A stretch of 57,434 bases of DNA from an uncultured Bdellovibrionales bacterium (GTDB taxonomy: Bacteria > Bdellovibrionota_C > UBA2361 > JBGSMV01). The position numbers and the translations under genes are program-made. This document shows, piece after piece, positions 1-57,434 of the stretch; the first letter of the stretch is position 1, and each line of letters opens with the position of its first letter. The notes below the pieces were generated by a model that searched no databases, had not been told where the DNA came from, and saw nothing but the letters and a program-made list of their open reading frames with translations. The DNA lies in NCBI GenBank assembly GCA_964631745.1, contig CAZVWV010000003.1, positions 1 through 57,434 of the forward strand. The letters run 5' to 3'.

Positions 1-229
1 CGCAACAATTCGAGAAGGCTTCGAAAAATCGAAGTTAAAATCGGATACTTAAGTCAGTTGGCTAAGTGGCATTGGCCGAGTCGACGGCGCTACTTAATAT
101 TCCTGCTTCGCGTTTACCTGGTGTGGCGTAGCAGAGAAGGGAACCTTTTTTGGCGGCTGGCCGTAAGGTTCCTATTTTGACTCCCGCGCCCAAGACGGCA
201 ATTATTGCTTATTGACCATAAAGATAAAA

Positions 230-247
230 TATTGTCACTAGACAATA
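230..247. promoter_or_regulatory. 18-bp palindrome, candidate HipB operator
   Basis: TATTGTC-ACTA-GACAATA, 66 bp upstream of hipB; same length and TAT...ATA ends as E. coli HipB operators. Confidence 0.5.
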
Positions 248-313
248 ATCAGGTAATATGGTCTAATGCCTATATTGCCTAACCGTTACCATCTTGCTTA
301 GAAAAAGGACCCT

Positions 314-568
314 ATGAAAAACGCCAGCATCTCTTCGCCCAGCGCTTTAGGGCAAGCCATTCGGATTGCAAGAACGGAACGGGAGTTAACCCAAAAAGAG
401 ATGGGCGCCAAAGTTGGCGTGGACCAGTCCACGGTATCTGGCGTGGAGAATGGTAACGCGGGAACGCGCCTAGATACTCTGTTTCATTTGCTGGCGGCGC
501 TCGATCTTGAGATAAGCTTGTGCTCACGCAAAGCTAAGCCGACTGCGAAAAATAGAGAAGAGTGGTAA
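314..568 (+). CDS. hipB: XRE-family HTH antitoxin HipB
   Basis: IRIARTERELTQKEMGAKVGVDQSTVSGVENG HTH; SD AAGGA; overlaps hipA start. Confidence 0.9.
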   Translation: MKNASISSPSALGQAIRIARTERELTQKEMGAKVGVDQSTVSGVENGNAGTRLDTLFHLLAALDLEISLCSRKAKPTAKNREEW

Positions 569-1917
569 AGATGGCTCAATCCAAAAAAACTCGGGAGCTG
601 TTCGTTTTCATGAATGGCTATCGTGTGGGCACACTACTAAAGATGCCCAGCGGTTCTCTCTCTTTTGTCTACCACAAGGATTGGCTTAGCTCGGAGATAA
701 GTCGCCCCATCTCGCTTTGCATGCCGCTTTCTACCAAGCGATTTTCGGGTGATTCTGTATACAATTTCTTCGATAACCTATTGCCCGATAGCGCCACGAT
801 TAGAAATAGAATTCAGCAGCGCTTTAAAGCAAAAACAAATCGTTGCTTTGATCTACTAAGCTATATCGGAAGGGACTGCGTGGGAGCCCTGCAAATTTCA
901 CCGCATCAGGAGGCGCCCAACGTAAAAAAGATCCGCAGCACCTGTCTAAAGGATAACGAGGTAGCGCAGTTACTTCGAGGTTACAGGACCGCCCCGCTTG
1001 GAATGCAAGAGGATGATGAGGATTTTCGAATCTCGATTGCCGGGGCACAGGAGAAAACCGCACTGCTGCGTATTCGTAAAAGATGGCACCGTCCGATCGG
1101 CAGCACTCCCACTAGCCATATTTTTAAACTTCCAATCGGGAAGCTTGAACATCATGGGATAGATCTCAGTCAAAGCGTTGAGAACGAATGGCTTTGCCAC
1201 CTGATTCTTAAGGAGTTTGGATTGCCTGTGGCCGCCTCAGAGATGGCAAGTTTTGAGGACCAGAAAGTACTAATCGTTGAACGCTTTGACCGTGTCTGGG
1301 CGGCGAAACATTCCTGGCTGATTAGACTTCCCCAAGAAGACCTGTGCCAAGCGCTCAAAGTCCCATCCAGTCTCAAATACGAGTCAGACGGTGGGCCTGG
1401 AATTGAATCAATAATGCGATTGCTAGTGGGATCCTCGAATAGCTTGGCAGACAGAAAACGATTTTTAACCACACAGTTCCTTTTCTGGCTATTGGCTGCC
1501 ATTGATGGGCACGCCAAGAATTTTAGTATTTTTTTGGAAACCGGCGGACGTTATCACCTTACACCGCTATACGATGTGATCTCAGCCTATCCATTAGTAA
1601 CTAATGGCGATATAGCGCAACAAAAATTGAAGATGGCTATGGCACTCTTAGGAAAGAATAACCACTACCGTTGGTCGGAGATTTTGCTTAGGCACTGGAT
1701 CGATACCGCCAAGCGCTGCCGTTTCCCAAAGAAAGAGATGCTAGCAATTATCGATCAAACCTTATCGAACGTAGAGCCTGTGATTCAACGTGTATCAAAA
1801 CAGATTCCCCGCAAATTTCCCGAACCAATCGTGGCATCGATCTTTGAAGGGATGCGCGGCGCTAAGAAGCGCTTTCGGGCGTTGGCTGTATCGGCTTCAA
1901 AAACCCGGGCGAAGTGA
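562..1917 (+). CDS. hipA: HipA Ser/Thr kinase toxin (start 562 GTG or 571 ATG)
   Basis: N-terminal couple_hipA region, ISIAGAQEK P-loop, IFKLP, ERFDR, QEDLCQAL, DGHAKNFS, LTPLYDV. Confidence 0.95.
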   Translation: MVKMAQSKKTRELFVFMNGYRVGTLLKMPSGSLSFVYHKDWLSSEISRPISLCMPLSTKRFSGDSVYNFFDNLLPDSATIRNRIQQRFKAKTNRCFDLLSYIGRDCVGALQISPHQEAPNVKKIRSTCLKDNEVAQLLRGYRTAPLGMQEDDEDFRISIAGAQEKTALLRIRKRWHRPIGSTPTSHIFKLPIGKLEHHGIDLSQSVENEWLCHLILKEFGLPVAASEMASFEDQKVLIVERFDRVWAAKHSWLIRLPQEDLCQALKVPSSLKYESDGGPGIESIMRLLVGSSNSLADRKRFLTTQFLFWLLAAIDGHAKNFSIFLETGGRYHLTPLYDVISAYPLVTNGDIAQQKLKMAMALLGKNNHYRWSEILLRHWIDTAKRCRFPKKEMLAIIDQTLSNVEPVIQRVSKQIPRKFPEPIVASIFEGMRGAKKRFRALAVSASKTRAK

Positions 1918-1938
1918 AAGCGCTGAGCGACAATATTA

Positions 1939-2002
1939 GGAGCGCAGGCGACCTCGCCTGCCGATCTTTGTAGTGGCAAGGCTCTTTAGGGCGCAGCCAC
2001 CA
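1939..2002 (+). repeat. REP-like dispersed repeat: motif A hairpin plus motif B
   Basis: GGAGCGCAGGCGACCTCGCCTGCCGAT (1939-1965) recurs at 26577-26602 and 26792-26817; TTAGGGCGCAGCCACCA (1986-2002) recurs at 40307-40323 and, reversed, at 26656-26673 and 26871-26888. Confidence 0.7.
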
Positions 2003-2048
2003 GCCTACTTGCCGTCCCCCAGTCCTAGCGGAAATATATGACTCCACT

Positions 2049-2103
2049 AAAGTAGAGTGTTATCTACTTTACTCTCTACCAAAGTAGAGTATTATATACT
2101 TTA
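2049..2103. promoter_or_regulatory. Two 23-bp quasi-palindromic direct repeats with 32-bp period, candidate operators
   Basis: AAAGTAGA-GTGTTA-TCTACTTTA (2049-2071) and AAAGTAGA-GTATTA-TATACTTTA (2081-2103) abut the ATG at 2105. Confidence 0.6.
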
Positions 2104-2104
2104 T

Positions 2105-3304
2105 ATGAATCAGCTAAGACGCATCGAAAATCAAATAGTGGGCGACCTTAAAGAGAAAATGGTCTGGCTTGCGGGCCCGAGGCAAACCGGGAAAACAACT
2201 ATTGCTAAGAGGTTGTGCGCTAGTTTCAAGGGGGAATATCTCAGTTGGGATATCGCTTCTAATCGACGAAGACTTAAAGAGGAAAAATTCTCGAACGAGT
2301 TTGATTTGTGGGTATTTGATGAAATTCATAAATTTAAACGATGGCGGAATTGGATTAAAGGTGTTTATGACGAGCATCACGATTCACATTCGATTCTAGT
2401 GACGGGTAGTGCCAGACTTGAGACTCTTTCGCGAGGAGGCGATTCCTTGCAGGGGCGTTATTTTTTACATCGGCTTCATCCATTCACCTTAAGTGAGTTA
2501 CTTGGACTGTCTCGCTCAAGCCCTGAGAGTTGGCTTGACGAGCTTCCGGAATTGACCACGCCTTGGACAAAGCAAATGGCTGAAGCTACACAACAGCTTA
2601 TGGAGCTAGGGGGATTTCCAGAACCGCTTTTTTCTGCTTCCTCGCGCAAAGCAAAACGTTGGCGCATGGGCTACGCGTCTCGGCTGGTAAGGGAGGAGCT
2701 TAGGGACCTTTATCAATTTCAGAATCTTGACCTGATTGAAACGCTATACGAACGATTGGCCGAGACGGTGGGAGCCCCGCTCTCAATTAAGCCGTTCGCG
2801 CGAGATCTTGAAGTTGCTTTTGAGACTGTAAAGTCTTGGATTGTGGCCTTTGAGCAACTTTACGCCTGTTTTCGTGTGGCACCATATGGTCCGCCAAAAA
2901 TCAAAGCTACTAAGAGAGATCATAAGCTCTATCTTTGGGATTGGGCGCGCGTCGAAACTGCCGGATTTAGGCTAGAAAACTTGGTTGCCTCCCATCTGCT
3001 TAGGTTTAGCCACTGGTGTGAGGATTTATTGGGTGAAAGAGTTGAACTTCGATATTTTAGAGATGTCGACGGACACGAGGTCGATTTTATTTTACTCAGA
3101 AAGAGAGCCCCTTGGATTGCAATTGAGGTTAAATCAAGTGAGCAGAAACTAGATTCGAACCTAAAGTACTTTTTGGAACGGGTCAAATGTCCGTTTGCCT
3201 TTCAATTACAGCTCAAGAGTAGAGATGATTACGGCCATACGGACATAAACGGGTGTAAAATAAGATGCGTTCCAGTCGAAAAATTTTTGGCGGCGTTGCC
3301 TTAA
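2105..3304 (+). CDS. AAA+ ATPase (AAA_14) with DUF4143/PD-(D/E)XK-like C-terminus, copy 1
   Basis: GPRQTGKT Walker A, FDEIH Walker B, TGSA, C-terminal EVDF...IEVK; ATG 2105 preferred over GTG 2057, which lies inside the repeats. Confidence 0.88.
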   Translation: MNQLRRIENQIVGDLKEKMVWLAGPRQTGKTTIAKRLCASFKGEYLSWDIASNRRRLKEEKFSNEFDLWVFDEIHKFKRWRNWIKGVYDEHHDSHSILVTGSARLETLSRGGDSLQGRYFLHRLHPFTLSELLGLSRSSPESWLDELPELTTPWTKQMAEATQQLMELGGFPEPLFSASSRKAKRWRMGYASRLVREELRDLYQFQNLDLIETLYERLAETVGAPLSIKPFARDLEVAFETVKSWIVAFEQLYACFRVAPYGPPKIKATKRDHKLYLWDWARVETAGFRLENLVASHLLRFSHWCEDLLGERVELRYFRDVDGHEVDFILLRKRAPWIAIEVKSSEQKLDSNLKYFLERVKCPFAFQLQLKSRDDYGHTDINGCKIRCVPVEKFLAALP

Positions 3305-3524
3305 CTTACTAAGCTCAACAAGTCCGCTTTCATTGGCGCTCTGCTTCTCTCCATCCTTAAAGTGAGCGAATCCCCTGAATATTTGTATCTGCTCGATAAG
3401 TGTGGGCAATTTCAGTCCGCCTTCGCTCACCACCACGATTGTCGGCAATGGTTTCAATGAGCTACGGCGAGAGGAAAGTACCTACTCATTAACTCCGGGT
3501 AACGCCGGGTGGGAATTGGCCCAC

Positions 3525-3598
3525 TCCGTGTATCGCCGTGATCTCAGTGGTGAAAATATTAAGAATTTTTTACCACTGAGGTCACGGAGATACACGGA
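3525..3598. repeat. 74-bp hairpin built from CACGGAG-like units, related to the MITE core
   Basis: About 32-bp stem with 1 mismatch and 2 G-T pairs; centre GAAAATATTAAGAATTT resembles the MITE centre GAAAATATTGAGAATTT. Confidence 0.7.
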
Positions 3599-3865
3599 AC
3601 AAAAAACTACCCTGAGTTTATGAGCAATTACGAGAGGAAATTGCTCACTTAAGGGCTTTGCCTCCATTTTTGAGCAATCACGAATATTTACCTACCTCGA
3701 TAGGTAAAAACCACCTCTTTTACATATAAAAACAGGGGTTTATGGATCGGGGGCAACCCTAAACCCTTAATAATCAAGAATTTACCGGGTTTGGCCGATT
3801 TTTCTATATCGACTATATCGGCAATTATGTCTGGCCTCATTCTTGCCCTTTATGACCAACGCACT

Positions 3866-5218
3866 ATGACAAATGTAACCTATCGAATTCTTATCGTAGA
3901 AGACGTGGACTCCCTGCGTGAGGTCCTAAAGACCGTGCTTGAGCATGAAGGCTTTGCGGTTGACGCTTATGCCTCGGCCGAAGAGGCGCTGGTAGGTCTA
4001 ACCGGTAAACAGTTCGACTGCATCTTGGCTGACTTTAAGTTGCCGGGTAAAAACGGAATTGAGTTGCTGAAAGCCGTGCGCGAGATATCTGCCGGTGTGC
4101 CTTTCATAATCATGACTGCCTTTGGTTCGGTTGAGATTGCAGTCGAGGCCATGAAGCATGGAGCTAATGATTTTATCACCAAGCCTTTTGAGCCCGCTAT
4201 GCTCTCTTCCATGCTGAAACAAGTTATTGAACATAAACGTATCATCGATAGAGGCTTAGGGCATCGTACCAGGAGAGATCGTACTTTTCTTACGAATAGC
4301 GCCAGTGCAGAACGGCTGTTGCACCAGGCTCGGAAAGTCGCACGTGTTGATACTTCGGTTTTAATTCTGGGCGAAAGTGGCACGGGCAAGGAGCTAATAG
4401 CGCGATTTATTCACGAACAAAGCCCCCGCAGCGCTAAACCTTTTGTTGCCATAAATTGTGCTGCCATGCCCGCCGATCTTTTAGAGAGCGAATTTTTTGG
4501 ATATGAGGCCGGAGCCTTTACGGGCGCAACCCAGACAAGGCTCGGCATCCTGGAGATCGCTTCCGAGGGCACCATTTTTCTGGATGAAGTCGGTGACATG
4601 CCTTTCAATTTGCAGGTTAAACTCCTTCGCGCCTTGCAGGAAGGGGAGATTAAACGCGTCGGTGGAAACAAGATTATTAAAGTCTCACCTCGAATTTTGG
4701 CTGCAACCAATCATAATGTTGAGGAGGCTTTAGAGAAGGGATTGTTACGCGAGGATTTTTACTACCGCATTGCGGTGGTTACGCTGACCGTGCCTCCTCT
4801 TAGAGAGCGCATGGAAGATATCGAGATGCTTTCCAAGTATTTTATTGAGTACTTCTGTTGCGCCACTGGGAAGAAGGCGCTCGAAGTCGAGAAGAGCACA
4901 ATGGAAGCCATTAGAGGATACGCCTGGCCCGGAAATATTAGGGAGCTCGAAAACGTAATCGAGCGTGCGGTCATCCTGGCCGATGAAAAGATTTTTCCCG
5001 AACATTTAGGGATTACATTAGAGCGCAGCATTAATTCAATGGGCGAAGCCTCGGTTTCCTTGTCGGAGATCTCCGCACAAGCCTCACGCAAGGCGGAAAT
5101 AGATATAATTCGACGAATTCTTGGGCAGACCTTGGGGAATAAATCTAAAGCGGCTCAGATTCTTGGCGTGAGCTATAAGACCCTGTTAAATAAAGTTAAA
5201 GAATATCACCTTGCCTGA
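3866..5218 (+). CDS. Sigma54-dependent response regulator (NtrC/AtoC family: REC-AAA+-HTH)
   Basis: ILIVED, LADFKLP, FITKPF receiver; [20 protein letters not shown]; GVSYKTLLNK HTH; start uncertain (3791, 3827 or 3866). Confidence 0.92.
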   Translation: MTNVTYRILIVEDVDSLREVLKTVLEHEGFAVDAYASAEEALVGLTGKQFDCILADFKLPGKNGIELLKAVREISAGVPFIIMTAFGSVEIAVEAMKHGANDFITKPFEPAMLSSMLKQVIEHKRIIDRGLGHRTRRDRTFLTNSASAERLLHQARKVARVDTSVLILGESGTGKELIARFIHEQSPRSAKPFVAINCAAMPADLLESEFFGYEAGAFTGATQTRLGILEIASEGTIFLDEVGDMPFNLQVKLLRALQEGEIKRVGGNKIIKVSPRILAATNHNVEEALEKGLLREDFYYRIAVVTLTVPPLRERMEDIEMLSKYFIEYFCCATGKKALEVEKSTMEAIRGYAWPGNIRELENVIERAVILADEKIFPEHLGITLERSINSMGEASVSLSEISAQASRKAEIDIIRRILGQTLGNKSKAAQILGVSYKTLLNKVKEYHLA

Positions 5219-5816
5219 GGTTCTCAGGCAAGGCACCGAAAATCAATTCCCATAGTTTGTCCGGCTGGCTTGATAGAATCAGAGCTTTTCCAGCCACCTG
5301 GAAATCGTCAGAAAGCGCCAGCAGGCGCTCTTTGTGTTCTTGTTTATTGAGTTTGTCAGTCTTAGTTAGCACCACCTGTAGATTTTTCTCTACTCGATTT
5401 GCCAATTCCAACACTGAAATTTCATCTTGGGCGGGAGCGCGCCTACAATCTTGCAAAAGCAAGATTGTTTTTAGCTGTTTGCGTTCCAAAATATAATCGA
5501 CGATCATTTTGCTAAATTTTTGGCGGTCTTCTTTAGAGAGTTTTGCGTAACCGAATCCGGGAAGATCTACGAAATGAAAGGTCCTAGTGCGATTGGAGCA
5601 ATCATCAGCGGCTATCTTATAAACGTTAAAGGTGCGGGTTTTCCCTGGCGTTGAGCTTGAATGCGCTAAGGATTTTCTGCTTACCAGTTTGTTTATGAGG
5701 GTGGATTTGCCCACATTTGAACGACCGATAAAAGCCACCTCAGGGAAATCATGCTCAGGCAAATCTTGGGGTTCGGTCCAGGAGCCTAAGAAGTCGGCGA
5801 CTCTTATCTTAGTCAT
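5196..5816 (-). CDS. engB: Ribosome biogenesis GTPase YihA/EngB
   Basis: G1 GRSNVGKS, G2 PGKT, G3 DLPGFG, G4 TKTD. Confidence 0.93.
   Translation of the reverse strand: MTKIRVADFLGSWTEPQDLPEHDFPEVAFIGRSNVGKSTLINKLVSRKSLAHSSSTPGKTRTFNVYKIAADDCSNRTRTFHFVDLPGFGYAKLSKEDRQKFSKMIVDYILERKQLKTILLLQDCRRAPAQDEISVLELANRVEKNLQVVLTKTDKLNKQEHKERLLALSDDFQVAGKALILSSQPDKLWELIFGALPENLRQGDIL
5209..5233. terminator. Perfect 11-bp hairpin at the convergent gene junction, possible bidirectional terminator
   Basis: CCTTGCCTGAG-GTT-CTCAGGCAAGG; no clear U-tract. Confidence 0.4.
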
Positions 5817-5970
5817 TCGTATCGACCGAATTGGGGCTAGAATCGAGCGCGCGTGAAATCTTTCTATCGATAACGAAGAGATAGATGCAGATCATAAGCC
5901 ACAATACGGCGTAACCCCAAAATAGACTTGGAAAGGTGTTTGGAACTACTTCAAGTGTCTCGGGGTTCAT
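5809..5970 (-). CDS. ccmD: Heme exporter protein CcmD (53 aa, absent from the ORF track)
   Basis: Hand translation MNPETLEVVPNTFPSLFWGYAVLWLMICIYLFVIDRKISRALDSSPNSVDTND; one TM followed by basic residues; SD AAGGA; directly after ccmC. Confidence 0.75.
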   Translation of the reverse strand: MNPETLEVVPNTFPSLFWGYAVLWLMICIYLFVIDRKISRALDSSPNSVDTND

Positions 5971-6012
5971 ATTCTATTATTCCTTTTAACCTAGAAAGAG
6001 CAGTTGAATCTA

Positions 6013-6708
6013 CTACGGTTGCGAATATGTCTGAATCTCTTGAAGTTTTCTAGTTTCAAGCAATCCAATCTTATACCTTAACCAAATCAATTGAAACTGG
6101 AATATGATCATGGCGGCCATACCCACGAACATAGCTTCATAGAAGAGAGGATCGCGTAGTCCGCGATTGCCGACTACTTGAGGATGGAGCTGCGCCATGC
6201 TGGGCAGTAGTTGGATGGAAAAGACCACAATCGGAACTGTAATTGCGCCCAAAATGCCAAGAACGGCGCAGTGCTCCGGAAGTTTGGTCTTATCTCCAAA
6301 CACGCGCAACAGAATTAGCCCCAAGAATATGAGAAGCAAAATCAAAAATGTTACAAGCCGCGGCTCCCATCTAAACCAGGTATTCCAGGCGGCATGACCC
6401 CAGATCATGCCGCTGCTCATAACCATTGCGGCAAAGAGAAAGGCCACCTCAGAGGCTGCCTGCATTAGAATGTCAAAGCGCGCATCCCGCAGAGCGAGAT
6501 AGCCCAAGCTGCCTATCAGTATCACGGCCGCCGCACAATAACAGGCCATAGCGGCGCCCACATGAAAGTAGAAAATTCGCTGTACTGGGCCCATCAGGCG
6601 CTCATTTGGCACTACCATAAATACCAGATAGATCTCGTAAAGCATCAAGAAACCCGAAACGATCGTGAGTGTGCTAAAGCCGTATCTAGTTAAATAGTTC
6701 TGTTTCAA
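6013..6708 (-). CDS. ccmC: Heme delivery protein CcmC
   Basis: FYFHV His, WGHAAWNTWFRWEPRL Trp-rich motif, second His in QLHP; follows ccmAB. Confidence 0.9.
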   Translation of the reverse strand: MKQNYLTRYGFSTLTIVSGFLMLYEIYLVFMVVPNERLMGPVQRIFYFHVGAAMACYCAAAVILIGSLGYLALRDARFDILMQAASEVAFLFAAMVMSSGMIWGHAAWNTWFRWEPRLVTFLILLLIFLGLILLRVFGDKTKLPEHCAVLGILGAITVPIVVFSIQLLPSMAQLHPQVVGNRGLRDPLFYEAMFVGMAAMIIFQFQLIWLRYKIGLLETRKLQEIQTYSQP

Positions 6709-6715
6709 GAGTGCC

Positions 6716-7393
6716 TCAACCCTTTAAGCAATGCTCGAATAGCCATGCGCCCAAGGTCAAATATAAGAGGTCCAGTCCAACAAGTAAACCGAGCCAGATC
6801 GAGTCGAATAGGGAGCCACCCTCATAAATGCTAATGAAGCTTAACTCGCTGCCTGCAAAGAAAAGCGGGAGAGAAAGCGGCAGTAGGAGTAGGGGTAGCA
6901 GGAGCCCTTTAAGCTGGCTATTGACGCTGATGGCCGCCAGCAAAGTAGCCAAGCAGGTGAAGCCAAAAATGGTAGCGCACGAAATTACGAAAAACGCCAA
7001 AAAGGCTGCGCTGATATCGACATCCAGAAAGGCCGCTAAGGCGAAGGCAGAAAAGAAATGTCCGCAGATTAAGATTAAGAAGTTCGAAAGTAACTTGGCC
7101 AGGAAGATAGCAGGCGATGATATCCCGGTCAGTAAAACGCCCTCATAAGCGGCGTTTTCCATCTCGTATTCATAGCTTCGGGAGCTTGCGAGCGTGCCAC
7201 AAAGGATTGAAATTAACCAAAGCAGTGGAATATAAATTTTTGTTACGGTTGGCATCGGTAAGAATAAATTATTGATGCCAAGCGATACCGTCAGAGCCAG
7301 CAGTAAAGAGAGACTAATTAACAAGGTAAGGCTCTCTTTGCGCCGCAGTTCAAGAGCCAAGTCTTTTTTAAACAGCACCCAGAAGGCCTTCAT
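6716..7393 (-). CDS. ccmB: Heme exporter permease CcmB
   Basis: KKDLALELRRKE start, multi-TM, LLPLLLLPLSLPL motif. Confidence 0.9.
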   Translation of the reverse strand: MKAFWVLFKKDLALELRRKESLTLLISLSLLLALTVSLGINNLFLPMPTVTKIYIPLLWLISILCGTLASSRSYEYEMENAAYEGVLLTGISSPAIFLAKLLSNFLILICGHFFSAFALAAFLDVDISAAFLAFFVISCATIFGFTCLATLLAAISVNSQLKGLLLPLLLLPLSLPLFFAGSELSFISIYEGGSLFDSIWLGLLVGLDLLYLTLGAWLFEHCLKG

Positions 7394-8046
7394 CGGTTTC
7401 TTCCTGAATATAGCTGGGCTATGGAGTGAGGGTCTCCGGAGAGTTCGCTGTCGTTTGCAATCTTGCCGTTTTCGAGGAGCACCACTCGGGTGCAGATCGG
7501 AAGAAAGCGGGCTAGGTCATGCGTGGCGATAAGGACCCCGCAATTTTTCAACTCTGAGAGCTCCCTCACCAAAATGGAAAAAGCGTGATCATCTAAGGAG
7601 GAACTCGGTTCGTCTAATAAAAGATATTTGGGTGAGTTGAGCAATGCCCGCGCCAGCGCGCAGCGGTATTGGGTTCCTCTAGATAAACTGCCAACTCTGC
7701 GGTTAGCTTCTTTGGTCAGTTCCCAGCGCGCAATCAGTTGGGAGATGGAGATCGATAAGCCCAGTAACTCAGAAAAAAGTTTAAAGTTCTCACGAACCGA
7801 TAAATCGGAGTAAAGATTAGTTTGGTGCCCCAAATAACTGGTCTGGGGAGCTTGAATTGCGGCTCGTTTTCCGGAGTCGGGCCGCAACAGTCCCGCGCCA
7901 ATGCGTAGGAGGGTGGACTTGCCAGCGCCGTTGGCGCCAAGAAGCAGCACGATACTGTGTTGTGATATGCGAAGAGAGACTCCCTGCAACACCTTGGTGG
8001 CGCCGAAATCTTTCCTGATACCTTCTAGTTCAAATGCCGACGGCAA
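7390..8046 (-). CDS. ccmA: Heme ABC exporter ATPase CcmA
   Basis: GANGAGKS, YLGHQ, LSRGTQ signature, LLLDEP; 4-bp overlap with ccmB. Confidence 0.88.
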   Translation of the reverse strand: MPSAFELEGIRKDFGATKVLQGVSLRISQHSIVLLLGANGAGKSTLLRIGAGLLRPDSGKRAAIQAPQTSYLGHQTNLYSDLSVRENFKLFSELLGLSISISQLIARWELTKEANRRVGSLSRGTQYRCALARALLNSPKYLLLDEPSSSLDDHAFSILVRELSELKNCGVLIATHDLARFLPICTRVVLLENGKIANDSELSGDPHSIAQLYSGRNR

Positions 8047-8072
8047 CTATTTCCTCAACTTTTTCTGAATTT

Positions 8073-8333
8073 TTATATCTCGCCCAGGGCCCGTAAGACC
8101 TTCGAGAGATCCAAGGATAAAGAGGTTTTCATTGGCAGAAAGTCGCTCTCATTTATCTTCCTAGTCTTCAGATCGAGTTCTAGATCGCGAAGCACGCGTA
8201 ACAGCCTCTCGCGTTCCTCCACTAAGTCATTACGCGCAAGCACGCTATTACCAGCATCGCCATGCCGAAAGTATGGCAGCACCAGAAGCCAGGCAACCAG
8301 TATTCCAACGACTATCGAGGCAAATGTTTCCAT
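8073..8333 (-). CDS. Short CcmI/CycH N-terminus-like membrane protein
   Basis: TM ending LVLPYF, then LRDLELDLKTRKINESDF coiled segment typical of the CcmI N-terminus; lies between ccmF and ccmA. Confidence 0.6.
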   Translation of the reverse strand: METFASIVVGILVAWLLVLPYFRHGDAGNSVLARNDLVEERERLLRVLRDLELDLKTRKINESDFLPMKTSLSLDLSKVLRALGEI

Positions 8334-8337
8334 GAAA

Positions 8338-10329
8338 TTACGACCTTTCTTGAATCGCTGCGGCTATTCCCGCTGGGCTTAGCTCTTTGGCGCGCTCGGG
8401 AAGAATGGCGATCACTGTCCCGATCACCATAATAACTGTGCCCAACCAAAGCCACATCTGAAGTGGATTGATAAATACTTTCAGCGCCGCTCTGGTGCCT
8501 GAGTCATCTAACCCAATCATTACAATATAGACATCTTCTAAGAAGGTTTGTCGCAGGGCCACCTCCGTGGTGTTCTCCTGGTTGCGGACATAGCTCCTAA
8601 GCTCAGGTTTCATGGTACGTAGGAGTTTCCCATCTTTTACGGAGAGAAGGTCCAGTTTGGCTGTTAAGCTTGAATAGTTTGATTGCTGAGCTTCATCGAT
8701 TGATACAAGCTTTAATCTGAACTTTCCAAGGTCATACGATTCGCCGGGCTTTAAACTAAATTCCCGCTCGACTTTATGGGCCATGGAGGCTGTGATACCA
8801 ATGGCGGCAACAGTCACTCCCAGATGAATTAAGTAACCGGCGTATCTCACCCGGTGTCTTTTTAAGAGGCGTGGCAAATTATTTAATTTGTTAGAACCGG
8901 CCTGCTGCGCGCGTAAGCCGCGATGGATCTCTCCTAAAATTGTGAGCAGCACAAAAAAGCATAGCGAGTACGATAAGATCGGATAGAAACTTTGTATCCC
9001 CACAAACGTTAGCAGCACAGCTATCGCAAGAGAGAAAACGAAAGGCACAAGAAATGTTTTTCGCAAACTCTCAATCGAGGCTTGTCGCCACGCAATCAGT
9101 GGGCCGACCCCCATCAGAAAAATCAATAAAAGGAAGAGCGGAACGTTAACCGCATCAAAAAAGGGAATACTTACAGTCTGCTTGACGCCCGTCAGAGCCT
9201 CTGAGAGCACCGGGAACATTACTCCCCATAAGGTCGCAAACAGGACCGATAAAAAAACCAAGTTGTTTACTAAGAATGCCGCCTCGCGTGAGAAGAAGTG
9301 CTCAATCTTTTTGTCGGATCTAAGCGCCTGGCGGCGCACAAAGCACAGCGCGCATGTGGCCGTAGCCAATAGGCCCAGATAGACCAAAAACACCCAACCA
9401 ACATCAGTGTCTGCAAAAGAATGCACGCTTTGCACTACCCCACTGCGAGTTAGAAATGTTCCAAAAACCGTTAAGCCGTAAGTTAGCACTATCAGACCGA
9501 CATTCCAGGTCTTAAGCATGCCTTTGCGCTCTTGCACCATGACTGAATGCACAAACGCCGTGCCTGATAACCACGGTAAAAATGAAGCGTTCTCAACCGG
9601 ATCCCAGGCCCAAAATCCGCCCCAGCCTAACTCCACGTATGCCCAATGCCCGCCCATTACAATTCCGGCCGTCAAGAACGCCCAAGCGATCAGGGTCCAA
9701 CGACGCGTTATGCGAATCCAGTCGTTGTTAATATTTCCGGCCAACAACCAACCTAGGCAGAAAGCGTAAGGGATCGCAAAAGTTGTAAACCCAAGATAAA
9801 GTGTAGGGGGATGAATCACCATTAACGGGTTTTGCAATAATGGGTTTAGGCCGTTTCCGTCAGCGGGGATAAAGTCAGCTTTGATATATCGAAATGGGTT
9901 GGTCAGAAATAACACCACTGTTAAGAAAAACAGGAGCGATGTGTTTAAAACCGAAATGACATACGACATGGTTTGCCATGGATGCTCCTTGCTTCGATAA
10001 GCCACGATCGCAGATCCCACACTTAACATAGCGCACCACAGCAGCATGGAACCGTCCATGCCGCCCCAGATGGCAGAGATCTTGTATATGGGTTGCATCT
10101 CGCGGTTAGAGAACTGCCAGACATATTGCAGGGTGTAGTCATCGTGTAAGAATGAATATCCCAGTGCAAAGATAGCTAGAAAGGAAGTCAGGCAAACGAG
10201 AACTGTCGAAATTCTTGAGGAAAGAAAGAGATCGTATCGTTTCTTACTTCCGCCAAAATATCCGATGACCACTCCATACAGCGCAAGCAACCATGCAAGA
10301 GAGAGACAATAGCTTCCAAATTGTGGCAT
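8338..10329 (-). CDS. ccmF: Cytochrome c heme lyase CcmF
   Basis: WGGMDGS, GLNPLLQNP, HPPTLYLG, WGGFWAWDPVEN, SVHSF. Confidence 0.96.
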   Translation of the reverse strand: MPQFGSYCLSLAWLLALYGVVIGYFGGSKKRYDLFLSSRISTVLVCLTSFLAIFALGYSFLHDDYTLQYVWQFSNREMQPIYKISAIWGGMDGSMLLWCAMLSVGSAIVAYRSKEHPWQTMSYVISVLNTSLLFFLTVVLFLTNPFRYIKADFIPADGNGLNPLLQNPLMVIHPPTLYLGFTTFAIPYAFCLGWLLAGNINNDWIRITRRWTLIAWAFLTAGIVMGGHWAYVELGWGGFWAWDPVENASFLPWLSGTAFVHSVMVQERKGMLKTWNVGLIVLTYGLTVFGTFLTRSGVVQSVHSFADTDVGWVFLVYLGLLATATCALCFVRRQALRSDKKIEHFFSREAAFLVNNLVFLSVLFATLWGVMFPVLSEALTGVKQTVSIPFFDAVNVPLFLLLIFLMGVGPLIAWRQASIESLRKTFLVPFVFSLAIAVLLTFVGIQSFYPILSYSLCFFVLLTILGEIHRGLRAQQAGSNKLNNLPRLLKRHRVRYAGYLIHLGVTVAAIGITASMAHKVEREFSLKPGESYDLGKFRLKLVSIDEAQQSNYSSLTAKLDLLSVKDGKLLRTMKPELRSYVRNQENTTEVALRQTFLEDVYIVMIGLDDSGTRAALKVFINPLQMWLWLGTVIMVIGTVIAILPERAKELSPAGIAAAIQERS

Positions 10330-10376
10330 TTTGAGAAATTAACGCACCTAAGCTGTTTTAGCAACTGAGCGCGGGC

Positions 10377-12656
10377 TCACCAAACCTGATAGCTCTTTGA
10401 AAATAGCTTATGGGCCCGATCAAATAAGAACTGGCGTTGCGCCAGGTAGAGCTGGTTGGAAACCGGCGTGTCCTTTAATCGAAGCAGAAATAAAGAGGGG
10501 TTATGGAATCCGTACGCTCCGGGGCGATTCTCAATCCAGTCCACGATCTCGAAGTCTTTGGCCAAACGTTCAACGCTGCGCGTTGCAGCCAGAGGAGCGC
10601 CTGGGCAAAACCGTAGGCATGCAAAGCTCATGTCGGATACGAGAAGATATTGAATCTGACGTTTACGGAGATTCTCAGGGGTGAGCTCCTTGATGTAGGC
10701 GTTGATGAGCGGCCTTGTGTTAGGATAGCTGACTTGCAGGGTATTGGGCGGAAATAGCGGGGTGTTGAAGGGGTGATCGGCCATGATAGGCGTGTTGGCA
10801 GGGAGCTCCCGCAACACTGTCCCAGCCAACAAAGTTCTGGTGTCTGGCTCAATATTCTGTAAGAGCAGGATAGTTCTTAGCGCCACTATGCACATCACCA
10901 GCAGGGCGCTAATTTTGCCGAACCAACCTGACCGTAAAAGTTCCATCAAAAAGATAGCGGCGCTCATCAGTAAGAACGGGATGCAGGGCAAGATGTAGCG
11001 TTCCACCTGTGGCTCTACCTTTGCTGATACAGCTTCGGCAGCTAGGTAAAAAATAAGCGTAGTTACTGCCATCCAGCGCATCTGGTGGGCCTGTTTCAAA
11101 ATCACCCCAATTCCTGCAAGGCCACACCAAAGCAGTGGCTGGGTGAGGGCAGGGATTAGGCTGCGTGTGAAGTGGTACATCCACCATGTTTGCCAAGGAC
11201 TGATGGCGATGGAGTCGCCGATTAGCATGTGCTTGCTTTCGTAGGTGATACCTTTCAGGAAGTTTGAAAAATCGAGCAGGGCATAGGGAGTCGTAATTAG
11301 AAATCCGGTAAGAGTCAGCGAGGTTACAGTCAGGATATTCTTGAGGGACCCTCTCGGGTTGGATAGCGCCTGCCCTAACAATACCAATGTAGTAGGAAGT
11401 AACATAATTATTGCGGTGTATTTGCTTCCAAACGCAAACCCCACAAAGAGAGCGTGTACCACCAGATCGCGAGTCGTATTGCGGCGTATGAATCTGGACA
11501 GGAAGTAAGCGCTCGCCAGCAACATAAACACTAGCAGCACATCCTCCTTAAGGTACCGGCTGCAAGTTAGGTGTAGCGGGTTTATGCAAAGCAAAAACGC
11601 CGCCGCGATACCGGCGCTAGCTTTCCCGAATTCCCGAAGTGTGAAAAATACAAATGGGACGCTAAGTGTGCCAAAGACAGCGCTCACAACTCGGCCAGCT
11701 AGCCGCACATGCATATCGTCCAAGGGCCAAGCCAAGAGATGGTGTGCTAGCCAGGCTGTTCCAGAGGAGAGATAAAGTAGTAAAGAAGGATGCAGGAAGT
11801 ATTCCGGATTTAGCGAAGCTCGCTGAAACATGCCAAGCACGGCCAGCACTTTCCAACGCTCATCATGATGGTAGGTGGCAGGAGTATCAAAATCGATCCC
11901 CCACAGTCGAAGCGCCAGTGCTAAGGCCGTTATAAAGAAAAGGGATGGGAGTTGCCAATTTCTAAGGTGGGCATTGTCCGGAACATGGTCCGGAAAGACT
12001 TCTTCGCCACGAGGGCAGAGGCGCAACCCGAAAGAGAAAAAAGTTATTATGAGCGCCCAAGCCGTAAAGTAAGTCAGCGTTTCCCAGGTAAGGCTCTGAT
12101 ACGATACGAGGGCGGCTATACATGTGAAAGAGGTGAGAGCGCCAAAAGTTAGTATTCTTCCCAAGCTGATAATAGTTATCAGAGATATCAGCCAGATTCC
12201 GAAGGCTAGCTGAAATTCAGGAAGCGCAAAACCGAATCGCGAAGTGACTTCGCCGGAAACTAACTTAACACCTAGCTCTCGATCTCCCGATGAGATGGGG
12301 TTCTCGATCAGAAATGTAATCTGCGCTTGGCCGCAGCTTTGATCTATAGGAATGGTAATGGCTTTTGTATTCGATACGACAAATCGACCGACTTCGTGAT
12401 TGCAGGAGCTGACTCTGACCAGGGCATTTCCGGCCCCCTCGGGTCGCCAGCTGTCAAAGCTGATTTTGGCTTGGCTTCTTGCGCCTATGCCGCGAAAGTT
12501 CAGAGCGTCGCCGCTCTTAAGCCAACCATCGGCGGAGATCGATAGCGCTAAGTTGCTGCGAGGAGTAACGGCAAAAGGCTGCTTTGCAACCTGAATAGAA
12601 AAAATCGCGCTAACTAAGAACGAAAGAAAAAGCAGGTAATATATGTTTGTTTTCAC
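10377..12656 (-). CDS. GT-C fold glycosyltransferase (PMT_2/GT39-like) with N-terminal extracytoplasmic domain
   Basis: LRLWGIDF...YHHDE, NPEYFLHPSL, GSKY, ERYILP; many TM segments. Confidence 0.8.
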   Translation of the reverse strand: MKTNIYYLLFLSFLVSAIFSIQVAKQPFAVTPRSNLALSISADGWLKSGDALNFRGIGARSQAKISFDSWRPEGAGNALVRVSSCNHEVGRFVVSNTKAITIPIDQSCGQAQITFLIENPISSGDRELGVKLVSGEVTSRFGFALPEFQLAFGIWLISLITIISLGRILTFGALTSFTCIAALVSYQSLTWETLTYFTAWALIITFFSFGLRLCPRGEEVFPDHVPDNAHLRNWQLPSLFFITALALALRLWGIDFDTPATYHHDERWKVLAVLGMFQRASLNPEYFLHPSLLLYLSSGTAWLAHHLLAWPLDDMHVRLAGRVVSAVFGTLSVPFVFFTLREFGKASAGIAAAFLLCINPLHLTCSRYLKEDVLLVFMLLASAYFLSRFIRRNTTRDLVVHALFVGFAFGSKYTAIIMLLPTTLVLLGQALSNPRGSLKNILTVTSLTLTGFLITTPYALLDFSNFLKGITYESKHMLIGDSIAISPWQTWWMYHFTRSLIPALTQPLLWCGLAGIGVILKQAHQMRWMAVTTLIFYLAAEAVSAKVEPQVERYILPCIPFLLMSAAIFLMELLRSGWFGKISALLVMCIVALRTILLLQNIEPDTRTLLAGTVLRELPANTPIMADHPFNTPLFPPNTLQVSYPNTRPLINAYIKELTPENLRKRQIQYLLVSDMSFACLRFCPGAPLAATRSVERLAKDFEIVDWIENRPGAYGFHNPSLFLLRLKDTPVSNQLYLAQRQFLFDRAHKLFSKSYQVW

Positions 12657-13882
12657 GACTTAGTTCCAGTCTGAAATTTTGCAACGGCTGCATAAGCGTT
12701 ACAAAGTAACCAGGCGCAAGAGATACAAAGTATAGGATAGACCGGAGCCATGAATCTAATATTGCCATTTGAGACTAGACAATGCAGCAGTATGAAACTT
12801 AAAAACAGTACGGGAAAGATACGAGTCTGGCCGCCCATGATAAGCATGCAAACCAGACCGAGGCCGCCTAATATATAAACGATTGCATACTGAGAGAGCG
12901 CGCGCCGATAAAGCGCCGCGGCCCAGGGCGCCTTAGCGTAAAGTTTTGGTAAGATAATGTTCGTAATTTCAGAAACCGGGTCCGTCGAAAATATATTTCT
13001 AATGCGCGCTAAATAAATTTTGAGCGCTGCGGCGGGGTCGGACCTTACCTGGGCTATGATTTTCTCCGTAATATTACGGTTAATGGCGAATTCGTCTTGT
13101 TTTTGAGCGCGCAAGTCGGATACGAGGTCAGGTTTGTTGATGCCAAAGTCGGGGGCGTTGTGAGGACCAAAATTGGTTGAAAATAGTATGGGCGCGTGGA
13201 AGATCTTATAGTTTCGAATTCCCCAGAGCGATAAAGCCAGCAAGGGCAGTATCAGGACTAGAAATATCTTATTGTGCCGGTGCCGACCTGCCGAAAATAG
13301 GTATTGCCAAACAAAGAAGGCAGCAAAGACTACCGCAACCGGCTTGGTCATGATTGCAGTGGCTAACAGGGTAGCGCTAATGAATGCCAGGGGGAGGGAC
13401 CTGGCCCAGATCTTTAGGGCCAATATCGCTGTCAGTCCGGTGAGGCAAAAAGTAACCAAGCTCTCGCTCATCAAGAGCGGGAGCCATAAAATATGAAGAG
13501 CGAATATAAGGGCGGATAAGTTAGCGCGCAGGCGTCCCATCAGCGGAGCAAGGCAGAAAATAGTTGTGAGCGTGAGTAGATCAAAAATTAAATTGAGATA
13601 TAGCCCAAGCTTTGGTTGATATCCCAGCACTTTAAAAAATCCCGCTAAAACAAGCGCATACCCCGGCATGCGGTAAGCCCGAAAGGTCATGCCCTGATAC
13701 TCTGGGCTTTCGCCCTGATAAATCTGGATGTAGCCCTCACCGTCAATCAGATTTTTAGCAAGGGTTTGGTAGTCACGGCTATCTGAGAGCGCTTGCCATT
13801 CGACCTGGCTGACGAAAAACAGCCGTATCGCCAGCGCGAATATAAGAATAGCAATCTCTGGAAGAAATTTGTAAGTCTTCAC
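12653..13882 (-). CDS. GT-C fold glycosyltransferase (ArnT/PMT_2-like)
   Basis: LSDSRDY, RMPGY, LMSESL, RFMAP; multi-TM; 4-bp overlap with the next gene. Confidence 0.78.
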   Translation of the reverse strand: MKTYKFLPEIAILIFALAIRLFFVSQVEWQALSDSRDYQTLAKNLIDGEGYIQIYQGESPEYQGMTFRAYRMPGYALVLAGFFKVLGYQPKLGLYLNLIFDLLTLTTIFCLAPLMGRLRANLSALIFALHILWLPLLMSESLVTFCLTGLTAILALKIWARSLPLAFISATLLATAIMTKPVAVVFAAFFVWQYLFSAGRHRHNKIFLVLILPLLALSLWGIRNYKIFHAPILFSTNFGPHNAPDFGINKPDLVSDLRAQKQDEFAINRNITEKIIAQVRSDPAAALKIYLARIRNIFSTDPVSEITNIILPKLYAKAPWAAALYRRALSQYAIVYILGGLGLVCMLIMGGQTRIFPVLFLSFILLHCLVSNGNIRFMAPVYPILCISCAWLLCNAYAAVAKFQTGTKS

Positions 13883-13933
13883 CGTAGGTTAGGGCGCAGT
13901 ATATTTCTAATGCGGTGAATAGTAAATCGGCGC

Positions 13934-15394
13934 TTATTCTTGGCCGACTCTGTCAGCCGTGATACTGCTGCTTTCGTGTAGCAATCCCATGACCTCGCTC
14001 TTTATCTCAGGAAAGCTTCGCATGCGGATGGTTGTGGTGTTCACAGCCGCCGAAAACTGATCGAGTTCTTTGCGGGCGTTTACGACCTGCAGCAAAAGTT
14101 CATCAAAGATGGTTACAAAAGCCTGTGCTTTATTGACGCGTGCCGCCTCAACCTTGCCGGTGACGTGCACTAGTTCAAGGGTGCGCAGTCCACTGCCTAA
14201 AAGGTCTAGCTTAGTGAGCATCTTGTTTAAACCCTCGTACACATGTGTCAAGGCTTCAAAGACGCTGCGTGAGCTGTGAGAGACGCAGGCTAAAAGCGTT
14301 TGCACGTTGAAGCTATCGGCGGGGTCTTCCTTGATCCCGTCTTTGTTGTTTTTTGACATTTCGCGGATGAAATCCAAAGCGCTCTCGGTCTGAATGTTTG
14401 AGGTAGATAGTTGGAACGCTATCCCGCGTAAGTGCGGAGCCAGAGTATCGATATCCTTTTTTAATTCAGCGATAATGTGGGTGCAGCCATTTGAGTCATG
14501 ACTCATTAGATCGGCGACTGTGCCCAGTCCGCGTCCTTCGTCCAGCAGTTTCTCGGCAGCGATAATTGCATTGAGGCTTAAGAGGCGGATGTTTTGCGCC
14601 AATTTAAGTAAGAAGTCCGATTTCTTCCGCACAGCCGTGTTGAGTTCTAAGAAGGTATCTACATCGGAGAAGATAGTCAGGAGTTGCTCCCTAATGCCGC
14701 TACAGCAATTGTTGAGAGAACCGAGATATTGCGAGATTTTATCGACACCCGTTGCTTGGCCTACTTTTGCCACACTTGGCGTTGTGACAGAATTTGCATT
14801 CGATGATAAACCCGATGATAAACCCGATGATAAACCCTGCATGGTCTGATGGCGGCTGCGGATCTCTTCAAGCAATAAATATTGCATGAAATCGTCGTAA
14901 CCCGCAAAACCCTTGGAGGCCAAAATCTCAAGCAGCCGGTTGGTACTTTTCACCATGGCGCTCTTGCGGGTCTCGCCGGCATCTTCGGCCTTCTGTTCGA
15001 TTGCGCGTAGATCCGCATAGACCGTCGGGATTAGCGCAAACAAGGCCGACGACGGTTTGAGCCGAACTGATAGATAGCCGTTTTCAATCGGGCAAGCGGT
15101 AGCAACTACCCAATAAAATTCCCCGGTCTTGGCCATGTTCTTTACATAGGCGGCGATAGGTTTACCGGCTTCGAGGTAGTCCCAAAGCAATTTAAACACG
15201 CAGGCAGGCATATCGGGATGCCTAATCATATTGTGCGGCTTGCCGATCATGTCGGCCGAATCGTAACCGCTAATTCTCGTAAATACGGAATTCCCTGACT
15301 TTATAATGCCTTTGTTGTCGGTACAGGAGAAAAACAACTCTTCGATCCCGAATTCGCGCTCTTTATTAACTGGTATAATTTTGGGACGTGCCAT
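13934..15394 (-). CDS. Soluble Aer-type PAS protein with degenerate MCP-like signalling helices
   Basis: FFSCTDNKGII..GKPHNMIRHPDMP..VKN..YWV PAS_3; LSLNAIIAAEKLLDEGRGLGTVA resembles an MCP tip; no TM. Confidence 0.8.
   Translation of the reverse strand: MARPKIIPVNKEREFGIEELFFSCTDNKGIIKSGNSVFTRISGYDSADMIGKPHNMIRHPDMPACVFKLLWDYLEAGKPIAAYVKNMAKTGEFYWVVATACPIENGYLSVRLKPSSALFALIPTVYADLRAIEQKAEDAGETRKSAMVKSTNRLLEILASKGFAGYDDFMQYLLLEEIRSRHQTMQGLSSGLSSGLSSNANSVTTPSVAKVGQATGVDKISQYLGSLNNCCSGIREQLLTIFSDVDTFLELNTAVRKKSDFLLKLAQNIRLLSLNAIIAAEKLLDEGRGLGTVADLMSHDSNGCTHIIAELKKDIDTLAPHLRGIAFQLSTSNIQTESALDFIREMSKNNKDGIKEDPADSFNVQTLLACVSHSSRSVFEALTHVYEGLNKMLTKLDLLGSGLRTLELVHVTGKVEAARVNKAQAFVTIFDELLLQVVNARKELDQFSAAVNTTTIRMRSFPEIKSEVMGLLHESSSITADRVGQE
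14801..14837. repeat. 12-bp tandem repeat x3, in frame (GLSS)n
   Basis: CGATGATAAACC x3. Confidence 0.85.
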
Positions 15395-15615
15395 TCTTTA
15401 ATCCTTAGCTCAAAAAATAATGTTAGAAACTATGAGCCTAAGTAAACATCGTACGCGTGTAGAAATAGCTTGAGGGGTATCGCGGAGGCTCCTTGGACCC
15501 ATTGAATCTGGCGCTTTTTTGGGGGTAGGGAGGTTTGGCGAGTCTCCCTTTTCTGAAACTATCTCTGAATCCACTGAGGAATCCCCGAAACTCTGCTTGA
15601 GGTAGCATCCTTCCC

Positions 15616-17172
15616 ATGGAAAGGGCCAAAAAATTATTAATCGTGGGCGGCGGAGCGGCGAGTGTTTCTATTGTAAGAAGTTTGGTGATGGATATATTGC
15701 CGCAGCAACCGATGAAGCTCCCCCTAGAAATTGAAATTGTTGAACCCAGATCTGAGATAGGACCGGGGGTGGCTTTTAGTTCTACTTTAGAAAGTTCCCG
15801 GCTGAACATGCCCGTTCGGACAATGAGCATAACCCCTAAGGACTCTTTGCACTTCGCCGATTGGCTAAATTCAAAGTTCCCGCACCGCAATACAAACGAT
15901 CGATATTTGCCCAGAGCCTTCTTTGGACGTTATCTATCTGAGGACTTCAAATCCTCGATAACTTTGGCGGCACGGTTAGGAGTATCTATTACAACTTTCA
16001 AATCGGAATGTTTAGAGCTGAAACGAAAAGGATCGAGATGGCACGCCCTGCTTAGAAATGGAGAGCGACTAGGCGGAGACTATCTTATACTGGCCATTGG
16101 TAACCAACTACCGGCGGCTTATCCCGAACTCGTTCACACTTATCCCGAAATATATATGAATGACCCATGGTCCGACGGAAAAATCCTAGCGCAGGTTTCC
16201 CGCAACGATAGTATTCTAATCTTAGGAACAGGTCTAACCGGGATTGATGTGGCACTCACCCTTCTTGAACATGGGCATAAGGGAAAGGTGGTGTTGGTAT
16301 CTCGGTCGGGACGCCTTCCGCGCGTGAGGCCCCGTAGTTATGAGCAGCAAAGCAAGGTATTTTACAGCTTAAGCAATCTGCGCGAACTATTGCGAAAAGG
16401 GAGAGTAGGGGTGGTAAGTGTCGAGGACATCTTTGAAGCGATAAAAAGGGATACCGCGGGCGCCGGGCTTGACGATAACTCCCTCTTTGCCGAGCAAGAT
16501 TCCTTACCAGTATTACCTCAATTGATGCAGGATATTGACTTCGCGGATCGGCCGGATCATTGGCATGCAGTTATTAATCAAAGTGATCGACTCCTTTGCG
16601 CCTTATGGCCAGGCATTAGTTGCAAGGAGAGAGTTAGATTTCTGCACTCGCTTTATGGACTATGGGCTATTTGCAGACACCCAATGCCGCTTATAAATGC
16701 AAACCGTCTAACGAAACATCTTACCAGCGGAGCGCTTGAGGTTAAGGCGCTTCCCCCAAACTCTGCACCTGTAGTTGTCAACAAGAAGATCTTAATTGAT
16801 ATTGATGGAAGCAAGTGTTCCCCGCCCAGCGAGTTCGATAAGCTCATCGACGCTACAGGACCGAACATGATGATTGGGCCGCATTCTAGCAGCTTACTTC
16901 GCAATCTAGCGCGGGACGGTCTCGTCAAGCCCGACCCCTGCGCAGGCCTATCGGTTGATTTTGATAGCAGCAAGGTAATCTCAAATTCTGGCGCTATCGA
17001 TAATTCATTTTATGCCGTTGGGCAGATTACCCGTGGCACACATTTTTATACCAACTCGATGGAATCGATAGTTCACAAAGCTCATCAGATCGCAAAACAA
17101 ATCGCTTCTAAAATTGGCGTAAGCAGTGCTGAATGCACATATAGGGCAAAAGCCAATGAAATCGTCACTTGA
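15616..17172 (+). CDS. FAD/NAD(P)-binding flavoenzyme (NAD_binding_9/YdhS-like)
   Basis: IVGGGAAS, GPGVAF, RLNMP..MS, F..WL, YLPRAFFGRYL, second Rossmann GTGLTGID, DATGP, AVGQITRG. Confidence 0.85.
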   Translation: MERAKKLLIVGGGAASVSIVRSLVMDILPQQPMKLPLEIEIVEPRSEIGPGVAFSSTLESSRLNMPVRTMSITPKDSLHFADWLNSKFPHRNTNDRYLPRAFFGRYLSEDFKSSITLAARLGVSITTFKSECLELKRKGSRWHALLRNGERLGGDYLILAIGNQLPAAYPELVHTYPEIYMNDPWSDGKILAQVSRNDSILILGTGLTGIDVALTLLEHGHKGKVVLVSRSGRLPRVRPRSYEQQSKVFYSLSNLRELLRKGRVGVVSVEDIFEAIKRDTAGAGLDDNSLFAEQDSLPVLPQLMQDIDFADRPDHWHAVINQSDRLLCALWPGISCKERVRFLHSLYGLWAICRHPMPLINANRLTKHLTSGALEVKALPPNSAPVVVNKKILIDIDGSKCSPPSEFDKLIDATGPNMMIGPHSSSLLRNLARDGLVKPDPCAGLSVDFDSSKVISNSGAIDNSFYAVGQITRGTHFYTNSMESIVHKAHQIAKQIASKIGVSSAECTYRAKANEIVT

Positions 17173-18125
17173 GGAGAATGGGTTGTATGAAGGCAGATAA
17201 CAAAGACATGGGAGTGGCGTTTTTTATCGGAAATGATCTTACCTCATATATTCTCGCCTACAGAACAGCCGAAGATCTGATAAAGCTAGGGATTCGTGTA
17301 TTGGTAATATCGGTTGAGTCCGTCAACAAGAAGTCAGCAAAGCCTCCGTTGATATTAAGTGAGTTTCTTTTTTTCGAGAGATCGTTACTCAATCAGCACG
17401 TAATTCCACTATTAGATAGCTTAGCTCCTTCGGAGAAGCGCCCCATTAAAAGCCTGGGAGTGCTAAGCCACCGATCTGGTGGTCGGTTGTCTCACATCCG
17501 GGTTAGCAAGGTAAATTCCTCGGAAACAGTGGATGCGCTTCGTTTTCACCGAATTGGTGTTGGTCTATCAATTAGGTGTTATCAAAAATTTGGAGCATCT
17601 ATAATTAGCTATTTTACTGAGATAGCCAAAGGTGAACCTGCTGCCCTTATGAATTTGCATCCTGGACTATTGCCGAACTATAGAGGAGTGATAACTTTCT
17701 TTAGGGCCATGCAAAATCGAGAGACACAGGCGGGGTTTACCCTACATTATATTGACCTGGATTGGGATGCGGGGCCAATAATTCAGAGCTGGCCCATTCC
17801 GTTGGATTACAAGAAGTCGGTTTTAGCTAATATGATCGCTGCCGGACAAGAGATTTGCTCCAGCACTGCCTCTTGCTTGGTAGAATGTTTGGAAGGGAAT
17901 CACCCAAAATGCTTCAAACAGGAGAAGGACCTGGCGCATTACTACACATTTCCCTCTGAAGAGGAACTGTATGCTGCGAAGCTAGCAGATATAAATCTTT
18001 TTAAACCTGAAGATTTTACCAATCTTTACTGCCAGTGGTTTGCGCAAGACCAAGACATCCTTTGCAATAATCTAATCTCAACTTTAAAGGAACTACCATG
18101 GCAAATGGATTTTATGATGTCGTAG
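17169..18125 (+). CDS. N10-formyl-THF-dependent formyltransferase family protein
   Basis: Catalytic NLHPGLLPNYRG and TLHYIDLDWDAGPII motifs; overlaps both neighbours. Confidence 0.85.
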   Translation: MRRMGCMKADNKDMGVAFFIGNDLTSYILAYRTAEDLIKLGIRVLVISVESVNKKSAKPPLILSEFLFFERSLLNQHVIPLLDSLAPSEKRPIKSLGVLSHRSGGRLSHIRVSKVNSSETVDALRFHRIGVGLSIRCYQKFGASIISYFTEIAKGEPAALMNLHPGLLPNYRGVITFFRAMQNRETQAGFTLHYIDLDWDAGPIIQSWPIPLDYKKSVLANMIAAGQEICSSTASCLVECLEGNHPKCFKQEKDLAHYYTFPSEEELYAAKLADINLFKPEDFTNLYCQWFAQDQDILCNNLISTLKELPWQMDFMMS

Positions 18126-19501
18126 TCGGTTTACAGTATGGTGACGAAGGCAAGGCTCGCATCGTGGATTCCCTTGCGGATCAATATGATATTGTGGCGA
18201 GGTTTAACGGAGGCGCCAATGCCGGCCACACGGTCCAGTCTAAAGGTGTAAAGCTAGCGCTGGCGCAGATTCCCTGTGGTGTGTTGCATGGTGACAAAAT
18301 TCTCTATATCGGATCGGGGTGCTTACTCTCTCTTAAAAAGCTGAAGGATGAACTGGATGCTTTGAGCGCAATCGGCATCGACCTGGAAGGACGCTTCTTG
18401 ATCTCGCCGTTTTGCTCGGTGGTGCAACCACACCAGATTGCGCTGGATCTATTGGATGCCGCTCACCTGGGCACTACAGGCAATGGAATGGGTCCGGCAT
18501 ACGCCGATCGAGCTAGGCGGGCTTACCAAGGCTGTTTACTCAATATCCGATTTGGCGAACTCTTATCTAAGCAAGATAAAATGCTCGCCCAAATGCGGGC
18601 CAACTGGCACCAGCATGCCAATAGTTTGGAGACGCTCGAGTTTGATCTCCCAAGTTATATTGAGCAAACCGCCGAAACCTTAGAGGCGCTAAATAAATAT
18701 GTGGCTCCGCACGGTTTGTATTTGCAGGAGCAGTTGCAGAAGGGAGCCAGGGTTGTTTTTGAGGGCGCACAAAGTGTGATGTTGGATGTCGCGCGCGGTA
18801 CCGTTCCGTATGTTACTGCAAGCCATACATTTCCCAGCTACGCCTGTTGTGGAGGGGATGTTTCCCCGAAATTTTGTCGAAAGATTATTGGGGTCGCCAA
18901 GGCGATCATGTCCAGGGTCGGCCACGGGCCATTCCCCTCCGAGCTTGGCGGAAGACGCTCTGAAGAGTACTGCATGCTGGATGCCGGCAAATTCAATACC
19001 AGAGAGAAGGAGAGCCTCCAATACAATCCCCGGGAACTACTGCAAAGAGAAGGCGATTTTGAATTGGGGATAGCGCTCAGAATGCTTTGCGGTGAGTACG
19101 GGACCAAAACCGGACGGCCCCGCAGAATAGGGATGCTTGACTTAGTGCAGCTGCGTTACGCGGTGAATGCTTGCAGTGTTGATCAATTATTTTTAAATCG
19201 CTGTGATTTATTACCTCTTTTTAGCAAGAGCCAGTACGAGGCCGTTCCAGTCGTAACGGCATACTCCTCAGCGCAAAATAGCATCGGAACCGGAGAGGCG
19301 GAGTTATTCTCTTACACGGATGCCACTAACTCTGTAGAGTTATTTGAATCCTTCGACATAAACGAGTTGTCAAAGCACAGCTTGCCTGAAGGCTTACAGG
19401 CATTGGTGAATCGCATTGAAGTTTTTTGTGGGTGTTCTGCTCGAGGTCTTGGAATTGGCCCAGATCGTGAAGAGATCCATTGGCGCTCGTCTGTTTGCTA
19501 G
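18098..19501 (+). CDS. purA: Adenylosuccinate synthetase, atypical clade
   Basis: GLQYGDEGK, GGANAGHT, GTTGNGMGPAY, EGAQ, GPFPSEL, EYGTKTGRPRR, GPDRE. Confidence 0.9.
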   Translation: MANGFYDVVVGLQYGDEGKARIVDSLADQYDIVARFNGGANAGHTVQSKGVKLALAQIPCGVLHGDKILYIGSGCLLSLKKLKDELDALSAIGIDLEGRFLISPFCSVVQPHQIALDLLDAAHLGTTGNGMGPAYADRARRAYQGCLLNIRFGELLSKQDKMLAQMRANWHQHANSLETLEFDLPSYIEQTAETLEALNKYVAPHGLYLQEQLQKGARVVFEGAQSVMLDVARGTVPYVTASHTFPSYACCGGDVSPKFCRKIIGVAKAIMSRVGHGPFPSELGGRRSEEYCMLDAGKFNTREKESLQYNPRELLQREGDFELGIALRMLCGEYGTKTGRPRRIGMLDLVQLRYAVNACSVDQLFLNRCDLLPLFSKSQYEAVPVVTAYSSAQNSIGTGEAELFSYTDATNSVELFESFDINELSKHSLPEGLQALVNRIEVFCGCSARGLGIGPDREEIHWRSSVC

Positions 19502-19508
19502 CGATGAA

Positions 19509-21191
19509 TTAGCACGCTATTGGTAGCTGATAAAGGCCAGCGCATCGGCCAAGAAAGTTTACATAATCATCAGTCTTGACCATCATGTTAGTAACTCCAT
19601 CCAAAATGGCAGGATTCTGGACTAATGCCAGCCAGGCGTCCCGTACGGCAATATCGAGCGCTTTTGCGCGTGCGTCCGAAAACGACTTATGCGCAAAAAG
19701 AAAGCTTTCCTTTCTGTAAGGTGCATCATCATTTGCTGTAACTACGGTACAGCTGTTATACAGCTCGCTAAACCGGCAATTTGGGAAACAAACGATGCCT
19801 CTTAAATCCGGATCTCCACTCGAAAGCGCTTTAGTAACTTCGTCTGCTTCCATATGTCGAATGGCTAAGCGCCGCTTATCAACCAGCTGTTGATCGATAA
19901 GTTCCTCAAGCACGAAAGCAGCCGTTGCGGGGGGATCCGATAGTAGCAGATATTCTCCATAGCTGTACGGCTTAGTGCGGGATTTTATGGCGTTGTTGGG
20001 TACGATCGTTTTGTGACCAACTTTGGGAAAGCCCATCAGAGAATAGTAGGGCACTTTGCCTCTGCGGCCCAGCACCATACCCGCGGATGGAAGCGTCAGC
20101 ACGCAGGCATCCGGCAAATCGGTTAGCTCGTTATTAGCCAGGCGTTGAAAGATCTCTACGGAATGAGAGAACTTGTAACGAATTTCTAGATTATAACCTT
20201 GATAATGTTTCAAATAAAGAAATACTGCGATCGCCCCAACGAAGGTCGGAGGAATTGCTACAACGATAGGACGGTCGGCCGTGAGAAGACGTCTCAAATG
20301 AAGCTCATCATAGGAACTTCCAAGTCGATTGGCGCCGATCAGGTGAGAATCGATCTCGCTTACAAGCGTTGTTCTGGTTCCTGCCATCTTGACGAATGTC
20401 TTATTACGACTAATCTTTCGAATCGTCCGCTCATACTGACTGCGATCGAAAATTTCAGTATGTCTTAAGGAACTAAGAATCTCGGAGCGGAAGGCCAGGC
20501 GCATTTTATCTTTGACTGTCTTTAGAAATGTTTTTGAAACAAAAATATTGTTATTGTCATCAGGTTTGGCGATAGGTAGGAAAGGCCCCGGCGCTCGTTC
20601 GCTTGTTGAGGTAAAGCGGCAATTAGTTGCGGGGCTAGGTACGCGGTTCAATCGATTTGCCTCACTCTCTTGTTCGATAAGTAGAGCCATATGCGCAATG
20701 CTGCGTGCATCGGAAATAGGGCGATCGTCTAAGTAAACCCGGATTTCATCTCTTAAAAGCAATTTTTGATTAACCCATATAATTACCGGTCCGACTCTCT
20801 TTCGCTCCGGATTTTGTCGTTTGAAGAGTCGCTTAATCATCGGGGTCCCGCATTTCAGTGTACCGAACATATCGGCAAGCCAACGGGTCTGTTTGCTAAT
20901 GGCATAATCAAGTGACGACGCTGGAGAAGCCGCTTCTCCAGCTATCTGCCCTATGGTTTCCAGTGAGATGGACTCCTCCGAAAGATCGCCCTGCATGGCG
21001 GCTGTTCTCAAAAGTAGTGTCGCCAAGGCTTGCACCGCTGGCGTCCATTGGAATGTGCAATCATTCTTCAGGGAAGAGAAACCCTTTCCGCGCGTTGCAT
21101 AGCGCGACTTTTCGAGAGCAGGATGTTGAAATTTTGTTGCCTGAAGTTCAGGGCGTAAAGCATTTGCAAACCACAGGCTCAATTGAGTCAT
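19509..21191 (-). CDS. Hypothetical 560-aa protein, possible regulator with C-terminal PBP2-like ligand-binding domain
   Basis: Long ORF; basic N-terminal domain, low-complexity linker, alpha/beta C-terminus; no certain family. Confidence 0.7.
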   Translation of the reverse strand: MTQLSLWFANALRPELQATKFQHPALEKSRYATRGKGFSSLKNDCTFQWTPAVQALATLLLRTAAMQGDLSEESISLETIGQIAGEAASPASSLDYAISKQTRWLADMFGTLKCGTPMIKRLFKRQNPERKRVGPVIIWVNQKLLLRDEIRVYLDDRPISDARSIAHMALLIEQESEANRLNRVPSPATNCRFTSTSERAPGPFLPIAKPDDNNNIFVSKTFLKTVKDKMRLAFRSEILSSLRHTEIFDRSQYERTIRKISRNKTFVKMAGTRTTLVSEIDSHLIGANRLGSSYDELHLRRLLTADRPIVVAIPPTFVGAIAVFLYLKHYQGYNLEIRYKFSHSVEIFQRLANNELTDLPDACVLTLPSAGMVLGRRGKVPYYSLMGFPKVGHKTIVPNNAIKSRTKPYSYGEYLLLSDPPATAAFVLEELIDQQLVDKRRLAIRHMEADEVTKALSSGDPDLRGIVCFPNCRFSELYNSCTVVTANDDAPYRKESFLFAHKSFSDARAKALDIAVRDAWLALVQNPAILDGVTNMMVKTDDYVNFLGRCAGLYQLPIAC

Positions 21192-21270
21192 TTAGCACTT
21201 TGACAAATATGCCTTGTTGGCCGGGCCTAAAGAAGCACGCCGACGAAAACAGTCACCCTGACGAAAAAAA

Positions 21271-21873
21271 TTATGGAATCAATCCCGACCGCAAGCTTTC
21301 TCCAAAATCATTGTTATCCAAAGCGACTGCCTCGTAACTAGTATTTGGGTTAGGTTGAAATCGGTCCCGAATCTCTCTTGCACGATACTTGATTCTCTGG
21401 GAGACGTCGTCTGGCGCGCCCGCCAAGAAATTAAACACGTGCTGACAAAAGGGAAGGATTCGACCCCCAAAATGTGAAATAAGTTCAAGACCATCAATTG
21501 CTGCAACATCACCTATATATGAAATTGGGATACTTAACATGGCGGCCACGCCCCGACCAATATTGCCTACAAACTGTTCCCCGATAGGACGCCCTAGCTT
21601 TTCAAAAGTATTATCAAGTTCAAGAATAGCGCGCGCGCAAACCGCACGAGAAATTTGGTCGCTGTCCCGTTCCCCCATTACGCGAATGAGAAGAGCTGAC
21701 AGTAGCTCCAAGCCTTCGGTGGGTAAGGTAAGTTCTCTTACAAGCCCGCGAACATTATCGATCTGAGTTGTTCCTAAGATTTGACTAAACGCACCGCTTA
21801 TAGCTGGCGTAATAAGACCAGCGGGAACTTCAATAAGTGATTGATTTCCTAAAACTGGAAGGGGGTTCTGCAT
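21271..21873 (-). CDS. Hypothetical protein (200 aa)
   Basis: ATG ORF co-oriented with the 560-aa gene; no motif recognised. Confidence 0.6.
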   Translation of the reverse strand: MQNPLPVLGNQSLIEVPAGLITPAISGAFSQILGTTQIDNVRGLVRELTLPTEGLELLSALLIRVMGERDSDQISRAVCARAILELDNTFEKLGRPIGEQFVGNIGRGVAAMLSIPISYIGDVAAIDGLELISHFGGRILPFCQHVFNFLAGAPDDVSQRIKYRAREIRDRFQPNPNTSYEAVALDNNDFGESLRSGLIP

Positions 21874-22090
21874 GAATGCACGTTTAAAGAGCCCTAGTCG
21901 TTAGAGAAGTGCGATAATTTACCGATTTTTGATTTCAGAGTCAAAGGAAAAGGGTGGACGAGAGAATCTTTAGTTTCATGGTAACCGAACGGTTACGATT
22001 TATGCGGATTGCAAACTATTTTTAGATTGACTTTGTTAAGCCTCATTTGCATAATAGGCTCCATTTTATTTCGAGCTTTGGCTAATTTAT

Positions 22091-24580
22091 ATGACGATTA
22101 GCGATTCACGGGATGTGCCCATCCGATTTGCGGTCGTGTGTGGCGGGCCGTCTGGAGAGCGTGGCATTTCATTAAATAGCGCCCGGTCGGTTCTCGATCA
22201 TATTGGTCAACATTTCCCTGATCTCTCCCTCTTCTATTTCGATAGCCATCTAAACGCTTATTTAATCTCTGCTGAGCACGCCTATTCCAATACGCCTGAT
22301 GATTTCGATTTTAGACTGCAATCAGGTGAATTTGCTTCGCCGCTCTCGGCAGAAGAATTCGTGAATGAGATTCGACGGCATGATTTAGTCTTCCCTGTAA
22401 TTCATGGAGCATTCGGCGAAGATGGTGGTTTGCCTGCATTGCTCGAACGCGCTGGTATCGCTTATGTCGGTGCAGATCCCCAGGGTTGTATTAATGCGTT
22501 TGACAAAGCCAGAGCCAAGAGTTTGATCAGCAAGGCCGGGCTATTAACTTTGCCGTGGATAGTAGTCGAGAGCGATGAAATCGGGAAAAATGAAAACGGA
22601 GGAAAGTCGAGCACTGGCTTGACGCACACGGCCTTGGCGCGCATTCAAGCGTTTTTTGAGCAACAGCGCACGGAGAGATATATTGTAAAACCAAGTCGCG
22701 GTGGGTCAAGCTTTGGAGTGCAAGTCGTAAGTTCAGCTGATGAGGCGGCCAACGCAGCCGCAAAAATATTTTCACAGGGATATTACCAAACAGCCATTAT
22801 AGAGCCACTGTGTACAGGGACAGAATTCACCGTTGTGGTTATGCAAAATGTTGTAGGCCAGCCTGTAGCGTTGCTTCCAATCGAAGTTGAAAAGCCCACG
22901 GGTCATGAGATTTTTGATTATCGCTTAAAATATCTTCCCAGTACCGAGGTGGCTTATCATTGTCCGCCCCGTTTCGAAGTTGCGGTTACGGAACAGATTC
23001 GTTCAGGTGGCGAACAGATTTTTAGCCTTCTAGGTTTACGCGATTATGCGCGCATTGACGGATGGCTGCATAACGGTGAGATCTATTGGTCGGATTTTAA
23101 CCCTATCAGTGGTCTTGAACAGAATAGTTTTTTCTTTATACAAGCAGCTAGAGTTGGCTTGAGTCATCGACAGGCTTTAACGCTATTGGTATCGAGCGCG
23201 GCTAACCGAAGCGGCCTTGCGCTCTTACCTGGTTTGGGTTCTATCGAGTTAGAAGTCGCTAAGCGGAAACAGAAGGTGGCAGTTTTGTTTGGCGGAAACA
23301 CTGCTGAGCGCCAGGTATCGGTCATGAGTGGCACTAACGTCTGGCTAAAATTGAAGAGTTCGGATCGCTTTGAACCTATCCCTTATCTGCTTGATCGTGA
23401 TGGCACTATTTTTGAGGTGCCCTACCCGTTTTGTTTGTATCATACGGTCGAAGAGATATCCGCCGCCTGTCGTAGCGCTTTGCAGAGGGAAGACGCCTCG
23501 ATGGAGTTAGAGATCTTTAAACTTAGAGAGCAGCTTCGTTGTCCGAGCAGCGGCTTCTCATCGCTTATTCCGCGGCCTACCAGTTTGGAAGAGATCGCGG
23601 CAAACCATGACTTCGTATTTCTTGGCTTGCATGGCGGTGCGGGCGAGGATGGGACTATTCAGCTGGAACTTGAGAGGCTTGGAGTCGCATATAATGGAAG
23701 TGGTCCGAGTAGCTCAGAACTTTGTATGGATAAATATGCCCTAGGTTTGCTCGTCGATAGAGCTAATCTTCCTGGCGTTTCAACCGCTGAAAAGTATCTT
23801 CTGGACTTAAATCAGCTTGATAATTTAAGTACCTCCGAACTTTGGGGGATGCTTCAGAGAAAACTTAGTGGTCCTTCCGTATTGGTGAAACCCCGCGCCG
23901 ATGGGTGTTCCTGTGGCGTGGCTGTACTTCATTCGGTTGCTGATTTGGCGAATTATCTTACCGCGATCGAACGTCAGCTTGAACATATTCCTCCGCATAC
24001 ATTAACCGATCAGCCGAATCCGATTGAATTGCCGAGTTCTAAGTCGTCGCAACTGCTTTTTGAAAGATTCGTTGTCACGGATCGTGTTGCGGTGCGGGAC
24101 GGTGTCTTAGATTGGGAGCACCGCTCAGGTTGGATTGAGCTAACAGTCGGAATATTGGGGTCGGGGAGAGATCTTAAAGCTTTAGATCCAAGTTTGACGG
24201 TTGCAAGTGCTGGTATCCTATCACTAGAAGAGAAATTTCAAGGCGGGACAGGCATTAATATTACCCCGCCGCCAAGTGAACACATAAATCCTCAGATATT
24301 GGAGCTTATAAAAACAAGGGTCGCGCAAGTTGCAGTGCTGGCTGGCGTCGAGGGATACGCCCGCATGGATATCTTTGCGAATGCAACCTCAGGGGAAATT
24401 ATAGTAATTGAGATTAACACCTTGCCTGGTCTTACCCCGTCCACGGTACTGTTTCAGCAGGCGCTTGCAGACCGCGCCTTCAAAAGGCCAGTAGATTTTC
24501 TTGAGGCCCTTATCGATTTGGGTATGGCTGCTCGACGTGAGCGTGGCGACTTGCAGAGTCCGGAAGCGTACAACAGCTGA
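22091..24580 (+). CDS. ddl: D-alanine--D-alanine ligase with two tandem ATP-grasp units
   Basis: GGPSGERGISLNS / HGAFGEDG / VKPSRGGSS / FDYRLKY / ARIDG, then GGNTAERQVS / LHGGAGEDG / VKPRADGCS / ARMD / EINTLPGLT. Confidence 0.88.
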   Translation: MTISDSRDVPIRFAVVCGGPSGERGISLNSARSVLDHIGQHFPDLSLFYFDSHLNAYLISAEHAYSNTPDDFDFRLQSGEFASPLSAEEFVNEIRRHDLVFPVIHGAFGEDGGLPALLERAGIAYVGADPQGCINAFDKARAKSLISKAGLLTLPWIVVESDEIGKNENGGKSSTGLTHTALARIQAFFEQQRTERYIVKPSRGGSSFGVQVVSSADEAANAAAKIFSQGYYQTAIIEPLCTGTEFTVVVMQNVVGQPVALLPIEVEKPTGHEIFDYRLKYLPSTEVAYHCPPRFEVAVTEQIRSGGEQIFSLLGLRDYARIDGWLHNGEIYWSDFNPISGLEQNSFFFIQAARVGLSHRQALTLLVSSAANRSGLALLPGLGSIELEVAKRKQKVAVLFGGNTAERQVSVMSGTNVWLKLKSSDRFEPIPYLLDRDGTIFEVPYPFCLYHTVEEISAACRSALQREDASMELEIFKLREQLRCPSSGFSSLIPRPTSLEEIAANHDFVFLGLHGGAGEDGTIQLELERLGVAYNGSGPSSSELCMDKYALGLLVDRANLPGVSTAEKYLLDLNQLDNLSTSELWGMLQRKLSGPSVLVKPRADGCSCGVAVLHSVADLANYLTAIERQLEHIPPHTLTDQPNPIELPSSKSSQLLFERFVVTDRVAVRDGVLDWEHRSGWIELTVGILGSGRDLKALDPSLTVASAGILSLEEKFQGGTGINITPPPSEHINPQILELIKTRVAQVAVLAGVEGYARMDIFANATSGEIIVIEINTLPGLTPSTVLFQQALADRAFKRPVDFLEALIDLGMAARRERGDLQSPEAYNS

Positions 24581-24784
24581 ATTGGGATCTAGCTCTGCGC
24601 GCCATGGCGGCCGATGGGCTCAGGGATATTGCTGTGGTGTATACGGGGAAGTAAACTTTTGGGTTCTCCAGGGCTTTCTATTTAGCTTTAAGAAAAGTAT
24701 TTGCGAAGAGTCCCTGAGGAATTTCTGGTACTCTTTTGGCCCTTCATTCGGGCTGTAAATAAAATCTGCTCTTCCCATCACTAC

Positions 24785-26131
24785 TTAAAGTGGCTCACTA
24801 TCCAAGCTCCCAGCGGCAAAAATGGGCCAGCGTCTATTTAGTTTGCCATCTGTCGCGGGTTTTGGTGCGACAACCGTTTTGCCTGCGAGAATAATTGTAT
24901 GGGCTGGCTTATAGCGTTCCCGATAAATACTTAAGCTACGACTACGGGCGTTAGTACTTGATTTTACTTCTAGCGGAATCAGTTCGCTGGCACGCTCTAG
25001 AACGAATTCAATTTCCGACTCGCCCTCGTGCCAAGCTTTTGGGACTGAAGCGCCAGCCGAAAGTAACTCCAAAAGTACGTAATTTTCTGCGTAGAAGCCC
25101 TTGTACATATTGTCCCCCCAAGCGAAAATCTGTTGCGGTTCAAAACCAGAAAGATGGCGCAGCATTCCAAGATCAAACAGATAAAGTTTAAAGCGATTGT
25201 CTTTGCAATACGCACTCAACGGCGACAGGGCCTTTTCGGCTATATATACTTGGTGAATGAGTCCAGCTCGAGTAAGCCATTCAATTGGGCCACGTAGCTC
25301 ATCGAAGCTTTTCTTCCCTGAGATTACTTGTTTGAACTGAAATTTCTTGGCGCTGCCGTCAATTGCGCGAGCCAGCTGTGCGGGTATGTTTCTAAAAACA
25401 GTCTCTATATGCATGGCGCTTTCACTGCCACTATGTTTGGCTATGTCAGCAAGATAATCCTTGTAGATCCTTTCTTGAGTAGTCTTAATGTTTTGAATTT
25501 TTTCCAGCTTGCTCGGACCTGTAAGCCAAGCGACGACCGAATCTGGCAACCCACCGCAACAAAAGTAATCTAACATTAAGGACCACAATTGCTCGGTTAA
25601 ATAGGGGGAAGGGGGAGTCGCGGTGGCAATATTCCTGACTGATTCATAAAGGTCCAATTCATTGTGCGCAAGTAGAAATTCAAAGAATGATATCGGATAG
25701 AGAGTAACGCGATCGACTTGTCCAACTGGGAACGAGCCCTTGCTGAGAGAAATTCCCAGTAATGACCCGGCACAGGCCACAAAACTCCCTTTTAGATCTT
25801 CAGAGAAATACTTAAGTGAGGTTAAGGCCCGATCGCATTGTTGAATTTCGTCAAAAATTATAAGTGATTTATTAGGGTCAATCTTTTGCTGTATTTTAAT
25901 CCCAAGTTCAACAAGTATGTGCTTTGGGTCAAGTGTGCCCGAAAAGATAAGGGCGAGATCCGAGTCCCGTTCAAAATTAAAGTAGTGGCATGACTCAAAA
26001 TGTTCATTTCCGAATTTTTTAAGCAGCGCGGTTTTACCGACTTGTCTAGCTCCCTCCACTAACAAAGGTCTTCTATCTGGGTTTTTTGACCACGTTATGA
26101 GCTTATTTATAAGCGTTCGCTCTAAAAACAT
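24785..26131 (-). CDS. AAA+ ATPase with DUF4143, copy 2
   Basis: GARQVGKT, IFDEIQ, AGS, GGLP, KLYLFDLG, EIEF...LEVKS. Confidence 0.88.
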   Translation of the reverse strand: MFLERTLINKLITWSKNPDRRPLLVEGARQVGKTALLKKFGNEHFESCHYFNFERDSDLALIFSGTLDPKHILVELGIKIQQKIDPNKSLIIFDEIQQCDRALTSLKYFSEDLKGSFVACAGSLLGISLSKGSFPVGQVDRVTLYPISFFEFLLAHNELDLYESVRNIATATPPSPYLTEQLWSLMLDYFCCGGLPDSVVAWLTGPSKLEKIQNIKTTQERIYKDYLADIAKHSGSESAMHIETVFRNIPAQLARAIDGSAKKFQFKQVISGKKSFDELRGPIEWLTRAGLIHQVYIAEKALSPLSAYCKDNRFKLYLFDLGMLRHLSGFEPQQIFAWGDNMYKGFYAENYVLLELLSAGASVPKAWHEGESEIEFVLERASELIPLEVKSSTNARSRSLSIYRERYKPAHTIILAGKTVVAPKPATDGKLNRRWPIFAAGSLDSEPL

Positions 26132-26189
26132 AAAAATGTAGCAATGTTATATGGTTAGCTGGATCGAACCAATTTTATATAGAATCTCA

Positions 26190-26238
26190 CCGACTTTCAA
26201 GGCCCTATTTTTCGGAAATTTCCGACTTTTAGGGCCCT
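26190..26238. promoter_or_regulatory. Two 17-bp direct repeats with 32-bp period upstream of AAA copy 2
   Basis: CCGACTTTCAAGGCCCT (26190-26206) and CCGACTTTTAGGGCCCT (26222-26238), 15/17 identical. Confidence 0.5.
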
Positions 26239-26497
26239 TAAACTTCGAATGAGCAGTTGGATTGGCTGCGGTGTCGAAATGCGCCAAACTGTGGGCCCTC
26301 GGCATCACGGTCGGGAAGTAAAGTTTTTCATGCGGGAATGATGCAGGAAAATTGCTGGAATTCTTGAACGCCGGGTTTTAGCAGATGGCACGGCACATAA
26401 TCGCCTGGGGCGTGACAAGTATTCGAGAAAAGCCTCTGAGACTTTCCTGGCGACTTTCCTGGCAGCGCGAAGTTACTCGTCGCTATCCCACTCGCCT

Positions 26498-26926
26498 CGT
26501 AGATCATCTAAGCGTGGCCAACGCAAGTCTGCTCAGTAATCGGGGCTGTACATGGTAGGGCCTTGTCTGATATTTCGGAGCGCAGGCGACTCGCCTGCCG
26601 ATGCCACGAAGCGGCATGGCGTGTTAGGCCGATAGGCAGCAATGGGGCGAACTGGTGGTGGCTGCCGCCCTAACGAGCAGTGCTTTTATGACCACCGGCC
26701 GACGAATCGTCCGTAAATCATCTAATGCTTGACCAACGCAAGTCTGCTCAGTAATCGGGGCTGTACATGGTAGGGCCTTGTCTGATATTTCGGAGCGCAG
26801 GCGACTCGCCTGCCGATGCCACGAAGCGGCATGGCGTGTTAGGCCGATAGGCAGCAATGGGGCGAACTGGTGGTGGCTGCCGCCCTAACGAGCAGTGCTT
26901 TTATGACCACCGGCCGACGAATCGTC
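26498..26926. repeat. Tandem duplication of a ~215-bp intergenic unit
   Basis: 26518-26711 is identical to 26733-26926 (194 bp); the leading ~20 bp of each unit is similar but diverged. Confidence 0.92.
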
Positions 26927-26999
26927 GGCGCTCCATAATACCCGTGCTATCTATCTATATATATTCTTTCTTCAAGCCGCGCGGCCGAGAAACTCAGCG

Positions 27000-27413
27000 C
27001 TAACGCTTAGGTTTCGGTGGTTCGTATTTCGATGGGCACTGTGTGAGCAGCTTTGCGGCTATTAACTGTCCGTTGCTCCACTCACCGTCAATGATCACGT
27101 CCCGTCCGGCGGCGAACATGTCGGGGCGTAGGCCTTCGTAAACGACCGGGATAGTTTTCGTCCCCGTGCCCTCGGGTTGGCCGGGATCGTGGATTGAAAA
27201 TTTAAGTTGGGCTTTGGGCTCTACCTGATAGTCGATGGGGAGGTTTGCGACCCGGCCGCCGACTCTGATACGGGTGCGGCCTTTGGCGTTTTCCGGTGAC
27301 AGTAAATCTGAGGGGAGCAGCACTAGGGATGTAGTTTGTTTCGTGGATTGGTACACCAAGGTCCCGCCAACTACCACAAAGATCACCAGCAATGCTGTAA
27401 ATACTCGCCCCAT
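27000..27413 (-). CDS. ccmE: Heme chaperone CcmE, CxxxY (System I*) type
   Basis: N-terminal TM, IRVGGRV, V.YEG..PDMF..G.DVI.DG, CPSKY at 27024-27038. Confidence 0.9.
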   Translation of the reverse strand: MGRVFTALLVIFVVVGGTLVYQSTKQTTSLVLLPSDLLSPENAKGRTRIRVGGRVANLPIDYQVEPKAQLKFSIHDPGQPEGTGTKTIPVVYEGLRPDMFAAGRDVIIDGEWSNGQLIAAKLLTQCPSKYEPPKPKR

Positions 27414-27422
27414 ATAGATTAC

Positions 27423-28874
27423 TTACTGTAAAGGTTTATACACCGCCAGACCAAGACTGCGCTTAATATCGTTAAGTTTAGCGGTTACGTGGCCATAGAA
27501 CCACTGTGAATCCCACCATTCGCGCGCATCCACGGGCACGCCGTGTACCCGCAGCTCGTAGTAAAGTTTGTTGCCCGTGCCAAGACCGGTATTTCCGACA
27601 GTGCCTATCTTTTGTCCGATCTGCACGGCCTCACCCTTATTGACTGAGGCAGTATCCAAAAAGCCGTATACCGACATCAGTCCTAGTCCGTGATCTATGC
27701 CAATTGTGCGACCGTATACTCCGATGTTTTCGGAAAAGGCCACGATACCTCCGTTCACGGCGAAGACGTCCGCCTTATCGTGAGGCATTAAGAATTGATA
27801 CCCTTTGCGTTTATTGGTGCCAACGCTGATTCCTTCCAATGTGTAAGTTACGTTATCCCCAAATGCTCCTACTATTGAACCGGGGTGCTGCATAAAAGGC
27901 CCGTTCCAATAACGCTCAAATCTTGGACCGTTTAGGAGCGCCATTAGCTCGTTTTCGTTGGCCTGCCTGAGCTCCTTATTCACCAAACGAAACTGCTCAA
28001 CCAAACGATCCATTCCGCCCACAGCAGTTTCGTACTGATACTGCGCCTCTGTGGCCGTGCGGAACTTAGTGAAGTTGTCATCCGCCAGCCGCGCGATGCG
28101 GTCACGTAGGTAATCTTCGGTTAATTTGAAAGTTGCCTCCCTGAAAGTGCGCTTTCCGATTCTATTGTTAAACGAGGTTGAGACGGCATTTCCTACGGCG
28201 TCTTCCGCAAACACTCTGACTGACGAGTCTTCCGAGGCCTGTTGCAAATCGATAGCATAAATAGCAGCAAACACCCGTGGGTCGGTGATGCTAGGGTCTA
28301 GTCCTCGCGCCGGATATCCAAGAAAACTCTGGTTTCCGACACGCACGCCGGAGACCGCTAAAGATTCATCGTACGCTTTATATATGATCAACTGTGAGCC
28401 GCCGATGGTGGCGTTGTGAAAGGCGGTGAGCACTTCGATCTTTGGGCGACGATAGTCGATCACCAACGGAATAGTGACTTCGGCCGAGTTGCTCCAAAGA
28501 CTTCGATCGAAGGCTTTAACTTCAATCGTGGCGCTGCCCTCCTCAAGTTCAAGGGTGTCCTGTTTCAACTCCAGCGAAAGTTCCTCCGACTTGGCCCCGC
28601 GCAGCTCTTTCCGAATAAAATCGCGAGAGCTCCCTTTTTGACTGAGGCGCACGACCAGCTCGTCCAGTCCGGAGCTCTCGTCGTTAATTCGTAGTTGCAG
28701 CGTCACCGGAATTAAGCCAAGCCCGCGGGGAACTTCGATGGGAGTTATGATCGGTGGATTGTTCTCAAGCACGGCCTCATACAGGTCGCGCCATCCGGCT
28801 AGACCGAGCGGAATCAAGGCGCCAAGCAGGGCCAAGAAAAATAGAAACTTTAGCGATACAATTCTACTGCTCAT
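27423..28874 (-). CDS. M23/LytM-fold protein with degenerate Zn ligands
   Basis: GRTIGIDHGLGLMSVY, V..G..V..GQKIG.VG.TG; HxxxD and HxH motifs absent. Confidence 0.8.
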   Translation of the reverse strand: MSSRIVSLKFLFFLALLGALIPLGLAGWRDLYEAVLENNPPIITPIEVPRGLGLIPVTLQLRINDESSGLDELVVRLSQKGSSRDFIRKELRGAKSEELSLELKQDTLELEEGSATIEVKAFDRSLWSNSAEVTIPLVIDYRRPKIEVLTAFHNATIGGSQLIIYKAYDESLAVSGVRVGNQSFLGYPARGLDPSITDPRVFAAIYAIDLQQASEDSSVRVFAEDAVGNAVSTSFNNRIGKRTFREATFKLTEDYLRDRIARLADDNFTKFRTATEAQYQYETAVGGMDRLVEQFRLVNKELRQANENELMALLNGPRFERYWNGPFMQHPGSIVGAFGDNVTYTLEGISVGTNKRKGYQFLMPHDKADVFAVNGGIVAFSENIGVYGRTIGIDHGLGLMSVYGFLDTASVNKGEAVQIGQKIGTVGNTGLGTGNKLYYELRVHGVPVDAREWWDSQWFYGHVTAKLNDIKRSLGLAVYKPLQ

Positions 28875-28876
28875 TT

Positions 28877-29989
28877 TTACTGTTCATTCAACTTTCTCAA
28901 GTCTTGTGCTACATCACCACCCAGTTTGCTTTTCAAGAATCTAACTAAATTGTCACGGGTCCTGTTTTCAAGCTGGCGCACCCTTTCCTTACTAATCTTT
29001 AATTTATCCGAAAGTTCCTGCAATGTGGACTTTTCCTCTGCCAGTATTCTAGCCTCAAAAATGTCGCGTTCCCGCGCATTCAAACTATCGGCAAATTCTT
29101 TAATCCCCTCAAGGAAGGCTTCTCTAAGCTCCTTGGTGGCAATTAGCTGCTCAGCGTTCAGTCCCTGGGCTGGCAGTAACGACATTAGCGTTGAATCTGA
29201 ATCGGCTTGCATAGGCGCATCGATACTAAGGTCTGAGCCTGCCAGCCGCTGCTCCATCTCGACAATATCGCTCTCTTTCACCTCGAGCCGTTCTGCTAAC
29301 AACTTAGGGCCAGGATAAAACCCTTCCTGCTCTAAGCGATCTTTCTCCTTTTTGAGGTTAAAGAAAAGTTTGCGTTGTGCCTGCGTGGTGCCGATACGCA
29401 CTAGCCGCCAATTGGCCATGATATAGCGGATAATGTAGGCTTTAATCCACCAGATTGCATAAGAGGGAAATCTAACGTTTCTGTAAGGGTCGAAGTTCTT
29501 TACGGCCTCCATAAGTCCGATATTTCCCTCTTGAATCAGATCCAACAAGCTCCTGGCGGCTTTTTCATATTCGCGCGCGATCTTTACCACCAGGATCAAG
29601 TTGCGAGTTACCAGTTGAAAGGCCGCTTCTTTATCCTGTTCATGGAAGAACTTAAGCGCCAGATCGCGCTCATCCTCTTTAGAGAGTGGCGTATACTGAC
29701 TAATCTCCCGAAGATAAGCCGCTAAGCCATCATATGGAATAATATCCTTGACCGCGTCTTTCTTTATTGGAGTGGGTTCTGCTGCCTCCGGTTCTAGAAG
29801 AGTAAGATCGTTGTCGGTCACCTGAACTAAATCTTCAGGTGGCAGCACTTCGATATCATCTATGACAGTGCCGATTACAGTGCCGATTCCAGTGCCGATT
29901 ACAGTGCCGAGCGGCTGGGGTGAGCCTAAGTGCTCGTTCTTCTCCGTCTTATCGGTGCCGCCGGGTGTTTTCTTCCGTTTTAAAGCCAT
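28877..29989 (-). CDS. rpoH: RNA polymerase sigma factor, RpoH (sigma32) family
   Basis: DLIQEGNIGLMEAV, YAIWWIKAYI, RpoH box QAQRKLFFNL, ISKERVRQLE. Confidence 0.88.
   Translation of the reverse strand: MALKRKKTPGGTDKTEKNEHLGSPQPLGTVIGTGIGTVIGTVIDDIEVLPPEDLVQVTDNDLTLLEPEAAEPTPIKKDAVKDIIPYDGLAAYLREISQYTPLSKEDERDLALKFFHEQDKEAAFQLVTRNLILVVKIAREYEKAARSLLDLIQEGNIGLMEAVKNFDPYRNVRFPSYAIWWIKAYIIRYIMANWRLVRIGTTQAQRKLFFNLKKEKDRLEQEGFYPGPKLLAERLEVKESDIVEMEQRLAGSDLSIDAPMQADSDSTLMSLLPAQGLNAEQLIATKELREAFLEGIKEFADSLNARERDIFEARILAEEKSTLQELSDKLKISKERVRQLENRTRDNLVRFLKSKLGGDVAQDLRKLNEQ
29865..29910. repeat. 12-bp tandem repeat x3.8, in frame in the rpoH N-terminus
   Basis: ACAGTGCCGATT units encoding GTVI/GTGI. 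Confidence 0.85.
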
Positions 29990-30189
29990 ATCTGAATCTC
30001 TAGTACTCTTGGGATATTAGCACGAGAAGCCCTAAATCATCCACAACCCGCAAAGATTTCAAGTTCTTATACCGATGTGCCGAATATTGTCACAGTAGAG
30101 CAAAATTCGTCTTAGTCTGCCTAGCCGAGTTTTGGATTGTTACTAGCCTTCAATAAGGCACTGTAAAGGCATCGTGCACAGGGATTTTA

Positions 30190-31884
30190 ATGTCTTCTAG
30201 AGTTGGCGAGTTACTGGTCAGAGCCGGTCTGGTTTCGCCCGATCAGCTCAGCAAAGCGCAAGAGGCCGCCAAGGCCAGCGGCGTCTTCGTCGGCACGCAG
30301 CTGGTGTCGTTAGGATTCATTTCGCAAGACGACCTGCTGCAAACAATTAGTCAGCAGTATGGTGTCCCCATCATTCAATTGCTCGATTATCAGTTTGATG
30401 AAAATGTACTGCAGTTAATCCCCCAAAATCTTGCCACCAAGCATCATCTCATACCGATTGTACGCAAAGACGCCACGCTTACGGTCGCTATGGTGGATCC
30501 CACCAATATTGTGGCGCTAAATGATGTCAAGTTTATTACCGGCTTGGATATTCAAGTAGCGCTAACTTCAGAGGCGGAGATCAAAAACGCCTTCGAGAAA
30601 TTGTTCGAGAAGAATGTTTCTTACGAAAGCATCATCGGTGACATGGAAGAAACCGATGTCGAGGTCGTACAGGCCGAAGCTGATGTGGATGTCAGCGAAC
30701 TTGAGAAAGCCACCGAAGACGCACCGGTAGTAAAATTAGTGAACGCTGTGCTGACCGATGCAATTAAAAAAGGTGCTAGCGATGTTCATATTGAACCATA
30801 TGAGAAGGTCTTTCGTATCAGATTTCGTATAGATGGTGTTCTGTATGAAATCATGAAGCCTCCTCTAAAGCTTAAGAACGCCATCACTTCGCGCACTAAA
30901 ATCATGGCGGATTTAGACATCGCTGAAAGGCGCTTGCCGCAAGACGGACGTATCAAATTAAAGCTCGGAAACGGACGCGAGATGGATTTCCGGGTAAACG
31001 TTCTGCCCACGTTGTTCGGCGAAAAAGTCGTCATGCGACTTCTAGATAAATCCAACCTACAGCTCGATATGACCAAGTTGGGGTTTGAGACTAGGCAGCT
31101 CGATGATTTTAAGACCGCCATCTCTAAACCTCACGGCATGGTGCTGGTAACCGGCCCAACGGGATCGGGCAAAACCACTACGCTTTACTCAGCTCTGGCG
31201 GAGCTTAATAAAATTACCACCAATATTAGTACAGCTGAGGACCCGGTTGAATTTAATTTAATGGGAATTAACCAGGCACAGATGCAGGAAGAGATAGGTT
31301 TCAATTTTGCATCGGCGCTTCGAGCATTCCTGCGGCAAGATCCCGACGTAATCATGGTCGGTGAGATTCGTGATTATGAAACTGCCGAAATTGCGGTCAA
31401 GGCCTCCCTGACCGGGCATTTAGTGCTTTCAACTTTACATACAAATGATGCCCCATCCACGATTAACCGTTTGCTCAACATGGGCGTGGAGCCGTTCTTG
31501 GTGGCATCATCAGTAAATCTCATCGTGGCGCAACGCTTGGCGCGTCGGGTATGTAGCACCTGCGCCCAAGACACGCAGCTTAATCCGGAAGTATTAGTGA
31601 ACATAGGAATCCCCGCCGAAGAAGCCAGGCTAGTAAAGGTTCGGCAAGGTAAAGGTTGCGACCGATGCGCCGGCACAGGGTACAAAGGCCGAATAGCGCT
31701 GTACGAAGTCATGCCCATGTACGATGAGGTGCGCGAGTTAGTGCTAAACGGGGCCTCATCTGCAGAGATTAAGAGAGAGGCCGCAAAGCTGGGGATGATG
31801 ACCTTAAGGGCTTCGGGGCTTATGCGGTTGAAAGAGGGGGTAACAACAGTCGAAGAAGTGTTGAGAGTTACCGCTGCTGATTAG
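30190..31884 (+). CDS. pilB: Type IV pilus assembly ATPase PilB
   Basis: MshEN-like N-terminus, ASDVHIEP, GPTGSGKT, LRQDPDVIMVGEIRD, LSTLHTND, CxxC...CxxC. Confidence 0.96.
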   Translation: MSSRVGELLVRAGLVSPDQLSKAQEAAKASGVFVGTQLVSLGFISQDDLLQTISQQYGVPIIQLLDYQFDENVLQLIPQNLATKHHLIPIVRKDATLTVAMVDPTNIVALNDVKFITGLDIQVALTSEAEIKNAFEKLFEKNVSYESIIGDMEETDVEVVQAEADVDVSELEKATEDAPVVKLVNAVLTDAIKKGASDVHIEPYEKVFRIRFRIDGVLYEIMKPPLKLKNAITSRTKIMADLDIAERRLPQDGRIKLKLGNGREMDFRVNVLPTLFGEKVVMRLLDKSNLQLDMTKLGFETRQLDDFKTAISKPHGMVLVTGPTGSGKTTTLYSALAELNKITTNISTAEDPVEFNLMGINQAQMQEEIGFNFASALRAFLRQDPDVIMVGEIRDYETAEIAVKASLTGHLVLSTLHTNDAPSTINRLLNMGVEPFLVASSVNLIVAQRLARRVCSTCAQDTQLNPEVLVNIGIPAEEARLVKVRQGKGCDRCAGTGYKGRIALYEVMPMYDEVRELVLNGASSAEIKREAAKLGMMTLRASGLMRLKEGVTTVEEVLRVTAAD

Positions 31885-31908
31885 TCGAATTAGGCAAGGG
31901 AAAGAGAG

Positions 31909-33126
31909 ATGGCAACATACGTTTGGGAAGGGAAGAACGCTCAGGGCAAAAAAGTTCAAGGTGAGCTAGAGGCTAAGTCCACGCAGGCAGTCTTTAACGC
32001 CTTGCGCGCGCAGCGCATCGTGCCCAACGCCAAAACCATCAGAGAGAAGGGCAAAGGGCTCGAGATGGAGATTAAGCTTTTTGGAAAAGCTAAAGTCGCC
32101 TCGAAGGATGTGGTAATCTTCACCCGTCAATTCGCCACCATGATCGATTCCGGTTTGCCGCTAGTGCAGGCCTTAGATATCTTGGCCAAACAGGCCGAGA
32201 ATAAAGCTTTCAAGAATGTGCTTATGGGCGTCAAGGAGTCCGTGGAGAGCGGAGGCACTTTGGCAGACGGCATGGCTAAGTTTCCCAGGGCCTTTGATGA
32301 TCTCTATGTCAACATGATTACTGCCGGTGAGAATGGCGGTATCTTGGACATCATCCTGGAGCGACTTGCAAAGCAGATGGAAAAGAACATGGCGCTTAAA
32401 CGTGAAGTCAAGACAGCCATGATATATCCGGGTGTTGTGATCTCGGCCGCTATAGTCGTCACAACAGTGCTCTTGGTCTTCGTGATTCCGACATTTGCGG
32501 ATCTATTCGCAGATTTTGGCTCGGCCCTGCCGCTTCCGACCCAAATCGTAATCAACATGTCCAACTTTGTGGTTAAATGGTGGTATCTGATAGCAGGAAC
32601 CCTGGGCGGTGGCGGATTTTTTATAGTTAAATTTGCCAAGACCGAACGAGGCAAAGAGGTCATTCATCCTTTGGCGCTTAAGCTCCCAATTTTTGGAGAT
32701 ATCATTAAGAAGGTAGCCGTGGCGCGCTTCACGCGAACGTTGGGCACCATGGTGAGCTCGGGAGTTCCTATCCTAGATGCTCTAAATATCTGCTCAAAAA
32801 CCGCCGGTAATAAAGTAGTTGAAAAAGAGGTTCAGCGCGCTCGTATCAGTATCTCAGAAGGTAAATCTATGATGGAGCCGCTAAGCGAATCGGCCGTGTT
32901 TCCATCGATGGTGGTCTCCATGATCGGTGTGGGCGAGTCCACCGGCGCGCTGGATGCTATGTTGCAAAAGATCGCAGATTTTTACGAGGATGAAGTTGAA
33001 AACGCCGTAACCGCCATGAAGCAATTAATTGAACCGCTTATGATTCTCTTTTTAGGAGCCATCATTGGTGGGCTGGTTATTGCGATGTATCTTCCAATCT
33101 TCAAACTCGGGGCTGCAATTGGATGA
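31909..33126 (+). CDS. pilC: Type IV pilus inner-membrane platform PilC
   Basis: [41 protein letters not shown]. Confidence 0.95.
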
Positions 33127-35153
33127 TTCAGAATGAAGCAGGCACAAGCGCCGTCATGCCGCGCATGCAGGTCGGCTGGCTGATAGCCGCGCGCATGGCC
33201 TTAGCCTCATTGGCGTTACTGTATGCTTCCATCCAAAGTGCGGAAGGTCCGGCTCCGCATGCCGCAAACTTTACCACATTCTTTGGGCCCATACTGACCG
33301 TTTACGGAATCTGCGCAGTTAGCGCCTTGTGGCTTAAGTTCTATAAGCCCACGCGTTTGTTCGCTTACGTTCAATTACTTTGCGACGGCTTTTTTGTAAC
33401 GGGACTTATCTACTTGAGCGGAGGGCCAGGCAGTCCCTTTCTGTTTCTCTATCTGCCACACATTATGGCCGCTGCCATCATACTCTCACGTCGAGGAGCC
33501 TTAGCCATAGGCATCCTCGATTTCTGCGTGTACATGGCCTTAGTTTACGGACTTTGGGCGGGTTGGATTGCAGCGCCTTCTAGCGGGACGCTCGTGCTTT
33601 GGCCGCGCGCCGGATTGTTCTATCAGGCCTTAGGACTTGGCTCGGCCATGACTTTAATCGCAATCGCCACTAGTTTTTTGGCGAGAAGGCTGCGCTTTAG
33701 TGACGCAGCGCTTGAAGCCTCCCAACGTGCCCTGGCGCATCTCTCTAACCGGCAAAAGCAGCTTATCAATAATATCCCAGAGGGAGTTATCACAACCAAC
33801 CTAGAGCAAGCCATCACAAGCATTAACCAGGCAGCGCTTGAACTTCTTTCGGTATCGGAACCAGATGCTCTGGGCAGAAAGCTTGAGGAGCTGATCGGTA
33901 ACGCCAGCGCGGATCAAGCCGAACCTTCCAAGATCACGGAGGCAAATGAGGGCGAAGTTAATTTACTCACTCGCTCGGGAGAGAAACTGACCGCAAAGTT
34001 TCAAGCTCAAGAAATAGAGTCCCTTACCGGTGAAAAGATCGGCAAAGTCATCTCTCTGAGAGATGTCTCAAAGTTAAGATTACTTGAAGATAAGTTAGAG
34101 CTGCACGAACGTATGGCCAGACTGCTTGCGGGGGAGGGCCAAGACTCACAGACGCCTGCTATCTTCTCTCACTTTGTGGGTGAGAGCGCTGTGATGCAGA
34201 AGATCTTTAGTTTAATAGCTAGGGTGGCGCAGAGCGATGCCACTGTGTTGATAGACGGAGAATCCGGTACCGGCAAGGAATTAGTCGCGCGCGCTATTCA
34301 TTCCAACGGACCGCGGGCCGAAGAGAACTTTGTGCCGGTAAACTGCGGAGCTATCCCTGAGAATCTGATTGAAAGCGAACTTTTCGGCCACAAGAAGGGA
34401 TCCTTTACCGGCGCGACAGCGGATCACGGAGGCTTGTTTAAGCAGGCAGATAGCGGCACTCTCTTTCTTGACGAGATAGGAGAGCTTCCGCTATCGATGC
34501 AAAGCAAGCTCCTGCGTGCCATCCAAGAGAAGCGCATTCGGCCGGTCGGGGCCGATCAAGATTTCCCCATCAATGTTCGAATCATCGCAGCCACTAATCG
34601 TAACCTAAAAAAAGAAGTGGAGCTCGGACACTTTAGGGAAGATCTCTATTACCGGCTAAACGTGATCCATATAATGTTGCCACCCCTTAGAGATAGAAAG
34701 AGCGATATACCGTTGCTGACAAACTCTATTTTGAGAAGAATTACCCGAGAGGATCGCGTTTCCATTGTGACTCCCGAAGCCATGCAGCTTTTGATGGCCT
34801 ATAACTATCCGGGAAATGTGCGAGAGCTTGAAAATATTTTGGAGCGCGCGCAGGTCATGGGCGGGCATGTGATCTTACCTGAACACTTTCCCGATGCTAT
34901 GCGCCAAGGCCCTAGTGGCGGCGGCTCGGCCCAGCCCGAGACGAGTATTATCATTCAGGACAACATCACCTTCCCCGTTCAGCTGGACGAGCTTTTAAAT
35001 TTGGTGGAACGCAAATACCTCGAAGGGGCCTTGCTCCAGACCGGCGGGGCTAAGAAGAGAGCCGCAACTTTGCTGGGGATGAACTTTCGCTCGTTTAGGT
35101 ACCGTTTACAGAAGTTTGGTATCGGCGACGGCGAGGAGGAAGCTAGCGAGTAG
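33123..35153 (+). CDS. Fusion of PilS-like membrane/PAS sensor and PilR-like sigma54 activator (no kinase, no receiver)
   Basis: N-terminal TMs ([16 protein letters not shown]), PAS ([13 protein letters not shown]), then [36 protein letters not shown] in one frame. Confidence 0.88.
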
Positions 35154-35177
35154 AGCCCCTGAAACATCGCCAGCTCC

Positions 35178-35240
35178 GACAAATTGCGTCACTAGTGACG
35201 TGATTTGTCACAAAATGGGGGTGACAAAACCTGTCTTGTC
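35178..35240. promoter_or_regulatory. Candidate upstream activator sites for pilA
   Basis: 32-bp near-palindrome GACAAATTGCGTCACTAGTGACGTGATTTGTC (35178-35209), then GACAAAACCTGTCTTGTC (35223-35240). Confidence 0.55.
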
Positions 35241-35296
35241 CGAGCTAAATCCCTATTTTTCCTTGGCTTATTAAAATATTCTAAACTTTTTTCGTC

Positions 35297-35312
35297 TGGC
35301 ACCCGACTTGCT
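35297..35312 (+). promoter_or_regulatory. Sigma54 -24/-12 promoter of pilA
   Basis: TGGCAC-CCGAC-TTGCT matches TGGCAC-N5-TTGCW. Confidence 0.85.
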
Positions 35313-35440
35313 TTACAGGGAAGCGAAGAGTAACGGTTTGCTCACTTTGCGGGCATTCGACCGGAAATTACACAGTGAATCGTACCTTCAGTTTATACCT
35401 GTTTATTTACTTTAATTATTGGTCAAGGAGAAGTTGGAAA

Positions 35441-35818
35441 ATGAGAAATGAGAAAGGTTTTACTCTGATTGAATTGCTAGTTGTTATAGCGATTATCGGT
35501 ATTTTGGCTGCTATAGCAATTCCACAGTTTGCTGAGTACAGGCAAAGAGGATTTGACGCACGTGCTAAGAGTGATCTTAGAAACGTTGCTGCCGCTGAAG
35601 AGGCATACTTCGCTGATAACGAAGTATACGTCGATTGCAGCGAGTCAGATTGCGCAAGTCTACTTCCTGGGATCTCTGGTCTGTCTGAGGGCGTAACACT
35701 TCAGATTACCGCTGCAACCAGCGCATTTACCGGTTCATCCACCCATCCAAACGGCACTGGTGCGGTTTGCGCCTGGGATAGCAATGCTGGTGGCTTAACA
35801 GGCTGTCCGATTCCTTAA
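35441..35818 (+). CDS. pilA: Type IVa major pilin
   Basis: MRNEKG|FTLIELLVVIAIIGILAAIAIPQF; SD AAGGAG at 35425-35430; four Cys in the globular part. Confidence 0.93.
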   Translation: MRNEKGFTLIELLVVIAIIGILAAIAIPQFAEYRQRGFDARAKSDLRNVAAAEEAYFADNEVYVDCSESDCASLLPGISGLSEGVTLQITAATSAFTGSSTHPNGTGAVCAWDSNAGGLTGCPIP

Positions 35819-35840
35819 TCGTAGCTTGTTTTGTTAACCT

Positions 35841-35873
35841 AAAAGGCTCGGGGGGTAACCCCCGGGCCTTTTT
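35841..35873 (+). terminator. Intrinsic terminator after pilA
   Basis: AAAAGGCTCGGGGG-GTAA-CCCCCGGGCCTTTTT. Confidence 0.85.
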
Positions 35874-35946
35874 CATTTGGAGGCGACGCAAAGGCTTATA
35901 AAAATCTCTTCTGGTCAAGCTAGGCTTACTTCATTACCCTGTCAGC

Positions 35947-36654
35947 ATGCGAGTACTGCTGCTCATCTCTTTATTGATCGCCATAACTGGTTGGGCAGGA
36001 ATAAGACTTGAATCCAAAATGTTTGGGATCTCAAAGGCCGAAGCAAACTCCAATGAGGGACTCTATCTTCCAAAGCTTGCAGCTTTAAACTTTCTAAGTT
36101 TTGGTTATAAGAATGTTTTAGCAGACCTTATCTGGTTTAAGACTATTAGTTATTTCGGAAAGCATTATCAAAGTGACAGGGACTTTACCTATTTATCTCA
36201 CATGTGCGACCTCACCCTAGCTTTAGACCCCAAGATGCGACACGCCTATGAGTTCTGTGGAACTATGTTGGCCTGGGAGGTATCGACTTTCGCTGAAAGT
36301 ATAAAGATCTGGAGTAGGGCCATCGAGGTTTTTCCTTTGGACTGGCGCTATCCCTACTTTCGTGGTTTCACCTATATGTACTTCTTGAAAGATCAGGAGC
36401 GCGCTCGAAACGATTTTATGCTGGCCGCAAAGATTCCGGGGGCTGACCCAATTGTGGCGCGCTTGGCCGCTAAGAAGTTCTTGGATATGAACGATCCAGT
36501 TGCCGCGATCGGTTTTTTATCTGACATTTTAAAACGCACCAACGATCCCGCTCAGCGCGCCGCCTTGATAAGACGCATACAGGAGGCGCAAGTCGAGTTG
36601 CGGAAAAGGGATCTGGCGGCGCAGGAGAACAGCAGGAGGACAGATGAGTTCTGA
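35947..36654 (+). CDS. Pilin-locus TPR-like protein (Myxococcus PilG / Geobacter Xap-like by position)
   Basis: ADLIWFKTISYFG, LDP..R..Y, FPLDWRYPYFRGF TPR-like helices; follows pilA. Confidence 0.7.
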   Translation: MRVLLLISLLIAITGWAGIRLESKMFGISKAEANSNEGLYLPKLAALNFLSFGYKNVLADLIWFKTISYFGKHYQSDRDFTYLSHMCDLTLALDPKMRHAYEFCGTMLAWEVSTFAESIKIWSRAIEVFPLDWRYPYFRGFTYMYFLKDQERARNDFMLAAKIPGADPIVARLAAKKFLDMNDPVAAIGFLSDILKRTNDPAQRAALIRRIQEAQVELRKRDLAAQENSRRTDEF

Positions 36655-37576
36655 GAATCTGGCGTTAGATATTGCGGGCCTATCGTATAGCTACAAAAGC
36701 AACTGGCTTGGCAGATCACAACCAGCCCTTAAGGCCTTCTCGCTTCAGGTGCATACGAATGAGATCTTTGGATTCTTAGGTCATAACGGCGCCGGGAAAA
36801 CCACAACCATCAAGTGTATATTGAACTTAATTAAACCAGGTCAGGGTAGTGTAAAGATTTTTGGTAGAGAATCTTGGCGCGCGGAGTCGCGCGCGCTGGT
36901 CGGGTATCTGCCGGAACAGCCGTATTTTTACGATCATTTAAGCGTAGAGGAACTTTTGCAATTTTACGCGGCCTTGGCCGGCGTGCCGCGCGATGGTCGT
37001 GGTATGCGTGTGCGCGAAGCGCTTGCTCGTGTGGGGATGTCCGAGCGCACCAAAGTGCGTTTGGGTACGTTATCCAAAGGGTTAATTCAACGTGTGGCCT
37101 TGGCCCAGGCCATTGTCGGCCAACCTAAGCTTTTGATCTTAGATGAGCCTTTCTCTGGGCTTGATCCGGTCGGACGAAAACAGTTTCGGGATCTGATAGA
37201 GGAGCTGCGTAACTCGGGCGTTACGGTATTCATGTCCTCGCACGTGCTTAGCGATGTGGAGTATCTCTGTGATCGAGTGTCCATCATGGTCAAGGGAGAG
37301 CTGCGCGGGGTTTATGAGGTCAAAGACCTAGCAAAAGTATCAAACGATGAATGTGAACTAGTTTTAGAGTACTCAGCGGCGCTCGATAATCTCTTGCGTC
37401 CGCTTGCAGGCAAGTACGTTAAACACGGGGCCACCGTCAGTATTGTTTTTGCAAACCGCGATGTGGCCGAGGCTGAACTTAAGCTCCTTATCAACGCGGG
37501 CGCAAGGGTGGTCTCTTTCGGATCAATGAACAATGCCCTGGAAAATCTATTTATGCGTGTTCTACAGGAAGGGTAA
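36644..37576 (+). CDS. ABC transporter ATPase (PilH-like by position)
   Basis: GHNGAGKT, GYLPEQ, LSKG, LILDEP, SSH. Confidence 0.9.
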   Translation: MSSENLALDIAGLSYSYKSNWLGRSQPALKAFSLQVHTNEIFGFLGHNGAGKTTTIKCILNLIKPGQGSVKIFGRESWRAESRALVGYLPEQPYFYDHLSVEELLQFYAALAGVPRDGRGMRVREALARVGMSERTKVRLGTLSKGLIQRVALAQAIVGQPKLLILDEPFSGLDPVGRKQFRDLIEELRNSGVTVFMSSHVLSDVEYLCDRVSIMVKGELRGVYEVKDLAKVSNDECELVLEYSAALDNLLRPLAGKYVKHGATVSIVFANRDVAEAELKLLINAGARVVSFGSMNNALENLFMRVLQEG

Positions 37577-38350
37577 ATGGAAAGAGTCTGGATGATAGCC
37601 CTAAACACTTTTAGGGAGTCGATTAGAAGCAAAATTTTATATCTGACACTATGTTTCTCTACGGTGCTGATTTTCGTGGCGGCGCTTTTTGGATCGGTAA
37701 CGATTGGTGACCAGATTAAGGTGATTATAGATTTCGGACTTTTTTCGACTTCGATATTAGCGGTGTTATACGCGGTCATTACCGGCACAACCTTGCTTAG
37801 TAAGGAACTCACCCGAAAGACTATCTTTAACGTGCTTTCCAAAGCCGTGAAGCGTTGGGAGTTCGTGTGTGGCAAATATTTAGGGATGCTGCTTACGGAA
37901 GCGGTCCTAATCGCGATTATGGCCGTCTTATTGGTGCTCTTTGTCTTTCTTTTTCAGGGCGGCTTTAGGCCCGCGATTTTACTTGGCTCTTTGCATATCT
38001 TGTTTGAACTTGTAATAGTTTGCGGGCTAGCCATATTTTTCTCGACGATTGTGGTAACCCCGCTTCTAAGCGGAATCTTAGCTTTCTCTCTTTTCTTGGT
38101 GGGACGTTCAGCCGGGTATCTACTGTATTTTGTAGAATCAGGGGCGTCAGACGGGGTGCAATCGCTGCTCTTAAAGGCACTCTATCTTGTAGTGCCTCAT
38201 CTAGATAAAATTAATATCAGCTCTGAGATCGTGTACGACGCCCCGCTGCCCATATCGGCCACGCTGATAGCGGGCTTATACGCAGTGGGCTACGCCGGAG
38301 TTCTGATCGTGCTTGGCACGATGTTTTTTGAGAGGCGTGAGTTTAATTGA
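37577..38350 (+). CDS. ABC-2 type permease (PilI-like by position)
   Basis: IALNTFRESIRSK, KEL.RKTIF.VLSK.V.R.EF..GKYLG; multi-TM. Confidence 0.88.
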   Translation: MERVWMIALNTFRESIRSKILYLTLCFSTVLIFVAALFGSVTIGDQIKVIIDFGLFSTSILAVLYAVITGTTLLSKELTRKTIFNVLSKAVKRWEFVCGKYLGMLLTEAVLIAIMAVLLVLFVFLFQGGFRPAILLGSLHILFELVIVCGLAIFFSTIVVTPLLSGILAFSLFLVGRSAGYLLYFVESGASDGVQSLLLKALYLVVPHLDKINISSEIVYDAPLPISATLIAGLYAVGYAGVLIVLGTMFFERREFN

Positions 38351-38360
38351 GAGAGGTTCA

Positions 38361-38561
38361 CTGCTGTCCGGTAAGACATTGTAATTTGGGTCTTTAACCA
38401 CGGAGGCCACGGGGAACACGGAGAAAATATTGAGAATTTCTCTCTCCGTGACCTCCGTGTTCTCCGTGGTTAAATTCAAATCGCGGAAACTACAAATTCC
38501 TGTTTTCCCTTTTTAAATCAAGAATTTACGGCATCACCGCCACCTTTCTACCGGACACGCA
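38361..38561 (+). mobile_element. 201-bp MITE, copy 1
   Basis: Exact reverse complement of 47153-47353; TGTCCGGTA subterminal IRs; flanking direct repeat TGAGAGAGGTT at 38348-38358 and 38562-38572. Confidence 0.85.
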
Positions 38562-38576
38562 TGAGAGAGGTTAGCC

Positions 38577-38628
38577 TGCGTCGCCTATTCCGCAATTATT
38601 CCGGAATTATTCCGGAATAGGCGACGCA
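38577..38628. repeat. Perfect 16-bp inverted repeat
   Basis: TGCGTCGCCTATTCCG-N20-CGGAATAGGCGACGCA. Confidence 0.8.
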
Positions 38629-38827
38629 TCCTGGGGGGCGTCACGGATTTTGGCTAATATATGCAGAGAGCAGAGAGTGGGTGCTCAGAACGTGTCTTTC
38701 GGCGAGCATCTGGTCAATGCTTGTATACATTGAAACTGGTTTGTTATGGGTGTTGCCATACATAATTTGGACCTTGAAGCTATTTTGATGCATCTAAGAG
38801 ATACGATTAACCTAAAGGATCTAACGC

Positions 38828-39892
38828 ATGAAAAAAGAATCCAAAGCATTTTTATACGAACTTCTTAACACACCCTCGCCTACAGGGTTTGAGCAGCGCA
38901 TCCAGCGTGTGGTTAAGAAATATGTCCAGCGTTTTGCGGATACAAGTGAACTAGATCTACACGGTAACCTTACTGTCTGCATTAATCCAAAAGCCACTAG
39001 ACGGGTGATGTTTGCCGGGCACTGCGACCAGATCGGTTTGATGATTAAACATATTAGCAAGGACGGGTTTCTGTACGTCTCTGCCTTGGGCGGCATAGAT
39101 TCCGGAATTTTGCCCGGAACGCATGTAACTGTTTGGTCAGAGAAAGGGGAAGTGCAAGGGGTCTTTGGCCGCAAGCCCATTCACGCTCAAAGCGGAGAAG
39201 AGCGCACGAAGATGTCGCTAGAACTCGACAATATGTGGATCGATATCGGCGCTAAGAATCAAAAGGACGCCGAGAAGCGCGTACAGATCGGAGATCCAGT
39301 TACCTTTAAGCTTGGCGTTACCGAACTTTCAAACGATCTGATATGTTCCCCAGGCTTGGACGACAAGGTTGGACTGTTCGTGGCCATGGAAGCTCTCAGG
39401 CTCTGTTCAGAACAGAAAATCTCAATCGGCGTGTACGCGGTTAGCACCGTGCAAGAAGAGGTGGGCTTACGAGGCGCGCGCACCTCGGCTTACAGCATCG
39501 ATCCGGAAGTGGGCATCGCTATTGACGTAACGCATTCATCGGACAACCCAGGTGGCGAGAGCCCAAAAGCTGTGCCATGTAAATTGGCGCATGGTCCCGC
39601 AATTGTGCGGGGGCCAAACGTCAATCCGGTAGTGGAAAAGATGTTAGTCGCCTCAGCCAAGCGCAGTAAGATAAAATATCAGCCGGCCCCCTACAGCGGA
39701 CTTTTAGGGAACGACGCCAACGCAATTCAAGTAACGCGAGCGGGCGTAGCAGCAGCCAGCATCGGAATCCCGAATCGATATATGCATACTCAAGTTGAAG
39801 TATGCAGTTTGGACGATCTTGAAAACTCGGCCAAACTGTTAGCTGCCTTTGTGAAAGATATTAAGCCCAAGACGGATTTTCGTCCGAGTTAG
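38828..39892 (+). CDS. M42 family metallo-aminopeptidase
   Basis: SPTGFE, AGHCDQIG, LDDKVG, QEEVGLRGA, AIDVT, RYMHT. Confidence 0.93.
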   Translation: MKKESKAFLYELLNTPSPTGFEQRIQRVVKKYVQRFADTSELDLHGNLTVCINPKATRRVMFAGHCDQIGLMIKHISKDGFLYVSALGGIDSGILPGTHVTVWSEKGEVQGVFGRKPIHAQSGEERTKMSLELDNMWIDIGAKNQKDAEKRVQIGDPVTFKLGVTELSNDLICSPGLDDKVGLFVAMEALRLCSEQKISIGVYAVSTVQEEVGLRGARTSAYSIDPEVGIAIDVTHSSDNPGGESPKAVPCKLAHGPAIVRGPNVNPVVEKMLVASAKRSKIKYQPAPYSGLLGNDANAIQVTRAGVAAASIGIPNRYMHTQVEVCSLDDLENSAKLLAAFVKDIKPKTDFRPS

Positions 39893-39931
39893 GGCGTGCT
39901 TGATGTTGAAGTAATTGATAATCAGGGATAG
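39893..39931 (+). pseudogene. Possible 3-prime remnant of a HigB toxin gene
   Basis: Reads GVLDVEVIDNQG*, resembling the HigB C-terminal DVEIVDYH*; lies directly before higA. Confidence 0.45.
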
Positions 39932-39941
39932 ATGACTAGGA

Positions 39942-40208
39942 ATGCTTCCTAATACTGTTCCTCCAGGAAAGTTCCTTTTAGAAATTCTCGACGAGAAGGG
40001 GTTTTCGCAGTCTGACCTGGCCAAGCACATCGGTGTGGAACCGGGAGTGATAAATCAAATCTGCCGTGGTAAACGCGGAATATCTGCAGTCCTGGCCAAG
40101 AAACTCGCCCGCGCGCTTGGAACCGATTCCGCGCTTTGGGTAAATCTGCAAAGCTCGTAGGATCTTACGCGGGCAGAGGATCCGGATTTTGGAAAGCTTC
40201 GGGCCTAA
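39942..40208 (+). pseudogene. higA: HigA antitoxin interrupted by an in-frame TAG at 40158-40160
   Basis: PPGKFL.E..SQSDLA...INQI.RGKRGIS...KLARALGT...WVNLQSS*DL; TAG falls at the Tyr of the WxNLQxxYDL motif; frame continues to TAA at 40208. Confidence 0.75.
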
Positions 40209-40393
40209 ATTCGGGTCCGCAATCCCGAGGACTGCAAGCCGGGCCAGCACGAATATTACGTAGCGCTGGCGACCCCGCCGGCCGGTGGTGATAGTAGTAA
40301 AGCCGTTTAGGGCGTAGCCACCACTGCGGTAAAATCTTTGAGTAGGACCTGAGCGGTTGGTATACTCAGGAATCTAAACTTCTAGGTTCAAAT

Positions 40394-40840
40394 ATGATAA
40401 CAACAGCAGGAAGCAGCATCTCAGGGGCTGGTGAGGGCATGGAACGAACACGGGATTGCCTCAGAAAGCTCGCGATCGAGAGTGTTCGATCTGGCTATAG
40501 AATTCAAGGAAAAGTTAATGGTGCCGGGAGCGATTGGTCCGGTGATATCGCCGAAGTGCTCGATCTCGGGCGGAGTTTACTGCCTGCATTACCACTGCCC
40601 AATACTTCCGAGAAAACCGGGACCCCGGAGCCGAGCGCGACGGATCCCGTGAGTTTGTTAGCGCGATTGGCTCGCTTCGCCGTGAGTAGTAGAAATTTAT
40701 TACCCTGTTGGCCGGAAGGAATTTCTCCGGCCAAACTAGTTGAGCTAAACAACATATTGTCGCAGCTGCAAGCATTCGCAGCGCAACCCACCATCCCGGC
40801 CGGCAAGCCACTTGCGCTATCACCCAGCCCCAAGCGCTAA
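40394..40840 (+). CDS. Hypothetical protein (148 aa)
   Basis: ORF only; no motif; co-oriented with the MBOAT gene. Confidence 0.4.
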   Translation: MITTAGSSISGAGEGMERTRDCLRKLAIESVRSGYRIQGKVNGAGSDWSGDIAEVLDLGRSLLPALPLPNTSEKTGTPEPSATDPVSLLARLARFAVSSRNLLPCWPEGISPAKLVELNNILSQLQAFAAQPTIPAGKPLALSPSPKR

Positions 40841-40905
40841 ATCTTAGCCCGCTCACACCCCCAATTGCCACCACATGCGGCTAACTGCTAGCATGGCCAT
40901 CGGCC

Positions 40906-42279
40906 ATGTATTTTACCGATACATCATTTTTCGTGTTCCTTCTGATAGTAGTTTCAAGCTACTGGATGCTCCCGTTTCGGGCGCAGAATATTCTACTTCT
41001 GATCGCGAGCTACGTATTTTACGGCTTCGTTCACCCTTCCATCTGTATCCTGATGTTCTTTGTCTCTATTGTGAATTATTTATTCGCAATCTTAATTGAG
41101 GATTATCCCAGTCGTAAGAAGCTCCTGATAAACCTCTGTCTGGTGCTCTCGCTTTTGCCGCTTGCCTACTTTAAATACGCCATGTTTGTGCTGGACAACT
41201 TGCGGCTGCTCTTTCACGATATCCCAGCTCTAAAAGTATTGCTGCCCGCCGGAATTTCTTTCTATACCTTCCAGGGCTTGGCTTACACGGCTGATGTTTA
41301 CTTTGGAAAAATCAAAGCTGAGCGGGGTCCTATCACATTTTTGCTCTTTAAGGCCTTCTTCCCGCAGTTAGTGGCGGGCCCCATCGAACGCTCCCATAAT
41401 TTGCTTAAAGAGGTGCGGGCGCCAAGAACTTTTAACCTTGGGCAATTCTTTAGCGGCATAGATTTGCTCTTCCTTGGATATCTTAAGAAATTAGTCGTAG
41501 CCGATAACGCCGCCATGTATGTGAATATGATCTTCGATCTGAAGCAGCCCAGCACGTTGTTGATAATGATAGGCTCCCTCGGATTTGGTGTTCAGATTCT
41601 GGCAGATTTTTCTGCATACACAGACATTGCACGTGGGGTAGCGCGCTTAATCGGATTTGAGTTACTGGAAAACTTTAACCATCCCTATATCTCAAAATCG
41701 CCCTCAGATTTTTGGCGCAGGTGGCACATGTCCCTCTCTAACTGTATTAGGGACTATCTCTATATCCCGCTTGGTGGCTCGCGCGTCCCTACCGGCCGTT
41801 GGCTGTATAATCTCTTTATAGTCTGGTTTATCTGCGGCTTGTGGCACGGCGCGGCCTGGAATTTCATTATCTGGGGACTCTATTGGGGCTCATGGATCGC
41901 AATCTATCGCTTCGCTTGGAGCTTGCCGGATGGCAGAGCATGGGACCTGGCCCGAATTTTGTGGATGAATCTGATTATTACGGTAGGTTGGTTAATATTT
42001 AGAATAGATGATCTTAGGTATCTTGCCGATTACTTCTCCCCAGCGGCTTTTGCACTCACTCCCCAAAAGATACGAGGAGCAATAACCATCTCAATTATAT
42101 TTGGTTTCTATGCGGCGCCGCTATTAGTGGGATTCTTTACCAGAGATATCATTACCGGCCTATTAAGGTCAGACAAATACAGAGTTGCTACTAGAATCTT
42201 TGGGTATTCTTTAATCGGTTTATTAATAGCTCTCTTCGCGGCTGAAAGTTCAGCAGAATTTTTATATTTTCAGTTTTAG
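40906..42279 (+). CDS. MBOAT O-acyltransferase (AlgI/DltB-like)
   Basis: LPAGISFYTFQ, FPQLVAGPIER, DFSAYTDIARG, NFNHPY, DFWRRWHMSLS, GLWHGA. Confidence 0.93.
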   Translation: MYFTDTSFFVFLLIVVSSYWMLPFRAQNILLLIASYVFYGFVHPSICILMFFVSIVNYLFAILIEDYPSRKKLLINLCLVLSLLPLAYFKYAMFVLDNLRLLFHDIPALKVLLPAGISFYTFQGLAYTADVYFGKIKAERGPITFLLFKAFFPQLVAGPIERSHNLLKEVRAPRTFNLGQFFSGIDLLFLGYLKKLVVADNAAMYVNMIFDLKQPSTLLIMIGSLGFGVQILADFSAYTDIARGVARLIGFELLENFNHPYISKSPSDFWRRWHMSLSNCIRDYLYIPLGGSRVPTGRWLYNLFIVWFICGLWHGAAWNFIIWGLYWGSWIAIYRFAWSLPDGRAWDLARILWMNLIITVGWLIFRIDDLRYLADYFSPAAFALTPQKIRGAITISIIFGFYAAPLLVGFFTRDIITGLLRSDKYRVATRIFGYSLIGLLIALFAAESSAEFLYFQF

Positions 42280-42291
42280 TTTTTTTAGACG

Positions 42292-43329
42292 ATGACTAAA
42301 CGAGCCTCCATAGTAATTTCAATTCTGATTTCGGCGCTGATGCTGGGATCGGCAGAATACTGGGCCTATCGCAACAGTCACACCGTGAAATTTAACGACA
42401 CTTTTACGCAGAATATCCGCTCGGCTAAACCCGATATCATCTTTGTGGGGAATTCAACTCTGAAGTTCAACGTCGACCCGGTCGTAATGCAGGCCGAGTT
42501 ATCTAAAAGGTTAGGACGCGAGTTTAAGGTGCTGTTTTTATCTCGCTCAAGTATGCACTCTGCCTGGCAGTACCTGGTATTAAAGAATCAGATTTTGAAA
42601 TCCAGTGTAGCCAACATCCCCGTAGTCTTTGTGGACTATGAGCATTTCTTCTTCCTCCCGGAAGTTGCCACAGGAAGCGGAGCGTTCACAGAGAAACAGA
42701 TCAAGGTCCAAATGCTGGACCAAGAAGAGGTTCTTCTCAGCAAAATCGGTGGTCAGGCGGCCTATTTCAAGCGGCACTTCCCCTACCTAGTATCGCAGGG
42801 AAGTATCCTAAAGCGTGAGCTAAGCGGCGAGGCTGTGGCATTTATCGGAAAATTTTTAATGCCCGATAGTTTGCTAGCTAAACGTTACGGCAAGGTGGCC
42901 TCCACCACGCTGGTAAAGAAGATTCTCTCAAAAGTTTTCAGCCCCTCAAGTTTTAGAAGTGGGCTATTTACGCTTGAGCCCGCCAGAGTTTTGTCCTCCA
43001 ATAAACTTACCGACAAAGCTACCTTTAGAACTTATCTTGAGAAAACATTTATCCCCGAGATGCTTAAGATCCAGGGAAGTCTTAAATTTATATTCGTGGT
43101 GAGTTTAAGTAACCCAAAATTTGTTGATAACATCCCTGAGCTAGTAAAGGGCAACGATATGTTCCGAGATTATTTGAAGGAACACGGCATCCCGCTAATC
43201 GACATGAACGCCTATCCGCAAATTCACGAAGGCGGCTACATGAGCGACTCTCGCCACATCTCGGCCGGGCCCGGCAAAGTCCTAAATACCCAGTTAATGG
43301 CGGCAGAGCTTGCGCCGCTTTTGCGGTAG
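42292..43329 (+). CDS. Membrane-anchored SGNH-like partner (AlgJ/DltD-like)
   Basis: N-terminal anchor, IIFVGNS block I, C-terminal DSRH (DxxH); directly after the MBOAT gene. Confidence 0.65.
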   Translation: MTKRASIVISILISALMLGSAEYWAYRNSHTVKFNDTFTQNIRSAKPDIIFVGNSTLKFNVDPVVMQAELSKRLGREFKVLFLSRSSMHSAWQYLVLKNQILKSSVANIPVVFVDYEHFFFLPEVATGSGAFTEKQIKVQMLDQEEVLLSKIGGQAAYFKRHFPYLVSQGSILKRELSGEAVAFIGKFLMPDSLLAKRYGKVASTTLVKKILSKVFSPSSFRSGLFTLEPARVLSSNKLTDKATFRTYLEKTFIPEMLKIQGSLKFIFVVSLSNPKFVDNIPELVKGNDMFRDYLKEHGIPLIDMNAYPQIHEGGYMSDSRHISAGPGKVLNTQLMAAELAPLLR

Positions 43330-43511
43330 CCCGAAACCCGGAAATTCCCACTCCGAAATTACCACTCCGGAGGGCATATGCTGAGCCGTTCGGCTTGAGT
43401 GAGCGGCCTGTTAAGCCACCTCTGTCGGCCCATTTTGAGCTACCGGCTAAATTTAGATACCTGTGGAAATTTCGCTAGCTTTTTTTTGATAGCTATGTAA
43501 AAATAGCGGAT

Positions 43512-44642
43512 ATGGAGCTAACTGCCAGATATGTAAAGGAAAAAATCCTGACTGATCTTACCCGAAAGATGGTTTTTGTGGGTGGGCCACGGCAGGTTGG
43601 GAAAACTACATTAGCTGAAAATATAGCCGAGCATCTCGGTCTACCCCATCTAATTTTGAATTGGGACGATGATCAGGATCGAGAAAAAATCCTAAAACAA
43701 GAATTCTCCATCAATCGCGGCTTACTCATTTTTGACGAATTACATAAGAATAGACGGTGGAGAAATTACTTAAAGGGTTTATACGATAAAAGGAAGAGAG
43801 ATTTTCAAATTCTGGTGACTGGAAGCGCTAGGCTAGATTTATATCGCTTTGGTGGAGATTCCCTGCAAGGGCGCTACTTTTATCACAGGCTACATCCCTT
43901 AAGTGTTAAGGAACTTCGAATCACTGCCGCAGACGATCTGTTAAAGTTATTACAGTATAGCGGATTTCCCGAACCATATTTTCAGCAAGACTTAATCGAA
44001 AAGAAAAGATGGGCAAATACCTATCGCACACGCCTGATCAAGGAGGATTTAAGAGACCTTGAGTCAGTAACCGAACTTTCAGCAATTGAAACACTTGCGC
44101 TTAGACTACCAGCTCTTGTAGGGTCGCCCTTGTCTTTAAATTCTATCCGTGAAGATCTACAGGTTGCGCATGCAAGCGTTCAAAAGTGGTTGTTCGTTTT
44201 CGAAAAGCTCTACTATATTTTTAAGGTCTTACCCTTTGGTGCGCCTAATATCAAAGCGGTTAAAAAACAGTACAAACACTACCACTATGATTGGACGCTC
44301 GGCGAAAGTGAAGGGGCGCGATTTGAAAACTTTATTGCATCACACCTGTTAAAATGGTGCCATTACCAAGAGGATAGTTTTGGAAGATTGCTTGAGCTAA
44401 AGTATTACAGAGATAGCGAAAAAAGAGAGGTTGATTTCGTATTAACGGAAGATTCTAAACCAATCTTGTTTTTAGAAGTGAAGTTGTCTGACAGAAATAC
44501 CACTGACGGCCTTGTTTATCTCAAGCGTAAATACCCTTCTGTTAGAGCGGCGCAGGTCGTTTTAAAAACATCTGAGCGGACTTTTGACAAGCATGGTATT
44601 GAAGTTCTTGATGCTTTGAGTTTTTTGAGTGAGCTAGTTTAA
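43512..44642 (+). CDS. AAA+ ATPase with DUF4143, copy 3
   Basis: GPRQVGKT, FDELH, TGSA, GGDSLQGRYF, EVDF...LEVK; closest to copy 1. Confidence 0.88.
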   Translation: MELTARYVKEKILTDLTRKMVFVGGPRQVGKTTLAENIAEHLGLPHLILNWDDDQDREKILKQEFSINRGLLIFDELHKNRRWRNYLKGLYDKRKRDFQILVTGSARLDLYRFGGDSLQGRYFYHRLHPLSVKELRITAADDLLKLLQYSGFPEPYFQQDLIEKKRWANTYRTRLIKEDLRDLESVTELSAIETLALRLPALVGSPLSLNSIREDLQVAHASVQKWLFVFEKLYYIFKVLPFGAPNIKAVKKQYKHYHYDWTLGESEGARFENFIASHLLKWCHYQEDSFGRLLELKYYRDSEKREVDFVLTEDSKPILFLEVKLSDRNTTDGLVYLKRKYPSVRAAQVVLKTSERTFDKHGIEVLDALSFLSELV

Positions 44643-44688
44643 CCTAGAAAAAGCAGCTCTCACGCAGTGCGACTAAAAGCAGAGCGGC

Positions 44689-45468
44689 CTAAATTAACCC
44701 CACACCCGAAATCTTCGACAATACCCAGTCGATAGCGGGGCCGTTTTGCATATTAGAAAAAACATTAATAGTACCGGCCTCACAAGTAGCAGTAGTGCCG
44801 CCCACAATCACGCCCACAATTCCCCAAAAGCCGTCCGGATTTTGCGCTAGCACCGGCCCGCCGGAATCACCTTCGCAACCGCCTGAGCCGCCTTGAATTC
44901 TGACTGCGGCGATCACTTCAGAGTCAAGATCCACCACTGACATATCGGCGCGGCTTGGTCCAAGATTGGGATCGCGCTCTGGATTTGATAAACCGCTATC
45001 ATTGGCGCCGTATCCCATCAGCACTATATCATCTCCGATCGAAACGCTCTGAGTTACATAAAAAGGAATTGGCGTGATGTCGTTTTGGGGGGCGATATAA
45101 AATATCCCCACGTCTACCTGAGCGGGGTCGCCAGTATACGAAGGATGCCGCACCCTACCCGTAACTTGAACCTCGCGGCTACCTAATTTAATTACGGCGT
45201 CTGAAGGAATGCCCTCAACGCAGTGAGCGGCGCTCAGCACAGCGTTGGGCGCTATCAGCGTTCCTGAGCACACAGCCGCCAACTGTCCGGCTATTCGCCC
45301 CTCAATTAAGGCCACGGGCCCGTCTCCGTTGGGGCAGTCGATACCGCCGGTAATCTTAAGGGAACAGCTCCCGCTAAGTTGCCCCGAGCCTGAATCGTTA
45401 CTGTCACTGGAGCTGTTGGTGCAGCCTGCCAAAGCTAGAGTTAGTAAGATAACCAGGGGTATTCGCAT
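44689..45468 (-). CDS. Lipoprotein trypsin-like serine protease (S1)
   Basis: Lipobox LAGC, LSAAHC, DVGIF, GDSGGP; ATG 45468 with SD preferred over 45516. Confidence 0.88.
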   Translation of the reverse strand: MRIPLVILLTLALAGCTNSSSDSNDSGSGQLSGSCSLKITGGIDCPNGDGPVALIEGRIAGQLAAVCSGTLIAPNAVLSAAHCVEGIPSDAVIKLGSREVQVTGRVRHPSYTGDPAQVDVGIFYIAPQNDITPIPFYVTQSVSIGDDIVLMGYGANDSGLSNPERDPNLGPSRADMSVVDLDSEVIAAVRIQGGSGGCEGDSGGPVLAQNPDGFWGIVGVIVGGTTATCEAGTINVFSNMQNGPAIDWVLSKISGVGLI

Positions 45469-45551
45469 GCCTTCTCTCCCAATAAGTGGAAAACGTGTAA
45501 GTGTCGAGCTAAGCATATTCCGGTTACTACAAATCAGAAAGCCCGGATTTC

Positions 45552-46118
45552 TTATTGGCGCGGAATTATATTAGATCCGGAACCTAGCGCGTCGCGGGAA
45601 TCCCGCTCACCGTTTGAGTTATAAGCTCGAATCTCCGGAGCGTGATCTGAGCGCACAATGGCGGTGAATTGAAACCGGGAAAGTTCCGGGGTTGTGCATA
45701 TATTAATATTCTGAACTTTCTTTCCATCCTCAAAGAGACCTGCATCTACTAGACAGATTCCTTCTACGGTTCCAGTGACTTTAAATCGGCGCGCTGACAG
45801 GCTCCCAAGTCTTTTAGTGCTAATAATATCAACGTGCGGCGGAGCAAGGTAAGAGTTACCGGCCCTACAGATGCGATTATCGATTATGATGCGATTCCTG
45901 TCGTGCCAGTCGCGGCGCGGATGCGGTGGGCCAGAATAAACAGTGATCTGCGGGGCAGGGGTGATAAACTGCGAGGGCCAGGTGCGGTTTGAGGAGTTGA
46001 ACCGGGGCGGGCCGCCAAAATGATCATCGGCCCAGAGTGGGGCTTCCCAATAGAGATGGGTGATAAAGGTCGACAATATCAGTAAGCTGCGAAAGATTGT
46101 GAAAATCACGCGTTGCAT
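45552..46118 (-). CDS. Hypothetical secreted protein (188 aa)
   Basis: Signal-peptide-like N-terminus, Pro-rich segment, beta-rich C-terminus. Confidence 0.65.
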   Translation of the reverse strand: MQRVIFTIFRSLLILSTFITHLYWEAPLWADDHFGGPPRFNSSNRTWPSQFITPAPQITVYSGPPHPRRDWHDRNRIIIDNRICRAGNSYLAPPHVDIISTKRLGSLSARRFKVTGTVEGICLVDAGLFEDGKKVQNINICTTPELSRFQFTAIVRSDHAPEIRAYNSNGERDSRDALGSGSNIIPRQ

Positions 46119-46191
46119 GACTAAATTCTAGCCTAGCCCGCCGGAAAGTACTAGTTTGGAATAGACTGCTAAAACCCACGGATGAGGACGA

Positions 46192-47022
46192 ATGTATATA
46201 CTTGAAGAACACCCGGATTGTATCTCGCTTACGCTCAAGAATTTAAGCGCAGTTTCGATGCAGATTGCCGCCTCAGTTAGCCCCGCTTGTGCAGCGCTCA
46301 AGATTACTGCTGGTCAAGAGATCCTTTGCGCCGATGGCATACCGGCAACTAAAATTTACAGATTAGTTGATGGCGCTCTTAAGCATAAGGTCGCAGGAAA
46401 GCCGCTCTTTATATACGAAGCAGGTGATTTTCTTGGCTTAGAAAGCCTATCATCTATGGCGCTGCCAGATCTAAGAACAGATTTCGCAGTTACAGTGGAT
46501 GAGTACGATTCTCAGTCGATAAAGAAAAAGATCGAAGAAGACCCGAACTTCGCGGCCCAAATCCTTCGATACCACGCGCTGCGGGCGGAACTGGCCGAGC
46601 GGATGCTCTCGCATAAACTTGCGGCCGAAATGGATGAGCATGCGCCCCTCATAAAACACTTCGAAGTGGGGCAGGTTATTGTGAGGGAAGGGGAGGAATC
46701 TAGCGATGTACTGAATTTATTGGAGGGCAGCGCCGATGTGTTTTTAGCCGGAGTTAAAATCGGCGAGATCGGACAAGATGAAATCTTCGGCGCGATCGCC
46801 TCACTTTGCAATAAGCCAAGAACCGCCACCGTAATAGCAAGAACTCGCTGCGTGGTGTTACAGCTAAAGGCAGAAGAGTTTAAATCTCTAATTGAGCACC
46901 GGCCCCAGGCGGTCTTAAGGCTCTTAGAAAACTTAGCCAACACAATAATAAATTTGAATGAGCGCGTGGTCGCAGCGGAAAAAGGAGAGGGGGGGCCGGG
47001 CCGAGGAGCGTTGTTCCGGTAA
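46192..47022 (+). CDS. Protein with two cyclic nucleotide-binding domains
   Basis: GQEIL..DG...Y.L.DG...GDFLG; GQVIVREGE..V.NLLEG...GEIGQDEIFG...RTATV; no HTH. Confidence 0.85.
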   Translation: MYILEEHPDCISLTLKNLSAVSMQIAASVSPACAALKITAGQEILCADGIPATKIYRLVDGALKHKVAGKPLFIYEAGDFLGLESLSSMALPDLRTDFAVTVDEYDSQSIKKKIEEDPNFAAQILRYHALRAELAERMLSHKLAAEMDEHAPLIKHFEVGQVIVREGEESSDVLNLLEGSADVFLAGVKIGEIGQDEIFGAIASLCNKPRTATVIARTRCVVLQLKAEEFKSLIEHRPQAVLRLLENLANTIINLNERVVAAEKGEGGPGRGALFR

Positions 47023-47152
47023 CGGCGCGTGCGCCCAGAGCTTCAAAACAGCTAGATCAAAAAGGTCTGCTGAAAGACCGTATCTGGTCATCGCCGGGTT
47101 CAATAACTAGCTGATTGCATTATGTAATTAATGGTGTCGCGCACCCGGATCA

Positions 47153-47353
47153 TGCGTGTCCGGTAGAAAGGTGGCGGTGATGCCGTAAATTCTTGATTTA
47201 AAAAGGGAAAACAGGAATTTGTAGTTTCCGCGATTTGAATTTAACCACGGAGAACACGGAGGTCACGGAGAGAGAAATTCTCAATATTTTCTCCGTGTTC
47301 CCCGTGGCCTCCGTGGTTAAAGACCCAAATTACAATGTCTTACCGGACAGCAG
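47153..47353 (-). mobile_element. 201-bp MITE, copy 2
   Basis: Identical to copy 1, inverted; flanked by perfect 13-bp CGCACCCGGATCA at 47140-47152 and 47354-47366. Confidence 0.88.
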
Positions 47354-47422
47354 CGCACCCGGATCACAGTAAGACTTTTATAATAGACAAAATACCTGTT
47401 TTTAGCCATTATAAATATATTA

Positions 47423-48655
47423 ATGGATAACCTTCTCCAAACACTTCACCTACAGAGCTTAGAAAAGGAACGCCTGCTCGGTTTGACGGTTTTTGAAAGG
47501 CATGTAAAGCCTAACTTTATAAAGCTGCTGCCACTAAACCTAATTAAAGTAATTCTAGGGCCACGCCGTTCGGGTAAATCGACTCTAGCCATAGATGCGT
47601 TGCGCACGACTGACTTTTTCTATCTGAACTTTGAAGATGAAAATCTAATTAATATAAATGGCGATGATCTGATCAAGGCGATCGATCGAGAATATAACAA
47701 TCCGAAACTCCTGCTCTTAGATGAAATTCAAAACTTTGCCCATTGGGAGATGTTTTTAAATAAGCTCCAGCGTCGTGGCAAGAACCTAGTAATTACAGGC
47801 TCTAATTCCAAGCTTTTGTCTGGGGAAATGGCTACTTCATTAGGTGGTCGAACGCTAAATTTTGAGGTCCTACCTTTTGGCTTTAAAGAGATTGGTGGCG
47901 TCTGGGAAAATAAGATGCCCAAATCTGAAATCCTTAAGACATTTTTGATTAATGGAGGATTTCCTGAATTCGCCACCAACTTTCCAAATATTCCGAGTGT
48001 CTATCTAAAGAACCTGCTCGACACGACATTGCTTAAGGATGTGATCAACCGACACAAAATCAGAAAGACCACCGATATAGCCGATTTTCTAGCACTACTT
48101 ATAACTTCGATGTCATGCCCGTTTACCTTAAACAGCGCCAGAAAGGGCCTAGTGGGTGCAACCAGTCCCACCACCTTGAAAAAATATTTCGGCTTTCTGG
48201 AGGAAGCCTATATTGTGTTTCAACTCCAACGGTTTTCGTTTAAGACTAAAGAGCGAATCAACGCCCCGCGCAAGATTTATGTGATTGACAATGGTTTAGT
48301 GGTCGCAAAACTTGGCAATTGGTTTGGTTTGGAAACTAGATTATTTGAAAATCTGGCTTTTCTTGAAATTTATCGCCAAGGCTTGACACCAAATTTAGAC
48401 TTATTCTATTACCAGACTAAAAACAATCGCGAGATAGATTTCATTATAAAAGAGGGCAACAAAATTAAGAAGCTAATTCAAATTAGCTTTGATATCAGCG
48501 CACCAACTACCAAGGAGCGCGAATTCGACGCGCTAATTGAAGCATCGCAGGAGTTAGCTTGCGACGATTTAGTAGTCGTAACTTTCGCTGACAAGCGAGT
48601 CGAGTCGTACCACGGCAAGACGATTAAGGTCATCGGTATAGACGACCTGGCCTGA
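47423..48655 (+). CDS. AAA+ ATPase with DUF4143, copy 4
   Basis: GPRRSGKS, LDEIQ, TGSN, GGFPE, KIYVIDNG, EIDF...IQIS variant. Confidence 0.88.
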   Translation: MDNLLQTLHLQSLEKERLLGLTVFERHVKPNFIKLLPLNLIKVILGPRRSGKSTLAIDALRTTDFFYLNFEDENLININGDDLIKAIDREYNNPKLLLLDEIQNFAHWEMFLNKLQRRGKNLVITGSNSKLLSGEMATSLGGRTLNFEVLPFGFKEIGGVWENKMPKSEILKTFLINGGFPEFATNFPNIPSVYLKNLLDTTLLKDVINRHKIRKTTDIADFLALLITSMSCPFTLNSARKGLVGATSPTTLKKYFGFLEEAYIVFQLQRFSFKTKERINAPRKIYVIDNGLVVAKLGNWFGLETRLFENLAFLEIYRQGLTPNLDLFYYQTKNNREIDFIIKEGNKIKKLIQISFDISAPTTKEREFDALIEASQELACDDLVVVTFADKRVESYHGKTIKVIGIDDLA

Positions 48656-48738
48656 CTATCGCAGGCCTTCAGTCCGGCCCTGAGCGTAGATCCGAATCTA
48701 GAAAGGTTAGCCTTCCTGAAGGATGCCGAAATGGTTGT

Positions 48739-50310
48739 CTAAGTAGACTGCGGCGAGAGAGCCAGGGCTACCTCGATAAATTGCACAACGGCGCGCGGGT
48801 TGTTAAACCCCATGCAAACCCGGCCTGGAACGCTATGCGAAGAGGGGGCGGGTGCAAATTCAGGGAAACGCGGCGTTTCTGGTGGCGGATATAAATCATT
48901 GCCGCCCAGAAGGATTCCTGCATTTTGCAGAGCTTCCTTTGAGTTTGCATCTGGAAGATCGACCGCGATCTTATAGCTCGGTGTGGCAGATAAACTATCT
49001 GCAGAGAAAGTAAATTTAATACCAGAGCTTTCATCTCGCGCGCTAAATGAAGTGCGCTTACCATCGAGTGCTAAACCGAAACCCATGGCGTGTAAGCGAT
49101 TCGCAATCTCCGACGAGATTGGCCCGACCGGCATGCCAGCGTCCGGAGTTAATCCGTGACGCCGCAGGGCTGCTTCTTCGTGCGAAAATTTGCTTGATGC
49201 AGCTTGGAAAGAGATCGCTTGCAGCGTGAGCTTAAAACGCTCTGCAACCGCACACCAGAACTCAGCGCCGTTTGCAACTATTTTTGGCAAGCGCTCGATC
49301 GTTCCGCCAGGGGGACATATTGGAAACTCAAGGTCAAATGAGCCGATCTTGAAGCCATCGCCACCCCTATCAAAGTTTGGAACTGTAGTGCTAATCGCAA
49401 ACGAGCGGTCGTTCGAGGTGGCACAGAGTACATAGTCTGCCGCTTTATCATCCCCGGTTTGAGACCGCGAAATTAATACATCCCCTTGAAAATTAACCCT
49501 AAACCCCATATCTCGTGAGCCACTTGAAACTATACAGTTGCGCAGCAACCAGGCCTCCGTACCCGCCTGTAAACCCTTCTTATCCCCAATTTCTCCAGAA
49601 TAGCGAGAGACGGACCTAAAAGGATCGAAAGGGTCAAAGGTCGGAATAGCAATGGAGACGCCAGCAGGAGCAAATCCACGCTCAATGCGCTGCATCCAGT
49701 CTTCGTGGGCCCATCTCGGATTTACCGAAACACAAATAGGCAAATATGGCTTTGCAAATCCTTCACCCTTGCACAGGACAGCCTTGGTACTAGGTTCGAG
49801 ATCTATCCCTTGAAGCGTTGCCAAGCTTTCAATACGCTTAACAGAATAAGCAGCGCTAAGCCCCACTTCTTCCTTCTGTAGATGATACACTTGACCGTAG
49901 CACTGAAACGATACTCGACTAGTTTCCGGCGCGTTAGAGGCATCAGCGACAAATCGCAACGGTTCAATCTCGAAGCCGTGATACTTTTGTATCCCGTCAT
50001 ATTCCTCAAGCCCACGAATCAAAGCCCCATGGGCGCAAGAGACCTCAGAGATATTTCCTGAGCGCTCGCTAATTCGTATTTTGATTGGCCCGTGAACAAC
50101 CATTGTCCGATTGGGATGGCCGCTTACCGTAATAGAGCTATTCGCTTTCAAGTTCTCAAGGAGATCGCCTGGCGCCGTTGCCTGAACAAATGTCAAGTCG
50201 CGATAATCCAAAATCCGTTCAAGTGCTGGATCAAGCGCAGCCCGAGGTGGCTGGCTGGGTTGGCTGCCAGAGGCAGGCTCTCTGCCCGGCCCGGAATCAA
50301 AACTTGTCAT
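48739..50310 (-). CDS. Hypothetical protein (523 aa)
   Basis: Long ATG ORF with a disordered Pro/Ser N-terminal tail; no motif. Confidence 0.75.
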   Translation of the reverse strand: MTSFDSGPGREPASGSQPSQPPRAALDPALERILDYRDLTFVQATAPGDLLENLKANSSITVSGHPNRTMVVHGPIKIRISERSGNISEVSCAHGALIRGLEEYDGIQKYHGFEIEPLRFVADASNAPETSRVSFQCYGQVYHLQKEEVGLSAAYSVKRIESLATLQGIDLEPSTKAVLCKGEGFAKPYLPICVSVNPRWAHEDWMQRIERGFAPAGVSIAIPTFDPFDPFRSVSRYSGEIGDKKGLQAGTEAWLLRNCIVSSGSRDMGFRVNFQGDVLISRSQTGDDKAADYVLCATSNDRSFAISTTVPNFDRGGDGFKIGSFDLEFPICPPGGTIERLPKIVANGAEFWCAVAERFKLTLQAISFQAASSKFSHEEAALRRHGLTPDAGMPVGPISSEIANRLHAMGFGLALDGKRTSFSARDESSGIKFTFSADSLSATPSYKIAVDLPDANSKEALQNAGILLGGNDLYPPPETPRFPEFAPAPSSHSVPGRVCMGFNNPRAVVQFIEVALALSPQST

Positions 50311-50739
50311 GCTCGTAGACCTTTCAAATATTTACTAGCTATCTAGTTATGCCGCAAATCTCGAAAATGTGACTAATTTTCAAAATATTCCCAGTGTTTA
50401 AGTTTGGCTCTTACCGCACACCTTCCAAGCCACTCCTATAACGCTTTTAAGGTGCGTTTGAAAGAGTTAGCTGGGGTCAGCTAAATGCTCAAAAACTCCG
50501 AGCGAAGCCGCCACCGTTTCGCAATTATCCGTACGCTACACCAAGGAGCGCTTGCCGCAGCGCGGCAGACCCTGCCGATCACAACGGAGGAACATGTTAT
50601 TCATGAACCGTGCCGTATTTTCCTCTCGCCCGGAGCCTTAGAGCGACCATAAATTTTTGACTCAGTTCTCGAATCCGATTAATATCCTTAGGGATTTAAA
50701 TCTCTGAATCTCAAGTCTTTGTAGTTTGCAGTACAGCCC

Positions 50740-52404
50740 ATGAGAACTGGACCTAATAATCCTAGAAATATCCTCGAATTGGCGGCCTCCCCCGCGGTGC
50801 CAGATCGTATTTCCGTAGTTAAGCTTGAGCAACCAACCTTTTTGGTACCGGGCTCCGTGGAGCTACTGGGACTTTGCCATACGATTGACTGCCAAGCGGG
50901 CGCGGACCCTTTTCTGGACCCAGATCAATGGCCAATTAGTGAGGATGAAAAAGCAGGCTACCTAATAGCTATGGAGCGGGAGCGTGGGCGCTGGCAGGGA
51001 CATGATAAGGTTCGTGAGGCATTGGAAAGCTTGGATCAGTTGCTTTTAGAGGGCGCGACATCTCTCACGGTGTTGGGTGCTGCCGAAAGGGCTTTGAATG
51101 CAATTGCAGTTTACGAATCCAAGGTCCCTGGAAAATTCGGAATGGTACCGATACGAGCAGGACTAGACGAGCTTCAATTTATTGATGGAGTTTGCCGCGG
51201 ACGTGCGATTGAAGTGCCAATGCTACGCTACCTTGAATTCGCTAAAGCAGGGGAGCAAGATCTCGAACGGCTCCGTTTCTCAATGGTGACCGGTGTTTGC
51301 GCGGCGGCGCTCTCTTCACCGGACCCAAGTAATCCTCTTGGATTACTGCTACTTCAACTGCGTTCGCCTGAATTTAACTATCCGTACGGTGGCGTAGCGG
51401 GAGCCGGGATTGCAGGATATTTAAGTGTGGCGCGCGAGAAGGGCGGAAGAAGCGATCTGGAGCGGTATCTGCGAGAGCTTGATGGCGAACGAGAGGGGAT
51501 TCTTGATATCACTAATGATCTTGTCTTTGGGCACATAGGCCGAGAGGGCCGAGAAGAGATGGGCCTCCCAGCCAATACAATCGATAGAGTAAATTCGCGT
51601 ATTCTTGGCGTAGTAAAGGACCTCGCCGCGCCGCACTTTGAAATCGGAGTGGAAGTGCGCTTGCCATTCGAGTTCGCACGCCACGCTCGCATGGGAGCGC
51701 ATCATTCCTTGCGGCTTCTACGAGAGCGCCAACATCCCCACGATTTTGGCGAGCATTTTGTTGGTATCCCGCCCACCCCCCGTAATGTTCTAACCCTTGC
51801 GCAAAAGGGTCCACCCATGCCGCCGACCCATTTAGCTACTTATGTTATCTGGGCCTATACGCGGACGGCAGAGTTTGCTGGTGAGAAAGCTGCCAGAGGA
51901 TTTTTGAAAGACGCCGAAGAGGGCGCGCTATCTAATTTTGAAAACTTTCGACAATCAGTTGAGAAATTTTACCAAGATACGCCAGAAAAATACCTTCAGG
52001 TCGGTAAACACGATCGCTCCAAACTTACTCAGTTCCGGGCCCAGCAGATGACCGAGTCCAGGGGCGTGGAAGTTGATTTCATTTCAAAAATGGCGGAGAT
52101 CCCCGATGGGCATCACATCAAGGATGTCTGGGAATGGTTGCTTCAAGCGAAGCAAAGAGGCGTAGTTAAAGAATCTGAATTACAGGGCCACGCCGAAATC
52201 GCTTGGGCGATGTGGAACAAAGTAGTCCATTCCCCCAACCCTTATGGCGGGTATGATCCAAGGCGTATCCCGGAGGAGCAGGGACTCCTTCCTCAACGAG
52301 AAGCCATCGAGTGCTTAGTTGACGAATTTAACCAGGGCAACCAAGGTCGCTTCGACTGGGGCACTGTCGAGCTCATGAAAGAAGAAGCAGTCAAGCTCGC
52401 CTGA
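50740..52404 (+). CDS. Hypothetical protein with a divergent Nudix-like domain (554 aa)
   Basis: LLLLQLRS strand and REGREEMGL (51541-51567) matching the REUxEExGU half of the Nudix box. Confidence 0.65.
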   Translation: MRTGPNNPRNILELAASPAVPDRISVVKLEQPTFLVPGSVELLGLCHTIDCQAGADPFLDPDQWPISEDEKAGYLIAMERERGRWQGHDKVREALESLDQLLLEGATSLTVLGAAERALNAIAVYESKVPGKFGMVPIRAGLDELQFIDGVCRGRAIEVPMLRYLEFAKAGEQDLERLRFSMVTGVCAAALSSPDPSNPLGLLLLQLRSPEFNYPYGGVAGAGIAGYLSVAREKGGRSDLERYLRELDGEREGILDITNDLVFGHIGREGREEMGLPANTIDRVNSRILGVVKDLAAPHFEIGVEVRLPFEFARHARMGAHHSLRLLRERQHPHDFGEHFVGIPPTPRNVLTLAQKGPPMPPTHLATYVIWAYTRTAEFAGEKAARGFLKDAEEGALSNFENFRQSVEKFYQDTPEKYLQVGKHDRSKLTQFRAQQMTESRGVEVDFISKMAEIPDGHHIKDVWEWLLQAKQRGVVKESELQGHAEIAWAMWNKVVHSPNPYGGYDPRRIPEEQGLLPQREAIECLVDEFNQGNQGRFDWGTVELMKEEAVKLA

Positions 52405-52472
52405 CGGGCTGGAGAAAGTTTTGAGAGAAAGTCTCTAGAAATACTTAGAATTATCTAAATTTTTGATATTTG

Positions 52473-52664
52473 CTAAAACGCGCTTGGTCTCTGAGGCGAA
52501 AAGTATTGGGTATCCCGATATTCAAACGCAGTATAAATGAAAGTAATGTTAGGGTGGCGTAGGAAAGCAAGGTGCGCCAGTTCTTTTAACCAGCCGTTCT
52601 TGACCTGCTCATATGTTTTGCTCTGTGGAAGAAATACTTTGGTTGTATTGGGCGTTCGAGTTGA
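52473..52664 (-). pseudogene. Ser/Thr protein kinase fragment (subdomains II-V)
   Basis: Start-less frame between stops: KVFLPQSKTYEQVKNGWLKELAHLAFLRHPNITFIYTAFEYRDTQYF. Confidence 0.55.
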
Positions 52665-52701
52665 TTATCTAAATTGGTATTCATAATTCGTATCCGTTCA
52701 C

Positions 52702-52869
52702 GGGGCACAAAGATCGCGAGGAACTGAAAGGTCTATACAGCCCCTATTAAGGGGCCGATTTGTACTCAAATCGGGGGTGGAAAAAACTAACCGTCAAAGG
52801 AGGCTGACGCGAAACGTTGAGCGTCAGATTCCTCTTTATGCAGAAAAACAGTAAACCCGATCAGGGTTT
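52702..52869. other. Hairpin-dense intergenic segment, candidate structured RNA
   Basis: Four or five adjacent stems, including mutually exclusive GGGGC/GCCCC pairings; no known family recognised. Confidence 0.3.
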
Positions 52870-53084
52870 TCCATCCGAACCGGCAGAATTACCGCGTTAT
52901 AACTAACTGATCTCACCCCACTTTATCACCCCCTGAACGGTTACCATAATTCCTGGAATCACAAATGCTTAAATTGGCCATAAGGCTCGGATAGTCTTAT
53001 GTTTTTCAATAAATAGCCACTTGAGCTCTCTTTAAGATTGCTACAATATGTATCATATGTTACACTCATATGTAAAAAAAATCG

Positions 53085-53504
53085 ATGTCTAGGCCTACCC
53101 TTAAGGAACTGGACAAGAAGCTTCGTGAAGCGCGGCGAATTCTGACTGATGAACCGTCTGCTGTTGTGATCATTGATCGACTAAAGTGGACTGCGGAGTG
53201 GGAGAGGCTGCTGAGGTACATAGCGCTCCCACCGGAATGTGGAGCGCTATGGGAAGACAAACTAAAGATCGTTCTTGTCTGTTTTGCAGAAATGAAAGCC
53301 GCAGATCACTTCTGGCGTGGGCACAGGTCTTTTTGTGTAGAGCGTGGATTTGAGAGCGTTGAGCTGTGGGAATTTAAGTGGGTGTCGAGCGCTTGGAATG
53401 GGAAGAAATTGTACACTAAATTTGGTTTTAAAAACGGCAAGCTTTGCTTTCTTTCCTTTCACCCAGATGAGCCGGAAAGAAGCAAAGTACGAAAAGCGCC
53501 TTAG
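53085..53504 (+). CDS. Putative RelE/MqsR-superfamily toxin
   Basis: C-terminal LWEF...LYTKF...LCFLSFH pattern; first gene of a two-gene operon with an antitoxin. Confidence 0.65.
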   Translation: MSRPTLKELDKKLREARRILTDEPSAVVIIDRLKWTAEWERLLRYIALPPECGALWEDKLKIVLVCFAEMKAADHFWRGHRSFCVERGFESVELWEFKWVSSAWNGKKLYTKFGFKNGKLCFLSFHPDEPERSKVRKAP

Positions 53505-53530
53505 GTTTTGGCGATATTAGGAGGAATGTT

Positions 53531-54454
53531 ATGGTTGAGGCAAAAAACGAAGGACGCGAGCAGTGCATTCGCTGCGACGAATATGCCGCGCAGCGGAAGC
53601 CTAGTTTGAAGTTTATCGCCAAGGTGAATGGCGAGGTGGTCGACTACTGCGCGCCAGGGTGGCTCTGCGAAAGTTGCGGTAATATTTGGAGCACGGCTGC
53701 CGATGAAGATGAGCATGTGCGACTTTCTGCCGAGGCCTATAGAAAAGAGCACTTGCTGTTGACTGCCGCCGAAATGGAAGAGAAACGAGCAATGATGGGC
53801 CTAACTAAGTCTGCCTTCACAAACATGTTAGGGGTGCCGCGGGTTACTTACGATAGGTGGCTAAAAGGTATCGTTCAGGGAGAAGCGATGGACCAAGCCC
53901 TTCGCGCCAAGCTAGATGAGCGAGCAGCTTTATTTAACAGTCTTCGACTCACCGCGCAGCGATTTGCGGAACTTCCAAGTAATCTTCGTGGGAATACGCG
54001 CCCCAACCTTACCGCGCTCTATTCGATGATTCATTTCTTCGTGACGCAGCGAGAAGAGAAGGAGATAGGAGAACTCTACCTAAACAAGCTGTGTTGGTAT
54101 GCAGATCAAATCGCGTTTATCGACCGCGGACAGAGTATTAGCGGCTGGCCATATGTATGCTTACAATTTGGCCCAGTGATCTCGAGTTACGATCAAGTAT
54201 TCCGTTCGATGATTTTAGCGGGCTACTTAACGGAAGCGGCAGCCCACAATTTTGAATTAGGGGAGTGTGCACATGAGCTTCCAAAGTTGGAAAATTCAGA
54301 GCGTGATTTTCTTCAGCAGGTCTGGAAAGCTTTTGGACATCGCCTTAAGAAATTATTAAAGCACAGCCACGATGAAGTTGCCTGGCAGAAAACCGCAGCA
54401 TTTCAGGAAATTGATTTTAGTCTTTCAAAGCGGCTCTTGGGAATGAGGAAGTAA
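53531..54454 (+). CDS. Antitoxin: MqsA-like Zn ribbon + HTH + DUF4065 (Panacea/SocA)
   Basis: CIRC...CESC, LTKSAFTNMLGVPRVTYDRW HTH, LNKLCWYAD...GQSISG..Y..LQFGPV; SD AGGAGG at 53519-53524. Confidence 0.85.
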   Translation: MVEAKNEGREQCIRCDEYAAQRKPSLKFIAKVNGEVVDYCAPGWLCESCGNIWSTAADEDEHVRLSAEAYRKEHLLLTAAEMEEKRAMMGLTKSAFTNMLGVPRVTYDRWLKGIVQGEAMDQALRAKLDERAALFNSLRLTAQRFAELPSNLRGNTRPNLTALYSMIHFFVTQREEKEIGELYLNKLCWYADQIAFIDRGQSISGWPYVCLQFGPVISSYDQVFRSMILAGYLTEAAAHNFELGECAHELPKLENSERDFLQQVWKAFGHRLKKLLKHSHDEVAWQKTAAFQEIDFSLSKRLLGMRK

Positions 54455-54685
54455 AAAGCTGACATTGAATCGATTGATTTTTCCTGACATTACGCCCTAG
54501 ATAGATCTCCACAGAAGAATAAGCCCAAGAACGTGTCATTACATATTGGAAGATGGCAAAAGGTTAGAGAGTAACGGCATACAAGGCGGGAATTGCCCTG
54601 ACGGAAATCGCCGCTTTCCTTAGCCAAACACTCATTAAGTCACAACTCTTATTAGAACCGCCATAATTTGGAAGGAACGACAAAT

Positions 54686-57434
54686 ATGACTGAGTTGCAA
54701 TCAAATCCCGTCCCCGACACCACTAAAATCAACGGGGCGTCGGCCACAACTTCGCAGGGCCCCCATCCTGTTGGTATTGCCCGCGATGTAGCCAATGCTG
54801 CGAGCTTGGTGCCGACCTATTCTGAGGCAATGGCTGTAGCCTCACGCCGTTTCTATCACGGGGAACTTTCAAAATACGGCAGAGTTGCTACTAATCACCC
54901 GGTAGTCAGGCATTTGCAGGATATACTTGAAAGGATTCACAAGAATGCTGGTGAATTTGCCATCCCTGGGGCTTGTCCAAGCTTAACCCTCTTTATGCGT
55001 GGTGAAGAAGCTAATGCGTTCGCTCTACCGGACGGACGAATCTGCATTTGGCCCAAATTACTCTCGATATTACGCACAACGGACGAATGGGCTGCGCTGA
55101 TCGCGCATGAATACGTTCACATTCAACGTGAGCATTCACGCAAATTGGAGGGCGCGAAAAATCTAAAGTTTGTCGGCCTCGGCCGCATCGCTGAAAAAGA
55201 GGGCGACATCATTGCCATGAATGGCTTATTGGGTAATGCCGGATTCTCGCCGGGCGCTATTATTAGTCTCTTGGAAAGTATTGAAAATAACCTAGGTGAT
55301 GGGTGGGATTTGGAACATGGTTCAACCTCAGATAGGCGCCTAGACGCAGAATCAATATTTCCGCTTATTCATATAAGATTTAGCGAGAGACCTGAACAAC
55401 GGCTACCAAGCGAGATCGAATTAGCGTTAAAGGAAATTACTAATCACAAGGCGGAGCCACGCTCAACTGCACAAGACTCTAGCGACGAAGCCGCCATTAA
55501 GACGTTTCAGCGAACAAAATTGCGAGCAGATTTGTTTGCAAAGTCTCGCAAACCAGAAGATCTGGAACAAGCGCTGCATTACGCTGGCCAAGCCTTACAC
55601 CGACTTAAAAGAGATTTCGATGCTGTTTGTTCACAAGCCGACGCTTCCGCTCTGTCGAACGAAACCGTCACAACCTTTCGGCGGAAGACGATTCAGATTG
55701 TTTTCGATGTCCTAAGTCAGCTTGTTAAGGCACAGTCCCAGGAAGAAAAGATCCCTTTGAGCCCTAGGCAACAAGACTATTTAGCAGCGCTGTGGTTGTC
55801 GGCAGAGACTGAAGTGAACTTGTTTAAAAAACTCGATAAGTGGGATCGCTCTCTAATTGATGTTCTGGGACTTAAGAACTGCGAAGGTCAAGACTTGGCG
55901 GAAAGCCTTATTGAACAGTCCCTTACCGATCTGGATAATGATAACTCGGCCATCGTTACTCTTACCAATGTATATACGCCTGAGCTTGCAAGGCTTGCAA
56001 AGCCTGCCATGTTTTGCCTTCAGATTGACGAGCCGTTGCACGCTGTAACTTGGATTGCGCGCGGCACTGGCTGCTACGATGGAGAGGGAGAGGGAGCGGA
56101 GGAAGTAAAGGGTGGCTTAAGGGCCGCAAGATTCCTTGAAGATTATAAGCATTTGCAAAAGTGTTACCCGGCAGAAGGCACAGGCCAAGAAGATTCTGGC
56201 GCGAGTGGCGCAGGGGCGGATAATTCTGAATTTGTTAATATCGAAATCGCAGGGATTTTGTTCGATATTTTGGCAGAGCAGCACGCGGGCGCCACGGCTG
56301 AAATCTCTTTAGTCGACCTGGTTCCCGATCTTCACGCGCTCTGCAAGCTGGGAAGAACTGGGCTGAATCTTGCGATGATCGTGGCTACTCGGATGGAATT
56401 TACGCGAGACGATGAGAATAGGAAGGTTGTAACTTCCTTGGTCCTAGATGTTGGGGACCAGGGTGTATTCAAGTCAATTGCTGAACTTCCAGACATCGTA
56501 CGGTTACGATTTGGTTCTGAATTCTCTTGGAGAAATCTTGACTCGGTTGAGGGTACAAAGACTGTCGAGAACGAGCTCTCAGACCATCCCCTAAAGGTGA
56601 AAGAAAATGAAACCCAATATTGGTTATCTAATCCAGATAGGCTAAGACGGGCTTTGGAGGCGAGTGCCGGGACGCTTTCCAAATCTGATGAAGATGGTTT
56701 TGATTGGGATTGGTTAGTCTGGTCTGCCCGCTTGAAACTTGAAAAATTCCCAAATGACGTAGCTGCTCGAGTACAAACTCGTGAGCTTTTTAATGTGCTG
56801 AACGACTTTACTGAGTTGCATACCCTGGCTAGCCATTATCAGGATGTGATTGGATGGTTTGGATCATACCGCGAAGAAATTGAATTGCTCTACGCATTCG
56901 CTGAGCGCCGAACAGGGGGAAATTTTCGAGTGCTGCTTGAGCAAATAATTTCTTACGACGAGATGGTCGGGCTGGATGGCCCGGACAGCTTGAAATATTC
57001 TTGGGAGGAGCGATTCGCCTGGCGCGTTCATTGTCTGCTCTTTGATGAGCTGCGACGCATTAACGAAACTCCTGATGCCAACGAGAGGCTGGCAGCCTTG
57101 GTGACTTTTTGGCGGGAAACAACCATCTGCACCCCCGGGTACTTAAATAACTATATAGAACGTATGTACCAGATATATTTAGATACATATGCTGCAAGTT
57201 GGTCGAGAGGCGTAGGCGGCGACGCACGGGCGGAGGAGGCGGCTCGCACACGGGCAGCCGAAACGATTCTAGCGTCTCGTCGCCTACTAGAATCTCTCGC
57301 AGAGGACCTTGCTCCTATTGCAAAGAGCGCCGAAGAATTTTACGCTTTAAGTTTCCTCGTTCCGGACTTCGATACGGCCGCCCGAGTTCAGGAGCACGCC
57401 GGAAAGTTACTAGCGCAGAGCAATGACTATGCTC
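54686..57434 (+). CDS. Large protein with N-terminal M48-type Zn metalloprotease domain, truncated by the window end (absent from the ORF track)
   Basis: Hand translation open for 916 codons; ANAFALPDGRI, DEWAALIAHEYVH (HEXXH at 55106-55120), EKEGD, HGS..DR; SD GAAGGA; no signal peptide. Confidence 0.85.
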   Translation, partial: MTELQSNPVPDTTKINGASATTSQGPHPVGIARDVANAASLVPTYSEAMAVASRRFYHGELSKYGRVATNHPVVRHLQDILERIHKNAGEFAIPGACPSLTLFMRGEEANAFALPDGRICIWPKLLSILRTTDEWAALIAHEYVHIQREHSRKLEGAKNLKFVGLGRIAEKEGDIIAMNGLLGNAGFSPGAIISLLESIENNLGDGWDLEHGSTSDRRLDAESIFPLIHIRFSERPEQRLPSEIELALKEITNHKAEPRSTAQDSSDEAAIKTFQRTKLRADLFAKSRKPEDLEQALHYAGQALHRLKRDFDAVCSQADASALSNETVTTFRRKTIQIVFDVLSQLVKAQSQEEKIPLSPRQQDYLAALWLSAETEVNLFKKLDKWDRSLIDVLGLKNCEGQDLAESLIEQSLTDLDNDNSAIVTLTNVYTPELARLAKPAMFCLQIDEPLHAVTWIARGTGCYDGEGEGAEEVKGGLRAARFLEDYKHLQKCYPAEGTGQEDSGASGAGADNSEFVNIEIAGILFDILAEQHAGATAEISLVDLVPDLHALCKLGRTGLNLAMIVATRMEFTRDDENRKVVTSLVLDVGDQGVFKSIAELPDIVRLRFGSEFSWRNLDSVEGTKTVENELSDHPLKVKENETQYWLSNPDRLRRALEASAGTLSKSDEDGFDWDWLVWSARLKLEKFPNDVAARVQTRELFNVLNDFTELHTLASHYQDVIGWFGSYREEIELLYAFAERRTGGNFRVLLEQIISYDEMVGLDGPDSLKYSWEERFAWRVHCLLFDELRRINETPDANERLAALVTFWRETTICTPGYLNNYIERMYQIYLDTYAASWSRGVGGDARAEEAARTRAAETILASRRLLESLAEDLAPIAKSAEEFYALSFLVPDFDTAARVQEHAGKLLAQSNDYA

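Follow-up and report, generated by a model that had tools for sequence, protein, structure and literature searches.

A flavin N-hydroxylase-formyltransferase module upstream of a native-looking PurA gene in an uncultured Bdellovibrionales bacterium: a candidate source of hadacidin-like formohydroxamates

Introduction

Hadacidin (N-formyl-N-hydroxyglycine), a product of Penicillium, has been known from textbooks since the 1960s as an inhibitor of adenylosuccinate synthetase (AdSS, or PurA) that acts in competition with aspartate. Classical labelling showed that its precursor is glycine, which is first N-hydroxylated and then formylated, and no description of its biosynthetic genes was found in the literature searched. 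The same order of events, from amine to N-hydroxy to N-formyl-N-hydroxy compound, is familiar from the PvdA/PvdF, CchB/CchA and Rmo/Rft modules of siderophore biosynthesis, in which a flavin N-hydroxylase and a formyl-tetrahydrofolate (formyl-THF)-dependent formyltransferase provide N5-formyl-N5-hydroxyornithine. Other flavin N-hydroxylases, FzmM and CreE, belong to the nitrosuccinate pathway and are partnered by a CreD/FzmL-type lyase.

The DNA considered here (the window) is a stretch of 57,434 nucleotides from an uncultured Bdellovibrionales bacterium, in which a hydroxylase gene and a formyltransferase gene stand directly upstream of a gene for PurA. The chemistry predicted for this pair is that of the siderophore modules, and both use a flavin N-hydroxylase with a formyl-THF-dependent partner; however, PvdA and SidA are PF13434 proteins, whereas the window enzyme is of the FzmM/CreE type (PF13454) and is matched by SidA at a TM score of about 0.57. 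Unlike the siderophore modules, moreover, the window module has no non-ribosomal peptide synthetase (NRPS) or siderophore genes near it, its relatives often consist of one fused protein followed by small-solute exporters, and it probably acts on a small acid and not on ornithine. Hadacidin itself offers a further parallel, given the predicted product class, the two-step route from glycine, the link to PurA and the existence of fused homologues in ascomycetes, although none of the fungal homologues detected comes from a known hadacidin producer.

Layout of the operon and its flanks

Three co-oriented open reading frames occupy the plus strand at 15616-17172 (518 aa), 17169-18125 (318 aa) and 18098-19501 (467 aa), as a sequence-only reading of the window had proposed, and each could be assigned to a Pfam family. 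With a revised start for the second gene, the features of the locus are as follows.

13934-15394, minus strand: PAS-domain protein of 486 aa, divergently transcribed from gene 1 (PAS_3, PAS_9 and PAS matches at residues 22-106)
15395-15615, no strand: divergent intergenic region of 221 bp, presumed from its position to be a promoter or regulatory region
15616-17172, plus strand: gene 1, class-B flavin-dependent amine N-hydroxylase (PF13454, FzmM/CreE superfamily), 518 aa, assigned by Pfam, profile and fold
17187-18125, plus strand: gene 2, N10-formyl-THF-type formyltransferase, 312 aa from the ATG at 17187, assigned by Pfam, catalytic triad and fold
18098-19501, plus strand: gene 3, adenylosuccinate synthetase (PurA) of the 'long' clade, 467 aa, assigned by Pfam and conserved residues

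Both gene junctions had been read as overlaps, of 4 bp and 28 bp. The 28-bp overlap between genes 2 and 3 stands, as the ATG at 18098 is preceded by AAGGA and the PurA N-terminus aligns with those of homologues. The 4-bp overlap between genes 1 and 2 came from taking the longest frame of gene 2, which opens with a TTG at 17169; a gap of 14 nt is more likely, because a GGAGA beginning at the stop codon of gene 1 precedes the ATG at 17187 by 10 nt, and this ATG was called as the start on an independent contig. Despite this gap, the three genes are tightly coupled, and a site scan detected no terminator-like and no significant promoter-like site inside the operon. In the upstream intergenic region there was neither an Rfam family at E <= 1 nor a consensus sigma-70 site. 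The divergent PAS-domain protein is a possible regulator or sensor of the operon, and its gene was not found beside the module in any other locus. The earlier remark that no other purine genes lie nearby holds for all 37 window open reading frames scanned. Close to the module, an exporter gene was found neither in the window nor in scaffold L006, the second locus with a linked PurA that is discussed below.

The N-hydroxylase and the formyltransferase

The product of gene 1 matches NAD_binding_9 (PF13454; E 1.9e-29) and contains two GxGxxG-type dinucleotide motifs, GGGAAS at residues 11-16 and GTGLTG at 204-209, while the profile of its family matches the aspartate N-hydroxylase FzmM (8CP2) at E 1.3e-28. 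In a Foldseek search with its AlphaFold model (pLDDT 80.8), 8CP2 was again the best match (E 2e-23, TM 0.72), and all of the best 50 matches listed were N-hydroxylases, including, besides FzmM, SidA, DesB, PvdA, KtzI and a putrescine N-monooxygenase. As modelled, then, gene 1 encodes what is by fold unambiguously an amine N-hydroxylase, which agrees with the first assignment and makes FzmM its closest solved relative. The two proteins share an architecture of three domains, one of them a helical domain for the substrate, as well as the catalytic-site Asn (Asn62 of FzmM, N64 here), yet they are only about 18% identical and the helical domain of gene 1 is shorter by about 100 residues. Aspartate is bound in FzmM by R13, R266, R276, R409, R412, R416 and R577 (PMC10404684). 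The position of Arg13 is occupied by Ala in gene 1 and, across the module family, by either Ala or Ser. Conservation of the Arg266/276/409/412/416 cluster is not evident: only the R266 position is Arg in the window protein, and the alignment of the helical domain is unreliable at 18% identity. Since these arginines are not evidently kept, N-oxidation of aspartate, which had been considered for this enzyme, is not indicated. FzmM and CreE also differ from gene 1 in their partner, a lyase instead of a formyltransferase, and neither the window nor any other annotated module locus contains a gene for a CreD/FzmL-type nitrosuccinate lyase or one of the fumarase type.

Gene 2 matches Formyl_trans_N (PF00551; E 2.4e-10). 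Its product carries NLHPGLLPNYRG...DAGPI, comprising the HP(S/G)LLPxxRG folate motif and the Asn-x-His...Asp arrangement, and the Asn/His/Asp triad, already described as intact, is N162/H164/D200 in the 318-aa numbering and invariant in an alignment of 31 family members. Foldseek with its structure model (pLDDT 82) returned Fmt, the N-domain of ArnA, the hydrolase domain of FDH and WbkC (E about 1e-11, TM about 0.55), so that, on the model, gene 2 is a formyl-THF-type transferase resembling Fmt and ArnA. This fold family also takes in hydrolases.

The module in other genomes

An exhaustive profile search gathered 463 cluster representatives at E <= 1e-30, many of which are single-chain fusions of NAD_binding_9 and Formyl_trans_N of 780-880 aa. 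Fused proteins, which span 780-940 aa overall, occur in ascomycetes (Bacidia gigantensis and Sphaerulina musiva) and in bacteria (L012, 832 aa; L015, 938 aa), and in all of them the hydroxylase domain precedes the transferase domain. In 17 loci the two enzymes have separate, adjacent genes, that of the flavoenzyme immediately preceding that of the transferase; among them are those of Kutzneria buriramensis, an alphaproteobacterial metagenome-assembled genome (MAG) and an Enterobacterales lineage. The gene 3' of the transferase encodes a TauE/SafE protein in nine loci, LrgA/LrgB in two and a major facilitator superfamily (MFS) protein in two, and AraC regulators recur beside the module. In one locus, LrgAB lies in a tRNA-adjacent island. 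The Kutzneria module is followed by a gene for a GH3 ligase, an ATP-dependent C-N ligase, and has hydrolase and MFS genes as further neighbours. By annotation, the relatives of TauE and LrgAB are mostly exporters or small-acid carriers. The suggested coupling of genes 1 and 2 is thus borne out by their adjacency in many genomes, their fusion in fungi and bacteria and their position beside exporters. Judged from these sequences, the two genes form a widespread, previously uncharacterized two-enzyme module, and the folds of its components together with their conserved coupling favour the N-formyl-N-hydroxy chemistry that had been proposed for it.

The linked PurA

Gene 3 matches Adenylsucc_synt (PF00709) at E 9e-104 over model positions 1-415 of 416. 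It had been called divergent, and relative to canonical PurA it is: identity to the Escherichia coli enzyme is 33%, and the scores fall below the NCBIfam cut-offs for canonical purA (313 vs 402 bits for NF002223; 280 vs 396 for TIGR00184). These low scores stem from an insertion of roughly 39 aa, common to every long-clade PurA aligned, and from the substitutions G17A, R131N, R304P and S414G. The protein is, however, typical of a large clade and not special to the operon. The long clade extends over the CPR, the DPANN and the Oligoflexia, its other members stand alone in housekeeping contexts, and in the tree the window protein has as its sister and nearest relative the PurA of an Oligoflexia MAG, which likewise stands alone (54% identity). 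Apart from the window, the identical protein was found on a 3.5-kb contig only.

The window PurA keeps E. coli residues D13, K16, N38, H41, T128/129, R143, Q224, T239, V273, T301, R303, R305 and D333, a catalytic and substrate-binding set; the same residues are kept by the L006 enzyme and by at least 110 of the 118 long-clade members. PurA activity is the predicted function. Near the substrate sites there are two rare substitutions, K337 at the position of E. coli T300 (in none of the 118 relatives) and R368 at that of K331 (in one of the 118). PurZ and other substrate-changed PurA paralogues have the same fold and Pfam family; PurZ was considered as an identity for the window protein and rejected, given a score of 107 bits against the PurZ cut-off of 300 and the full PurA residue set.

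The sequence-only reading had taken this PurA for a resistance copy, as in clusters that protect their hosts by duplication of the target. The locus resembles those clusters in that a housekeeping target is co-transcribed with a putative biosynthetic operon, but its PurA looks native and lacks a resistance-type substitution. Every residue of the aspartate and hadacidin sites is conserved, so that no resistance signature was found in the window protein, and the window and L006 PurAs have no derived active-site substitution in common. With the two linked PurAs not being sisters and that of L006 being orthologous to housekeeping enzymes, the idea of a special resistance copy is not supported. On sequence grounds, the window PurA is an ordinary member of the long clade and the usual PurA of its lineage, and looks like the native copy, not a diverged extra one.

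A survey of the three-gene synteny, suggested at the outset, showed that it recurs in a second, deeply diverged lineage. PurA lies 3' of the module pair in the window, with the 28-bp overlap, and in L006/L007, with a gap of 2 nt, but in no other lineage, which amounts to two of about nine independent lineages in which the downstream gene is visible. Between the window and L006, the three proteins are 27, 38 and (for PurA) 47% identical, and the flanks are unrelated. As the linked PurAs are not sisters in the tree, the linkage either arose twice or was kept since a deep split. The L006 PurA is 67-72% identical to stand-alone PurAs, with which it has a downstream malic enzyme gene in common, and relatives of L006 have the PurA-malic enzyme pair without the module. 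The PurA is native there, so its adjacency to the module could be an accident of insertion.

Proposed product and role of PurA

In the route envisaged, an NADPH- and FAD-dependent N-hydroxylase would first turn a small primary amine, of which a small amino acid is the likeliest, into its N-hydroxy derivative, the same nitrogen then being formylated by the formyl-THF-dependent transferase. The result would be a small anionic N-formyl-N-hydroxy metabolite (a formohydroxamate) that would normally be exported. In the window genome and in one deeply diverged lineage, the module would be translationally coupled to the organism's own long-form PurA, and this coupling is read most economically as a sign that the product may be hadacidin or a close analogue competing with aspartate at PurA. 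Co-transcription of the native PurA would then supply more of the target whenever the inhibitor is made, protecting the cell by target dosage and not by a resistant variant. That the module makes a small, exported N-formyl-N-hydroxy acid is probable, and it is plausible that the product is hadacidin-like and the native target expressed along with it; the complete reading, in which a hadacidin-like formohydroxamate is made and the coupled native PurA protects by dosage, is tentative, at a probability of about 0.4. A broader version is doubtful. It would make the module, as two genes or as a fusion, the missing synthase for hadacidin or an analogue, widespread in bacteria and ascomycetes, with some predatory or deltaproteobacteria-like producers wiring in their own PurA for target dosage.

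Much of the same evidence would fit a module that makes some other N-oxidized, formylated metabolite, be it a formohydroxamate that chelates metals, a building block or an antimetabolite directed at another target, and that came to rest upstream of PurA as a mobile two-gene cassette with no tie to purines. In most module loci PurA is absent, and genes for transporters, AraC regulators or other enzymes are found in its stead; the fungal fusion gene has no AdSS gene within 10 kb, the PurA-malic enzyme pair of L006 is native and found without the module in relatives, and the window PurA is ordinary for its clade. Against this stands the recurrence of one and the same housekeeping gene, directly downstream, co-oriented and overlapping or abutting, in two lineages whose PurAs are non-sister and 47% identical; that this gene among thousands should occur in both is unlikely by chance. 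Furthermore, to our knowledge, the only N-formyl-N-hydroxy natural product with so defined an enzyme target acts on PurA. On balance a chance landing appears somewhat unlikely, though it is to be taken seriously.

Two further explanations keep PurA functionally tied to the module. Were the operon to serve detoxification or catabolism, an incoming formohydroxamate (hadacidin, for instance) would have its formyl group removed or transferred by the gene 2 enzyme, the flavoenzyme would oxidize the freed hydroxylamine, and PurA would be co-expressed in defence. The link to PurA would be explained equally well, AraC regulators and transporters suit inducible uptake and catabolism as much as export, and formyl-THF hydrolases with the same Asn/His/Asp triad (PurU and the hydrolase domain of FDH) belong to the fold family of gene 2. 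Such a role is nonetheless improbable, for the order of hydroxylase and then transferase in all fusions matches that of the biosynthetic reactions, the TauE and LrgAB relatives point, by annotation, mostly to export or small-acid carriage, and enzymes of the FzmM family and of the SidA type are biosynthetic oxygenases that act on the nitrogen of primary amines (PMC10404684). More improbable still is the alternative raised by the sequence-only reading, that PurA ligates the modified amino acid (e.g. N-hydroxy-aspartate or N-hydroxyglycine) to IMP, giving an N6-substituted purine nucleotide. In its favour, FzmM, the solved structure nearest to gene 1, uses aspartate, PurA's own substrate; the Kutzneria module precedes a C-N ligase gene; and K337 and R368 of the window PurA lie near substrate sites. 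Yet an N-formylated amine has no nitrogen free for ligation, and the module is self-sufficient, being usually without PurA and often fused and followed by an exporter. The L006 PurA, in turn, lacks the rare substitutions, and no PurB-like lyase or nucleotide-tailoring gene was found nearby.

Significance

The module family is large and unannotated, and it occurs in cultured Enterobacterales, in actinomycetes and in fungi, its smallest form being a single fused protein. Should the product prove to be hadacidin or an analogue, the module would make a purine antimetabolite in two enzymatic steps and provide a simple marker for the mining of related formohydroxamates, and it would exemplify a producer that protects itself by co-expressing its native target, unmodified, instead of a resistant paralogue. 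Resistance-guided genome mining, being aimed at duplicates that have diverged, would overlook a producer of this kind. As for PurA itself, the long enzyme with its 39-residue insertion is a normal housekeeping version in the CPR, the DPANN and the Oligoflexia, which advises caution before a PurA of this kind is called atypical.

The operon and its layout

Three co-oriented genes make up the operon in the window:

Gene 1, 15616-17172, co-oriented with genes 2 and 3: flavoenzyme of 518 aa, Pfam NAD_binding_9 (FAD/NAD(P)-binding), E 1.9e-29
Gene 2, 17169-18125 (longest ORF): formyltransferase of 318 aa, Pfam Formyl_trans_N, E 2.4e-10, catalytic half only
Gene 3, 18098-19501: PurA (adenylosuccinate synthetase, AdSS) of 467 aa, Pfam Adenylsucc_synt, E 9e-104, full length

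Of the two gene overlaps proposed in the sequence-only reading, the 28-bp overlap of genes 2 and 3 is upheld, as AAGGA precedes the ATG at 18098 and the encoded N-terminus is in line with homologues. The 4-bp overlap of genes 1 and 2 hinges on a TTG start of gene 2 and is given up; because an alternative ATG at 17187 has GGAGA 10 nt before it and the same start is called on an independent contig, a 14-nt gap between these genes is more likely. Neither a terminator-like nor a significant promoter-like site was seen between the operon genes, and no riboswitch or other Rfam family was found upstream of the operon or of five related loci. The absence of other purine genes nearby is borne out, with none among the 37 window ORFs scanned. 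Immediately upstream of the operon lies a gene for a PAS-domain protein (13934-15394, minus strand) with a long C-terminal part that has no family match, and immediately downstream is a gene for a 560-aa protein (19509-21191, minus strand) without a match in Pfam or NCBIfam; neither was found beside homologous genes at the other loci compared.

The flavoenzyme and the formyltransferase

The profile of the flavoenzyme family matched one solved protein strongly, namely 8CP2 (E 1.3e-28), the L-aspartate N-hydroxylase FzmM (PMC10404684). The AlphaFold model of gene 1 (pLDDT 80.8) likewise has 8CP2 as its best structural match (E 2e-23, TM 0.72), and the remaining structural matches listed are all amine N-hydroxylases, including SidA, DesB, PvdA, KtzI and a putrescine N-hydroxylase. 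The catalytic-site Asn of FzmM, N62, is kept, R13 is replaced by Ala, and the aspartate-binding arginine cluster is not evidently retained in a helical-domain alignment that, at 18 % identity, is untrustworthy. Since the counterparts of the FzmM arginines in the window protein are ambiguous within that domain, they were not used for substrate assignment. We conclude that gene 1 encodes an amine N-hydroxylase, not demonstrably an aspartate enzyme. A role as a purine or urate hydroxylase was considered and rejected, as every structural neighbour of the model is an amine N-hydroxylase. When the C-terminal 318 aa served as the query, only 12 distant relatives were obtained, annotated as HpyO/YdhS-like.

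The formyltransferase triad noted earlier is indeed intact: within the NLHPGLLPNYRG...DAGPI signature, Asn, His and Asp are invariant across 31 relatives. By its structural model (pLDDT 82), the transferase is similar to Fmt, the ArnA N-domain, the FDH hydrolase domain and sugar N-formyltransferases. A word-indexed search returned only four relatives of the transferase and an exhaustive profile search returned 463 cluster representatives at E <= 1e-30, many of which are 780-880 aa long and join an N-terminal NAD_binding_9 domain to a C-terminal Formyl_trans_N domain in one polypeptide. Uncharacterized proteins from two ascomycetes, Bacidia gigantensis and Sphaerulina musiva (XP_016762519.1), are among these fusions, and bacterial fusions of 832 aa in an alphaproteobacterial MAG (locus L012) and 938 aa in locus L015 were found as well. 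In unfused form, the flavoenzyme gene lies immediately 5' of the transferase gene in Kutzneria buriramensis, several metagenomic lineages and an Enterobacterales lineage (nine loci, with a pmbA 78 % identical to that of E. coli at the DNA level). Domain fusion and conserved gene order constitute strong evidence of a shared pathway for the two enzymes, and the pair, fused or not, is hereafter called the module. Scans yielded only 3 loci in the genome collection and 80 loci in metagenomes, approximately 23 of the latter being true family members; no transferase homologue was found among plasmids. Full-length formyltransferases of the family without a detectable adjoining N-hydroxylase also occur, at L013 (Mycobacterium gastri), L014, L026 and L019 (9944-13659); the L019 transferase gene is situated two genes ahead of that for a PEP_mutase-family protein.

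Genomic neighbourhoods of the module

The recurrent neighbours of the module are small-solute membrane transporters and regulators, as in the following loci:

L025, L027-L030 and L032-L035 (module at ~8541-11654 in L030): Enterobacterales cassette of AraC, N-hydroxylase, formyltransferase and TauE/SafE genes between pmbA and rnk
L012, 8435-11996 and 12557-17732: 832-aa hydroxylase-formyltransferase fusion, then LrgA/LrgB
L011 (Kutzneria buriramensis DSM 45791 chromosome), 8248-18658: module within a larger putative cluster

In the Enterobacterales lineage, a TauE/SafE-family gene is located 3' of the transferase and the AraC regulator is divergent; neither the hydroxylase nor the transferase gene of this cassette is present in 5,426 E. 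coli genomes, where only the TauE part was matched, distantly. LrgA/LrgB genes lie 3' of the fusion gene in two loci, and an MFS transporter precedes the transferase in L014. The Kutzneria cluster comprises an AraC regulator, the hydroxylase, the transferase, a 268-aa protein and a GH3-family amido-ligase, along with an alpha/beta hydrolase, an enolase-superfamily enzyme, an FAA hydrolase and an MFS transporter. These neighbourhoods fit a short pathway that ends in an exported small metabolite, probably an anion. The fusion gene of L012 is surrounded by genes for an M48 peptidase, a TraG/TrwB-type conjugative coupling protein and HTH_3 regulators, together with a tRNA gene, so that the region looks like an integrative, tRNA-adjacent mobile island. 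An M48 peptidase is also encoded two genes past PurA in L006, a 144-kb metagenomic scaffold in which a large toxin locus of the Tc/Rhs type occupies the sequence 5' of the module (1-6550) and encodes SpvB, TcdB_toxin_midN, RHS repeat and YD-shell domains.

PurA and its linkage to the module

The window and L006/L007 are the only places where PurA lies 3' of the module; in L006/L007 the order is flavoenzyme, transferase, PurA and malic enzyme, with a 2-nt gap ahead of PurA. A survey of the three-gene synteny found it to recur in one other lineage and in no further lineage among the module loci, and no AdSS neighbour was found within 10 kb of the fungal fusion gene. Between the window and L006, protein identity is 27 % for the flavoenzyme, 38 % for the transferase and 47 % for PurA, and the flanks are unrelated. 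In a neighbour-joining tree of 122 sequences, the two linked PurAs are not sisters, their common ancestor spanning 86 of the 122; the nearest relative of the window PurA is a stand-alone Oligoflexia PurA (54 %), and those of the L006 PurA are stand-alone PurAs (72 and 67 %). The linkage is therefore rare but recurrent, having either arisen twice or been retained since a deep divergence, with tight translational coupling both times.

In L096/L097, which are close to L006, the PurA-malic enzyme pair is collinear (65-69 % amino-acid identity), surrounded by PriA, SecDF and a tRNA synthetase, and has no module upstream. Because the pair exists there without the module, PurA in the L006 lineage is the native gene and the module an addition on its 5' side. 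The arrangement of a long-form PurA followed by an NADP-malic enzyme (L006 10894-13644, L096 1286-4031, L097 2932-5014) belongs to one lineage, and the pair may pass fumarate set free by AMP synthesis, or by the purine nucleotide cycle, on to malate and pyruvate.

The PurA of the window is 33 % identical to that of E. coli and scores too low for any of the purA equivalog models of NCBIfam (313 bits vs a cut-off of 402), and it had been proposed to be a divergent, built-in resistance copy. That proposal finds no support, since the atypical traits are clade-wide, the catalytic and substrate-site residues checked are kept, and there is no functional-site signature. Of the best 120 relatives (448-546 aa, 43-50 % identical), those with names are annotated as adenylosuccinate synthetase and derive from Gracilibacteria, Peregrinibacteria, Levybacteria, a DPANN archaeon and an Oligoflexia MAG. 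Throughout this 'long' clade of CPR bacteria, DPANN and Oligoflexia there is an insertion of ~39 residues after the SE..YCM motif, GDEGKA in place of GDEGKG, and N/TKCD in place of TKLD. The residues checked (E. coli numbering: D13, K16, N38, H41, T128/129, R143, Q224, T239, V273, T301, R303, R305 and D333) are all kept in the window PurA, the L006 PurA and at least 110 of 118 clade members. No position at functional sites sets the two linked PurAs apart, and the only residues both shared by them and rare are K158, V220, L374 and E400. K337 (E. coli T300 position) and R368 (K331 position) are rare residues of the window PurA that are not common to L006. At sites conserved in canonical PurA, the long clade also carries G17A, R131N, R304P, S414G and, mostly, Val at T300 in the PurA alignment. 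Seven other long-clade PurAs with examined neighbourhoods stand alone among unrelated or housekeeping genes, e.g. ClpB-PurA-CNNM and YjgF-PurA.

Possible products and alternative explanations

The chemistry to be expected of an N-hydroxylase followed by a formyltransferase, on the pattern of PvdA/PvdF, is the formation of an N-formyl-N-hydroxy (formohydroxamate) group, and classical labelling indicated that hadacidin is formed from glycine by N-hydroxylation and then formylation. By analogy, the module would carry out an N-hydroxylation and then a formyl transfer to yield a small formohydroxamate; at the purA-coupled loci, the product would likely be an inhibitor at the aspartate site of AdSS, e.g. 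hadacidin, and co-transcription of the native target with the module would buffer the producer. This reading is the best supported one, and we assign it a probability of roughly 0.4. It is somewhat unlikely that the product is unrelated to purines and that the module inserted beside purA by chance, as might be entertained given the many module loci that have other neighbours; we regard the linkage, based on two lineages, as exceeding chance. A detoxifying or catabolic role for the module enzymes is improbable. That PurA would act as a ligase on the modified amino acid is more improbable still.

The most far-reaching reading, on which the module family would be the hadacidin synthase family, is rather unlikely. 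In the literature searched, neither hadacidin biosynthetic genes nor a glycine N-hydroxylase was found, nor any pairing of an FzmM/CreE-type hydroxylase with a formyltransferase, and AdSS as a cluster-borne resistance gene was mentioned only once, in passing, with regard to a Hypoxylon cluster. Hydroxamate modules composed of a hydroxylase and a formyltransferase are already known; however, the present module differs from them in that its hydroxylase is from a different family, it is frequently fused, it is accompanied by exporters rather than NRPS genes, and it is wired to purA in two lineages.

Other features of the window

The window also encodes type IV pilus PilB and PilC (Myxococcus-type best match), sigma-54 activators, RpoH and CcmF, a gene content that looks like that of a free-living, deltaproteobacterium-like or Oligoflexia-like organism. 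Three further genes were observed:

562-1917, plus strand: HipA-family kinase toxin homologue (HipA N-terminal domain, E 7e-30)
22091-24580, plus strand: 829-aa protein that carries the complete D-Ala-D-Ala ligase module twice in tandem, an unusual Ddl-Ddl fusion
53531-54454, plus strand: MqsA-family antitoxin-like protein, 307 aa

In the Ddl-Ddl protein, Dala_Dala_lig_N and Dala_Dala_lig_C are each matched twice, and TIGR01205 is over its cut-off.

Follow-up and report, generated by a model that had tools for sequence, protein, structure and literature searches.

Gene organization of the pilus locus

The window, meaning the whole 57,434-nt stretch of DNA that was analysed, carries on its forward strand a type IV pilus gene cluster in which one 676-aa ORF fills the usual pilS/pilR slot between pilC and pilA, as the original prediction had it. 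The main features of the cluster are:

30190..31884, + strand, pilB, type IV pilus extension ATPase (Pfam T2SSE, E 3e-145, and MshEN)
31909..33126, + strand, pilC, platform protein (Pfam T2SSF, E 9e-71)
33123..35153, + strand, PilS-PilR fusion regulator of 676 aa, putative membrane-integral sigma-54 activator (ORF, Pfam, homologues, AF2 model)
35187..35226, no strand assigned, probable upstream activator site with four GTCAC/GTGAC half-sites, including GTGAC-N7-GTCAC at 35195-35211
35297..35312, + strand, predicted sigma-54 promoter TGGCAC-N5-TTGCT (TGGCACCCGACTTGCT), with the -24 GG at 35298-9 and the -12 GC at 35310-1
35441..35818, + strand, pilA, type IVa major pilin (Pfam N_methyl)

The ATG of the regulator gene overlaps the stop codon of pilC by 4 nt (ATGA). 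The order pilC-regulator is kept in all eight related loci examined; pilA follows where the contig reaches that far, and pilB keeps its place in those loci whose length allows a comparison. Relatives with the two-component form carry pilC-pilS-pilR in this slot (loci L006, L009, and L010), and so does B. bacteriovorus (PMC4237445).

The product of 33123..35153 is a PilS membrane sensor half joined directly to a PilR sigma-54 activator half, combining six predicted membrane helices and an HTH_8 domain in one polypeptide without two-component phosphotransfer domains. No Pfam match to HisKA, HATPase_c, or Response_reg was obtained in the 676 residues at E ≤ 0.01, in agreement with the earlier claim that the DHp, HATPase, and receiver domains are all missing. 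The AF2 model of the protein has a mean pLDDT of 82. The 23-residue pre-H-box string quoted in the original prediction corresponds to residues 313-335 (nt 34059-34127), and the 10-residue AAA+ string to residues 422-431.

The junction, which had been marked for checking as a possible assembly chimera, is genuine: contigs from three independent wastewater runs belonging to two studies span the region 34023-34490, and a single 3.6-kb contig covers 32900-34452. All nine strain variants (9/9) are synonymous. In run X2, a "joint" omitting 337 nt depends on 21-23-nt matches to the conserved AAA+ motifs of another gene and was not accepted as a deletion variant. A search of the 57-kb window against Rfam returned nothing.

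Sensor half

The N-terminal half of the regulator comprises the following features:

33186..33707, + strand, PilS-type six-helix transmembrane domain, residues 22-195 (6TM_PilS PF25323, 45 bits against a cut-off of 27; six helices in the AF2 model)
33747..34070, + strand, PAS domain, residues 209-316 (Pfam PAS_9, PAS, PAS_8; PAS fold in the AF2 model at residues 221-314)
34068..34127, + strand, signalling helix, by alignment the retained N-terminal part of PilS DHp helix 1, residues 316-335 (AF2 helix 316-335; kinase alignment)
34128..34169, + strand, variable linker, residues 336-349 (pLDDT <50 for 337-347; sequence unconserved, length constrained)

The positive-inside pattern gives the membrane domain an N-in/C-in topology. 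Its conservation centres on Arg24, Asp88, and one 13-residue motif: among 46 family members, R24, D88, S104, and L109 are invariant and G100, G101, and Y110 nearly so, while R24, D88, G100, S104, and Y110 are nearly invariant (≥90%) across the fusions and the PilS kinases together. The PAS domain is missing from two variants, P0089 and P0133. In the signalling helix, E322 is invariant, and L325, E329, and A332 are nearly invariant.

The retention of the PilS transmembrane region, PAS domain, and pre-H-box helix is upheld by Pfam and by alignment with true PilS kinases. The N-terminal module (query residues 16-334) aligns with bona fide PilS kinases; of its sampled representatives, 57 of 82 contain HisKA and 55 of 82 HATPase_c, and kinases of this kind sit in pilC-pilS-pilR operons (L006, L009, and L010). 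At the pre-H-box helix, true PilS kinases read "...LEEELRLKDRMAAVGELAAGLAHEIGNPL", aligned with the corresponding 21 residues of the fusion, and the homology stops about nine residues before the phospho-His of the kinases (AHEIRNPL). The alignment identifies the retained helix as the PilS pre-H-box helix.

Beyond this helix, ERMARLL and Walker A are separated by 42-48 residues in all but one of 126 family members (125 of 126), 44 being the mode. The original prediction proposed a mechanical coupling of the sensor to the ATPase, which the structure of this segment does not bear out: the linker between the signalling helix and the AAA+ domain, about 14 residues long and modelled at low confidence, shows no order in the model and varies in sequence, features that speak against a rigid mechanical relay.

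Output half

The C-terminal half comprises the following features:

34176..34922, + strand, sigma-54 AAA+ ATPase and lid (Sigma54_activat, residues 352-517, E 2e-72; AAA_lid_14, residues 523-600)
34257-34280, + strand, Walker A
34398-34415, + strand, GSFTGA
34461-34475, + strand, Walker B
34635-34658, + strand, R-finger region
34812-34835, + strand, sensor II
35001..35117, + strand, Fis-type HTH (HTH_8), residues 627-665 (Pfam; FRSFRY recognition segment common with PilR)

Walker A, Walker B, GSFTGA, the R-finger, and sensor II (GNVRELEN) are all intact in the regulator and invariant in the family alignment, and a few family members (P0144, P0163) carry degenerate ATPase (Walker A) or GAFTGA motifs. 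The fold of the AAA+ domain matches the AAA+ domains of FleQ and FlrC (Foldseek TM 0.93, rmsd 1.5 Å).

The direct passage from the sensor into a PilR-like AAA+/HTH was likewise confirmed, by Pfam and by identity and scores against PilRs. The C-terminal module is 48-49% identical to the PilRs encoded beside PilS kinases, although identity alone is not enough to place it in the PilR subfamily, since the AAA+ core is up to 56% identical to activators in the PDB. The alignment begins at PilR residue 143, at the start of the PilR AAA+ domain. The module scores 309 and 295 bits against those PilRs, compared with 229 bits against the other sigma-54 regulator of the window and 281 bits against the best PDB activator. 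The FRSFRY segment is present in the PilR of L009 and L010 and absent from the second sigma-54 regulator encoded in the window. The basis for classing the AAA+/HTH half as PilR-like is the combination of whole-length scores, HTH motif, and synteny.

pilA, its promoter, and the upstream site

The true start of pilA is the ATG at 35441, giving MRNEKG|FTLIE with the leader MRNEKG, and the N-terminus of the mature pilin, FTLIELLVVIAIIGILAAIAIP, carries Glu5 and Pro22. The predicted promoter upstream of pilA is the sole strict sigma-54 match in the 57 kb and is kept in five related loci (L002, L003, L004, L005, and L012). A metatranscriptome contig from a relative of ~92% identity begins at 35330, ~7 nt from the predicted start, which falls at about 35322-35324.

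The half-sites of the probable activator site lie 34-73 bp (first to last) past the stop codon of the regulator gene, and the centre of GTGAC-N7-GTCAC (35203) is ~95 bp before the -24 GG. This palindrome is unique in the window, with 0.03 occurrences expected by chance; it recurs upstream of pilA in L003, L004, and L005, and the block is conserved in the alignment. The second sigma-54 regulator of the window, at 3791-5218, suggests that the organism uses sigma-54; rpoN was not found within the 57-kb window.

Distribution and origin of the fusion

The same architecture was found in at least 147 homologues. The regulator thus belongs to a conserved family whose ATPase motifs are intact, which disposes of the idea of an isolated, inactive deletion. 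The architecture is carried by more than 140 independent assemblies from JGI, ENA, NCBI, and Logan, and more than 140 members are 46-58% identical to the query over the full length. The fusions form one clade in the NJ tree of the N-terminal module, with a bootstrap of 83-87/100 computed with clipped distances. The fusion constitutes a conserved family in Bdellovibrio-like bacteria that is under selection. Scanning a genome collection with patterns derived from the single protein gave nothing beyond one weak Nitrospiraceae fragment, and a tblastn search of plasmids with the N-terminal half gave one irrelevant PAS kinase.

The fusion appears to derive from an ancestral, in-frame deletion that started midway along PilS DHp helix 1 and ran through the end of the PilR receiver. 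What is left, on the domain and alignment evidence, is the PilS six-helix domain with the PAS domain and signalling helix, a spacer of ~14 residues, and the AAA+ and HTH domains of PilR.

Current annotations of the family read "response regulator PilR" or "sigma-54 interacting regulator", and JGI names many of its members PilR.

Proposed mechanism and alternative explanations

With a probability of about 0.6, the regulator works as a membrane-integral sigma-54 activator that switches on pilA independently of phosphorylation and performs a pilin-sensing "inventory control" without phosphotransfer; of its elements, we infer the oligomeric switch, the pilin signal, and the activation of pilA. The protein would span the inner membrane, its two termini facing the cytoplasm, and would probably dimerise through the TM6-PAS-helix axis; its HTH would bind the GTGAC-N7-GTCAC palindromes that closely follow its own gene. 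The AAA+ domains, when permitted, would assemble, hydrolyse ATP, and open the pilA sigma-54 promoter. On the model of PilS, membrane pilin that has not been assembled may bind the membrane domain, pilin Glu5 and Pro22 pairing with regulator Arg24, and this binding would shift the conformation of the TM6-PAS-helix axis so that AAA+ assembly is blocked. Arg24 of PilS and Glu5 and Pro22 of pilin are reported as necessary for the PilS-PilA interaction (Kilmury and Burrows, 2016, as described in PMC6528607). The retention of Arg24 in the regulator and of Glu5 and Pro22 in the pilin suggests pilin sensing, the match to Arg24 of P. aeruginosa PilS being one of numbering and conservation and not of direct alignment.

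The membrane module could instead hold a constitutively active AAA+-HTH unit inactive until a signal causes the 336-349 linker to be cut and a soluble, PspF-like activator to be released, which we regard as unlikely. Proteolytic release is common among membrane-bound transcription factors, and a disordered, sequence-variable linker is consistent with it; RedR2-BtdS is a documented bEBP system that is inactive when held at the membrane (PMC10084136). However, the helix-to-Walker A spacing is tight (42-48 residues) and lacks a conserved cleavage motif, while the adjoining signalling helix is strongly conserved, for which a mere tether would have no need. Moreover, the locus contains no conserved gene for an intramembrane or cytoplasmic protease, the upstream M23 peptidase being of the cell-wall hydrolase type.

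There is a similarly small chance that the protein activates pilA as proposed, with the PAS domain reading a cytoplasmic cue (redox, metabolite, or light) and the membrane domain serving for localisation only, for example in polar targeting. Most members do have a PAS domain, and the PilS membrane domain is reported in polar targeting (Ethier and Boyd, 2000, as cited in PMC6058289), but members without a PAS domain retain the same locus and the same helix-AAA+ junction. In addition, conservation is stricter for residues of the membrane domain, Arg24 among them, than for the majority of PAS residues, and no cofactor-binding signature was identified.

A decaying, functionless pilS-pilR remnant, as proposed for N. 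gonorrhoeae Rsp (PMC6528607, PMC10269533), is very improbable and already contradicted: the degenerate Walker A or GAFTGA of a few members would fit such decay, but the catalytic motifs are invariant across a family of this size and divergence, synteny, promoter, and upstream site are kept, and the strain variation is purely synonymous. An assembly chimera of a pilS fragment and a pilR fragment, for which nothing speaks beyond the unusual architecture, is refuted by the independent contigs across the junction and by the recurrence of the architecture in assemblies from four sources.

Returning to the membrane-integral activator, we put forward tentatively, at somewhat below even odds, that it is the first functional natural protein of this kind, in which the PilS pilin sensor directly controls the assembly of the AAA+ ring, perhaps as a trimer of membrane dimers. 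It would act essentially in cis, because the co-translational membrane insertion of PilC and the regulator would put the binding site, which starts 34 bp past the stop codon, at the membrane.

Comparison with known regulators

The fusion shares its membrane domain, PAS domain, pre-H-box helix, and AAA+/HTH with PilS-PilR of P. aeruginosa, Geobacter, Myxococcus, and Kingella and with Nps-Npa of commensal Neisseria, together with the slot after pilC. The type of target is also the same, a sigma-54 promoter of pilA equipped with an upstream site, and both Arg24 and the Glu5/Pro22 pair of the pilin are retained. Unlike these systems, it has no phospho-His helix, ATP-binding kinase domain, or receiver domain, so that no kinase/phosphatase switch, diffusible regulator, or amplification is expected.

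The closest precedent is Rsp of N. gonorrhoeae, a fusion of nps/pilS and npa/pilR (Carrick, Fyfe and Davies, 2000, as cited in PMC6528607 and PMC10269533). Going by its published description, Rsp likewise joins an N-terminal PilS membrane part and a C-terminal PilR output in one polypeptide derived from an adjacent pilS-pilR pair, and because this precedent, which the original prediction did not mention, is published, the idea of a PilS-PilR chimera is not new. Rsp is regarded as a remnant with no detected role in pilin transcription (PMC6528607), and the gonococcus transcribes pilE with RpoD, whereas the present fusion represents a deep and conserved family, its ATPase motifs intact, and is accompanied by a conserved sigma-54 pilA promoter and upstream site. 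Its origin is likely independent of Rsp, given the different phylum. What is new here is a conserved and apparently functional PilS-PilR fusion family. A literature search for membrane-bound or transmembrane enhancer-binding proteins yielded no membrane-integral sigma-54 activator other than Rsp.

ToxR, CadC, TcpP, and others (surveyed in PMC10269533) similarly combine sensing, membrane anchoring, and DNA binding in a single polypeptide and act on DNA while bound to the membrane. However, most of them cross the membrane only once, carry winged-helix or similar domains, and act at sigma-70 promoters, whereas the fusion crosses it six times and has to build an AAA+ assembly that hydrolyses ATP and contacts the sigma-54 polymerase. 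The accessible part of the supplements to that survey contains no "Sigma54" entry.

In NtrC1/DctD-type activators, as in the fusion, a helix N-terminal to the AAA+ domain could keep dimers incompetent for assembly until a signal arrives; that helix follows a phosphorylatable receiver, whereas the one in the fusion follows the PAS and membrane sensor, with a flexible spacer between helix and ATPase. PDB 1NY5 and 1NY6, activators of this type, are both among the matches to the regulator. In PspF-PspA, the bEBP is controlled by a separate membrane-associated partner and membrane association is inhibitory, unlike the covalent membrane part of the fusion. RedR2-BtdS (PMC10084136) also links sigma-54 activator activity to the membrane, through a separate controlling protein and with membrane association being inhibitory, while the membrane part of the fusion is covalently attached.

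Significance

Surveys have reported PilS/PilR to be absent from some Bdellovibrio-like genera (PMC6060248, PMC13147790). The recognition of the family changes the annotation of the fusion proteins. The fusion is a natural experiment on the readout of the membrane and PAS module of a sensor kinase, since the same module drives an AAA+ ATPase and not a kinase. It would make sigma-54 activation at the membrane testable, including the questions of geometry that arise from six membrane helices in each subunit, from the assembly of the ring, and from the looping of membrane-associated DNA. If the further-reaching reading is true, with a PilS sensor directly controlling AAA+ ring assembly, a single deletion can rewire the conformational output of a histidine-kinase sensor to a non-kinase effector. 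Because type IV pili are necessary for predation in Bdellovibrio-like bacteria, pilin supply in a whole clade is probably governed chiefly through the fusion regulator.

Domain architecture and sensory region

The regulator gene between pilC and pilA encodes a single protein with the following features:

33123-35153 (+), PilS-PilR fusion regulator, 676 aa; ATG overlaps the pilC stop
Residues 22-195, 6TM_PilS (PF25323), Pfam
Residues 209-316, PAS, Pfam
Residues 352-517, Sigma54_activat, Pfam, E 2e-72
Residues 523-600, AAA_lid_14, Pfam
Residues 627-665, HTH_8, Pfam

These domains and an AlphaFold model (input alignment of 46 sequences, mean pLDDT 82) confirm the original prediction that one ORF joins the PilS transmembrane region and PAS domain to a PilR-type AAA+/HTH. 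HisKA, HATPase_c and Response_reg were unmatched in Pfam, in agreement with the predicted loss of DHp, HATPase and receiver. In the model, the last of six membrane helices, TM6, is continuous with one long helix (162-216) leading to the PAS fold (221-314), followed by a helix (316-335), a disordered stretch (337-347), the AAA+ domain and, at the C-terminus, a three-helix DNA-binding domain. The AAA+ part resembles FleQ and FlrC (Foldseek, TM 0.93), and hydropathy with the positive-inside rule places both termini in the cytoplasm. Having neither DHp nor kinase domain, the protein is not a PilS, and without a receiver domain it is not a response regulator; its features are those of an enhancer-binding protein and transmembrane one-component regulator. 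Many NCBIfam sigma-54 activators matched it, all sub-threshold, and it therefore belongs to no named equivalog.

It is established that PilS, a sensor with six helices, binds pilin inside the membrane, that abundant pilin makes its phosphatase activity turn PilR off, and that pilin residues Glu5 and Pro22 together with PilS Arg24 are required for sensing (PMC6058289; PMC6528607 citing Kilmury & Burrows 2016). Arg24 is invariant within the fusion family and nearly so over fusions plus kinases, and both Glu5 and Pro22 are present in the adjacent pilin. By analogy with PilS, pilin may be the signal, at odds a little short of even. Beside the invariance of Arg24, it is unlikely that the PAS domain senses a cytoplasmic cue while the membrane domain serves for localisation only. 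Equally unlikely is a constitutive AAA+-HTH fragment freed by proteolysis.

Conservation of the fusion family

In a homology search, 120 relatives of full length were found, mostly of 650-700 aa and 46-58% identity, almost all with the same precomputed Pfam set. Their source labels are Oligoflexia, Bdellovibrionales, Bdellovibrionota, SAR324 or Dadabacteria MAGs, and a frequent JGI name is 'response regulator PilR'. Activator motifs are present in at least 147 sequences from the homology and representative searches combined, and 46 aligned members show no variation in Walker A, Walker B, GSFTGA, the arginine-finger region or sensor II. The order (ccmE - M23 peptidase - sigma-70-family factor, divergent), pilB - pilC - regulator - pilin is kept in eight related loci as far as each contig extends (named: L002, L003, L004, L005, L012, L013 and the contig of homologue P0045). 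This recurrence contradicts a lone inactive deletion, and a dead remnant is very improbable. An assembly chimera is less credible still, since Logan contigs from three runs of two studies cross the PAS/AAA+ junction unbroken. The source is a wastewater organism, and all nine nucleotide strain differences in these contigs are synonymous third-position changes. The fusion regulator is almost certainly a real conserved gene.

Two family members of ~573 aa, P0089 (L013:6001-7722) and P0133, occupy the same pilB-pilC locus without any PAS domain, which is therefore dispensable in some lineages; TM6 passes through a short coiled segment and the conserved 'EEQLAVQEKMARLLA' helix into the AAA+ domain. 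The divergent members P0144 (691 aa; GEGGTGK present, GAFTGA loop absent) and P0163 (675 aa; Walker A 'GDSGTAQE') have degenerate catalytic motifs and may be ATPase-dead derivatives serving as repressors or partners.

Relatives and likely origin of the sensor and output parts

Fusion residues 1-345 had 3643 matches when scanned with full HMMER against 1.84 billion representatives, and the best 150 of these fell into two length classes. Among 82 sampled proteins, Pfam found a sigma-54 domain in 25 and HisKA in 57; 55 of the latter also had HATPase_c and are therefore true PilS-type kinases. They align to fusion residues ~16-334, where the span ends in LEEELRLKDRMAAVGELAAGLAHEIGNPL in the kinases and differs in the fusion; the fusion thus retains the pre-H-box helix, as predicted, until ~9 residues before the phospho-histidine. 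Three of these kinases were placed on contigs, in operons pilC-pilS-pilR or pilB-pilT-pilC-pilS-pilR, and the same arrangement is reported for B. bacteriovorus (PMC4237445). Fusion residues 348-672 and the adjacent PilRs align end to end, starting at PilR residue 143, with 48-49% identity.

phmmer scores of the fusion regulator
PilR of two-component locus L009: 309 bits
PilR of two-component locus L010: 295 bits
NifA, best solved activator: 281 bits
Other sigma-54 response regulator of the window (3791-5218): 229 bits

The HTH segment G-M-x-F-R-S-F-R-Y is common to the fusion and PilRs and absent from the 3791-5218 paralogue. When N-terminal modules were compared in a neighbour-joining tree, the 36 fusions all fell into one clade among 91 kinases (bootstrap 83-87/100, computed against the 50 nearest kinases). 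Kinase homology, PilR identity and operon slot support fusion of PilS with PilR, and the simplest history suggested by these sequences is one in-frame deletion of roughly 1 kb spanning the pilS-pilR boundary in the clade ancestor. The fusion is accompanied by loss of pilT from the pilus cluster: pilT is missing between pilB and pilC in fusion-bearing loci (window 30190-35818 vs L010:1743-9077), whereas the two-component loci examined read pilB-pilT-pilC or pilT-pilC.

The pilA promoter and a proposed mechanism

Two elements precede pilA:

35187-35226, four GTCAC/GTGAC half-sites, GTGAC-N7-GTCAC among them, upstream of the pilA promoter
35297-35312, predicted sigma-54 promoter TGGCACCCGACTTGCT, intergenic

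The promoter is the sole strict -24/-12 match within 57 kb and is kept in L002, L003, L004, L005 and L012. The palindrome occurs once in the window (chance expectation 0.03), is kept in L003, L004 and L005 with variant forms in L002 and L012, and in every locus compared is found 95-116 bp before the -24 element. A metatranscriptome contig of a ~92%-identical relative begins at 35330, ~7 nt off the promoter-predicted start, and extends into pilA; this is suggestive only, because contigs lack direction and lose ends. From these sequence features, the fusion regulator probably activates pilA.

The pilA leader is long (~118 nt; window 35313-35440, equivalents in L002, L003, L005 and L012) and matched no Rfam family. 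Its first bases, 'TTTAC(T)AGGGAAGCGA(A/G)GA', are kept across loci and the remainder is not; a role as a regulatory 5' element, or as an extended promoter-proximal signal, is possible.

In the proposed mechanism, whether pilin is bound to the membrane domain would be transmitted along TM6, the PAS domain and then the conserved helix, and would govern AAA+ assembly on the upstream site and opening of the pilA promoter. The helix lies 42-48 residues from Walker A (mode 44, shared by 70 of the 126 members), and the spacer, variable in sequence and fixed in length, looks like a geometric tether, not a rigid rod. This points to assembly control, by analogy with NtrC1/DctD, as likelier than direct mechanical drive, and the 'mechanical coupling' originally proposed is doubtful. 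Given that the candidate site starts 34 bp past the regulator stop codon and that both PilC and the regulator are polytopic membrane proteins, their co-translational insertion would draw the target DNA to the membrane. Such phosphotransfer-free control is plausible, and as a whole this is our best explanation of the fusion regulator, with a probability of roughly 0.6.

Other features of the window

Divergent from pilB lies a sigma-70-family factor (28877-29989, -) with an odd N-terminal 'GTVIGTGIGTVIGTVI' repeat, followed by M23 peptidase and CcmE genes (27423-28874, -; 27000-27413, -); in all long-enough related contigs these three genes keep synteny with the pilus locus. Directly 3' of pilA is a 235-aa protein without Pfam match (35947-36654, +), and next come an ABC ATPase and ABC-2 permease (36644-38350). 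The ABC pair is likewise downstream of pilA in L005 and in L002, with a second pilin and a PMT_2 glycosyltransferase intervening in L002. This suggests a module for pilin modification or export. In L005, GC-rich inverted-repeat copies ('CCAGGGAGGAC...'; 9035-9100, 9925-9960, 10200-10225) flank the uncalled pilA and resemble REP or MITE-type repeats.

The regulator at 3791-5218 (+) has canonical receiver-AAA+-HTH architecture, with no histidine kinase called adjacent; the organism therefore uses sigma-54 for other regulons. Toxin-antitoxin or defence-like gene density is unusually high, with a HipA-like kinase (562-1917), a SocA/Panacea antitoxin-domain protein (53531-54454) and four AAA_14/DUF4143 ATPase paralogues (2057-3304, +; 24785-26131, -; 43512-44642, +; 47423-48655, +). 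An 829-aa protein (22091-24580, +) comprises two tandem D-Ala-D-Ala ligase units, its N and C domains each matched twice.

Comparison with known systems

A PilS-PilR chimera, gonococcal Rsp, has been published; it is seen as a remnant, and no part in pilE transcription has been detected for it (PMC6528607, PMC10269533). A literature search uncovered no description of a functional membrane-integral sigma-54 activator. The present fusion is a conserved, clade-wide and seemingly functional version of an architecture for which the gonococcal relic was the only earlier example.
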